Shown: piece after piece, positions 1 through 64,000 of the stretch
How positions within the stretch are numbered: position 1 is the stretch's first letter
Layout of the letters: the number at the start of each line of letters is the position of its first letter
Assembly (NCBI GenBank): GCA_002633005.1
Contig: NMRA01000263.1
Coordinates: 521,631 to 585,630 of the forward strand
DNA: 64,000 nt
Reading direction: 5' to 3'
DNA from: Phoronis australis
Taxonomy: Eukaryota; Animalia; Phoronida
Made by a program: the position numbers and the translations under genes
The notes under the pieces: generated by a model
The model's input: only the letters and a program-made list of their open reading frames with translations
Told to the model about the DNA's origin: nothing
The model's database searches: none

Positions 1-568
1 TTTAGGTACAGGTGAATTCTGTTATGATTTGTCAAACAATTGACTAACAATGTGTTGGATATATATACGTAAAATGTTGTGTAGGGAATATGATACAAAT
101 GGAGACATTTGTGTTTTTGACTATTTTCTAATGTAAGAGGTTCTGTTGTTACTAAAAACAAAAATTTGCTCACAATTGTGCTCTGGTGTTATATGTTACC
201 TCCTCACTATTGATGTTCATGTGGTTTGTTGCGCCGTGTTTGTGCTGAGGATTCTGACTGCCCTTGAGTTTGACCTTTAACATGTGTGCCTGTTGCTTTG
301 ACTTCTGATCAGAATTTATATTTTAAGTTTTTGTTTGCCATCATATTATTGTTTGAATTTTGCAGGGTAAATTGTTTTTGCTGTCAGCATAAATTGCAAC
401 TTCTCAGGTGAAAGACATCACTGTTAGCTTAAAGCTAGTTGTAGACATTTTGTGCCTAATGTAAGGCTTGAAAGCACTACCCTTAAATTTCGACCAGTTT
501 TTGACAAATGTACCATGTCTTCTTGGAGGGTAGTGTCTTTCTACCTTTATACACCATTTTTACTGACA

Positions 569-719
569 CATGGGCGGCGCAGCACTGAAGAAGTGTGGGG
601 GGGGGGCTAAAGCCCCTCAGCCCCCTTGTGGTGCACTGCCTATAGACCATGTGTGGCGTAGCACTGAAAAAAGTGGGGGGGCTGTAGCCCTCCCAGCACC
701 CTATGATGCGCCGCCCATG
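569..719. mobile_element. Short MITE, internally a dimer of two ~75-bp units
   Basis: TIR CATGGGCGGCGCA / TGCGCCGCCCATG; TGACA on both flanks. Confidence 0.65.
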
Positions 720-3340
720 TGACATGCCCTTATTCTGTGCTCATGCAATAAGTAAGAAGTGTTGCCACAAAAATTATCTTAAATTTTATTTGTCACCATT
801 CTATAACAAGATAAAATTCCCACTTGCATAAACCACCCTAAGTTTTCAACAGTTCTCTGTTAACCGAGGCTGTCGAACTTCCAGTGATTAAATTGACTTG
901 TTACCGATACCATTTTACTAATCACCCGACTCCATGTCAACTATGACGCTTCAAGCTAGTAGGCTATCAGTATGAATACATTAGTTGGTAAATAAGGTGT
1001 TGGATCAGCATCATTGTTTCAAGGTTTATCTATTATTAAATCTTGTAATTCTGCTTTGGTCAGAGGTTCTTCACTGTTTATGTCTACTGTTATCAGTTGT
1101 GCTATGTTACATGTACAAACAACATGTATATTTGCTGTTGTGTTGAATGTAATGCAGGAATAATAAATTGAGTAGATAAGTAGAGTCGACTTATTCCTAA
1201 AGCAGTGGTGACCAATCGTGAGGGTACACAAAATACCCCAAAAATAAGGACAAGCATTTTTTATTTCTACATTCACGCCATCTGTTGGTCACTTCACATG
1301 ACCTATAATCATTTCAACTCCACAAAATTTTTGTCCTAAACAGGGCTTGCATGAAGGACCTCCTGCAGACTCTAGTTCACTGAGCCGTTGGGACCACCAC
1401 TCGGCACACCAATCAATTTGACTAGGAGGCACAAAGCACATGTGAGGACTTCCAAGTAGTTGTGTTCCATTAAAGTACAACCATATCAAAAAGAACCTCC
1501 CAAGGACTTAAGTTCATTGCAAGAGAAGTTTGTTGTTAGCAAATCAATTTGTACAGAGTACACTTGGATCAATTCTTTGCGCATATGGAATTACCATGGC
1601 AACAATTTTAAAATACTCAACCCACAGTGTGCAACTTAAAACAGCAATTATTTTCAGTCAACTACGTTCTAAAAGGCCAGTTTCATGAAGCTGACCTAAA
1701 ACAAATTGGTTTTACGCTCCACACAATTTCTCAGCAATAATCAAATCTCAACCAAGCAAAAGTGCAATGTGTCTGAGAATAGACACATAAGTGCTAGTTA
1801 CTGAGATAATTCTATAAATTATTTCTTGACTGATGCACTAATCATTAATTGTCTAAATCTTTTTTCAGCAACATGTAAAATGAGAGCATGAAACCAAATT
1901 TCTGTCTTTTTAAGTGACTTTCATGAACCGGGCACCAGATGAATCCGACAGTCAGCTGTGTTTGCCAGTTGAACATGATAACTGACCTATTCATCTGAGA
2001 AGTTTGCTTCTTACACTTGACTGAATAAAGTATGCATGTGACAAACGGTGAGTAGTTAACAGTGTTGCCAAGCAATGCCATACGAGTGAAACAGACTAGA
2101 ATCATGAAATGCATAGCCGACAATAGCGCAGCGCAAATCAAATTGTGAAATGTGAAAATGTGGAGTATAAAAGAAACCGTACGTGACAACCATGTATTAT
2201 GTGAAAACAAAGTTCAAAAGTTACTTTGCACAGTCCTTATGGCAGCACAACATCAGAAAACATCCCGAACATACAAGGAGACAGACAGGTGTACAACACC
2301 GGGGAGGAGCTTATGTTATGATACAGGGGGAGGAGGAGCTTATGTTATGATTGACATATACAATTCTGCAGAGAGCCTATATTACGATATATGTTTCAAA
2401 CATCACACTCAGCATTCATATAGACACCAAGCAGAGTCACAATCACATCAGAACAAACAGTTGTATTACAAAATCATGAAAACCAGACTTACTTAGGAAA
2501 CCTACTATACTTAGGAGAGACCTACTGCGCTTTAGTTAAAGCACCACTCCAAGTTCTATATCACTTACTTGCACATGACCAAAATGCGAAATGAACAGAT
2601 TCAAATCAATGCCAGATACCTTAGATTTGCAGCAGTTTTGTATCTATTTGCTGCGCAGACACAAATCTAGTTTTTTAAAACTATTACTTAACAGACTTTG
2701 AACAGCAGTGCGCCGATTACTATATAAACTTTGAACAGCAGCGAGCTGATACTATATAACTACCAGACAGTACTGCAAAAGCACAACAATACTTTTCACA
2801 AAAGTCAACAGTGAACAATTAAATAGATTAAGGTGCTCTGTTTGTACCTACCAGAAGCATGTCACAATCAACCAAATAGCACACTTTAATTTTACAACTC
2901 ATATTTACAAGACAATATGCTATCTAATTCATCACATAAATAGAAATCGATATCTTAGTATATAGATAGAATCGGTTGCCAAATATTCTTGGTGTGCAAA
3001 AAGTACTGCCTGCTCTATAAAGACAGAGACTGTCCACAAACTAAAAATTCAGCCAAGCTACTACTCAGCTGTACAGCAGTTCATCTATAAATTGTTCAAC
3101 CAAAGTTGCCATACACAATTGTTTAGTTCCTATATTTCTGATGATTTTACAACTGCGTGTGTGTGTGAATGTCATCTGCGCTAGTTGTCTGGATCAAAGT
3201 GCACAAATTAGTTTTCTTTATAAAATGATCTTCCTCTATCAAACTCGCCGGTGGCAGTATCTGTTAACGATACTCTGCCCACTCAGATAGTGTCGTGTTG
3301 GCTGTACACAGCAGATCTCACAGCTGGTCACTGTCATTCT

Positions 3341-3389
3341 TTACTGTGTCTTGGTTTTCTTTGCTGGGAAAGGTATTTTTGCTCTAACC
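3341..3389 (-). CDS. RTN1: Reticulon last coding exon
   Basis: ttgcag acceptor; [15 protein letters not shown]-stop(TAA). Confidence 0.9.
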
Positions 3390-6300
3390 CTGCAAGAAAA
3401 ACAACTCATCATGATGTCAAACTGCCACGCACTACAGCTAGTGAAGATACGCTGAAGTGAACACATGAATTGTGATTCGAGAACACCACACGAAGTCTTT
3501 TGAATAGCTTTGATTTGAGAACCATTTTAACGCACACTATCCATTCAAATCACAACCCGAACATTGACCATTCTGCTAAAGAGCCTCTGAAATGCAGTTA
3601 AGGTATTGAGTTTATTCAAAGTTCAAGTGTGTACAGGAAAGAAGTGTTAAAACCTAGTTATCTATCACCATTCAGATTTCATCAAAACTGTAGAGCCAAT
3701 ACAAAGGGCAGACTTGAAATCAGAATAGAACTATGTGAAAGGCGGTATAACTGCAACCCACTCCATTTGTGAAAGCCATCACATCCAAACAGCTTGTGCA
3801 CAAAACTGTAGAAAAACCACAACCGGTTCACGGTTTATACACAAGAGTAAATTCCTTCCCTTTTGATGCACTTCTCAATCCACTGAAGTCATTGGCACGT
3901 GTAAACTCCTCAGACTGCTCACAATGAATTTGCAAAGACACAACAAAACTTTGCACAACGTCGTTATACTTACTGGTCGTACACCTTTTTGACATTTGAC
4001 CAGGCCAAGTTCAAGTACTGATCAATAACAGTTTGGTGAGTCTCATATACCTTAGGCAGTGTGAAGGCAAACAGCACAGCTGTAAAAGAGAGATGCACAC
4101 ATTGAACAGGTATAGTTAGGATAGCCTGCACACCAGACTTGTAGTCAACAACTAAAATATATTACGATCTGCTTAGTCATGGGTTTCTATTGGCGGACAT
4201 GACTTTGGGCGTGTTGCATAGAGGTTGAGCAGCCAGTATTGGCTTATATAATACATCATGAATCCCTCACGACTAGTAGTAGGGCTTGGAATAACCAATG
4301 ACAAAAAAAAAGGAAAATTTTCCAGGTGATGTATCGCTCCACAAATAAATGGGCTTGTTTTATAGAAACATTTTTGTTGAAAAATTTAACTGAAATCAAC
4401 GTTTTTGCATGAATAATGTCAAAATAATGATAAAAAAGAGGGAACAGGAAATCAAATACGAGGAAATCGAAACCAAAAAAAAACAGGAAATTCTCTTAAA
4501 AGAGGGAAATTCCAAGCCCCGGACTAGTTACAGTTACAGCTTCAAAAAAGGGCCTCCTAAATGCATGTTCATAACTTAGGGCACCAACTCAAGTTGTATT
4601 ACTCAGAGGAGCTGTATGGGAACGATACATGGAGAATGCCAGAAGCCTCAATGCCCTGACTGGAGGGACGAATATAAACCCCTTCCCCCCTCTGAAAAAT
4701 ATTCAAAAATCTTTCAAAATTCCACTCATCAAGCCAAAATCTTACCTTAGGGTTAGAACCACTTCTACCATACACACGCACCCTTCACACACACCCTTCA
4801 CACACACCTTTGGATTCAGAAGATTTTATGAAATACCAAAATCTTCATTATGTGAACAGAATGTGGATTTAGTCAGCAGGGGAGATAACCATTCATGAGA
4901 GTGCTAGGCTTCACTACCTGACATCTCTACTACTTAATCTAGTCCAATTCCAGATTTTTTCTTCACCCTAAAACATTCCTCTCTCAGAAAGCACAGGTAC
5001 CATTCTCCTTGGGTGAACGAGGACCCTGTACTGCAAGGTAGCTTTTAAACCAGAATTAAAAATAGTCACCACACAAGATTCTCATGGTTCTCTGACTTTT
5101 TCATCTAGCTCCGACGTCTAGTCTTTGTAATCAAAATCTAAATTATTTTTGACATTTTTTGTTCTACCTTTGAATGTGTGAATTCAAGATAATTAGCTAT
5201 TACTCTGAGCTTGTGTACACTATGGTTTAAGTGGATAACTGTCTAATCCCAGCATGCACCTGATGACACCAGCACTACAGTATGAATTCCAAATTTTTTA
5301 CGCATTTGTAAAATCTAAGTATCATCCAGTGCAAACATACATTAGACAGTTAGAAGCATACATTGTAATGTACTCAAGCACATGGAAACATACACTTGAC
5401 ATACACTTGACATAACTTTGTTTCAGTTATTTTCAAAATGGTGTGGAAATTAAATTTCGAGTTGTGTTTGCTGTTGCGACTGAATCAGTGACATCATATC
5501 GTAGTAAGAAGGCTCACAACGCAACCATGTTGTTGGATACAGCACTTACTATAAAGACCATAACAAGCCAACAAGTTTCACATTAAAGTTTCACAAGTGT
5601 ATTTTTCAAAAGAACATGTCTTTCGTCACAGTTTTGAAAACCCATGTGTACTTGGTTCCAAAGTTTCAGACCGGCATGGCCAAGTTTGAATGACTCATTT
5701 TTCAAATGTGGCTTACGGTACCCTAGCGATTGCCTTGACCCAATTAACAAGCAAATCCCGGATGTTCTATACTCTGTGAATACTTTTCGTATCGTGAATA
5801 CTTTTTGTACAGAGAATTCTCACTTTAATAAGACTATCTAAGTAGCTGGTGACCAAAACGAATGATTTTTGATCAACTTTAGGGAACAAGCTTGTCGGTT
5901 GAGCAAATGCAAAATAGGATTTTTGAGTCCTGAAAAGCACACAATTGAAAAGGGAGGGCAACTCGATTTTCTGACTGTCTGGGCTTTAGAGGCCTAGGTA
6001 TATCTGCTGACACAACAAAACATAATTTATCGCTAGATAATGACAGTGTACTTGACTTTCTGCGCCAGTGAAAAAGAGGGAGGAATGTGGCAGTGGGGTT
6101 TCATTTTTTACAATCACCAGTTCTAGTTTTGCGGTGGGACATCAAACTGATTCACACAGAAACATCCAACCTCACAAAATGTCTGTAACATTTCATTTCA
6201 TCAATGCGGCCCACATTACTACCACAATTTGAATCAAAGTCGAGCAAAATTTGCTTTAGAGCCGTCACAATGCTTAAAAGTTGTATGTCTAGTATTAGCA

Positions 6301-9300
6301 ACAAATCTGCCACTCTAAGCACAATTGGTCATCGAGACATTCACTGAAAATGAAGATGAAATTTGCTGACCACATCTGCCGCGCTGTCACATATTCAGGA
6401 AGAGATACAACTGACCAACACTTGGTGATGGAGATGATGCGGAACATCCCGTGTCAGCTGATACATATGGGAACAAGCTACTTACCTAGAATAACTAATG
6501 TTAAGCCGTTGAACCACGCCCCTATGTATGTCATCACCCATAGCAGCAAACCAAACTGAAAATTCAAAGAAAGACATTACATGTAAAACACAAGTAAACT
6601 GGATTTTAGTTTCAAACCCTTATCCAGACACTCTTGAGTTTTTAAGAATAAAATGACAGAAACAAAAATGTGTTGTTTTTATCTCACGTGACAAGAGTAT
6701 ACTCATTCAATTCCAAGGGAGGGTTATCAAGATGTGAAAATACAAGCACACAAATGGAAGATCATTACCAAATCTGCTGGTTAAGAATATTCTCAACCGC
6801 CCATGGCTGTGCTTTTGATACATTTTCTATTCAAGATCCTGCTTCAAAACTTTTCGGATAAGGTATTCTGCTTCTAGAGTAAATAGCCCAATATCTGAAA
6901 CTGAGGATCCACCATGCTATGTAATTAAACAAAAATCTTAGAGAACGGAAGACCTGGATTGTACTAGACTTCCAACTTTATCCTCATGACTTGGCTCTTT
7001 GCATGACCTTAACATGTAGTGTTCAAGCTACAACACAACACGCCCATCACACCAGGTCATCATGTCAGACTGGCATGTCACCAGCACACCTGGGGCCAAG
7101 ACAACATACCTTGATAGACTCTACAAGATCTTTCACCATGAACAGGTCTCTGAGCTGAACCAGGACAGGGTTAAGTCGACCGGCCAACGTGTCAACGAGA
7201 TCATGTACCTTGTTCACAGGCACAGTGACATCCATCTCCAGGAAATCTCTGAAGTGACCAGCAGGCAAAATACTGTTAGCTAACACTGACAAAGTTAAAG
7301 TCAAGTCACAGACATGTCAAAAGTATCCACTAGTCAAAGTCAAAGTCGACCAATCAACTGTCCATCAACATACTTGATCTGTAATCTTTTGATATGATTA
7401 CTTCAGGTTATGTAGACCCTTATTGACTTGTCGCTGCATTTAGCAAAATATTTACAGAACTACAGGTTTTAACTCGGTAAAACTATATATAATCTTTAGG
7501 AAAGCCTGTAGAATTTGATTTTTGACTTAATACCAATCTGCTGTTGATCGGGTCATGTGACATTGTCCTGTTAGTAAAATTTAGCAAATAAAGGCAAATC
7601 CATCACAAAGCAACGGTCTCAATAATATTAACATATTTCGTTTGATGATAATGTTCAAGATGAAAACTAAAAAAAACATAACGGCACGGCTCAACACTAA
7701 CGGTTGCCCGATTGCCCGTGCACATGTAGATTTTGCGTCGGGCAAGTGGAATTTGAAAAGTGCTTGCCCGATGGGCAAGTTAAAAAGCTGGCCATATAGG
7801 CAAGCAGATCCTAAGATTGTCTGCTTGACATTTGCTCCGAAGTAACGAACCCCGACACAAGCCTAAAAACCATCGAAAAAAGCTCGTGTGGCCGTCAAAG
7901 AAACTCCCGTCTTCGAATGAGCACCGAAAGGAAAATAGAACGAGTGTGATGCAGCATGCACAGATGACACCCGCGGTCAAATCCTTTCGATTCTCTGAAC
8001 GTGCCCTGCAGTTTCTGAATAAGTTGTCACGTGATACTACTGATCGTCTGCACTCTGGCAAAACGTCCAAACAAGGAAGCCGTCCAGATGCTAAAAAAAC
8101 GAGTTCAGGAAGAATCAAAGCAACAATATGAAACGAAAAGAGTGCGGGGATGGTTTCCGTCATGGGACGTTAGGTTTCCTGGCCTGCGAGACAGTGAACA
8201 AGGGATGACGTATGATTTTTGCCGGCGTTTACCCATGTACCGAGCTGGAAGCACCGCGTTCGTCGGCGGATGTAAGTCATACAGATAAGCGCAAAAGCTA
8301 AAAAGTGAATGATTGACCACATATTTTCTACACTACACAGCAGTTTTAAAGGCCTGGTATTTATTCAGGGGGAATTCCAAAGGAAAATCTTATGAATTCC
8401 CGGCTCCCGCTGGCGACTCCCGAAAGAAGAGGAATACGGTCTTCATGATTGTCGCTCTGAAGGGTGACTTTTTCGCGGCCTATCTATTTTTCAAAAATGT
8501 AATTATTTATTGAAAATAAAAGTATATGTGGCATTATTATATGTTAAAATTTGATTTTAATTTAATACAAGGTACCGATGACCAAAACTGTGCAAGATTT
8601 TTACGGATAGCAAAAATTCAAATTCAGGTTAAGCAAAGTTTAATGCATGAGGGCGTATAAACTAATGAATACACAGAAGTGTCTAGAGTTCATGTCCTAC
8701 CTCATTTTGGCGCCTGTGAACGTGAGACAATGGTTTTGATACCATAGTTACTCTTCTAATTTGTCTCTCTAACGTTTTGACACACCTTATAAATATATGT
8801 TCTATGAGAAGAATCGTTAAAAAGTAGCTACTCATAGCATGCACGACACAAGAGGAGGCTCAGCGCAGGCAGCCCTACGGTAACACATTACCTAGGTGTG
8901 CACATGCACGGTGCTATTTGGGATTGTACTTGGGGCAAGTGAATTTGTTGTTCGGGCAAGTAAAAATTTCAACTTCTTGCCCGAAGGGCAAGTGGCTTAA
9001 AAAGTTAATGTTGAGCCTGCATAACGGTACCGTAACAATTATCATTTGGAACTTGAAACATTGCCAAAGTGAAATTATAATAACAAATACCTTAACCAAA
9101 CTTAACAACTTGACATTTTGTTACACATTCTTACTCAGATATGTTAACCAAACTTAACACTTTGACATTTCCTTAGACTTCCTTACCTAGATACAAAGTT
9201 AATTTGGTCTCTGAGCAGCAATGTTATTTTTCTTGTAGACATTTGCCTACTCGCCCAACATAAAATAAAACAATCCCTCTGATGTCAACACGCCTAATAG

Positions 9301-12300
9301 ACTCTTTCGGTTAGCAACATTCCCCCCCCCCCCCCCNNCCCCCCCCCCCCGCCTCTCTCCATTGTCCACTTGCCACAAAGTGTTACACACGCACTCACTT
9401 AAACGGGTCACCATCTCCTGATTTCTGCACAGCGTTGACAACATTCTTGTAGACCTTGAAGCTAAAGGTGACGGTGAGTGCCGCCAACGACAGGTAGGAG
9501 AAGACGCTGATGAGCGAGAAGAATGAAAAGGAGAGAAGTACGAAGAGGAGACTGCCAAAGACCACACCCGTCTTCTTGACATCACGCCAGTAGACCAGGT
9601 CAACCACTACGGAGAGTATGGAAGTGACGGTTAGCCGACATCACATGTTACTTCAATTACATTGTATCAATATGTCATGACATGTCACGCTCATTGACTA
9701 TAAAATCAGAAGTAAAACTGAAGAAGGGCAGTGAAAAGCTTGGTCAGTTGAAACAAGTTCAATAGCAGGGCTGTGTAGCAATCACAAAGAGCATCACAAA
9801 ACTGTCAACTGATTTTGAGTGGTTGATGGGTCTTCACTGTTCAGTTGGTTAGAGCACTACAAGTTTCTTGCCAACACAAGCCTTACACACTCTAAATAAC
9901 ATCCAGTTATTCTGTTACACAATGTGTGCACTGCTACACTACAATACACTGCACTCCTCAGTCTTCTAGAACCTAGCAACTGTTAGATCTTGTAATCCAA
10001 ACAACATGTATTGATGAAAATAACAGTTCATACAAATAAATACAAATTAAGAGCAGAATTAACCTAATCTTTGCAACTGAAACAATGGTAGAGTCCAGAC
10101 TAACAGGTAATAACAAGTCAACTCTCTGCCTACATACCATGAACAACAAACATTGTCCACGACACTGAAGACAAAGCGACTGTTCCTTGAGTGTCCCCTA
10201 TCACTACATGGCCAGACACACACACAGCTGCCTGCAACCAGGCTTAGTTCCAGTTGAGTGACAGACACAATTTTGCTCACTTCTACCACCCAGGTTATAG
10301 GTGGCATACTTAGAAGGACCGTGGACACATGCACAAAATATTTTGACATCCATGCATAGCGTGGAGAGAAATCAGCTTGTGCTTAGACAAAGGTCTTGTC
10401 TCTGAACACTGCCATTCATAAACTTTCAACACCTGAACGTGTTTCACCAATTTTCTCATAATTCCAGAGATTTGAAAGATAAGAAAAATGCGTCTCAGAA
10501 CATAAGCCTCCTCATCATCTATTTCAAGAACTAAAAAGAAGCATATTCTGGGTACAAATGACAAGGTAACAATGTGAAGGCAGACACTGTGAGGAGACAC
10601 CAGGACACATCTATGACTGAAGCCTCTTTTCTACTCATGCAATATCAAACAACATCAGATAACACCACACTGAGGTGCTTTAATTTCACATTCCAAACAT
10701 CAAATGTGCAGAACAACTGTTAAGCCTACATAATTCACTAATGTTAATTAGGCAAACAGGGAGGCGCACTGATTCAATTCCTGACATATTTTTGTAATCC
10801 AAAATATCCAGACGACCTGAATTTTTCGTGTTAGCTGAAAATCCCAAGAAACCTCAAAACTAAATCTGATGATTTAGTAAAGAAGATTTCCCCAAGTCAA
10901 GGTGCAAAATACACAAACTAAAAAGGGCAAATGACAAGATGTAGTGAAAACAGCTGTTCAATGAAATCTGGACTGTGATCCACATTCATGTTCCTGGATC
11001 AAGCTGCTTTATTGGACAACAGAACATCAACTGTGTGTCTTGTCTGTTCAACAGGGAGAGCAGTTTGAAGCAGAAAAAAACGTTTAGATTTGCTAGTGTA
11101 CATGACACTAAACATGTTTATGCAGTTTCAGGAAAATGCGAAAATTTAGATCACTGCTAACTTTAGCATCTGTATGAATAATGCAGTCAAAGATTTTTTT
11201 CAACTGCATTCAGAGACCAAGGGCGCGAGTAGGATATCAGACATGAGATATTTCTTTCCATTGAACACGATGTTTTGAGTGTAGTCCACTAACAAACATA
11301 GTTAGCACATTCACTGTATACTATACCACAGGTGTCTTTCACTGAGGCTGGGAATGAATAAAAGAAAGAAGACAAAATGAAACCATTAACAAAACTAGAC
11401 ACACTGTTACCATATTGTACAGAGAACAGAAAACGGCAGTACAGTCTTTCAGACAACGATGCAATGGTGTGCTCCATGAGCACAAAGATGAGGGAGGGAT
11501 CCTAAGACAGCATACACTTCTGGTTACAGTATGGAGAGATAACAGACCATCAGCTGCTGGAATAAGCAGGTTGTTGGTAACAAGGTGCAATTGATGTTTT
11601 CAAAGCAGTATTCATAGACGTTCTAAAATATATCTCAAATCACACTGATAGGGCAATATTGGAAGATGTCTTGGCACATTGGTCAGAACACTTAAAACTC
11701 ATCCACGTTCAATACATTTGAGACAAGCACAGCAATTAAACACTGNGGTCTACACCAATTTTTTATTAAAAATGCTCACTACAGAAGGCTGTTTTGTAAA
11801 CTTAGATGTAAAAACCTTGGTCTATGCATTTTTTTGGAAAAAAAATCTGTGTGTTTGGGGGGATTGCTGGGGATGGGGGGTTATGCGTCGAAATTATGGA
11901 CGCCCTGGAATATTGGGAACCTCATTTTGGACACCCTATTTTCGAAATCCTGGATGAAGGCCTGCGATGCGATGGTGTGCTCCATGAGCACAAAGATGAG
12001 GGAGGGATCCTAAGACAGCATACACTTCTGGTTACAGTATGGAGAGATAACAGACCATTAGCTGCTGGAATAAGCAGGTTGTTGGTAACAAGGTGCAATT
12101 GATGTTTTCAAAGCAGTATTCATAGACGTTCTAAAATATATCTAAAATCACACTGATAGGGCAATATTGGAAGATGTCTTGGTACATTGGTCAGAACACT
12201 TAAAACTCATCCACGTTCAATACATTTGAGACAAGCACAGCAATTAAACACTGAATGGCAACATTAACATACATATAACATGCTCAAGGGAATTATTGAC

Positions 12301-15300
12301 CAATAGAGTTGTAGAAGACTGCAAGGACTTGTGAGATATGTCCAGTAGATGAATAATGGGATGAGTCATGATCATGGGTCAATACAAGTAGGGACATCAG
12401 TCACTGGCAGTTTTTTTCCTTTTGATTGATTAGCTGCTGAAACCTGATTTCAAATGCCCCAGAAATCACTTTCCCATTATATCCAGGTTCTTAGATGTTC
12501 ATTCCCTTGCTTAGATTCACTAGTAAGACCGAGCTCAGACGTGTAAGAGACTCTTTTGTGCAATGCTCGATTGTCTGCCGGTAAAGCTAAGATTTAAAAC
12601 CGAGTCTCCCGAACGGGAGTCCCGGGCTCAAACCACAGAACCACTGTCTCCCTTTCAAATGTGTTCAAAGCATAAAATACCCTTGGTAAGTCTGCACAGA
12701 ACTTCAAGTAATCAGTTTTGGTGCCCAATATCAAGCTGTGAGCAAGTTTGACAAAACTTGTTCTACCAGCTCTGTACAGAGCTCTTTAGGAAAGGTCATT
12801 TAATTGTAAATTACCGAATTACACTCAATCACAATTCATTGGGATATGTCACTGAAATGCCCTCTATACCCACACATAATTTGCTGATAATATACAAAAC
12901 TGATGGTATATTTGCTTGCAAGGCAGATGTGTTGGCATGCAAATCTACACAAGACCAGTCCATATTGACACATAGGCCAGTGGTTCCCTCTATAACTAGC
13001 TAGGTCAATGTCTGAGTGTCAAGACAACAAGGCCATGTAAACAGGACAAAATGAGATGATACATCATCTGACACTTTAATTTCATACCTAGTGATCAATG
13101 ACATGCCCCAACTCTGAGAATGGTAATTAGAAAAAACATCATCACAGCAATACAGATAACTTTCAATAACAAAGAACCACACAACTGACTTGTGCAGACA
13201 CGGATATTCACAGACCAGATTTATCACTAGTTAAATTCTGAACATTATGCACACCTATGAAATCAATGTCTTGTCACGCTCTATATGACAGCAACACCAA
13301 CTTATACAGCTGAAGTGTGACAAGACATTTCACAACACAACAAACTGCAATAGAGATGTACCACACTATTTGGTTGCTGTTGTTGATACATGTTTCCTGC
13401 TACACATACTCACATCTGTTATTAATAGGTTTCAATCCATGTTCTGCAATGGGACTATTCTACACGCCAGATGAGAGTGGAAGAACAAATTTGTACGGCT
13501 GTGCACACTAACTAGACACAAACCTCCCACAGGGCTTGGAATTTTCTTCTTTTAGGAGGATTTCCTTTTTTGATTTACATTTCTTGTTATTTTATTTCCA
13601 GTTACCTCTTTTTCCGTCTCTTTATCATTTTCTTGACTTTATTCATGCAAAAGCATTTAATTCAGTTAAAACTTACAACACGGAATTTTATATTTCTATC
13701 ACACAAGCCTATTTCTTTGTGGAACGCTGCGTCACCTGGGAAATTTTCTCTTTTTTTGTCAACGGTCATTCCAAGCCCGGCTCCTAACCTACTAAAGGAT
13801 CAGGATCTCAGAGTTAATGAGATGTATGTAGCTCATCTCTGGTATGAGAAATTCAAACAATGTGGCCTCACTTCCATAAACAGTCGTGCATTGATCCACC
13901 AACTATGTAACAGTCACGTCACCTAATGCAAAAGGTAAGTATTTATATACATAGCTATGAATCACACGATGGCCAACTGCCAAGTTTGCAGTTTCCAAAC
14001 GATTCATAAACAAACTAAAAAATCAATAGATGATGTGAATGTGCAGTGTGCCTGCCAACCTGTGTGTATGTTTAACTTAAACCATAATCAGAGTGAAGCC
14101 ATAGATTTTTCTAGTTTCCACGGCCATTAGAGCTCAATTCTTAGTGACACCATCCATATTGGCATTCTTCAGGATCACAAGCTATCCAATTAACTGGCAA
14201 AAAACGATGCTCAATGCATAAAAACGCTGTTGAAGACATACAGTTACTAACAGTTAAATGCGCTAGGTCACTTGCTCTTCACTATAATGAGGATTGAGGA
14301 AATGAATAAAACCTAAGCAACATCTCTACTTCTATGAAGAGTTGAATTGTCCAGACTAAGACCTGAAGGTATAAGCACAAGTTGACAATAAAGATAACAC
14401 TACACATGACTCAAATGCAAACTGAGTTGCAAAAATACAGTAGAAACACCATAAGGGCTCTGTTTCATGAAAGTTTAAGCCTCAAGCTTGATCTCGATTG
14501 TTGGCATGACGTCAACTGCATCGTTCAAGAAGCACAACGTGACATGTGATGGAATGGCCGCATTGTTACTACAGCCTAAGCTAAAACCAAAACAGTTTCA
14601 TGAAACGGAGTCATGTAGGCTGTACACAAAATCTTTTTTATCAAGTATCATTATTTGTATCACACCAAGTCAATTTCAGATGTCGCAGTTGACTCACAAC
14701 AGGATATCTACCCTGCTCAGACTGTCTTTACCTAACACACAGTACTGTGTAAATACCTCAGTCTAATTCTCAAGCTGCTTTAACATGAGACGCAGTTATA
14801 ACCATGTCAGGCAGTTATAACCATGTCAGGCAGTTATAACCATGTCAGTGGACATGGCGCGACTTGCTCCACTTTAGGTGCATTTACACAACATTAGATC
14901 GCAAACTGGATCTGCGTGAGCCACTTACACGAAGACAATAACGGAATGTCCAAAACACATGGAAATGGAATGCCAGCTGATCCCCGAATACACACTATTG
15001 CGCAAGCCCATTGAAAGATGATCCATTTCCGCCCTGTTCCAGTTGTGTTTAGAGGTGCAGTTAACACTGAATAACTGATCGAGTGTAACTCGCTCTACCT
15101 AGTCCTATCCAACAAGTGTCCCAAAACTGGCCGTCACGCCACGGAGACACTAGCTTTAGCGAGTGTCAATCGTGTTCACATGCACACTTGCACTGGTCAC
15201 TGGAGCAGATGTTCCCTGTTAGCTGCACTAGGTCAGTTGTCTCTCATGGAAATGCAGCTTTAGTGTGCCTCATCTTTAGCATGAAGAGTGATAGAGTAGA

Positions 15301-18300
15301 TAACCTGACAGACAACCCAGCTACCACACAAAGAGTTCTTTAGGTATTAACCATGATGAGATAGCACAACACTATCAAACTAGGCACACTCAAAGTTCAA
15401 CTAGATACCATGACACAGCAGGTGTAGAAAAGCAGACAATTCCTAACAAAAATTTAGCCTTTTCAACAATAAAATCCTGCCAATCTTTTATAAAAATGAT
15501 CACTAAAATTGACTTTTTTCTTTTTTCAAATACTTTTAATATTGCTATCAAAACATTTTCTGATGTTACCTCTGGTATACTTAAAAATTATGAAGCATTT
15601 ATTTGGTGCTACCTGTCTTTTATAAAATAAATGAAAAAATTACACTTCCCTGCTACACTGTCTTACGCTGGTGAAATTTTCCCCCTAATGTCAATAACAC
15701 ACCTAATGTAACAACCAGGCCAACTGATAATAGATTTATATTGTTCCTTGCTCATTTAGCAACTGTTAATCAATATCACAAGGTGATTAAATTTCATAAT
15801 AGAATCGGACAGTCCACTGTTGTACTCATAACCTTACACNCCCCCCCCCCCCCCCCCCCCCCGAGGCCATGTGCTGGCCTGGGCAAGTTGATCAGTGACC
15901 AACTTCAGAAGGTGGAGAAGTAAATTCTACACCCAGTAACTTCTATAGGGGTAGCATTAGAGGTCTGATGTCGGCTAACTTCAACATGTCATTTCTAAAA
16001 TCTATGAGTTTATTTACAGCCTGGAGCCTATTTATAGGCTAAAGGTCAGTGTAAATAGACCAACAGATTTCATGTTACTTCATCACCACCTCAAAACTGT
16101 TTTAGCAAATAACTTCAGTGCACTTCCTAATGGGTCATGATATGATTGATGTCTGTACTACCTTCAAAGGCCTTTCCCACTGAGTTAAATGTGCCACCAG
16201 AGGTGGGCTGTAAACACCACTAACCTCCCCATTAGCTCTGGTACTTAACCAACATCCAAGTTATCACAAATAGTGATGACCAGATCAGTCAATTTATCCC
16301 AAGGATGTCCTGTGACTTGACAAACTTTAAGTCTAAAGTAATGGTAATTCTTCACTTATTTCACTCAAAAATAGTTCTGAGTTTTCCATTGTTAAGATGT
16401 CGATTAACTTGCTGTGCAGGTCATCAAACGTTTTATGCCATCTTTACAGTAAAAGCAAAGCTGATAACAAATTGATATTTTTAATATTTATTTCAGAACT
16501 TGCAATGCATTACGTGCCATTCTTGATGGAGACATCTGCACATAACTCCACCATATGACAACCATTCCCACTGTACGGAGGTGCTGACTCTTCTGTTGAA
16601 TCTAGCTGTTCACTCCTAAGTGAACTTTCGCTTTTAGTTCGGGCCAAGACGAAATTTTTGAGTTCCCTTAACACTGACATTAGTGAGACATGACCTCAAG
16701 GGAACTTGCTGAGCAACAGCTAGATGCTATTATTATTCGTATGTTTTTTCTCCAAATGGCAAATGAACAGGGTCGTCCAGGATTAAACAGCGACACTTGA
16801 ATCTCGCAGTATTTACCCACAATGCCGTAAACATCTGTCACACACATTTGCTGCCTCGTTTTTGTGCTACTAGAATTATTTGTTGTGGCCCAATTCTTTA
16901 CAAGTTTTTCTCCGTTGCATTACTCTTTCATCCTTCCAATGCCAACGAAGTATTACTCCTGTGCTTTGGGATGCAAATCCAACATGAGAAACTTTGATAA
17001 ATTGTACAAACATCCATGGATACGTGATCTGAAAATTGAAATTCTTCGTCTTCCCGACATCAATGAGAAACACAAAAATCTGCCTAAATTCCCAAAACGA
17101 GGTCATGTGCTTTCTATTCTAATCTCCGAGACAAAGGAGAGTTCTATCGCCGTGTAATCCGGGATGGCCCTATTCCATAACAGGCAGCTCATACCACAAG
17201 CAATGCCTTATAGCCAGCAGAAGTTACACCTTTGGTATGAACAGGAAAATGTGAAGAAACAAAGCAAGCCTTTAGAGCATAACATACTGAGAAGCAATGC
17301 CAGACTAGGAATTGTACTAAGACATGATACATTATCTGCAATATACTAGTTTTAATTATGCGTTCTAAGGGCCAACATCAAGATTGACATCATACTAGGA
17401 GTGTGAAAACTGAAATACAATTGTTGAGTCAACATATGAACAAGTAACAACAAACAAACAAACAAACAGACAGACAAACAAACAAACAACACCAATACCC
17501 ATTACAAGAACCTTCACCAACAAGCAAGCAATGTACTCATAGATTACACGACACTACACTACACTGGAAGATAAATCCTTAAGAGAGTTTAAAGCCACTA
17601 AAACAATATGGACATACCTTTGGGGTCAAAGCTCTTCACCCACGAGTTGAAACAGGCACCTAGAAGCCAAGAAACAAACGGAAACAACAGAGTGCACAAG
17701 GCGTCAAATCACCACCACTAGGCAAGCAGCTTCGCTAATTATTCGTTCACATGCCCAGGAAACCTTTGTTGAACATTCACATAGTAAGAAGGAAGCTAGC
17801 CTGCAGTGACTATGTGAACGCAGTCACCTATGGTCCGGTAGAAAGGTGATAGAGAAATTGATGAATGCGCATCATCGACAGGTGACGAAAGTGTTTGTTT
17901 GCTTGAAATAAATTGTGACAGATTATGGTATGACAAGGCCAGCCTCCTTCACAGACAGCAGTAAATATGACAGAAAAACAATTTAAAAGCATCCTGAGCC
18001 TTCATATTTTGGACTCAAACTTCGACAACCAACATTTAACTGCATTACCTTCAAATGGATGCTTTCAAATTTGAAATGCAGGCCGTCCACAGAAACCAGT
18101 CAAAATGCTTTTAAATTTCCAAGAAAGCGTTGGTAAGTAACTTAGATTAGTAAGCAAGACTGCTATAAAATAAAGTAAGCAACAAAACGCTGCCCAATTG
18201 GTGGCTGACAGCCAAATTTGCAATAAGCAGATAGAAAAATGAAGTCCCCTCCTAAAAGCACTGCAGAGTTTGCCAGTGATGGGTTTAACAGATATATATC

Positions 18301-20836
18301 AACCTAAATCTTGTCATTGCCTTGTTTTGTGATCGCTAAAGATAGACACCATCATGCCAATAAGAGATGTGTGCTTCATAAATTTCCAACGCGCATGAAA
18401 GCAGCACCTAGGTTTTAAAAGACTCCATTGACAGAGCGTATAGACTTAAGTGGAAGTGACCAGTGACTTATTGTTCTAAGAAAAAGGCCGTTTGTGAGTG
18501 CCTGACCAGGCAGGAATGTAAGGAATGGAATGATGGCTACCTTTTTTTAGTTATTCTATTTGTAGTGTCCAGGAAGTGTCAGGATATCATCCATCTGCCA
18601 CAAGTCTGGTTCAAAACACCAAATTAATACAACAAACTGACAACTAGAAGCCAATAAAAGTCATTCCTTTAACATGTTGCTCAAACTGTTACAGTAATGT
18701 TCAACATAATTTGGTTTCAGTTAACATCTACTCTGCAACTCAAAATGGTAAATAACAGTGAATCTGTGTCGTAAATGTATAAAAATTTAAATTGACAAGC
18801 CCGCTTGGGATAACTGATCTTAAAATAGATCCTCTCAGATTCTGCTGGACTTTATAACTAGGTCAAAGGTCACTGACACTCTAGTCACATGCTTTGCACA
18901 TGCACTGGTTTCTACATGGTGCAATTGCTGATCAGAACTAAGGAAAATTATCAATAAGTTTTAGATCAGGTTTTCGAACTAACATTTCTTAACTATATGT
19001 GTAAAGGCTTTAGGGAACTTGAATACAAAAAATTCAAAATGGGTTCTTTCATTTCTAGTTCCTCCCCCAACACAGGGGAATCTTTGCCTTCAAAGAAATA
19101 TAACTGAAGTATTTTTCAAAAAAAAAATCAATGCGACAAGCAAAAATCTTCCTAGGCACAGACACATACTATTCCATCCTGAATGCTCGAAGAATTTTCT
19201 GTAAATTACGCTTAACACCAGCTGGACAATCAAAGTCACGATACTACCGTACTAGTATATGCGCAGATAGGACAACTTTGGAGGAGGTTTAACTAATACT
19301 CCTCCCGCAATTAACTTTTTCCACATAGTCTTTCATTCGGGCTGCCCAATCATGAACTAGCTATTTTTGTAGTGCACATGACAACATAGCCTCAATCTTT
19401 TAAACAGGTTGCAAGTCATCATAGACATCACATGTAGCATGCCATATACACTCTCTAAGCATTAAGTTATAATTAACACATACCATGACTCTGGAGATAA
19501 TTTAGTCAACTTCATTTGAACATATCCATGAAAATCTCATTGAGGTTCACTAGAGCTTCACTCGCAGGCTGCCATTTTGAGAAAGTTACGTGAAATCACA
19601 CCAAGTTCACAAACAAGTTGAAGGGACACAATCTTACAACACTGCTCCGGATATCTTCACATGCTACTTTTAGCAAGTGTTAGCTGCCAGGTTACACATT
19701 CCTCTCAGTCTCAAGCTTGTTGTGACCCAACTTGCGTGAAATACTTGTGGTAATTATGCACAGTGAAAATTTTAATGGTGATCAAAAAGTAGAGGTGAAA
19801 TTCTTTGCCACAGTCATTTTACAAATCCCGTAAACATGCTTCATCGAGGATATATGTACAGAACCAGAAAGGATTATGGAAGAAAGTGAGCACTTTTTCA
19901 AGAGAAAAGTTTAAGTATATTAAATGTATTTTCGACAAAGTGAAAACCTCTTATTCAGTGACTGGATTTGGACTTCTACTGTCCGTTTAAAATACACAAT
20001 AAAATTAACGCAGAAACCGACGGAGAGTCATATAGAGTGTTGTAGCCTCTCTCCAGCTAGAGGGGCTGCTTATTGCTTAAAGGCTGCTCGGACTTAAGAC
20101 CTGGTTAAAAGAACTACATCACATTAACATGTGCACTGATTTCATTGACAGAACGACAGAGCGAGTTTCGGGAGAGCTTGTTTGAGCTGCCTCAATGTTC
20201 ACCTATGCTACAAAAATACTTTTACAACGTGACTTTGACTGAACATGTATTGGCGAAATGCTTCACCCATACAGAGGGTCAATGGGATGACCACTGTGAG
20301 CAAGGTTTGCTGGCAAAGTTCAGCACTAGGCAGCCGCAGTGTCATCTACATACAATCTCACTACCTCAAAAATACTAAAAAACATCACATGCAAAATCGC
20401 ACTGCATTTTGTTAAATTATATTAGTAACCAATGAAACAAATAAGAAAATGTGGCGAACATAACCAACTAGATTGCAGGGACAGTTGCATTTGCAACTCA
20501 AATACATGATTAGGGCCTACCTGCAGCAATGGTCTGCTCTGTCGTTTCATTCTCTTTGCTCGTAGATCTCGGAGGTACGACGGGAGTCTGCTCAGGGGGT
20601 GGTATAGGGTCACTCACAGTGCTAGAAGGTATAGGTGCTGGCTCTTCCTTCACGGGCGAGTCTCCGAAACTTATGAGAGGTTCTTGCTGAACGGCCTCGG
20701 CCTCAGAACTTGACGTTACTGGAGCATTCGCCGTGTACAAGTCTTCTTCCGCCTGGTCGGTCGTGTCAGCGAAAGATGGATTCACGTGTTCAAAGTCGTT
20801 GTCTTCAGAGAAATTTGACGGTAAACCTGAATCCAT
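3341..20836 (-). CDS. RTN1: Reticulon (RTN1/RTN3-like), complete 7-exon gene, 309 aa
   Basis: Exons 20836-20521, 17659-17618, 9606-9399, 7248-7110, 6555-6486, 4079-3974, 3389-3341. All introns GT-AG, phases join to a 930-nt ORF. Reticulon homology domain [18 protein letters not shown]...[20 protein letters not shown]...FTLPKVYE; C-terminal KTKTQ di-lysine motif. Vertebrate paralog assignment is nominal. Confidence 0.93.
3974..4079 (-). CDS. RTN1: Reticulon exon 6 (106 nt)
   Basis: [36 protein letters not shown]; ttacag acceptor, gtaagt donor. Confidence 0.93.
4280..4521. mobile_element. MITE with GGGCTTGGAAT termini (hAT-like), copy A
   Basis: TIR TAGGGCTTGGAAT / ATTCCAAGCCCCG; GACTAGT near both flanks; homologous, in inverted orientation, to 13530-13780. 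Confidence 0.7.
6486..6555 (-). CDS. RTN1: Reticulon exon 5 (70 nt)
   Basis: [23 protein letters not shown]; ttcag acceptor, gtaagt donor. Confidence 0.95.
7110..7248 (-). CDS. RTN1: Reticulon exon 4 (139 nt)
   Basis: [10 protein letters not shown]...[15 protein letters not shown]; ttcag acceptor, gtatgt donor. Confidence 0.95.
7685..9019 (+). mobile_element. Internally deleted hAT transposon with a TTF-type zinc-finger remnant
   Basis: Perfect 8-bp TSD CATAACGG (7677-7684 and 9020-9027); TIR CACGGCTCAACACTAAC / GTTAATGTTGAGCCTG; subterminal GGGCAAG/TTGCCCG repeats; degenerate peptide at about 8090-8288. Confidence 0.85.
9399..9606 (-). CDS. RTN1: Reticulon exon 3 (RHD, 208 nt)
   Basis: [21 protein letters not shown]...SGDGDPFK; ccgtag acceptor, gtgagt donor. 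Confidence 0.95.
11457..12253. repeat. 289-bp near-identical direct duplication (11457-11745 and 11965-12253) across an N
   Basis: Copies differ at only a few bases; first copy ends exactly at N 11746; the spacer looks like a transposon end. Confidence 0.85.
13530..13780. mobile_element. MITE with GGGCTTGGAAT termini, copy B (inverted relative to copy A)
   Basis: TIR CAGGGCTTGGAAT / ATTCCAAGCCCGG; reverse complement aligns along 4280-4521. Confidence 0.7.
14792..14848. repeat. Tandem repeat, 19 bp x 3
   Basis: GCAGTTATAACCATGTCAG three times. Confidence 0.9.
16768..17172. mobile_element. Degenerate MITE
   Basis: Imperfect TIR CAGGGTCGTCCAGGATT / AATCCGGGATGGCCCTA; no TSD seen. Confidence 0.45.
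17618..17659 (-). CDS. RTN1: Reticulon exon 2 (42-nt microexon)
   Basis: ttggcttctag/GTGCC...CCCAAAG/gtatgt; encodes [14 protein letters not shown] and gives [13 protein letters not shown] at the start of the RHD. Confidence 0.8.
20521..20836 (-). CDS. RTN1: Reticulon exon 1 (acidic, Pro-rich N-terminus)
   Basis: [18 protein letters not shown]...TIAA; donor GCAG/GTAGGC, 316 nt, phase 1. Confidence 0.85.
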
Positions 20837-21218
20837 GGTCGGCTTTTATGTAATTTGCAAACAAGAATGGTGAATAGCCTCCTTAATCAGCGTTTCAAAA
20901 AATATTTCGCAGTTGCCCCTACCAGTCTCATTCAAAATTCCAAGTCCAATATATGAAGATGGCCGTTCAGATGACGTCATCGTGCATGTAGAATAAAAGC
21001 AGAAACGTGGTATAGAAAGGTTTTACAGCTGAAACCACGGTTTGACGTAACTATGGAGTAAATTTTATTTTTAGAAAATATTTTAATACAAAATATTGCA
21101 TAAAAGTGATTTCATGGTAAAAATTGCTTGTTTTTTCTTTAAATTTTATTTATTTTTATTTTGTGTGGTGAGTTTTTTCGGCCCTGGGCAACACGGAAAC
21201 CGACGTTCAGTCGCAAAA
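20837..21218. promoter_or_regulatory. Putative bidirectional promoter and 5' UTRs of reticulon and SPTLC2
   Basis: Divergent start codons 382 bp apart. CCAAT 20946-20950, YY1-like AAGATGGCCG 20956-20965, full CRE TGACGTCA 20972-20979, TGACGTAA 21043-21050. Confidence 0.7.
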
Positions 21219-21314
21219 ATGGGTTGTGATGACATGGGGCGGGGTGAACCCCTCAAAGTTAACGGACATAAAGATATGTCTATGTTAAATGGTGATTCGC
21301 ATTTGAAAACAAAG
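21219..21314 (+). CDS. SPTLC2: SPTLC2 exon 1
   Basis: aaaATGG context; [17 protein letters not shown]...KTK; AAG/gtttgt donor. Confidence 0.75.
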
Positions 21315-24300
21315 GTTTGTAGCTAGCATAAATCATTCTGTTTACAACGTCGCATTTAGTTTCATAGCAAAAGACACACTTTGTTTTCAAGTAGTGTTGA
21401 CTAGACCACACCAATTCCGCCAACACGGAACAATTTACGTAAGAATAGCATTCCGTGGGTAGAGTTCAGTAACGTTAGGACCTCCCTTAAATTTAGCCAA
21501 AATAATCGCATATTCTCTTTCAAAATATACGATAAAAATGACTCCCTATAGTCCCCACTGCCTAACCTTTCTCGGTAAATATGCGGTTATGTCTTGGGTA
21601 CCAATACTTTCTAAGCAGTGGCTGTGCTCTCCTTGCTTTAAAACAGCCAGTGTTGCACAAATATGAACAAATTTCCCGTACTCGATATCTCATGTAACCT
21701 CGTGAAGCCTTGCTTTTTAGTGAGGTCTTAGTGTTACTGAATTCTACCATACCTGTATTTAGTGAAACAGTACGTGAATAATGGGGCCCGTTATTCATTG
21801 GTTTGCTTGTTTCTTGTAATGTCTGGTGGAGATAAAAGTGATACTACGTATGCACTTGTGCTTTGCTATGTCTATGACTACAGACTATGTAGTATTGTCA
21901 AATTATGTGTTAATGTGAGCAAATCAATAAGCCATGAAATCTGGGAAAGTACAGCCAATCCGTATACAACGATACGATAGAGGTCGTACTTCACGGTTGG
22001 TGAGCAGTCTCTTGGTGGAGTAAGTTCACTTGCACAATGCAAATTTTGACTGGGCTTGTTCATTTGGGTTATCTAAAACACTTAATGATCCAAGGCGTCA
22101 TTCCTGAAAAATTAGTTTTACTGAGCTTTAAAAATGATTTGCCGATGAAAACTCCAAAGCAGGGTGATCAGGCAGCTATTTTTAGGCCTTGCTAGTTTCA
22201 TTCTGGGTCGTCATAAAGAGGTTAGTTGCATGCCAGCTAAATACCGTCCCCAACAAAATCAGCTAAACATCGTATTCAAATCAAACTACTACCCAGGTCA
22301 AACCGTTCTCTAACATGAAAGGGTTGTGGTTGAAGTGATCCTGTGGGCTTGGGAAACATTCATATTGCCTTTCATTCTAAGCTTGGTTATTAAAATTTAT
22401 AAGGGGTAATAAAACAATTATCTTTACAATAAGCCATTTGCTAGGCTGTGTTTACTTACATGTAAGCCCAGTAGGATAGTTGTATGACTAAAGGGCCTTT
22501 CATACTAACGTCGATGCATCGATGTTTTAGGGAGTTGTGGTCAGTGTGAACGTTTAACTGTGGTCTTCGATCGAAGTTAATTGCTCCAGTTAACATTGCA
22601 GTTAATAGGTGAATTTAACAGCGCAGCATTGACGCTGCGGTGCAGTTTTAACGGTTAACCTCGGTCGAATCGAAGTTATCACCAGGTACCACTGTTATCT
22701 TCAACAATTACAGGGTAGTGCCATCACTAATAGCTGCTTATATTTTGCTCTTATAATAACCAATTGATTTAAAAATAAGCTTAATGTCAATTAGCACATG
22801 TAAATATTCCCAAATTGTTGCATTGAAAAAGTCTTAGCATGCAGCGCTACCTTGCGATAACTTCGATGATGACAGTGTAACATACCGCTTACTTCGATGT
22901 TCATTAACTACCAAAGCCAGTATGAACGGTCCAGTTAACTGCGCTGTTTACGTCGACGCTCCAACTCAGACCGGAGTTAAGTCAATATGAAAGGGCCTTA
23001 AGAGCAAGGTTCACAAAGAATTACTTTTGCTGACCTAGCCTGTCAATTTGATGAGGCATATTGCGCATGAACGACACCCAAGATGCAAAACCATCTACAA
23101 AATTCTTAAGCCACCATGCGACTAGTTGCCTCTTCCAAGCATTGTGTAATTTTGTACCCAGAGGATCTAGGGTCTGAAGGCTTAACCCTCTAAACTCAAT
23201 ACCTATACTTGCTTGCCATAATATTCCTGTGGTGTATGAGTAGTTTGCTACCCACCCATCTTTTATGCAAATAACTTTCATTACCTGTTAATCTTGTCTG
23301 TTTACTGTTTTAACAGGCACGTTCCTAAGCTGTTATTTCTTGCTTGGTGTTCTACTCATTCCTTGCTCTTCAAACGATCCGTTCAAATAGTATTTAATCA
23401 GACAGCATTCTTGGGCCTTCAACCAACTTATTGTATGTGCAAAGCTCCTGTGCTCAACGTTGTTGATTTGTCAGTGTGTAAATGTGGTCACATTAGGCTT
23501 GTCCACAACTTCTTTTCTTTACTTTTTAGGGCAAGACGTCCTGGAGAGATAACTTCATAGAATCATTCGAGGAGACTCCACTTATCGTAGCTATAATTAC
23601 ATATATTGGGTACGGTGTGCTTGTACTCTTTGGTTACTTGAGAGACTTTCTTAGGAACAATGGTATAGAGAAGATACAAACAGCCAGAGAAATACCAAAA
23701 CAAAAGGTGAGTTACAAGAGCATTGCGCATATATTGGCGAGTAAAACGTCAGACTTAAGAAGTTCAGTTGTGTGTATGGCAGCCAGTGCTTCCCTTTGCT
23801 TAAGAACAAAAGTTATCAATCCGAGGGGGGTTGGCCCTGGCTGATGTGGAGTTGGTATAGACAGGTGTGATTTTTACTCTTTCTGATACTGCGGATGGGT
23901 ATTTTGATGTGGTTGGATGGTATCATCTCCGGTGGATAAACAAAAGAACTGGCAAGCACTAAGATCTGTATTGTGCTAAAGCTCCCGCAGGGTCCCCAAG
24001 TCTTCTTCACCTGTCACATTACCCAGTTGTTTGCTTGAAAACACACAGCACATAGCAAAGATGAAACTTCACCTGACGTCCCAACTTTTAAATGACTTTC
24101 GTTGGTTGATGACACGTAGTGCAAACTCTCAGAGATGTGACCGAGCACAGACAGTTTTCAGTAGAAACCATTCAATGCTTCACCTGCTGTAGATTTCTGT
24201 GGAACTGGTCATTGACTGTGCCTTGCATCTTCATGTTGAAACATGAAGTTCTCTGGCAATGTTGTATTTCTGACTTGTTTAGCATTAAATTCAGCTAAGT

Positions 24301-27300
24301 TTACCTCGTAACTTCTAAACATTTAAACTGTTCATCTTCTTTACAATTGGGAGTAACTGGATGGGCCTGATTGAAGTATCTTTATAGTCAGACATCTTTT
24401 AGATTCAAACTTATGAGTATTGCTGTCTTGATTTCTCTAAATTAGTGGTAGTCTAAATTTCAAGTGAAACATTTTTTTTCGCGACTGTTTATATAGCACA
24501 ATAGAATTCTGAATGATAATCCACGATATGAACAACCCCTATACAGCCCTTAGTTGTTGACTTCAATAACCACCACTATCATTATCCTTCATACTGTATT
24601 CACTTCATCTGCTTGTTTGGGATCACTGTAAGAGAAGAATGTGCCACACTGCCAAACAACACTTTGAAAAAAGCTGTGTAGGATTCTAAGGGTTTATATT
24701 TTTAGATATAAATTAAGTTTACAAATTGTCCAAAACCAAGTGCTGTGAATCATCTTGGATTTTTTGTGTTATTCAGTTTTCATATTTTTATGCTGTAAAA
24801 TTTTTGGACACCTTCAAAGGAATGTTCTTGAATTATTCTGAAGGAAATTATATATTAATTACTCCCTGCCTGCTGGCTTGCTTATGAAGAATCTTGTGTA
24901 TGATGCCTGCAACCTATTACTATATACACACACATGCATAAAATATGTATATTATGTATGTGTTTGTTTACAGACACAGATTATACAGATTATCAACTTT
25001 CTTCATGGACATTTTACATTTCAGGACTTCGTACCACTGTATCAAAGCTTTGAAAGTTTCTACACCAGAAACTTGTACACCAGAATCCGTGACAGTTGGA
25101 ACCGTCCCATCTGTAGCGTGCCCGGCGCTCAGTTTGAGTTGCTTGACAGAAAGTCTAATGATTATGGATGGAACTTTCAGTGAGTGTGGTTTTAAACAAT
25201 TTAGTTCGATTGGATTGTTTTTAATGTCTGAAATTTCCGAATTTTGCTTGCTCAGGTCATGCAGCACCACCTTGTGAAAAAAGTGATGATAACTTCTGTC
25301 TTTGCTAGGCTATTGTTTTCTCTTTTATAAGTAAACACTGGTTGATATGTTTATATGTGGCACATACGGTAACCAGTGGCAACTTGACAGTTAACAGTTC
25401 TAGCTAAATCTTAAAACATGTTCACATCAAAGATGAAACCCTCATTTGAGTAGCCTCATAGTCGTAGGCAGATGAACGGAACAAATTTTTCTCAAACTGA
25501 CTGCATGGCATTGGCATTCAACCTCTGGTTATCAAATGTTATACTCTTTAGATAATCTAAAGACATATATTATCTTCAATGGCGTATTGTCTATAGCCAT
25601 TTTATTAGAAATTCCAATGGTGTCATTTCATTTTCCGTCTGTTTACTAGGAAGCACACTTAACCACTATGTATTACGTGAACCAAAAAGACTGGTTGTAT
25701 TTCTCATCTGAATGCTCCTCAAAAATATGACCTTGTTGTGATCTTCACAGATTCACTGGGACCACCACCAAAGCTCTCAACATGGGCTCGTACAACTACC
25801 TGGGCTTCGCCGAGAACTATGGGGCGTGTGCCAAGGCTTCAGAGGAGAGCACCCTACAATACGGGGTGGGAGTGTCTAGCTCAAGACAGGAACTTGGTAA
25901 GTAAAGTGACATCTTGTGGAAAAGTCTAGTAAGTTTTCTTTGTGGCAGATAGGTGCTGGTGACACTTTTGTGGACAGTTGATGGTTTCGTTTAAGTTCAT
26001 GTTCACCACTTGACTTAGGAGGAGGATTGTTGTTGGCAGTATAAGTATCTGGTAGCTTAATATAAGGCAGAAATTCGGTGCTCGCTGTGTGGGAAAATAA
26101 TCTTTGGTAAGTTAGCTGAAAAGATTATCATGATATCTCATATATGAAGTACAAGTCAAGATACTGTTAAATTGAAAGGCAAGCCGAGCGATCACTGAAT
26201 CTATATAATCAAAGTTATGATGGTTGTCTAACATGGTGTTCACTAGTTGACTGGTTTGGTAAAACTCAGTAATTAATCAATTTCTTTGAATTTCTTGTTA
26301 TTTAATTATATGTTTTCGTGTGTTTAAGGATCCCTAGCTGTCCACAAAGAGTTGGAAGACCTGGTGGCCAAGTTTCTGGGTGTAGATGCTTCCATCACAT
26401 TTGGTATGGGTTTCGCTACCAACTCCATGAACATGCCTGCACTGATGGGAAAGGTGAGACGAGCAAACATAGAAAGAATCAGCATGCATTCTCTTTACAC
26501 CTGACTGCATCTAAAGTGTCACTGTGCTACTCAGAATTTGGAATAAATACTTGACATTGCCCGTGTTTGCTTATAACATGCTTAATACCTGCCCAGGGAT
26601 TTAATCACCCTTTTGCTTTTGTCTTTAATACCACAAGTTAACAGTCTTCATCCTGAAGATTACACCAAATAGCACCATACTCTGAATGGAGTCCTTTGAT
26701 TGGTTTAACAGCAAGATTCACTGTTCTTAAGTTGATTTATTCCAGTTTGAAGTAATTGATTTTGACTTGACCTCATTTGTTCTGTTTGGTACTGCAAACA
26801 GAGTCAAACAGCACTGCTTTGCCTTAGGATAAATCAACCTATTTAATATTCCATTCATTTCTTTGAATTTACGTTTGCATTCAGACAGATGTAAAGAAGT
26901 CTAGTTGGTTTCGAACTGAAGTTAATGATCTTTGTGTGTGTGTGTCAGTTTTCTCGTTTTAACCATTAAAATGAAACGCAGTGCTGATCTATTTCCTGTT
27001 TGATGGTGACTCGTATTTTATTCCCACGTTAGTGTTGATGCTATATGAACTGTAACTCATTGGGTTAGTGCAGTTAATATACTGTTCTTTCTTATGTTCT
27101 TATCCTATTGGTTGACAAAGTTAACCTTGTTTTACATTCGTTTCAGGGCTGTCTGATTATCAGTGATGAGCTTAACCACGCCTCCTTAGTTCTGGGAGCC
27201 AGGTTGTCAGGGGCTAGTATCAAAGTATTTAAACATAATAGTAAGTTCATTGCTTGACTGTTGCGAAGCAGTGTAGTGATAGACACATGGTTCACTTTGA

Positions 27301-30300
27301 TTAGGGTTACATAATAGTCACACATACGTACTCAGGAATGGCCTAGTAGTTAAAATAATAGGAGGCCTTGCAATTGAGAGCTCGTGGGATTGAGCTATAA
27401 TGTTCCCTAAGCGTTGGACTAGAGTTTGTTGACATTTCTGTGTGAAGGCACCTCTCCATTTTTGAGGTTGGTTCTCATTATGATGGGTAAGAAATATCAG
27501 CAAGGTAACAGGGGTTCTTAACTGGGTGATGCTCTTAAATTATAGGAAAATTTTTCATTGACATGTGCGTTTTTTTAATTACTGATTATAATGTCGGGAT
27601 CATGTGAGCACTGAGATGATTATCACACTCTGTTCCTGTCATTTCATTGCATTTGTTGTACTGAGTCACTATCACACAAATTTCCTCGTGGCTCATAACC
27701 GTATAAAAACATGTTATATTAATGAGCATTGCACGGGTTACCTGTGGTGGATATGAGGAATAGATTCAAAGGCATGTGAGTTTAATGGTATGAGGCTTTG
27801 CTACTTTACATAAGGAATGAAGTTGCATAGTTCTAACATTGTCATCAAGGTTGATGTTTTGTGCATAAGACATTTTGGTTTTGATTTAGTGACTTTGGTA
27901 ATTTCAAGAGAAAAAATTCTTATCAGTGGTAAATAGGATGGTGAACCATGATAAAAGGGTGTGTCCCCCCTATTTGTGGCTGAAACTTGAAAATTATGAA
28001 AGTGCCCAATTACCTCTTACAAACTGGGCTCAAAAATTTCCTTGCCGCCAATTTGTTTTTACTATCAAAAAGAATCTAGAGATCACCAGCAAAGGGTGAC
28101 TTTCAAATAACAATGTGGTGACTCAGATTACGTCATTACGTACCATTCTCCTGGAGTGTAAAAATCAAGAAATTTCCACTATCACCTTCTAATCTAGAAT
28201 CACGCTCAATTAAACTTGTCAAGCAAGCCGTTAAGTACACAATACTGTGGTTAAGCTAGTCAGAGCTTACAGTCATACAAATGAATCAACAGTGAAATTT
28301 GAGTATAATTTCTCTCAAAGTCAATCATTTTTCTCCATTCAAAGTTTTTTGGTTAAAATATTTCACGACATTTGTTGAAAGTCGTTTGCAAATAGTATTC
28401 TTAAATATCGGTTAGCTTGGCGTCGGGTGCGTTGTTTACAGCGTAATTGCTGGATTACGTTAGCTTATCAGATGAAAGCAGACAATAAGAGAGCTGGACT
28501 ATGTAAACATTGGTTTACCACTGTAAAACTGATAACGACAGACACAGCTGTATCCTGACTGGCCGCCCAGTCAATGGGGATACTCATTCCACTGCGCGGG
28601 TACGTAACATGGGACCAGAAATTAGCTGCCACTAGAGGGCGAGGTAGCAATTTGTCTTTTCCTTAAGACACATTACACATTATCACACGCACTGTGAAGG
28701 GACTTTTCACAAAGTCAAAATGTTCCCGTATGTCACCTGCTGTGTGCCTGTTTGTACAGCCAGATGGCGATATGAGTCACTGGTCTCACAGTATCAGCTA
28801 CAACTGCTTTCTGAAAATTTCCCATTTTAAGGAAGTGGTTAAGTTCTTTAAGGGTTGCCCATCCCTGGCAAAAGCGATGCCATTTTGATACCCTTTCTTA
28901 CTTGCCGTTGCTTAGAATTGTCTGTCTCAAGATGGAAATCATTTTCTATCCTGATTTGTACTGGAAAGGTTTGAGATATATTTATGTGGTTGAATAACCC
29001 AGTTTGTAATTGGAATTTTAGGTGGTAAGGAGAAACTGGCCCAGTTTGATTTGTTTGGAATAAATTGACCGATGTGCTTTCAGATATGAAAAGTTTAGAA
29101 AAAGTCCTGAGTGACGCTGTCGTTTATGGTCAGCCCAGGACACATCGACCATGGAAGAAAATCTTAATTGTTGTTGAGGGTATATATAGGTGAGTATAAG
29201 TGCCTGAAGATAATGGTATGGATTCTCATACGTTGAAAGACTGGATGGACAAGAATACCTCAACCCCCATCAAGGATCTGTGGAGACACCATGGCTTGGT
29301 GTAGGTGACTGCTGTTTACTTACACAAATAGTGAGAGCCAGTCCTTGATCATTATAAGGACTGTAGAAGGCAGATTGAAATGTTTGATGTCCTAACTATC
29401 AGTCTCTTAGGGAAGTTGATCTAAATCTTGCTGTTGTAGTGAAGTCCAAAACATGTAATTATTTGCCCATTTGGCCAAAAAGCATTTTGTTCTGGTATGT
29501 ACCCAACTCATTTTGAGACCTGTAGTATCTGACAAAAAGAAGAAATATTGGAAATGAAACGCCCTCTACATCGTTTTCAGCCAAGTTCTCGTGTTTCTTT
29601 TTTTGAAAAGCTACGTAAACATGGGTAAGCCATGATTTTCCTAGTGATGAGAAAAAAACCAAAAAAATCTGCATCATTTTGCTCATCTTGATTTTCTTTT
29701 TTAATAGTGAAGATAACCACGTGGATTTTCAAAAAAACAGACACTAATCACGTATGCTTTTTAGGCCTGAAATGGATGGTCTTATAGGCCCTAATTAGGA
29801 TTCGGTGCTGTATGGTACAGGCTGCAAAATCTACGACATAAATTCAGTTCAAGCTTTGATGCATTAACGTTTACTTGTATCTCTTCAGTATGGAAGGCTC
29901 GATTGTGCGACTGCCAGAGATCATTGAACTGAAGAAAAAATACAAAGCCTACCTTTACCTGGATGAGGCACACAGCATCGGGGCCTTAGGCCCCACAGGT
30001 CGGGGTGTAGTGGAGTACTTTGGATGTGACCCCCATGATGTGGACATACTAATGGGCACATTTACCAAGAGCTTTGGTTCTGCTGGTGGATACATTGCAG
30101 GGTCAAAGGTCAGTGTAGATGTTATTGCTGTTAAGTGAAATGCAACATGGTAAGACTATGTATAACTCTGTGTTGGTCACTGTTTTATGGGTTGGAGTCA
30201 TATGCCTTCTCATAATGGGAGGGAATTCAAAGTGAATGAAATCTGAAGTTATTTTCTTATTCAAAATCCTGCTTTCTATTATGGAATAGAGTTGCACGGA

Positions 30301-33300
30301 GTGGATTAACTGCACCATCTTGTAATTGTTCATAGTATTGTACATGACATTCTGCAACTAGGCTTTCCTGAAAGCTCATAACCACACCTCTTAATACTTC
30401 AATATTTTAATTGGCTTTGATGGAATGTGCTAGATAAAGTTGGAAGTTTTATGCAACCTAGTCCTTGTGCTTGTTTTCATGTGTTTTGTTTACCGTTGTA
30501 GTTTTGTCTCTCTTAATTATGTTCACTGTAATTCTTCACTGATTTTGCACAAAAAATAATTGTCCAAATTGTCATTTTTCTAATTATTTATACTGCAAAT
30601 ATTGAAACCTTTGCTAAATTTCATTTTTACAATTAACCAACCTAACAATAAACCAAGATAGTCCTTAATCTTTTTTCTTGGCCATCTCGGTGGATAACAT
30701 GTAATCATTTCATCACTGCAGGAACTCATCAAGTATTTACGGCTACATTCTCACAGTACAACATATGCCACGTCCATGGCGCCACCTGTTGCTCAACAAA
30801 TCATCACATCCATGAAGACCATTATGGGCCTTATTGGATCTGGAGACGGTAAGTAGTCTCCTTGTGTTGGACCAATATCATTAAACTGCTACTACGTAAT
30901 ACCTACATCAGATCTTATCTTAATTCAGACAAAGTTCCGCGAAGTGTTTTGTCTAGTTTGTGCACTTGGCCCTCCTGATGTGTCGGATTTCGTCTTATTC
31001 AGTCAAAACTCCCGTTTTACCATTATAAAAGTTGGCACCATATCAGAAAGCTTAAAAATTGCTTCGTACTAACGACAGTGCTCAAAAAAGTTGCCTCGCT
31101 TCATCAATTTTATCCCAAAATTATGTGATAGATATTGGTAATGTGGTTATTTAAAACATTTCAATGATTCCCCGGAAATTAAGTTGGAATAATAAGGCCA
31201 GCAGTACTTTTAGCTTAGTGTTATGATTTTGTGTTCTAGGTGAACGAAGAATTGCTCAGCTAGCGTGGAATGCCCGTTACTTCCGAGACAAGCTACAGGA
31301 GATGGGGTTCATCACATACGGCAACAGGGACTCTCCTGTCGTACCTATGTTGTTATTTATGCCAGCTAAAATTAGGTAAACAGTTGACTTGGGCTTTTGT
31401 CACGACACAACAAAAATCTGGAGTTTGCAGATTAAGTGGATCTCCTGTATGCAGGTGATAGAGAGAGGGATGGTCCTGACACGCTGTAAAATGTAACAAA
31501 TACACTGTTATAATTTAAGTTGCTGAGCCTCTCCTGATATGTAACAAGTTGTCACATTTTACGTAATTGTTACATTTTGCATGAATGCGCATGCAAGAAA
31601 TGAACCATTGTTACATTTTACGAAACCAACTTCATATCACAAAGTAAATGACCAAAATCATGAACAAGTGGTATCTGACACTGTTAGGGGTACTCGAGTA
31701 TTTTTGGATGAGGGGTGCTGCCCGAAAATTTGGATATCTACTGATTTAGAGAGTGGGCTCGGACAAAAAGTGACCTATTTAGAGAGTAATTTTGTGTAAA
31801 AATTCACCCTTTTGCACATTTCTGTTCCAGAATTTCAGAAAAGGCACCATTTTATTATGTTTAAAATGGCACCATTTTGGAGAGTATTTTTTGCTGTGAA
31901 AAAACCCTTTTGGGCGGCACTTCCCATAAACCTCTTCTATAGCAATGCACTCCGGGCTGACAGGGCATCACTATTATAATTATTATTATTGAATTTATTT
32001 AACAAGAACACAATGCAATATACACACTACATGCTTAGCAAAGTGCTAAATAAATGCATCATGGTCCTCAAAGATTTAAAATCATCTCATTTATGTTTCA
32101 ATGTTTTCATTGTGCTTCCCATAATGGACACCAAGTTCTGTTTCAAAATGATTTTAAAGGGGTTCCTTAACGATATTGTGAGAAACATCTTGACAGCTGT
32201 GGATGCAGGGCAGGTCTACTATGTGGAAACGAGGAGGTTGAGATTTAAAATCTTGTTTAGATGTGCGCCAATTCATAATTTGATAATTTCTGAACTATCG
32301 GCAAGCATGGTATTGTTTGTGATACAACTAAAGACTAAAGTGGTTTATTTTTTATCAAATTTGCTTCCGAAATTGAATTCTCCGTGAAAAATTATTGTGT
32401 GTTTGTTTTTTCCGGAAGAAATGCGATAAGTATTAGCCAAAATATGGTGCCATTGTTTTGGTTGTTCTTAATGCCGTAGTTCCAACAAGATTGCATGAAC
32501 GCTTTAACAATTAATAAACTTGTTACCTGATCATGAAAACTCCTTTCGTCTGGAGTTGAAACTGTACAGGGTACATATTAGACTATACCAAGAAACTATT
32601 TGTGTTAAAAAAACAATGGAAAGCACAAAGGGACACACCTATAAATTCAAGCTGGCACATTTGACAGAATTTCATTTAAAACTCTGATAAAGAAGCCATT
32701 AAGTGTGTGAACCATTTACCTCCGTGCGACAAATACCATGCAAACTCTTAAAATATGATGTCCCTTTCGTAAAGTGTAACAACAGTACATTTCTGGCATG
32801 CGCATTCAATGTAAATTGTAACAATTACATAAAATGTAACAACTTTTTACATTTTAGGAGAGGCCTAGCAACATAAAATGTAGAAATGACATAGAATGTA
32901 ACTTACAGTTCATTGTTACATTTTACAAATTTGTTACATGTAACAGTGTATTGGGGCCCTCTCTTTTTTAGTGTCACCAAAGGAACAGTGAGTTGTCCGA
33001 TATTGGTTTAAGCTCACTAATAAAGTCTTGAATAAACCTTTTCTGATTTGTGACATGGCTGTCAGTCCCTTCGTGTATAAAATGGTTAAAGCATTATAAA
33101 TCATGCTCTGGTTTTGAAAAATCTCCTTTCTTCACGTCACGCATATCTTTGCCCTTCCGAAACAATGTCGTTACGCTGTTATCCTTTGTTTGAATTGAGA
33201 TTGTCTGTTGCACGCTACTTAAAGGGCGTGGTCTGAGGCAGTAGTGATATGTCAGTTTTTCTCAAGCCTAGAAGCTATTTATGATCTGAGTAAGGAACAA

Positions 33301-34992
33301 CATGAGTCCAACTTAGTTACACTAAGGCTTGAAGAAGCAATCGTTCTTTGACCGAAGGTGTGGGTTTACAGTATTGTCTCTTCACAAGCTGTAAAAGCAG
33401 TGGATGTGATTCAATCACAGTGTTCATTCATTTGTTCTGGTTCTGTCTTCAGTGCCTTTGGTCGTGAGACTTTGAAGCGTGGTCTTGGTACAGTGGTGGT
33501 AGGCTTCCCAGCCACGCCCATCATAGAGTCGCGGGCACGTTTCTGTCTGTCGGCAGCTCACACCAAGGAGATGCTGGACAAGGTGAGTTACCTCCCCTGT
33601 TTCCATGGCAACTGGGCATCTACTTGTTTCGTTGAGTGGTATTACTAGTTTTTAAAGTTCACAACAGTTCTAAGTAAGAGTAGTCTGTAGTGAAATAAAT
33701 CGGGTCAAATTGTATAAGGGTCCATTCACAAATATTACCATTTTCAAAACCATACAAACCATGCACTTCTCCCAACACCCCTCCCCCCTCGAATGCTTAC
33801 AAAAATAGTGATTTTTCATTAGTCATATGTTTTTGACCATATAAAACTTCTTAATGTGTCCTTCAAAATTTAATGCTGCTCTTTGTTTGTATAGTGACTG
33901 AGTGTAAAAATAAAACTTGTGTTTCAAACAATTCTTCGTGTACATTTTTTGTGCCCAGTTGGATCTTGACGACATTTTGTCAAAAGTAATTAAAACCGTT
34001 GACTTCTGTTACTTGCAAGCCCTGAACCCTTCCTTTCCCCAAGCAAGTGATTTGTATGCTTATGACAATGCCAGTAATACTGAAAGATCCGTAATATGGA
34101 TCGTGAAATGCAATTTACCACATGTAGGGTCATTGTTTTTGTTTTATGTTTTGTGGTGGATTCCTTTGTTTTGGCATTATGATACAGCTAGAGGGTATTC
34201 CTAATTACACAGGGTGAGATTATTGATTGCTTACACAGGCAGATTCACTAGTGCTTCCTTCATTTATTTGAGTGTAAAGTTAGCAACGTCGGCTTAAACT
34301 TCATGTAAATTACTTGGGAATGTTACATCACTACATACTTTGGCAATATTTTGTCTTTGTTGCAACTATACATAATCAACACACAGTTGTGGCTGTATAC
34401 TATAAAAGTGGCTTTCTTGGAATTATTGGAATTTTTAACTCTTACCTTGTCTGTGATTTCAGTTTTTAGTGACTCCTTGGGAGTTTCCAACCTTAGCGGA
34501 AAAGTGGGTCAAAATTGCCATTTTTGCATAAGGTCTATATAAACCATTGCGTAGAAAACCAGTCTCACAAACTCCATGGAAATTTTCCATGCACAAAATT
34601 ATAGAGCTTATGCAAGGCTATGCATCAGTTTGTTCGACTTTTCTGTCAAATTTGAAAACTCACAAATACTGTATCAGCCAGCATCATGACGCCAAAGGAA
34701 TTGGGTCAAAACTCCACCTTGCTTTCTATCTGGTTTATGGTCTGTCTAGTATTTCTTAATAATTCTTCATAAACGCTTGTGAAGAAGTTTCCTACGTACT
34801 GTCTGTAAAGATCAATTCGTCTGAGATTAATTATAACACATGCATTAAGTTCACTGACATTCAGAAGCTTAGCTTGTATAATCCACTTCTATCTACTCTT
34901 TATAGGCATTAGACATCATTGATGAAGTGGGTGATCTACTTCGGTTGAAGTACTCCCAGCGGACGCGTGCAGTCAAGTCGGGGGCTCATTAA
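21219..34992 (+). CDS. SPTLC2: Serine palmitoyltransferase long-chain base subunit 2, complete 12-exon gene, 532 aa
   Basis: Exons 21219-21314, 23530-23706, 25025-25179, 25751-25896, 26329-26453, 27147-27240, 29084-29189, 29889-30108, 30722-30848, 31240-31375, 33453-33582, 34906-34992 join to 1599 nt. Motifs [30 protein letters not shown] and the PLP-lysine motif GTFTKSFG. Confidence 0.96.
22492..22998 (+). mobile_element. PIF/Harbinger-type MITE, copy 1 (SPTLC2 intron 1)
   Basis: TIR AGGGCCTTTCATA / TATGAAAGGGCCT; 3-bp TSD TAA; highly similar to 56979-57486. Confidence 0.85.
23530..23706 (+). CDS. SPTLC2: SPTLC2 exon 2
   Basis: [32 protein letters not shown]; ttttag acceptor, gtgagt donor. 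Confidence 0.95.
25025..25179 (+). CDS. SPTLC2: SPTLC2 exon 3
   Basis: [35 protein letters not shown]. Confidence 0.95.
25751..25896 (+). CDS. SPTLC2: SPTLC2 exon 4
   Basis: [24 protein letters not shown]...SSRQEL. Confidence 0.95.
26329..26453 (+). CDS. SPTLC2: SPTLC2 exon 5
   Basis: [37 protein letters not shown]. Confidence 0.95.
27147..27240 (+). CDS. SPTLC2: SPTLC2 exon 6
   Basis: [31 protein letters not shown]. Confidence 0.95.
29084..29189 (+). CDS. SPTLC2: SPTLC2 exon 7
   Basis: [35 protein letters not shown]. Confidence 0.95.
29889..30108 (+). CDS. SPTLC2: SPTLC2 exon 8 (PLP-binding lysine)
   Basis: [10 protein letters not shown]...[12 protein letters not shown]...[19 protein letters not shown]. 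Confidence 0.97.
30722..30848 (+). CDS. SPTLC2: SPTLC2 exon 9
   Basis: [36 protein letters not shown]. Confidence 0.95.
31240..31375 (+). CDS. SPTLC2: SPTLC2 exon 10
   Basis: [42 protein letters not shown]. Confidence 0.95.
31462..32964. mobile_element. Long-TIR non-autonomous element with TGTAACA/TGTTACA subterminal repeats (possibly Sola-like)
   Basis: About 31462-31625 is an imperfect reverse complement of about 32765-32964. Confidence 0.6.
33453..33582 (+). CDS. SPTLC2: SPTLC2 exon 11
   Basis: [43 protein letters not shown]. Confidence 0.96.
34906..34992 (+). CDS. SPTLC2: SPTLC2 last coding exon
   Basis: [28 protein letters not shown]-stop(TAA). Confidence 0.92.
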   Translation, partial: ALDIIDEVGDLLRLKYSQRTRAVKSGAH

Positions 34993-37013
34993 TCCTGTAC
35001 AACATATATTTTTGTCTCGCTTGATGTACGTGCTATTGTGGGTGTGCAGAGGAGTGTGACAGGACTTTTTATTTCACATACATCTACTGTTTTAGTAAAT
35101 TTATATCTCTGTTGTAAAGTAAGTAGAGATTGACTATTTTGAAAGTTAAACTTGAAGGCATCGCCTGATTTTATTAGTGCAGGGCCGTAGATGCTTACAT
35201 ATACAAGTGATAGGTTCAAGATATAGGATGTTCCAACTCTTGGACCGTGAAAGTGGACGTAATTGAATCCCAGGGACTCCCTGGCCATGAGTTTGCTGGT
35301 TTTTTTTCATAGAAACGTCATATTTGGAGTAGAAGAAATTGACAAATTTTAATTAAACTTTTCTAGATTTGATAAAGTTCTGGTGAAAACCCTGAAGTAA
35401 ACTGGATTAAAAGGTAACACCAAATTATTTGTAAATGAGTCGGATGGGTTTGCTTTCAAATTCTGTGGATTTCTAACATGAACCAATTTGTTCAATACTT
35501 TTTGAAAAGTGGCATTAACTGATCAGTGTGTAGATCTATGGACTTAATGTGGAACATTACTGGTTGGGTTTATTTATTTTTCTACTTTTCTTACATTAAA
35601 GAGCGTTTAAATATTAATTATCAGAACGGCTGCGGAAATGTCCCCCATTTTTGAGGGCTTGCATAGGAAACTTAGAACCTGGTTTATTCTCTGTTTACCT
35701 TAGCCGCAGCGTACTTTTGGAGCGGTCTGTCAATCTCTGTCTGCCAGTGTTTTTGAGGCACTAGGTGGCAACGTTTTTTGGCATTGTTGGTTGCTTTTTA
35801 TCCGGGATGTACTTTCGTTGTTGTTATGCTAATAGATTCCATAACATCTACGTTATATATGGAGACTGGATTTTAAATTGTCATTGCGCACACGTTGCTA
35901 TTGTGCCTCGTCTGTTCTCATTGACTTTGCTGCGAGCCTAGAGCACTCTTTAACTTGATGTAGTGATCTTTATGAAGTGTGACGGTGAGCAAATCAAAAG
36001 TGTCAAAATTGCTGCTAGTGACCCACCATCTGTTACAAGACTTAACGTCTGATTTAGATCGCTTGCGGTTATGTAGTTGGTTTTAAGTTGTTCAGATTAG
36101 AGATTTCTGGATGTGGGACAAACTGGCTCACGTAAGACAAGGGTAGACTTCAGTAGCTGTCCCCTTGCGGCTTGAAAAATCTAGCCAAGGTCACGTGCTC
36201 TCATTTAAAATACTTTAAATTATCTCACGTAATCTCGCAGTCTTGTTTCCTAACGAGATCCTAGAGTTACTGAACTTTACCCAGGTCCAACAAGTTGGGT
36301 TTGTGGGGTGTGGCTGCTCATTTTATGCACCAAGCGTACCTAGTCTGAAGCCAAACCTAAATCTCCTGCTACTTGGAATCGGAGGTGAAGTGTTGTCAAC
36401 AAGCATTGTCTCTAGCAATAATTAACTCTTCCCAGCAAACACTTGTAAGCTGAGTATAAGGAACATTCACAAATGTTTCATAAAGGCATGATTGGCAGAA
36501 ACTAGCTTTGGTGCAGCTTTGAACTGACTAGTGAACTATCTGCATCTGTGTATTTCTATTAATAAGTGCATAGTCAACTAAAATTGTACCAAGCTAAGTT
36601 GTGGTTTGTGCTTGCTTCAGATGAGTCTCGCCGGTGTATGTCTGGAGTGTTAGTTTTGTATGCATTGAAGTATCAACTAATTAAGCAAATGAAATATGAT
36701 TATTTATTAATTGGATAGATTATAGTGAACTTGGAATTACATTCAGATCTCCATCTATATCAGTTGTTATTACATTTCAAAACAATTCACTAAACAGCTA
36801 ATCCATCAAGAACACTGAAAACACTAATTATCACGCTACATTTCCAGTTAACGACAAGAACTTTCTGACAACATGGTGTGAATGTTTGAACAGGCATATC
36901 TCAGGATTCTGCCTTTTGAATTGCTGGAGGACAATGTTTAACATGAAAATGTTCTTTTTGGATAGATACTGCATTTTAAAAACCATTTTGGATGATTAAT
37001 GGTACCGGACCAG

Positions 37014-37398
37014 GGCCCGGTCTCTAATCTTTGTACTCGAAACGAACTCGAAACTATTTTTGCCAATTTCTCTGCTCCTTTTGTGCGAACTTAAGATAAT
37101 TGGTTATCAGACTGTGCTCGAATACATTATAGTTTATGCATAGGAGTTTCTAGTTCAAGTTTGCCCTTGAAGACCCTTATATTCGTGCTACAAACTCGAG
37201 TAAAAACTCAAAATTTTGAGTTCAAACTCGAACTTATTGCTTTAATATTGGGTTTACAAACTGTGAACTAAGAGCAATGAATTATCTACGTAAGTTATTG
37301 TGTACTCGAGCATAGAATGAGTTCGCCCAAAAGTAGAGTAGAAAATGCCAAACCTAATTTCGAGTTCCATTTCAAGTAAAAAGATTGGAGACCGGGCC
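37014..37398. mobile_element. Harbinger-type MITE
   Basis: TIR GGCCCGGTCTCTAATCTTT / AAAGATTGGAGACCGGGCC; 3-bp TSD CAG; internal CTCGA repeats. Confidence 0.8.
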
Positions 37399-39286
37399 CA
37401 GATGGCCACATGAAACTGGTTTTGTATGGTAGAGAAACGTCTGGTAATATGTGACACCCTAGAGCCAACTCATGAAATTTTTATCTCATCAAAACAAAAT
37501 TTGCGTAATTCGGGCCCTGTCTGCTTTCACTTTGAGACAAACAGCAAAAGATTGTGTTTGCCTGAGCCAACTGGCTGAATTCTGAATTTTGTTAACTCAT
37601 AACCTGGCAATATGCCTACCACCAAATTTTGACAGAAATTTTTCATAATAGCAATACATTCACACAACCTGCTTCATTTTTGTAACAATATCATCTTGTA
37701 ATGATTCCAAACTTAGAACTGCTAGACCAGTGTTTGGCGAGACAATTTAAATTCAACTTGAACCGAAAATTCCGTACGACGCTTCAAGACAAATTGTGAT
37801 GGCTGACGGGTACAAACAATTCCCCAAACCACTCTTCCTTGCATTATCTAACAGTTTATCAGAGTGCCTGGAAAGAACTGTTCCGCGATTACTGTTAGAA
37901 AATGCAAGGACGTGCTTTGGAGGATATTTTGTACTCAGATTAAAGATCATGGTTTGTTGCAATCTATAACGTAAAAAAGTTGGTTTTGAATTTTAGCTGC
38001 CTTATTTGTCACAAGGGTTCAGCAACTTTTAAGACTTAAAATGCTCATCACAGTACTTCATTTAACCACCATTTCAAGTATGAATGTACACCAATTACTA
38101 CTGTTCATGGCAAACTGTAGTGCACGATGGCATGGAAAACAATCTACATGCTGAATTTTACTGTTATGTCCACCATTGGCATTCATGTGGCAAGAAAGAC
38201 AGCATCCATTAATTTTTACCATCAAGTGAGTTACATTAATATTGGTTTACATTTAGTGAATTTCTTGCTCTCTGATAACACAACATTTACCATGTGAAGA
38301 TACAATCCTATCACTGGCCAGACTTGTACATAATTCTAACATGTACAAGCTTCTAGTCACAGCAGGTTTGGCAACAGTTTCCAATCTCTCTTAACATTGC
38401 CTTTGAAAGCCTGGCCCACCAACTTCCTGCTTCCCTGGAGTGTTGGAGTCTCATGGCCACGAATGCCTCGAGTGCAAAATCATGAAAGTGGGGTTGACCT
38501 CACAAAGTACCATACTGTAATCCAACATGGACAACATCTCTCAAGGCCCAGTCTTTTACTACTCATGCTTTCGCTGCAGACTCACCACTGCTGACAGGTT
38601 TTTGTGACGTTCCTAGTATCGCTCCGATAGGCTAGATCTTATTCGTAGTTGCGTATTGCAAAGCCATGATTGGGCTGAATCGTTCACCAAGTCATGCACA
38701 AACTTTTCTGCGTAGACAGGCCCCGCTCCACCCGAGTAACGATGTTATAAGAAAGTCATGGAGCTTCCATGTCAGTGCCAACATAGCCAACATTGGATTT
38801 AGAAGTCACTAGAGCCTAGTACGTGAACCTGTACGCAGTTCATGAGGTTTCAAAATTTTGTACATTTTAGTGATATTGTCTTCGGGTTTAGTTCATGGAT
38901 GTTTTAGTGAACTGGGCAACATGAGATTCATTTAGAAGTGAAAGTGTTCTTACAGCCCATGAGCGAGTTAAATATCTTGGCACAAGATTCCGTTGACCGG
39001 ACCCTATAGCTACACTGCATTTTGCAAAAATAAAGATTCAATAAAACACACGGTTGATTTTTCAAAATTCAAACAATACTATGTCCCCTCAAACAGCAAT
39101 TACTAATACAACACAAAACACTTTAAACAAGTTGTTTATTGAACAAACCAAATCTTCACAATGGTAACACCTAGCGCTCGCAATAAAGGAGACTAGGATT
39201 TTAATGAAAATTCCAACATACCAACCCACTGCACTCTTGGCTACATTCAGGATAAATCTCACACTACAACAGTGATGATGGGTAGA

Positions 39287-39409
39287 CTACCATTCACAGT
39301 CAGGTCTGCTAAACTCTACCATTCATGGTCACGTCTTCTAAACTCTACCATTCATGGTCACGTCTGCTAAACTCTACCATTCATGGTCACGTCTGCTAAA
39401 CTCTACCAT
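39287..39409. repeat. Minisatellite, 29 bp x about 4
   Basis: CTACCATTCATGGTCACGTCTGCTAAACT units. Confidence 0.88.
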
Positions 39410-39813
39410 ATTGGACACAGTATCCTAATGAAGACCTAGAATTCAACGCATCACACTCCCATTAAATCTACAACCGCGCTGAAATAAAAGAATGTTAGCA
39501 CCATTAGAAATAGTTGACAACAGAACTGTACAGTAGAAATACAATATACAACGTTGATGTATATCATGGAATGGTTACAGAATTATCAATTATTGTCCAA
39601 TTTCAACAGAGTAAATATTAAGTGTTGTATAACTGGTCGAATTTCTAAATGGTTCTGTTTAGGATGTAAACAAAATCTAAAACTAAAAGCCATAGATGAA
39701 AACTACATCAGCAACTGATTGGTCAAGGAGTGGTGTGTTAGCAAAATTGTTAGCAAAACAGCACATGAAATAATAATAAAATTCATCTTCCGATATGTTT
39801 GCTATCTAGTTAA

Positions 39814-40493
39814 GGTCATCTAGGACCTCAACTCTAAGTCAAATATCAAAAATACTGTGCTTTTTCAATCAGTAAAAGTATACATTTTCTGAAAAGACAA
39901 AGATTGAGGATTTGCTTCTTACTACTGTGTCTCTATTATTGCCATGTGACCACATTTTTAACTCAAATTTTCATGAGCAAGAAAGGTACATCCGGAGCAA
40001 AATAACCCCCCCCCACCAGTTGATTTTACTAAAACTATTCTTAAATGAAACTACGTTATGTCGCAATCAATTTTCAATTCACTTGGTTAGGGAATTTTTG
40101 ATTATTCACTTAGTTTGGGTTTCATGCCAAATTGACTAGCAAAACACAAGGCAGTTTCGTAAAAAAACAGCAGTTTTATATGTGTATCTCTCGCTACACG
40201 AAAGCAAAATCCAACCAGCATTTTTGAGACATAACGTAAAGTTTTCATTTCAAAATTTTTTTAGTAAAATAGCTGGGGAGTTATTTTGCTATGAATTTAT
40301 CTTTTTAGCACATGAAAATTTGACTTAAAAATGTGATTACGTGACAATAACAAAGACAGAATAGTAAGAAATACATTTTTAGAATCCTTGATCTTTCTCC
40401 TTTCAGAAAATATTTACTTTTAATGGTTGACAAAGCATAGTTTTTTGATATTTGACTTAGAGTTGAGGTTGTTTATTAAGGTCCTAGATAACC
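39814..40493. mobile_element. Foldback element with ~200-bp TIRs (Kolobok/piggyBac-like TTAA context)
   Basis: ttaa-GGTCATCTAGGACCTCAACTCTAAGTCAAATATCAAAAA... pairs with ...TTTTTGATATTTGACTTAGAGTTGAGG...AGGTCCTAGATAACC-taaa. Confidence 0.75.
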
Positions 40494-43400
40494 TAAAGAG
40501 GAACAGGGACAACAAATTGCAAAAAAGCACAAAAGCAGCACACACACACACAAACACACAACTAATTCAAGCAAAACATAGAACGAAGAGAGGAGAGGAG
40601 AGTTCGTCAACTTACAAAGTCATTGGTTTATATGTATGTCATTGTTTCAACTGCGTCATCCAATGCACAACTGTGCGATTTTGAAGGGCACGAGTCTTTA
40701 CAATTTGCTCGTTTAAATACAGATGATATGAAGTCATGTCAGGGAATTGCGATGAAAGCCAACGCACAACAATGTTGGCCTAAAACAGCAAAATATACAC
40801 GAAACAGTTGGGAAGGTCATGAACTAGGGAGAAACAACCATCAAGTTAATGATTGAGGATCAATGTCACACTTCTCTAGCAGACCAATTACATTGCTTGT
40901 CGTGTTTAGTGAAATCTGATTGGTGTAAAGTGTTTTGTGAAATCTGGACTGGTGCAGAGAAAGTGTTCGCAGTTAGAATTTCAACATACAGCAGCACAGG
41001 TGAACAAAAAACATCGAGACAAAGAAATCACAACGATGAACAAGCATCAAACAATTCACGATAAAATTTACATTAAAATGCTCAACAGAAGCCAATGAGA
41101 CTAGACTGGCACACATATGATTCACAAATAGAATAAGTTTATTTTGCAGAGCCAAATATATTATTCAGGTCCACGTATTAGGAATGTTAAACAGAATGTA
41201 GTAATCACAAGCTAAGATTGACTCTACCAACTTTGCAGTGAGGAAATAAGTTGATGAAATCATGATTTTTTTCACAGGAAAAATTAAAAAGACAGGAGAT
41301 GAAAACTAGACTGAAAGATGGGAAGTGCATGGTCAAGAAACATCTGGAAAACATTTTGAAAAGTAACTTTAAATAAAGGAAATACAAATATAGCCCTTCC
41401 TTCATGTCAATTGCCTGAAAATTTAGTGTGTTAACTTCGTCCTTGTGAGATATAACCCATATAAAAATATAGACATTCATAACAAACCTGATGCATCAAG
41501 ACACCTACAAATACTAAACGATAACGTATTAACAAGTTCAGCACTCCACACTTCAATAAAAACTATTCTCTCAGACCCAAAGGTCAATCCAGCCTTACAA
41601 GGCAACAGTTATTGCTATATTCCAATATTTGGCTCAGCTACATCTACTGTGACATGTTTCACTAAATACACAGCATACAATTGCTTATTAACTTCAAACG
41701 ATTATTCTCAGTTGTCTAAAGTCTCGAATTCCGGCAAGCTAACAGGAAGTTATAGAGTTTGACCATATGTTGAGCGAGAACTTGAGAAGGGAAAGCAAAT
41801 CTTTTTGTTGTTATCTCAACTAAATCTGCGACTCTAAAGAGACAATTTTTAACATTAATCACTTTCCCCTGAGCCCAGTCAACTACGCAAGAAACGAAAA
41901 AAGACATAAAGGAACCATCAAACAGCCAGTCTTGTTTCTGTATTCAAATCCATTGAGCAAACACAATAATTGACTTGTCGAGAACTGTGTGCTCCCTGTG
42001 ATTACTCAAACAGGAAGTGAATGCAGACGAAAAGCGTTCCTTTTGATTGGCTCTTCAAGTCACTTCACCATTGTTGCAAGCAGAGGTAAAAAGGCCCGGG
42101 GAAACATCAGTTAACATTGAAAACTGCTTTAATTAAATCACTAAGAACTGCATCTTTAGTAAAGGTAACGCCAAAAAACATTTGTTTACCGTATAAAACT
42201 TTTGCCAGAATAAAGAACGGATCAACATTCATTATAATCATATATGTAATGAAACATGCAGCCAAATATACATCTGATAGGATGTCCCAGAAATGTTGAA
42301 CAAAAGTAATTATGGAAATCGTTTTTCTAGGAACTGATGTTTTTCATATTCCATAAATCTCAAAGCATCTTTTACAAGGCACAGTAGTTAGGAAAATGTC
42401 ATAGTTGACTCTAACTACAAAGAAAAGACAAACATATTTTTCAGACTCTGCACATGGTCAGCTGTCTCTCTCACAGCCTTTGCTTGCTCCACAGAACATT
42501 CCATTCCCATTCAACTACTGTGTCCTACATTCATATCAAACACAATTTCTAATGCAGAAACATAGAAAGAGCTTGTTTAATTGTTCTCCACCTTGGCACA
42601 TCAGCTTTGTTGAAAAATTCTCAAAACCTTCAGCAACAGAGCTGCACAACTGGGTGTGTTTGGTGTCATAACATAAAAATGTTTTTCTCTTCTCAGTAAT
42701 AAGAGTCAAATGTGAGTCCAACTTCTTTCTACAAATTGGAAAACAAACCAAACTTTGGGATTGTTGGAATATGAAAAACACCCCCAGTTACCACTAAAAT
42801 CATTTCCTGGTACTAATAATTTAGAATATTGTTTTCAACATTTTTGGGATGCCTCGTACATCATACATGTATATGCGCATACATATATATGTACTCATAA
42901 CAACAGATCATTACAATTTCGGGACACCCTGTACATGTATATGTGCATATATATATATATATGTATATGAATAATGTACACATAACAACAAATCATTACA
43001 ATTTTGGGGCACCCTGTACATGTATGTGCACAATATATTTACACCTAACAACAGATCAATACAACTGGAAGACTTAAGGATTGGCACAGTGGCTCACAAC
43101 ACAACTTTTTAAGCTTCCCAAATATAAGAGCACTTACAGTAGCATCTTACCACCAATTAAATCTATTGGGTAATTTGAAAAAAATATCTGATTTATTTCA
43201 GATGACAGAGTATCAACACTGGCCTGGTCCTTGAGATTTGTTAATATCATTCAGTGAATGAACTCTGGTACTAATGTTCGACAGGAAAACCTAAATGACA
43301 TTTTGGTCCAAGACATGATTTCAGTTATATGTGCATGAGTAATTTTGATTCAAGACGTGATTTAAGCTATTAAACCTCGTGTGGGATGTGTGAAAAAGCT

Positions 43401-44363
43401 GAACAGCAAAAGTTGATTAAAAACATGATTCACTTCATAAATTGTCAGAACTGTTCAAAATAACATTTTTCCTAAAAACTGAAGTAAAGGGAATTATACT
43501 TACAAAACTCTGAGTATTAAACAAGTAAAATTTCGAAATATTAATCTTCTCATTCAAATCTAAATGTTCAGTCCGATTTTGAACAGAAAACATTAATGCG
43601 CTATTAAAGAACAGAAAACTATAGTGTGCATTTCAATCTCCATTCTTTGTCTATAAAATGCTCGCTAAATTTACCCAAGAATTTTTTGCCAGTAATAACA
43701 TTGCCCTGGTTGAAAGCACCTGGCGTAAAATAAGACACGCTACGCTGTGATGAGACCCTACTGTAGTTTCTAAACTTGCATAGCCTGCACTGGCAGTATA
43801 CAATGTAAAGACAAGAAATGGTAGCTGTACAACACAGCGCATCACATGCATTAGCTACATCAACATGCACTCTTAGAGTGTAACAACACAAATTGCTAGT
43901 GTCTCCTGTCAACACCAGGTGGCAATGAAATGGCAAAAATGATGAACCAAGTAAGTTTTGAAAAACCATAATAGCAAATGATCAAATAGTGAGTGATGGT
44001 GGCTGTTCAATCAACAATATCAGGCACTTCCAATTAAAACACGAGATTACCAAACTTTACTCATGATCAACTCACAAATTGTCGCAGAGCATGGAAACTG
44101 AGTGACAGTGTATAATTTGCGACTCACTTTTGCTGGTTATGAGCCGTGATTTTTGAAGAAATTGGAGGAAAGCAAACAAAAAGTCTGTTATTAAAGAACA
44201 AGCAAAAACTGAAATGCCAGAAAATGCCAACAGGGGACCTTAGCAGAGAGAGAATGCAACGATGTTTCTCTGACGACGAGTTTGGCGATCTTTGTTCGAG
44301 ATCATAGAGAGGCGAGATGTCAACGAGTGTGCATAAGAAGACAGCATACAACAAAACGCAAAA

Positions 44364-44567
44364 TCAGCTCCGCATAGATTCATGCCGGTAGATGTATTTG
44401 TCAGGTTTGTGGTTGGAGTCTTCACCTTTTTGACCAAGGTCCTGCCACACTTTGAAGTTATTGTCCTTGCGGAAGGACTCCCAGCGCACGTCATCTGACT
44501 CATGGGTAAGATAGCGACACCCGACCTCGGACTCAAGTATTCGCAGGTCACACCAGGTCAAGTAATC
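44364..44567 (-). CDS. PRKD1: PKD last coding exon
   Basis: [30 protein letters not shown]...[10 protein letters not shown]-stop. Confidence 0.92.
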
Positions 44568-47500
44568 CTGAATAACGAGAAAAACAGATTATAAATTACA
44601 AAGTCATCCTTTAATTTAAACACTCTGGTTATGTTAACATAGTGATAAGAGTTTGATTGTTATTTCATTTGGTATTTTAATTACAGTACACTTACTATTT
44701 ATAATTGTTCTTGGGCATTTACATTGAAGTTTTACGCTAAGCGATAGGTGAACTACGGCATCTGTCTATGATCTCAGCAGGTAGTCCATGATTTGAATAC
44801 GCATTTTTGATCAAACCAGCTATATTAAGCCGGTGATAAATGACGATTAAGTAACTTAGCATTTTCCCAATTTTGCAATTATTGACAATGAAAATGGAAG
44901 TTAAAATAGCTACTGAAATTTATGTAAACAACAGTATTGGCACATGATTAGCATTCAATCACTGGTCCTCTTCACCAGAAACTTCCAGTTGTAAATATCG
45001 TAACATGTTTTATGCCGTGCTTCAAAATAGCCATCAAAAAATTTCGAGGGGTGCGTTTTTGAGTATATAATTAATCAAAAACAACAGAATAGCATATAAT
45101 AGTAAAATCAGCATTTGATCTCATAATTAATAGAAACATCTAATTGATGATCATTCTCTACATGACGTCCTACAGCTGAACACTATCCGTGTCATATGCT
45201 CTTACAATAATCTGAATGGTTATTGTACAACCACGTGCCATCATTATCTTGCAGGGGAAAGATAACAACCCTGGCTAATAACATCACCCACATAAAAACA
45301 AACAAGTTATACATAATTTAAAACATATTCACAGAGCTTATCTTATCCCTAGTACCTAGCCACAAAAGTCTGTTAAAGTTGGTCTATTTGAACGGATTAA
45401 CTGTCTCATGCCTGGCTTAATAATTATACATTCAAGTAACAGGTAATGACCAAAAGTCAATCCAATAATTCTCCATTTTGTACAACCACCAACTTAATTA
45501 CCACTCACCCCTCCCATCTCTAACCACAGACTAACTGTGCTGTGAACAGACTGCCTCCACTTTACCATCAGTCAAATTATGACTCACCTCCACCCAACAC
45601 CTAAAGCCGTAGTAGTAGTATTCTTTCTATTGATGAAAATATCCGTAAAATGCAATTTGCACAATAAAACGTAAAGTAGATTTTGATAATAAAAACTGTT
45701 CAGATAGTATACCTGCATCCAGACATGAGCAAGGGCTTTATCCACAGTGAAACGTTTGCGAACTTTGACCTCTAGCAAGTTGCCAATCAGTTCGATACCT
45801 GTTAAAATAAAAAATATGCAATATATCGACAATTAATTTGTTTTTCATCCACTAGAGTAAGAAAAGGAAAGTAAAGTAAGTGGTTATTGGTATTTATTAA
45901 TGTCATCTTTAATATACATATGTTCAACAGTATGTTAATTCTTTGCAATATCATATTCATTCAAATAAATAATTAACATCCACCAGCAACATCTATTCAT
46001 GCACCTTTCAAAGTCTATTGCAGCACAACGCCATATGTTTTATCCAAACCTTTACAGCCCAAATGAAACAACTAGTAACGCCACTTAATGATTCACCAAA
46101 GAACCAACCATTCCTTAACAGACAACTCATTGCACTTAATCTTAAGCAATAACCACTTCCTATCTCAACATATCACTTCATATCTATTATGAAGTGACCA
46201 AGTCCAATTTTGTAACTGAATGTGGCATCGCAACCAATGAAGCCTGGTACAGTGGAAGCAAAAGTATTCAGACAAAATTACCCAGAATTCCGTCACGACA
46301 ACTGGGCAGAAGTTAGTCATTGCTAAAGTCATACTCTTTGCTTATGACTGAGAATGAAGGGAAATTAACAAGAAAGTAAGGTGCCAAGCCATTTTGTAAT
46401 TAAAATTTTGCCGCCCCAATAGTTATTACGTAATTTTTACTTTTTAAGTTGTCTTGACAGAACTGTGTAATTACTTAGGTCTTGTAGTGTAGTTAACCAT
46501 GGTTGTCGCAAAGTACATCTCATAACTGTTACAGTTCATATAATGCAGAGGAGAAAACGTGATGTAGTTACCCTCTCTTGAAATCTCCTTCCACGGGTTC
46601 GGTGGGAACATGAAGGCTGCATTCTGAATTTGATCGCTGATTTCTTCATCTTCATTGAATGGGAAAGTTCCACTCAGACTGAAGAAAAATTCACGATCAC
46701 AAATATGTAAAACACAAGTCAGTAAACATTGAAACTAATTTTCTCCATTGCCATGATGCCAGGATTGGCTAAAATTTCCAAGTCAATAGAGTCTAGGTCA
46801 AAACAGTACATCCAAATTTTCTGGTGCATAAGTGCTACAATGTCAATAAACTCAATTGTCTAAATGTTACTTCTTTATACTGCTGACCAATATCGACTTC
46901 ACTGTCCTAAAAATGAGTCACGACCATTATCTGTAATTATACCATGTGAACGTTTCCATAAACATTAGATTTGGTCAGATTATCTTCAGATGTAACCAGA
47001 ATAAAAAATCCGGACACATTACAAAGTTATACACTCATACCTTCATATTGACCATTGCCATGGTAATGCGAATTTAAACTTTTTAGGCAAGTAACGCGTA
47101 TCACACCTTGATTCGATCCCACACACTCTCATTTTAAAGTCATCTACATTCTGATGTCACATTTAAACCACGTGCTACATGCAAACTTGTATCAAGGCAC
47201 TGCACTTACCATCATCACACTATTGCACAAAACATGTGTTTTCAAAGACTGAAATGTTCACTGAATTTTAATATATGTCATATGCGCAGAATAATTTTGT
47301 GATCACAATGATGTAACCAAATGGCGTTAGTTGATTGTTTTGCAACATAACGATCATTGCATGACCGCAGAGTTTGATCTCCTTCCCCAAATGCAATTGA
47401 TTGTTCCACTGTACATTCCAAGCAACTTCTGAAAGTTTTTTCAAAAGTTCTTCATAACATTTTTCAGTAAAGAACTGGTAGGTGACAACCGAGCGAGTGA

Positions 47501-49857
47501 CTGACATGCATTCCAAAGCCCAGACATAGCCTCCTTCCATGAATAACTTAATATCAAATGCAATCATATGATGAAACAGCTACTGACAATCACACTCAAT
47601 CAAATTGGTTTTCAGACCCCACAAGTGTGACAATGATCTTGGCTCTGCCATACTCACTAACACATTTTTGGGGTCTGAAAACCAGCATAACGACCTCGGG
47701 ACATTCAATAATTGTATCATATTGGTCATTAAAGGCAATGCCAAGCGACCGTTTCTGCTTTTGATAATGTCTTCTGCTTCCCCTTCTCAAAAATTGTCCC
47801 TTTGCCAACATATTTTTGAGCAGAGTTACGTAATGTTGACGATTTCCACGACATGTTGTTCAGCAGTTCTAGGTGGGTCGCCTCATGGATGTGACGGTCT
47901 CACCACCTGGTGATTAGCAAGTGCCCAATATTTGACACATTCCTTTTTCTATCTTGTACAAGGCAACAAAACAGAATTCTTCAGATTTTTCCCACTAGCC
48001 TCCTATTGTTGATTTAGAACAAAGCTGCAACAAGCTCCTTAGTTCAGTGCATTCCAAACTCTATAAAGCAAAATGTTATGACCACCTCAAATTGACCGTA
48101 CCTGACGTAAACAATCACACCAACAGACCACATGTCAAGTGATCGGTTGTATCGTTTGCTCTTCAAAACTTCGGGAGCTAGAATAAAATTAGAAGGACCC
48201 AGCATTAGATCACATGTATAATTTCCTCCAAAAGACAAACTCGGTGAGAAGGAAAGTGTGTGAAGAGAGAGGTTACAGTGGAAGTCATGACTAGAATATC
48301 AGGCTTTTTCAGTCATGACTAGAGTTTTAGTCAAGTTCCAATTATGCAAATGAACTGACTAAAATGTGACTAAACCGATTCAAATATATCATGGATAAAC
48401 TTTAAGTCCGATTTTCATCATGACTAAAACAAACCATCTCCTGTGTCTGAAATGTGACTAAAATATAACTAAAACATGACTAACCTAGGGCAAGGAAAGG
48501 ATGCTCTGTGAATGATGGTTGTTCATGTTCAAGTTCTGTGGTAAGAATGTTTTGAGTGTGGTACGTGGCAAGTGTTATGTTGCGGGTGGTAAGAGTTTAA
48601 TGGCCTATGGTAAGGATTTGTTTCGTAGTAAGAGTTCAGCGACCTGGTGTAAGAGTTTGTTTTATACTTACAGTTCAGAGACCTGTGGTGGGGCTTTGTT
48701 TCATGATAAGAGTTCAGAGGCCCATGGTAAGGATTTGTTTCAAAAATGCAACACTGATCTCGATAATGCGACTCACCCAGATATGCAGGTGTCCCCACTA
48801 CGGACCTACGGAATGACTTCTCACCAATAATGCGAGCAAACCCAAAGTCACACAGCTTCACCTGAAACATTTAATACCGTAATGATAAAAAACTCATCAT
48901 TTTCTTGGAGGTGATAGAAGTAATTAAGCTTCAGGGATTGGGAACACTTTGTCAGTAAATGTGTTAGGAATGTTCTTCTCACACCAAAAGGACTTTCGAA
49001 CAAATTCTTGCTCGAGTCATTGAATGTAGTATTTGAATTATTACCAAATATGTTTAAGCCATTTCAATTAGGTTTGAACGAAGTCGCTGTTCATTACAGC
49101 AGTCAAAACAAAAAATGACTGTGTTCACTTGTGTTAGCCAACTCAGACAACTCTGCCTAGTCTCAGTTAAATTGACTAGAGCTAAAATCCATCACCATAA
49201 TCATAATTGGTCAATAATCTCTCTACGTAGGCTGGACTTCAAGACAGAGTAGCAGAGGAACGACCAAAAGATAATGCTTCAGCTGAAGCTTCCTATAGAT
49301 CACTGAGTGGCTCTTTGGCTGTTTATTGTGGACTAAAAGAGTGAATGTCTTCAACTAAGGTACTGAAATAATGATAGTTGGAGTACACCACTGATGTATC
49401 TTAAAGTTTACACTAAAGGAACTTGCATTGATCCACTCCTTGAACTGTTAAGTTTCTGGTGCTTGACTCTCCTCCATACAGTGGATTATGGGAAAGACCT
49501 GGGGGTTCTCTTCTACACAACGGTTAGAGAATGGGCACTGGATATAATGTCACATATTACGTTTGCTTACCCATACTACGCATGGCAAAATACTGACCCA
49601 AACGAAGACGATACCACCCATATCACGAAGTGAGAATACATGGCAACCAAAACGGTATCTGAGACAACAATGACTCTTCAGCACTGGTGGCAAGCTCCTA
49701 CCAACCTCCCCTGTAGAAGAGGCACCCCAACGACAGACCAATTATGTATTTTACTCACCTGAGGGAATGGTGCCTCAGAGGACAGTAAGACGTTCTCTGG
49801 CTTCAGGTCACAATGGACTATACTCTTGGAATGAAGGTGCTTCAGCGCCACCAGGAT
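44364..49857 (-). CDS. PRKD1: Protein kinase D (PRKD family), 3' part only: six exons covering the kinase C-lobe and tail
   Basis: Exons 49857-49759, 48861-48777, 48177-48102, 46678-46572, 45798-45713, 44567-44364. [35 protein letters not shown] (PKD activation loop), RYLTHESDD. No upstream PKD exon recognised in 49858-64000. Vertebrate paralog assignment is nominal. Confidence 0.95.
45713..45798 (-). CDS. PRKD1: PKD exon
   Basis: [29 protein letters not shown]. Confidence 0.95.
46572..46678 (-). CDS. PRKD1: PKD exon
   Basis: [35 protein letters not shown]. Confidence 0.96.
48102..48177 (-). CDS. PRKD1: PKD exon
   Basis: [26 protein letters not shown]. Confidence 0.96.
48589..48742. repeat. 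Degenerate minisatellite, 39 bp x about 4, in a PKD intron
   Basis: GTAAGAGTTCAG...ATGGTAAGGATTTGTTTC-type units. Confidence 0.75.
48777..48861 (-). CDS. PRKD1: PKD exon (DFG and activation loop)
   Basis: [28 protein letters not shown]. Confidence 0.97.
49759..49857 (-). CDS. PRKD1: PKD exon (catalytic loop)
   Basis: [33 protein letters not shown]; ttgtag acceptor, gtgagt donor. Confidence 0.96.
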
Positions 49858-51642
49858 CTACAAGTAGACAAGAACAACATGACTCAAGTACTCGCACAAT
49901 TATTGTGTTGATCAGTTGCGCAGAAATGCCGAGAATGGGCAGATGAGAGCATTAACACGTTCAAATATTGAAAATGGCCAAACCACCAGCACATGACTAC
50001 CAACGTGCCACTACTAGATTCAGCAAGACTTTTCAAATGGGCCAAAAATCATTCCTCTGAAACTTTCAGCATGTTCAGGACTTAGAAGTACGTAGAGAAA
50101 TTTTAATATATTATACCAGCCATTTTCAGAACAAACACAATATAGATTTCCTTCCCTGTTTGAAACAGGTTTTGCAAAAGCAAAACTGCACAAAAACAAC
50201 AATGACGCATCAAGAAAAAGTGCACTTTATAATGATCTTGGTCCTACATTTAAAATCGTCATTAGCTAACAGGATATTCATTCATTTATAATACAGTAAC
50301 ATCAATTTTTGATATAATGCAAATAAAAAACTCTTAAATCTCATTTCTATAAAACAGATACATATCACCAATTAATGGTTTCCATGTATAAGGTCTCTAC
50401 CACAATTACCATGTGCCAATATGCAACAAAAAATTAAAGACCACATCTCAGTATTTCAAAAATTGGAAAATGACAATCTCTCCACATAAGTCATGCTTTA
50501 TTTTGGTTCCGACTGTGTTTTCACTGCGCGCACAGTCCAATCCTGGTTCAAAGCACAAATCACAGTGTAAAATACTGTTCAACATAGATTTCTTATGCCA
50601 CAGTCCCTCCCCTCCACTTTCCCTCTGAGTGCACATGTTCTTATCCTGGACCATAACACTGAGTGCAAGCCAACTGTTCCAGACATAACCTACCAACAAA
50701 AACTTAATGAAAGCCCATTTCTATTGGCCAGTCCAGTTATGCAAACACACACTTGTAATGTGTAAACAGTTACTGAGAGAATGTTGATAGTGTGTATGCA
50801 TCAGCTCTGAATACCTTTACATACAATACCTGGCTGGGGGTCTACCACATTGATAACAGATCTCATTTCATATATGTTTCTCACTGAAGAATGTGATTAT
50901 AGGCTTTATTCCAGTTCAAAATGACAACTCACTGAATGGGAGTTTTCTAGAACGTTAGCACAAGTGGAGGTTTTTGAGATCACAGGTATGTGCTGGATGT
51001 ATTTAGTTCATTTTCGTACAGTTTACATCAAGGACAATAAAGTATGCAACCTTAAGCAGAAGATTTGAAAAAAATGTATATTGAAGATTGTTTTTAGCAG
51101 GCATCTAAAGAACAAAATAAAAATCTATAGTTATTTTCCTGTTCTCAGAGTTGCTGTATTTCATGACACACCGTTACAAAGTTTAGGCTACTCAAGCTCA
51201 GCCTATTGATCACCTGTCGCAGGCTAAGACTATGAGTAGACATACTCCACTGTGCAATGCTGGTCACTTTAAAACATCCAATGATAATCATGTGACTTAC
51301 TAAAGACAATACAAAATCAATGAGCTTTAATTGATCGCTTATCAAATGTTCAAAATGAGCAAACAAACTAGATAACTAGAGGCAGAAAACAGTGTCACAC
51401 TGAAATGACTAGGCAATAATGGACGAGTAAAATTGATTTAATGCGTTTGGGTTTTCCAGATTATGGGAGATTTGCAGACGAAGGGGGCAACACAAGACCT
51501 ATCTTATAATGGATTTGAACAGAATAAGGAGCAAACTAGAGTGTCTTGGTGTTGTATCATCATTATGAAAACCAGAATATGATGAACGAAGCGTAGCGTG
51601 AGTGTAAGGTAACTGCCAGTGATCAACACCACGGAAGGTCAG

Positions 51643-51777
51643 ATGGAAACGAGACATAAAGGAATTCTGAGCAAGAGGCTAGGGTACCTTCAGGAGAACA
51701 TGATAATGGACACGGTGTTTTATGGATGCCTACTTCAGAAGGAGATATTTACTGACAGCATACTAGAAACTATTAAG
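51643..51777 (+). CDS. CARD-CC paralog 1 exon 1 (CARD N-half)
   Basis: First in-frame ATG after TAA at 51610; AAG/gtatgg donor; aligns with paralog 2 exon 1. Confidence 0.8.
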
Positions 51778-54700
51778 GTATGGGGTTAGTTTTGAGGTTA
51801 TTTTATATTAAGTTATGATGATTTGTTTTGAGGTTATTTTATATTAAGTTATGATGATTTGTTTTGAGGTTATTTTATATTAAGTTATGATGCTTCACTG
51901 TTCACACTTTCTCTAGACTGTGTCATTCATACCATGAGGAGTGTTGGTCAGTGTGAACGCTAAACTTCAGTAACAAACAGGAGCATATAAAAGAGGAACG
52001 TTGACAATGAATGTTGTATGCTATCAGACACCTGGCGTCACTGTCAATAACTGAACGTGTTGTTGGCATCACTTTCAAATATTTTCTCAAATATTCACTG
52101 TTTCGCAACTAATAAGCATTTGATTATATTGATTATCAAAGTACGATACTCCAATTTAAAAAGATTACGCCTATAAAACCTTTTTAGAGCGCCAGCTCGC
52201 ATTAACTTGTATGACCCACACCTCAAACCAAGATTAGTTCAATTTACATTTGCTCCTTCTCTGGAGTTGGTATGACAACGCCTAAGAGCTTTGTATATAA
52301 TGGTCCTTCCTGGGAGACATAAGGATGTTAAGTAAAATCTACGGCCCTCACATGAGTGTATACCTTATACACACTTCCAGCACCTCGTCCACACTGTGGA
52401 TAACCATTCTAACATGACTTTTTTACAGTACTGTATTTAAAAAAAATGCAGTCACTGTGGTACTCCGGTCATAAAAACTTGTGTAGAATCACAAATATCA
52501 TGTAGTGAGTAATTAACTTGAACGAAATTTACACCAGTTTGCATCGGAATACTAATCACAATAAGAATAAATACGCACCTCAATTTTTCCAAGTACCTAT
52601 TAAAAGCACATGACTCTACACTAAAATACCATCTTCCACATTGTCTGTTTGGATGAAACAGGTTCATTTGACAGGATGCATCATAAATTAGTTACTCTGC
52701 TTAAAGCCACATATCACTAACGTTCCAAGAAGTCCACCAGATGTCGCCAAGCAAGATGACGTCACACGTCCCAGCCTCTCGCATCATCCTTAGTTTGAGA
52801 AAGGCCTCAGAGTGAAGGCCACATTGATGTTGACATTTCTAAATGCTTGTCACTTTCAGGTCGAGACAACAGAAACTGAACGGATATATAAGCTAGTCAA
52901 TCTGCTCAAACGGGCTGGCCCTGAAGCATTTAGTAAGTTCCTAGAGGCATTGGAAGAGACCAAGCAAGCCTTCATTGCGGAATCCTTAGCAAAGCTGGAC
53001 TTGGATTCTTTAGATGGTAATTTTTGCACTTGGATGAATCATGACAAACTGGTAATAAAACACAAAATGGAATTCACTAATTTTCTCATATGAAGAGGTA
53101 TACAGGACATGTTGCTCAGATGTGTGACTTTTTCATGTCCAGATTTCCTATAAAAAGATGCCTTTTCTAACAAAAGTTCCAAGGCCTGTTCTGACAAAAT
53201 TCTTCACAAACTGGTTTAATTTGGTAGTTCAAACTCTACTGAAGATTCCCACTACAAAAACCAACAAAATGGGTTTATTACCTATTTTAATAACTTTTGT
53301 TATAAAAGATAGGCTAATTTCTTATACTGATTCAGATTTAAAGGGTAAAATTACTGAAGTAAGAAATCCATAAGGCCCAATTAAAGGTTTGAACTTACAA
53401 AATTAATTGCTACAAAATAGGGGTGTTTCTGCACCACAACCCTATGAAAGAGGGGCTTTATCATGAAAGATTGGGTCCCACTTTTTCGAATCCAATCTCC
53501 AAATGGGTGGGTACCGTAATTTTCCAGCAACAGACCCCACAATCAAAATATAGGTGAGAACCCACGGGAGTAAACATATTTGAAAAACCTCAGCGAAGTA
53601 CAAGTGGTAGAATGTATGGTATTAACCACTATATGCTTTCATTGAAGAAGGGCTGTGTTCCAAGAAGGAAAAATCTTGCCATGCACGACAACCAAAGTAC
53701 ATAATCCTGCTAACACTCTCGTGTGTGTCTTAGGTCTATAGAATGAAACCAGCTGGGCAAGCATTCAGAAGCATCAGCTTATAAGATGCATTACTTGTAG
53801 GTGGATCTAAACAAATCTTGGCCGTCATTGAAGCAAGTCTGACAACACATACAAGAGAAAAGATGAAGATGAGAGACCTAAGGAAACTTGTTGATATCGT
53901 CAACAGTCAACGAGAAAAGAACAGGTGAGCACGGTAAAGAATATTCAGTTTGGGACCCAATATGCCGGACAGGTGAAATTTCATTTTGGCAAATTTCTAA
54001 ACAAAAATAAATTTTTAGGAAAATTTTCTTACTTTTAGCGTGGTTGGTATGGTTTAGCTATTACCAATCAATACTTGGTACTAAGCTTTTGAGCATTTGC
54101 CACTAAAAATATAAATATGGCAATTTATTTTTCTCCAAATTGAAGAATTTTTTACCTTAACAGCAGCCTAGATAATAGAACTGGAGAAAGATGAGGTTTC
54201 TTAAACCTCAGGAGGCTTAAGAGGTTTCAACATGAAGAACAGCAATCAGGACTGTAAAACATTAAGATTAACAAATAGTTTCGCATGATCAAATATTTGC
54301 TATAACCACTGGACCCCATAACAATTATCAAAATAGGAAAATGCAAAGGTTATGTTTTGAAACATTCTTTGAAATTCAGCAAACATACCGTTAGAGCATG
54401 CATATCATTGGATGAAGGTAAGTGAACTGGTACATGAGTGGCATACCATATTGAGATGAAGCAAATCTGCATGTGAGCAGTTACACTGTTCACAAATTAA
54501 TGAGAAAGTACGGAAGGAAGACAATCCAAGAGTACATACAAGATATTGCCAGCTTCTGCACCTTTCAATGTACTCAGTATATGCTTACACAAACTTAATC
54601 CAAGCAGTTTCAAACTTTCTTTTGAATTTTCCAGGGGTGAACTTGAAGTAGCAAATGACAAACTCTCCAAAGCACTACTCACTAACAAAGACTTGCAAGA

Positions 54701-55655
54701 CCAGCTGGAAGACAAGGAGCTGGAGCTCGCTAAACTTAAGGACGAAATCCGTGCCAAAGAAATAGCCATAAATGGCTTCCAAAAAGAGATCAGAGGCCAC
54801 AAAGACAAAGTGCAGAAAGACACGGCTCTTGAAAGCCAAGTCACACAATTCAAAGCGATAGAGTCAGGGCTTTTGAGTCAAATTGAGCAACAAGAGACTA
54901 TTATACAAGAAGCAGAGAGTAAGCTTGATGAGTTGGTGGGCACGGAAATGAACAATAACGAAGTCACATTCAGGTCTGAACCGGAAGGAAATGAGGGCGA
55001 GATTGGAAGCAAAAATGTCTTGCTGCTACACATACAATTTGTTGGAGATAAAATTAAAAACATCGAGGATGAACTGATGAAGGCCAAGAAGCAAGTGGAG
55101 GAGCTGAGGATAGTGGAGAAAGAGTGCTTGAAGATGCTGGACATCGATGAGACTGAAACTGGACATTCTGTTGAACTCCAGGACAACCTGAAGCGGTTCT
55201 TGGAGGAGAATGAGAGAGAGAGGGAGGAGGAGAGATGCCACATTGAACAGTTAGAGCAGAAGCTGGATAAGGCATACTGTAGGAAAGTGGAACTGAAGAA
55301 CCAACTTAAAGAGCTACAAAAGGATAAGGACATGTTGAAACATGAGAAGGAGTCATTGAAGCATAGTATCAGGTTCATGAAACAGAAGATTCACAGTAAG
55401 TCGCCAGTGCAGACCAACCGACTAACATTTGAAGCAGATGGTGATCGCAGTCAATCGACTCTGCCTAGAATTCATCACCCCGGCTTCAGAGGGAGCTACA
55501 GCATCCAACCATCTGCCAGAAGATTAAGAAAGAGTGCCACGGAACCAACATCCTTAGATAGGATGTCGTCAGATGAAGACTTTTTAAGTCGAAAAGTCAA
55601 TGATGGATATAGCGGGAGAAAGAAGACGCGTCACTTATCAATGGATTTTTCATGA
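51643..55655 (+). CDS. CARD plus coiled-coil protein, paralog 1 (4 exons, 478 aa), antisense within the PKD intron
   Basis: Exons 51643-51777, 52860-53016, 53801-53924, 54635-55655 (phases 0,1,2; 1437 nt). METRHKGILSKRLGYLQENM...LLQKEIFTDSILETIK / ...LLKRAGPEAFSKFLEALEETKQAFIAESL is CARD-like; E/K/L/Q-rich heptads follow; AATAAA at 55744. Confidence 0.85.
51789..51892. repeat. Tandem repeat, 36 bp x about 3, next to the CARD-CC paralog 1 exon 1 donor
   Basis: GTTTTGAGGTTATTTTATATTAAGTTATGATGATTT units, perfect copies. Confidence 0.9.
52860..53016 (+). CDS. CARD-CC paralog 1 exon 2 (CARD C-half, 157 nt)
   Basis: tttcag acceptor; RAGPEAFSKFLEAL motif; G/gtaatt donor. Confidence 0.87.
53801..53924 (+). 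CDS. CARD-CC paralog 1 exon 3 (linker)
   Basis: ttgtag acceptor; ends QREKNR with AG/gtgagc, same ending as paralog 2 exon 3. Confidence 0.8.
54635..55655 (+). CDS. CARD-CC paralog 1 exon 4 (coiled coil and Ser/Arg-rich tail)
   Basis: ttttccag acceptor inside the 369-aa ORF 54546..55655; heptad-rich sequence. Confidence 0.88.
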
Positions 55656-56978
55656 ACATAAAAATGAGTTTAGACGAGATTCTTTGATAAGCTTTCACCT
55701 GTAGAATCAATGAGACTATCTAATTGATGATTTATATTTTAATAATAAAATATTTTAGCTTAATACCCCCACCACGTTGGTGACCCCAGTGCTATGACAA
55801 GATAATGCTGTCATGCCTGAGGTTATGAATGACTGTTTAGATGACAAAGTTCATAAAGCCTAGATATTTCAGTAAGAAGCACATATCACATCAATTTTAT
55901 TGACATTGGAATTGATATCTGAGGAACATAAATCAGAAAGGTCAAAGTGCACATTGGCCATTCATGAAGATGCGGTAAACATTCTTCAGTTTGAATACGT
56001 GAAATTTCATTTTGTCAAACTTGTCAACAAAAATAACTTTTCAAGGATATTTAATGTGGATTACATGGTGTATTAATTACCAAACAACATTTGGTAAGAG
56101 TTGAGCACTGCCCCACATTGAAGAGTTTTTACCGTACCTTTCGCATTTATTAAATTAGGAAAGATCTTGGGTTTTGAATTATCCTCATCAATGAAATGGC
56201 ATGCCATGGAATCATGAAAATGGGTGTACGGTAAGAAAATTCAGACATTTGAAGCACTGGGACTGGAAAATATAACATGGTCAGCTGAAATAATGCATTT
56301 CCAAAATTCAACAAAACAAGAAAACAAAAATGCTTTTAAAAATCATATATTCTAAAAATGATTTGAAAAATAAGTTTGTGAGAAAACAGTTTTTCACAAG
56401 ACGTCTATGATAATAAATGGGTTAATTACGGTTCTGTACAGATCATCTGGAATGCTCTTGTAAAAAATAGCCACTAGGAGGTGCTGCACAAGTCTAATCC
56501 ACCCAAAAATCATTTAATGGTGATGCATTCCCATTATATACCTCTGGTGTTAACTTGTTGGAAGCCATCTTAACTGGTTCCCCAGATACCATCCGAAAAT
56601 GCTGTTCTCTCAAAACGACACTTGAAAAGCCTTTTGCAGAAAACAAAGTGGCCACTAGGAGGTGCTCGAGAAGCCAAATCTGCCCAAAAACTTAATGCTG
56701 CTGGCACACTGATATGACATACCTCTGTCAAGTTCCATAGAAATCCGTCAATCCATTAGATATCATCACCAAACACTATTTCACCAAAAAATACTGAAAA
56801 GCCACACCCCATGACCCCAGGAGGCGGGGCAGATTAAAAAGAGGCATGAACCACTCTAGTGAATCACTTACACCTTTGTGCCAAATTTCATCAAAATGCG
56901 ACCACCGGGTTTTTGAGATATTGAGCGAACAACTGGAAAACTGGATGCAAGGACACCCAAACAAAGTGACAACATTAT

Positions 56979-57486
56979 AGGGCCTTTCGTACTAATGTTG
57001 ATGCGTCGATGGTTTGGGGAGTTGCGGTCAGTATAAACGCTTAACTCCGGTCCTAGATCGCAGTTAACAGCTCCAGTTAACATCGCAGTTAACAAGTGGA
57101 TTTAATAGCGCAGCGTCGACGCTGCGGTGCAGTATGAACGCTTAACTTCGGTCCAATAGAAATTATCGCCAGGTGCCACTGTTATTGTCAACAGTTACAG
57201 GGTAGTGCCGTCACTAATAGCTGTTTATAGTTTGCTCTAACAATAACCAATCTATTTAAAAATAAGTTTATTGTCACTTAGCACATGTTATGTTTCCATA
57301 TTGAAACATTCAAAAAAAAATGTTAGCGTGCAACGCTACCTTGCGATAACTTCGATGACGACAGCGGCACCAACCGCTTACTTCGATGTTCATTAACTAC
57401 CGAAGCCAGTATGAACGGTCCAGTTAACTGAGCTGTTTACGTCGACGCTCCGCTCAGACCGTAGTTAAGTCAATATGAAAAGGCTT
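56979..57486 (+). mobile_element. PIF/Harbinger-type MITE, copy 2 (just upstream of CARD-CC paralog 2)
   Basis: TIR AGGGCCTTTCGTA / TATGAAAAGGCTT; 3-bp TSD TAT; colinear with 22492-22998. Confidence 0.85.
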
Positions 57487-57654
57487 TATGAGACCACAAT
57501 CACACACACATGTCTGATAACACAGGAAACATTCCAATATCAACAGGCAGCTTATCAGCAAAATCTCCCTATAAAAGACTCAAAAAAATTAATGATCCCT
57601 GATGCGATTAGGGAACAGGATATAAAAAGATTTACAGCAAAATGAGACGAAAAG

Positions 57655-57831
57655 ATGTACCGAGCACTCAAATCCAACAGTATGACCTTACAGATGAGTA
57701 AAAGACATAAAGAAGTACTGAGGAAGCACATAACATTCTTGCAAGATAACCTGGATGTTACAAGTTCCCGTCTATATGCCTCCCTACTGCAAAATGGCGT
57801 CTTATGTGAGGAAATGATCGAAGCAATCAAG
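57655..57831 (+). CDS. CARD-CC paralog 2 exon 1
   Basis: ORF 57655 to AAG/gtaaga; the true start may be a later in-frame ATG (57682 or 57694). Confidence 0.8.
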
Positions 57832-60800
57832 GTAAGATGGGAAGGATTTTCAAGGGGAAAAAGGATAAGTTAGCAAACACATGAACTTGCTAAAAAGTCT
57901 GAACAAACTGGTTTCACCCATGCTTGTGTGAACTGTTTGAACACAGGGACCCAAGTGCCTCTAAATGACAACAAAGAATTCAAATTTCTCCACAAAAATG
58001 TACCAAACTTAAACTCTTTATTTAAGGATGGTTCATATTGAATACATAACCATAGATGTCACAAAAAACTTCCAAATCAGCAGGAACTTTATATGATTTT
58101 TGTTGTACAAAGTGAATAAAAATCTATAAAAGCGTGGCTGTAGAATTTGAATTTTGACCTCTTATCAATTTGTTATGAATTGGGTCATGTTGTTTTTTAG
58201 TAAAATTTAGCAAAAGGGAAAGTACACCATTTAACAAAACCACGATATTAACAACATGACCAAATTTTGCTCAATATAAGTGTTCAAAACGAACGCTGTT
58301 GCCCATCTCTGAGATTCAATGTTCCACAGTTGGTCAAATTTGGATATTTTTATTTTCTAGGGTAATACATACCGTAACCTCAAGAAAAATTTTTGTTATT
58401 ATTTAAAAGCATAAAGATGGCTAGAATTAAGCAGTGAAATTATCATTTAGGGAGAGTCAATTGGCATAATGAGTGCTAGAACATAGCACAAAGATTTCCT
58501 TGGATCCACCACAGCAGTACTGGCCACTTTCAATACCTAACTGGCTTAACATGCGGAGCATTGCATAACATCAAATACTACCATGAAATGACCAGAATAC
58601 AGTAGATACTTTATGGAAACACGAAAAAAAAAAAACATAATCAGCATGCCATTTTCAGGATTTAACAGATACTTTTTTATTCAAACATGGGGTTGCGCCC
58701 CCTTATTACATTCTAAATTAGGCAGTTACATGAATTGATTGGTTCAGCTTTACTAGCAGTAGCATTCACCTATTATTAATACTTGGCTGCACCTAATGTC
58801 AAAAGAAGTGGTTACAAAATGAACAAGTTATCAAAATGAAAGGTGCTATGACTCCAAAATCAACACGTGCACATTTTCTTGAATCCTACAACCCCGTTTT
58901 AAATCCCTGATAGACACAAGTGAACCGGTCAAAAATTAAGCTGGCCAATGATATATTGACAATAAACAACCAACAAGAATTTTCTTGGAGACCACTAACA
59001 TGGACAACAGGAGGGCAAGGTATGGTAGCTGAATAAAGCCATCTACTGGCCCAAGTGTGTTCTTTAATAGCACTGAATATGACTTAAAATATTGTTAATC
59101 ACAAAATCAATATTAGTTATTTTTACAACTATTTTAGATCAAGGAGACCACTGGGGACAAAGTCTTCGAACTAATCACACGTTTGTCTTCCTGTGGTCCA
59201 GATGCTTTTGAAAAGTTTGTGGAAGCCTGTGATGTCCCAGGACAGGCACATATAGCCACGACCTTACGTGGAGCAGACAATGAATTACTAAGAGGTAAAG
59301 GAAATAAAAATACCAATAAATAATCAACTGCATTGATTAGGTTGTGTGACAGCACTTCCACCAACGCAACACACCACATTTTTTCAATTGACTAACAAGA
59401 GTTGCAGAAATGCATATAGTATGAAAGCCTTTATTAGTAAAGTTCCTGTCCAATACATCCCACTTTTTCAATTAAGCGTCCAAAGCTCAGACAAGAGCTC
59501 AACTGTAATTAACTAGTAACACTATTTTGTTCACAAATGATATAGAATATCAGATTATTAATTTCAATTAGTGTAAACGAACAGTTAAAAACCAGGAAAA
59601 TGTAAGAAAAAACAGAAAAGTAAGAAAAGTTAAAACAACTAGAGCACATTTTGGGCTTGGAGGGAGTAAATAGCCTGCATGGTGGCTTAGGATTTTGGAG
59701 AAGGTTGTAAGTCATGGGTGTCCTTCACTGCATAAATGGCAAAAAAATAGGACAGAAGACATGATTTGTCATATTAGATCAAACTAGTTTTGCAGAATAT
59801 AACACAATTTTTTAGTTTTATGTTATCATTTATACCTTATTAACACTCTACACAGTACAGCTTATTGACTATGATCTTTCCAGCCATTCCCTACGAGAAG
59901 ACAAAGGCTGTGGAAGTATTCCTTAACAAGGTGTTGGAGCAGAACATATGTTTGATACCAAGGCTGCAGATTGATGAGATGGTGAAAGAATTTGTATTCA
60001 AGACAGACTTCGAAAAGGAGAGAGAGAAAAACAGGTGGGGACATATCGGTGGTTAAGGAAATCTATCCAGTGATGTTGCAGGGGTCTTCTTGAAGAAACC
60101 GGCCAAACACACCAGGGCTTCCAAACTGCAATGCTGATGAGATCTAACCTGTCGACGAGCAAGCAATGTCAGTAAAGAACACAACAGCTTCTCAGTGTTG
60201 CAAGATATTGTCACATTCATTACTAGCATAAAAGTCATGAAGAATGGTCTCTAAGGTGATAGGGTACCTTCCATATCAGTACAAATGGATCAGGGTGATT
60301 ACTGCACTAGCAAAGACTTAGAGCAATCATATGCTGGCTGAAATAAATTGAAATGATATGTACCAACATTAATATTTATGCCCCCCCCCCCAAGAAATGC
60401 AATGAAAATTAACCAAAAACGATGTAGATTCTGTATGCTGACCAGTATTCAATCAAAACAGAAGTTTTGACATTAACATATTTCATCTGAGGTAATTAAC
60501 ATGCCACTTAGGGAGGCAAGATCAATGGATTAATAGACATTTACACTTAGAAACCACTGCCATCTGTATGTAGTGCGCAGTAAAGCGCAGACTTTATCTT
60601 CAAGCCAGGGTACATTTCTCCTACCGAAAATTATCCTCCCACTGAAAATTGTCGTGATAGCCCTCACTTGACCATCACTACTACGATTATAGAAAATCCC
60701 TGTTAACAAATATAATTAAACTTATTAGCTGACAATTGAAAATAGGTATTCCGGTAGAAACCCAGAAACATTTACAGCCAATATTAACAACGAGTTTTTG

Positions 60801-61775
60801 AAGACATCTATAATCCAGTTACGCACTTTATATGATGTGGGAATCAATATAATGGGAATAATTCCCATCAGGCTTTGCAGCACTCAGTGGTGCCTAGAAA
60901 GGATATACATGTCTTGGTAATATGCTATTACATTTTTCAGGGAATTCCAAGATGCCATTCAAAGACTTTCCGAGGAATTAGTTAGAAACAAACAATTGCA
61001 AGACGATTCAAAAAAACACAAGGAACAGGAGCTGGCAAAACACAAGGAAGAACTTCAGAAAAAAGACAAAGAAATTGCGGATCTTAAGAAAGACCTCAAA
61101 GCCCAGGACAAAGAAAAAAAGTTGCAGAATATCATAGAAATGGCCAAGACTGAGCTCAGCGAGTTGGTCGGCACGGAAACAGGGAAATCTGAACAAGAGG
61201 GAAATGATGGTGAGCTCTGTAGCAAAACAGTGTTACTTCTACAGATTCAGTTTGTTGGAGGAAAAATCAAGAACATCCAGGACGAGAAGGCAATAGCCAA
61301 GAGGAAAATAGAAGAACTGGGTAGAATTGTGGAAGATTGTAAGAATATGCTGCGTCATGCCAGTACTGCAGATATTGCATCTAGAGAGCTGAAGGAAAAT
61401 CTGAGAAGGTTCTTAGAACATAACAAGAGAGAAAAGGAGGAACAGACACGTCACACTGAACAGTTGGAAGCCAAGTTGAAATGGGCATTGGGCATGGAAA
61501 GCCAACTACGCCAGCAACTGAAACATTTAGAAGTTAATAAAATAATAATAAGTCATGAAAAGAAACAACTGGAAGACACAGTCCAGCTTTTGAAAGTGAT
61601 GATAGATGAAAACTGTTCAAGAGCAGAAGAGCTGGCATCACAACAAATTGAAGCAACCAGCAATTGCGATTCTAATCCTGTGGAACTACCTTCAATTCAG
61701 AATGTTAGCTCCAAGAATCAGGCCGACATCAAAACCTTAAGAGCTGACATCGACAGGGTCTTTAAACCCAAATGA
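57655..61775 (+). CDS. CARD plus coiled-coil protein, paralog 2 (4 exons, 439 aa), antisense within the PKD intron
   Basis: Exons 57655-57831, 59138-59294, 59884-60034, 60941-61775 (phases 0,1,2; 1320 nt). MSKRHKEVLRKHITFLQDNL...LLQNGVLCEEMIEAIK / ...SCGPDAFEKFVEAC...QAHIATTL; coiled coil clearly homologous to paralog 1. Confidence 0.85.
59138..59294 (+). CDS. CARD-CC paralog 2 exon 2 (157 nt)
   Basis: ttttag acceptor; IKETTGDKVFELITRLSSCGPDAFEKFVEAC; same length and phase as paralog 1 exon 2. Confidence 0.87.
59884..60034 (+). CDS. CARD-CC paralog 2 exon 3
   Basis: ctttccag acceptor; ends EREKNR with AG/gtgggg. Confidence 0.8.
60941..61775 (+). CDS. CARD-CC paralog 2 exon 4 (coiled coil)
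   Basis: tttttcag acceptor in frame with the 259-aa ORF 60996..61775. Confidence 0.88.
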
Positions 61776-64000
61776 AAATGTTTCTCCATGTTCACTGAAC
61801 AGGGGAATGAACAAAGAACTTCCGTGATCCAGACCAACAATTTACCCTGATAAGTTAGGGATAAATTATGTTGGTAGAGGCGCAGTTAGTAATGTTTACT
61901 TTTAAAGCTCCCATTGGTTTCAGAGGGGTGGAAGATAAGAAATCACATTGTCCATCTCAGTTTGTTGCATAGTGTGCTAGTTTGTTCAATTCATTTTTAG
62001 TCAATAGTTGCTTCAACTAAATATTTTTTCAAGTTCTTGTATTTTGTCATAAAATTATAGGTGGATCTGTAAAAAACTTTTTCCACTTGAGGAGAAACGC
62101 AAACTCAAGATCCAGGGCTTCAGGTCAAGCAAAAGGAGCATGTTGCGTAAATAAGACAGAAACTGAACTTAAAAGATGAAAACAAGGAAACTGAGATGAT
62201 AAAGAAAATGCTCAGGAGCCTTGACGCAGTGTCGTGGAGTGAGATATATACCGAGTGTCCGCTACCTTTACCTTTGGATTCATGTTCTTCTGGGAAACCC
62301 TTGAGTCGGGTCTCTAGATCTATAGCTTAGTTTTAACTTTCTATCAATAAAGCATGAAAATAGTTCCACGTGATCAGTGTGTGAATGTGCCCACTTGAGC
62401 GGCCTCTGCATGTCTGATACAACGTGTACTGGACCACCTCAAATATTTTTTTCAGAAGCCTGTGCATAACCCATGACAATGCACAGAAGACAGCAGCACA
62501 CAATGCAAACACAAATCAAAACATCCTCTACCATGCAATATTAGATGAGCATTTCTAAAGTCAAAATATCAAGGACTGTTTCTCACTCTCCAGTAGACTT
62601 GCGAGATTTATAACTCATCCATACCGGACTATATTCACATTGAAATTCCAGTTGCAAGCCATCTCAAAAACCGGTAACCAAAATTAACAGAGCTATACTG
62701 AAAATATTTATAGTTTTATTCCTAACGAGATTTAAAAAATAATAGCTTCATGAATACTGGAAATGCAGACTAGTCCTTTGAGTGGTCCATAGGTTAGGGT
62801 TTATCAACTACAGCTCACGAATAGCCCTGCACACACTAGATTCAGTTGATTTCATTAAAAAGTGATAGCATATCTTACGAATGTGGTTGCAATAGATAAC
62901 TGTCATTCTAAAGGTTACCTGCACAAGTGATAAATGGAACATCCAACAGTTTAATATCTGCTTTAAGATCCATGGCTATAATGAGGTACACATGCCAGAT
63001 TACGCAAAACAGGAAAGCAACAACTTATACAAGGATGTGAACGTAAAAAAATTTTGAATGCATCAACAAAAGATTGGGCACAAATACAGTAAACAGGTAT
63101 ATAGCATATTTAAAAGCTTCACAAACACTGATTATCTGACATTCACGACAAGGTGAAACAACAAATGTGGCAGGATTCTCTTCAAGCCATTTATATTATT
63201 GTTGATCAAGGGTTGAAACCAAGTACCAAGTTTAATGAACACAAAATCAACATATTAGTAATAAACAGGAAAGGTAGAGTATAGTGTTATCGTGTACAAA
63301 AACTTATGACTTATAGTACAAAAACTTATGACTTCTAGCACAAAAAGCATCTGTCTTCACTACTCCTCGCCACACCTAAACCACAAATACTACACCATGT
63401 AGTTATTCAGACACACAGAATTTGTTGTATCGGGGTAAATGATGTCTTTCTCAAGACAGGGTAGAAAATAATTGAAATATCAATGCAAAATGAGCCGAGA
63501 CAAAATGGACAACACATACCGGTACATAATAGGACCTCACTATATTCTAATTGCAAGGTCAGCTATGATTATGAAGTTAATCAGTCATTTTCATGGTCTT
63601 CATGTTAACAGCATAATGGAAAGTCCCTTGAACAAGCTTTGAAAAAAAAACAATTGGGTAAGGAATGATTTTCCAGGACATTGTCAGAGAAATAGTTATT
63701 TTAATTGGTAAATCTGACAATAGTTTACAAGCCTTAGGGTATGGTCTCACTTTGAGCCCTGAGAAAAGTTAACAACTAGCTCAAAATGAAAATATCAGAA
63801 CATCAAATAGACATTAAACTGTTCAAAGAAAAATTGTAATAAATGACTCAGGGAAATTTCCTGAAATAATGGATGCATAAAAGACAATAGCCATTCAAAG
63901 ACATAAATTGAAAATGTCCGAATGGCCTTTAGAAAGTTATCAAAAGAATTCCACGCTTCAATTTACCTGGGCACAAGTTAAATATGATTATAAAGCTTAA

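Follow-up and report, generated by a model that had tools for sequence, protein, structure and literature searches.

Two tandem genes in a 64,000-nt stretch of the Phoronis australis genome (hereafter, the window) appear to encode a caspase recruitment domain (CARD) followed by a long coiled coil, and the question raised by this locus is what such a protein would do. In mammals, CRADD needs PIDD for clustering. A recent survey did not detect APAF-1 or PIDD in molluscs, annelids or Lingula, and concludes that in molluscs, annelids and brachiopods CRADD is the only CARD-containing caspase activator, with no apoptosome (PMC11463336). A conserved, unnamed protein whose long rod bears a CARD of the caspase/CRADD type is a concrete candidate for gathering the caspases of such animals.

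The original prediction described two intact, four-exon genes on the plus strand, each encoding an N-terminal CARD of the caspase-9/RAIDD type and a long heptad region, and neither encoding a caspase, NACHT or kinase domain. This description has held up in all of these respects. The gene models are confirmed from splice sites and open reading frames (ORFs): all six introns have GT..AG borders, intron phases are 0, 1 and 2 in each gene, exon 2 is 157 nt long in both, and exon 3 ends in both with REKN plus a split Arg codon. The resulting proteins are 478 aa (gene 1, with one terminal stop) and 426 aa (gene 2). Exon 3 is the least conserved exon, with 8/42 residues identical between the two. The ATG of gene 1 lies directly 3′ of a CAG, and an extra upstream non-coding exon is possible; in gene 2, two in-frame ATGs lie slightly upstream of the start in exon 1. 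Coordinates are given in Table 1.

Table 1. Features of the gene pair and of the presumed host kinase gene, in window coordinates.
Feature	Position	Strand	Evidence or remark
Gene 1 exon 1, CARD helices 1–3	51643..51777	+	48% identical to Lingula homologue here
Gene 1 exon 2, CARD helices 4–6	52860..53016	+	Pfam CARD E 1.2e-5; splice sites
Gene 1 exon 3, linker into coiled coil	53801..53924	+	Splice sites
Gene 1 exon 4, coiled coil (about aa 140–395) and ~80-aa tail	54635..55655	+	
Tail motif L-x-K-S-x-[ST]-x-P (aa 436–443), candidate kinase and 14-3-3 site	55524..55547	+	
Tail motif [ST]-R-H-x-S (aa 470–474), candidate basophilic phosphosite	55626..55640	+	
Gene 2 exon 1, CARD helices 1–3	57694..57831	+	Pfam CARD E 0.0012
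Gene 2 exon 2, CARD helices 4–6	59138..59294	+	Pfam CARD E 0.0067
Gene 2 exon 3, linker into coiled coil	59884..60034	+	Splice sites
Gene 2 exon 4, coiled coil and shorter tail without both tail motifs	60941..61775	+	
Internal kinase-domain exon of presumed host, last seen on upstream side	49759..49857	-	Pkinase E 4.2e-9, positions 107–134
Presumed host intron (at least 14,143 nt), both genes antisense inside	49858..64000	-	No upstream kinase exon found

The two proteins are identical at 153 of 411 aligned residues, and their divergence (dN 0.55, dS about 3) indicates an old duplicate pair under purifying selection. No third copy was found in the 64-kb window, where only the four known CARD exons passed among 3546 ORFs, and the window has no Rfam or tRNA matches. 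Gene 2 is transcribed at a low level and strand-specifically, with reads covering its exon 4 at 1.4–3.9x depth in two of three RNA runs; the depth over gene 1 is <1x. No junction reads were listed for the six junctions of the two genes in the three runs. Expression level varies between the runs.

The pair had also been called lineage-specific, and this part of the original prediction is not sustained: the family has full-length members in both a brachiopod and an annelid, and what is local is the tandem duplication alone. A profile built from the exon-4 cores of both genes retrieved one protein among 1.84 billion at E ≤0.001, the Lingula anatina protein XP_013409868.1, which is annotated “interaptin” and is N-terminally short; the 576-aa form is UPI00078A2E72. 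A longer member of its cluster starts with a CARD (Pfam E 8e-10), the query itself being CARD-free. A further search returned two Owenia fusiformis proteins (E 2e-73 and 3e-49), CAH1792143.1 and CAH1792893.1, both annotated “unnamed protein product”. Pairwise BLASTP aligns residues 1–475 of gene 1 to the Lingula protein, CAH1792143.1 and CAH1792893.1 with E values of 7e-31, 1e-21 and 2e-18, respectively, at just 24–27% identity; the Pfam CARD scores of these homologues are 39, 27.8 and 30.8 bits. Linked by CARD and coiled coil, the family on present sequence evidence spans the phoronid pair, one Lingula protein and two from Owenia. The gene was duplicated separately in the phoronid and in Owenia, and in both cases one copy has a shortened tail. 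At the C-terminus, the Lingula protein and one of the two Owenia proteins carry a Cys/His module (weak BTK/CHORD matches, below cut-off); genes 1 and 2 end without it, and a search of the window for a hidden exon encoding it gave a best E of 0.5, with none downstream of either gene.

The family surfaced solely through a full HMMER scan; word-index searches yielded no homologue, whether the query was exon 4 of gene 1 (2247 candidates) or exon 2 (51 candidates). The returned Lingula and Owenia records carry no family name, and in the literature covered, mostly without subscription papers, no description of the family was found and the homologue accessions appear in no paper. One family member may have been counted among the CARD-coiled-coil (CARD-CC) proteins by Staal et al.

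Identification of the N-terminus as a CARD of the caspase-9/RAIDD type is supported by Pfam and by a profile search of the PDB. The Pfam CARD family (PF00619) was scored on single exons, between which the domain is split: gene 1 exon 2 alone passes the cut-off of 23.9 bits with 25.7, gene 2 exons 1 and 2 score below it (19.2 and 16.9 bits), and gene 1 exon 1 alone gives no match. The PDB search was led by caspase-9 (E 1.3e-8), followed by RAIDD (5e-8). A six-helix death fold is predicted in residues 2–97 of the Lingula homologue (pLDDT about 70), which was modelled with the window exons as alignment rows. With the N-terminal domain of this model, Foldseek placed caspase-9 CARD chains at ranks 1–5, none at E <0.001. 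When the Lingula protein was folded from its sequence alone, the CARD stayed at pLDDT <50 and the Foldseek output was uninformative, and a second structural comparison (VIA-align) was filled by helical hairpins and carries no information on the CARD.

No Pfam match to caspase, NACHT or kinase families was found in the exons of either gene. NB-ARC and NACHT domains, which would mark an Apaf-1 or NLR protein, are absent by Pfam from the exons and from the homologues. No peptidase match points to a p20/p10 catalytic domain, and both frames close after coiled coil and tail. Nor was there a Pfam Death match of the kind expected at the C-terminus of CRADD/RAIDD; the proteins are 426–605 aa long and carry a coiled coil.

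The heptad-rich region that follows the CARD extends for about 220–250 aa in both proteins. By a simple custom score, 82/451 windows in gene 1 and 52/399 in gene 2 are heptad-like, vs. a mean of 6 (maxima 24 and 27) in 100 shuffled controls each. In all six pairs compared, alignments of the coiled coil alone score above all 300 heptad-preserving shuffles.

Beyond the rod, the tail of gene 1 (about 80 aa) is likely disordered, the equivalent region having pLDDT <50 in the Lingula model. Both tail motifs listed in Table 1 occur in four of the five members, the exception being gene 2, which has neither. The L-x-K-S-x-[ST]-x-P motif was defined after inspection of the alignment, and a looser form of it turns up in 1.6–3.0% of shuffled tails. 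The strict consensus of protein kinase D (PKD) has L/I/V at −5 and Arg at −3 of the Ser/Thr (PMC3046055). The conserved tail site has Lys at −3 in all four copies and thus departs from it; a separate match to the strict consensus at aa 446–451 of gene 1 is unconserved.

The reading that we favor, tentatively and at somewhat less than even likelihood, is that of a phospho-gated scaffold that clusters CARD-bearing initiator caspases or the adaptor CRADD. The rod would dimerize or oligomerize and so display several CARDs, which would bind caspase-2/caspase-Y or CRADD and bring them into proximity; these partners are proposed because CARDs of such sequence type serve them. A kinase of the CAMK group (PKD, MARK/SIK or CaMK) would phosphorylate the tail, and binding of 14-3-3 to the phosphorylated tail would switch assembly or location. 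Gene 2, lacking both motifs, might escape tail control or modulate gene 1. The caspase-9/RAIDD-like CARD is a generic, ancient type, and a prediction of partners from it may not hold; the CARDs of CRADD and Bcl10 are reportedly hard to tell apart (10.1101/046789). Molluscs, though likewise without APAF-1, gave no homologue among the three database matches, which counts against the scaffold reading.

Alternatively, the proteins could be decoy inhibitors, in which a prodomain-like CARD ties up CARD caspases, CRADD or the CARDs of NLRs but does not activate them, while the rod sets location. The top sequence and fold matches are indeed caspase prodomain CARDs, the proteins carry no catalytic or sensor domain, and duplication with tail shortening in both phoronid and Owenia would suit such a role. 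The docking interface of the caspase-9 CARD on Apaf-1 has been described (PMC6365033), and its basic residues are not kept: the positions of Arg52 and Arg56 are non-basic in all five members. Helix 3 is net acidic in all five, and together these features are more in keeping with a surface that recruits than with mimicry of caspase-9. The position of Asp27 is Ala or Gly in 5/5 members, so that the acidic face of the family CARD is incomplete, a point against the scaffold reading. A conserved rod of >200 aa would also exceed the needs of a simple decoy, and we consider this reading unlikely.

The CARD9/CARMA family nucleates Bcl10 and signals via paracaspase. That the present family is a divergent member or equivalent of it, nucleating Bcl10–paracaspase filaments towards NF-kB, is to be given the same low weight as the decoy. 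The layout of CARD, coiled coil and regulatory tail matches, length is similar, and the top three ESM Atlas clusters for the Lingula protein are CARD9 (0.81–0.82, a lead-level score, with 125–128 of 256 features). Invertebrate CARD-CC homologues have been reported from cnidarians, molluscs and annelids (PMC5978004). Against this, no CARD9, CARD11 or BCL10 chain occurs among 33 PDB profile matches up to E 10, or among the 18 matches of a separate search; the CARD9 CARD ranks 38th by fold, with 19% identity vs. 34% for caspase-9; and none of the three database matches is CARD9-like. Possible convergence on the CARD9 layout, as originally suggested, is the better reading.

Less probable again is a structural or trafficking protein of the centrosome, cilium, Golgi or germ line, whose CARD would serve only for self-assembly or targeting and have no part in death or immunity. 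Between the paralogues, the rod is better kept than the CARD (103/224 vs. 32/90 identical), expression differs across the RNA runs, and in the ESM Atlas the rod has as neighbors generic coiled coils from the centrosome and Golgi, weak evidence at low recognition. These neighbors share just ~100–125 of 256 features, without any alignment, and between phyla it is the CARD that is best conserved, with 26–50 identities in about 91 residues.

The exon at 49857–49759, which is probably protein kinase D-like, is bordered by a clean acceptor (AG) and donor (GT) and is internal, as predicted, and likewise no earlier kinase exon is recognizable up to 64000. Among 83 minus-strand ORFs of ≥38 aa in 49858–64000, none matches Pfam at E 0.01, and scans for fuzzy motifs and for donors turned up no candidate; the 159 ORFs of 20–37 aa were covered by motif scan only. 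Because no upstream kinase exon was found within the window, the pair is likely nested antisense in a presumed PKD intron, whose upstream exon would lie past position 64000. That the genes are real but un-nested, the kinase gene being broken by a rearrangement or assembly join or being a truncated copy, is very improbable: the upstream exon is indeed unseen and the other measured kinase intron is 897 nt, but the kinase exons downstream follow in order with open frames, and DNA contigs match the window with few differences over most of 49900–63727, though no single piece spans the region. These contigs are possibly from the source sample. Nesting by itself is ordinary, and the location inside a kinase gene is most likely incidental. 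A bolder form of the scaffold reading, a second independent CARD-coiled-coil platform that oligomerizes initiator caspases where Apaf-1/PIDD are reported lost (annelids, brachiopods) and is 14-3-3-gated at a site phosphorylated by the housing kinase, is a long shot.

Three known systems offer comparisons. At the level of the motif only, the proteins being unrelated, the tail site resembles the core 14-3-3 site of the class IIa HDAC HDAC4 (Ser246), which likewise has Leu at −5, Lys at −3 and Pro at +2 (PMC7841527). By profile and fold, the nearest CARDs are those of the caspase-9 prodomain (PDB 4rhw, 3ygs) and RAIDD/CRADD (3crd), whereas no caspase or death domain follows the family CARD and Arg52, Arg56 and Asp27 are not kept. 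In architecture, the closest are the CARD-CC proteins (CARD9, CARD10, CARD11, CARD14 and invertebrate forms), which share an N-terminal CARD, a long coiled coil and an unstructured C-terminus (PMC5978004, PMC6624267), have no catalytic domain and, for CARD9, are of similar length; in these, the coiled coil homodimerizes and the CARD is autoinhibited (PMC6624267). The present family differs in its caspase-9/RAIDD-like CARD, without PDB sequence match to CARD9/11, and in the terminal Cys/His module of two members. It is probably a separate, second CARD-coiled-coil family, distinct from CARD9/CARMA, and an invertebrate protein that combines a CARD with a coiled coil is not necessarily a CARD9.

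The adjacent plus-strand CARD plus coiled-coil loci of the window, gene 1 and gene 2, are real genes. As the original prediction had held, both gave intact reading frames when spliced by script from 49000-64000, with identical intron phases (0,1,2) and an exon 2 of 157 nt each; all six introns also have GT..AG boundaries. The predicted N-terminal CARD was likewise borne out, the Pfam CARD profile matching all but one of the four half-domain exons (and one exon passing the cut-off by itself), as was the heptad-rich remainder: by a simple score devised for the analysis, with shuffled sequences as the control, 82 of 451 windows in gene 1 and 52 of 399 in gene 2 are heptad-like, against a shuffle mean of 6. 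The two proteins are identical at 153 of 411 aligned residues. Since synonymous sites are near saturation (dS ~3) and dN is 0.55, the duplication is an old one, with both copies kept by purifying selection. A 36-bp tandem repeat (51771-51892; 3.4 copies, 94% matches) lies just past the exon 1 donor of gene 1.

Features of the window and of the related proteins (window positions unless residues are stated)
Feature	Position	Strand	Description
Reticulon gene	3973-20845	-	Pfam Reticulon
Class I/II aminotransferase gene	23530-30135	+	Pfam Aminotran_1_2
Kinase gene	44367-49857	-	Pfam Pkinase
Internal kinase exon	49857-49759	-	Pfam Pkinase, proper splice ends
Gene 1	51643-55655	+	four exons, 478 aa, open frame; spliced by script
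Gene 2	57694-61775	+	four exons, 426 aa, open frame; spliced by script
Cys/His module, Lingula (P0002)	residues ~519-570		conserved with P0003
Cys/His module, Owenia (P0003)	residues ~550-603		conserved with P0002

Three RNA runs of the same species label (X5, X6 and X7) were placed on 49900-64000, with ~18-19% of each run read. In exon 4 of gene 2, minus-strand coverage by first mates is 3.2-3.9x in X5 and 1.4-2.5x in X6, which in most stranded libraries means plus-strand RNA; the opposite strand reaches only 0-0.6x, two bins of gene 2 intron 1 show 0-0.3x, and X7 gives no coverage of exon 4. Gene 1 depth is 0.3-0.6x in X5 and almost nil in the other runs, its exon 3 bin being confounded by a repeat. 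RNA reads cross none of the 15 joints among those listed (35 further joints lie outside that list), so splicing of the pair is unconfirmed at the sampled depth. Between the genes, a high-copy dispersed repeat with short internal repeats (56965-57500; DNA word depth ~60,000 versus ~40 nearby) draws many RNA reads on both strands and is the source of most RNA reads in the region.

Two word-index homologue searches did not find the family. When 1.84 billion representative proteins were searched with a CARD-free profile of both exon 4 cores, a single match emerged (E 3.8e-4): XP_013409868.1 of Lingula anatina, which carries the label "interaptin". This RefSeq model is 323 aa long and lacks a CARD, which would conceal the family from CARD surveys; a 576-aa member of its cluster begins with a CARD (E 8e-10) and aligns with gene 1 over 1-475 (E 2e-31). 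A Lingula-anchored profile gave three matches among 7992 scored candidates, namely the Lingula protein itself and CAH1792143.1 and CAH1792893.1 of Owenia fusiformis. Scored without the CARD, all six pairs outdo every one of 300 heptad-preserving shuffles, gene 2 versus Owenia only narrowly, and the homology is therefore not a coiled-coil artefact. Identity is 34% between Lingula and Owenia and 24-27% between either and the window proteins. The family, which had been proposed to be lineage-specific, is thus conserved in at least two phyla. A tree of five sequences joins the two window proteins as sisters (100/100) and likewise the two of Owenia (100/99), so the duplications were independent. 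A Cys/His module, probably zinc-binding, with weak, sub-threshold BTK-motif and CHORD matches only, forms the C-terminus of the Lingula protein and of CAH1792143.1. No exon for it was found in the window, and the module is lost from gene 1, gene 2 and one Owenia copy.

In the predicted Lingula model, six helices at the N-terminus are followed by long helices that extend to residue 431, and the tail is of low confidence. With this model, Foldseek ranks 1-5 are caspase-9 CARDs (34% identity, E 0.01-0.07), and the family profile, run against PDB sequences, places caspase-9 (E 1.3e-8) and RAIDD (5e-8) at the top. A decoy inhibitor is unlikely: docking of caspase-9 on Apaf-1 is reported to use Arg13, Arg52 and Arg56 (PMC6365033), and all five members have non-basic residues at the Arg52 and Arg56 positions and a net acidic helix 3. 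The Asp27 position is nevertheless Ala or Gly, so these residues only weakly favour a recruiter over a caspase-9 mimic. Equally doubtful is a divergent CARD9-like nucleator of Bcl10. CARD9 clusters are listed first in the ESM Atlas (0.81-0.82, lead-level by the tool's own grading), which a common layout could explain, but CARD9 comes only at Foldseek rank 38 (19% identity), and CARD9, CARD11 and BCL10 are not among the 33 PDB profile matches to E 10. A structural coiled coil is the least likely of these three alternatives.

Further kinase exons continue downstream on the minus strand to ~44400. The host kinase, presumably protein kinase D (PKD) by its family sequence, is simply Pkinase by Pfam. 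No earlier kinase exon was found up to 64000, either among 83 ORFs or by motif scan. The simplest reading of the sequence is that the pair is nested in a kinase intron that spans 14,143 nt or more, with the far exon beyond the window; nesting is likely, but probably incidental. The aminotransferase is presumably serine palmitoyltransferase 2. Human RTN1, SPTLC2 and PRKD1 are all on chromosome 14, and the neighbourhood may reflect an old linkage group. A short frame within the reticulon gene (16879-17154, plus strand), suspected by eye of being a THAP zinc-finger start, had no Pfam match.

The tail is poorly conserved overall, yet L-x-K-S-x-[ST]-x-P and [ST]-R-H-x-S are kept in four of five members: they occur in gene 1, in the Lingula protein and in the two from Owenia, whereas gene 2 lacks both. 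The first motif was defined after the fact among related sequences, and a looser form turns up in 1.6-3.0% of shuffled tails. It resembles the core 14-3-3 site described for HDAC4 (PMC7841527), as well as the pS/pT-x-P element within canonical 14-3-3 motifs (PMC9523730). The PKD consensus in its strict form, with Arg at -3, is not matched. PKD, MARK and CaMKII specificities are reported to overlap, and 14-3-3 binding of HDAC5 to depend on CaMKII and PKD (PMC3046055). A functional tie between tail and host kinase is a possible but unsupported candidate.

The tentatively preferred mechanism, whose steps beyond the anatomy we infer, is a scaffold oligomerised by its coiled coil, which would present several caspase/CRADD-type CARDs and thereby gather a CARD caspase or CRADD. 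Tail phosphorylation and 14-3-3 might switch it, and gene 2 could be a tail-less modulator.

A lophotrochozoan survey reports APAF-1 and PIDD as not found in molluscs, annelids and Lingula, and names CRADD as the sole CARD activator (PMC11463336); its main text nowhere contains "coiled", and its supplement lacks the three family accessions. ASC is reported missing from invertebrates (PMC11508797). XP_013409868.1, CAH1792143.1 and CAH1792893.1 were not found in the literature searched. At a minimum, Phoronis australis shares this apparently undescribed CARD plus coiled-coil family with a brachiopod and an annelid. The layout itself is known, since invertebrate CARD-CC homologues of CARD9 have been described (PMC5978004; 10.1101/046789), and CARD9 is reported to form a coiled-coil dimer in which the CARD is autoinhibited (PMC6624267). 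The family shares this layout, is only a candidate for CARD-CC membership, and is probably convergent on CARD9 in layout; it probably works like the CARD-CC scaffolds.
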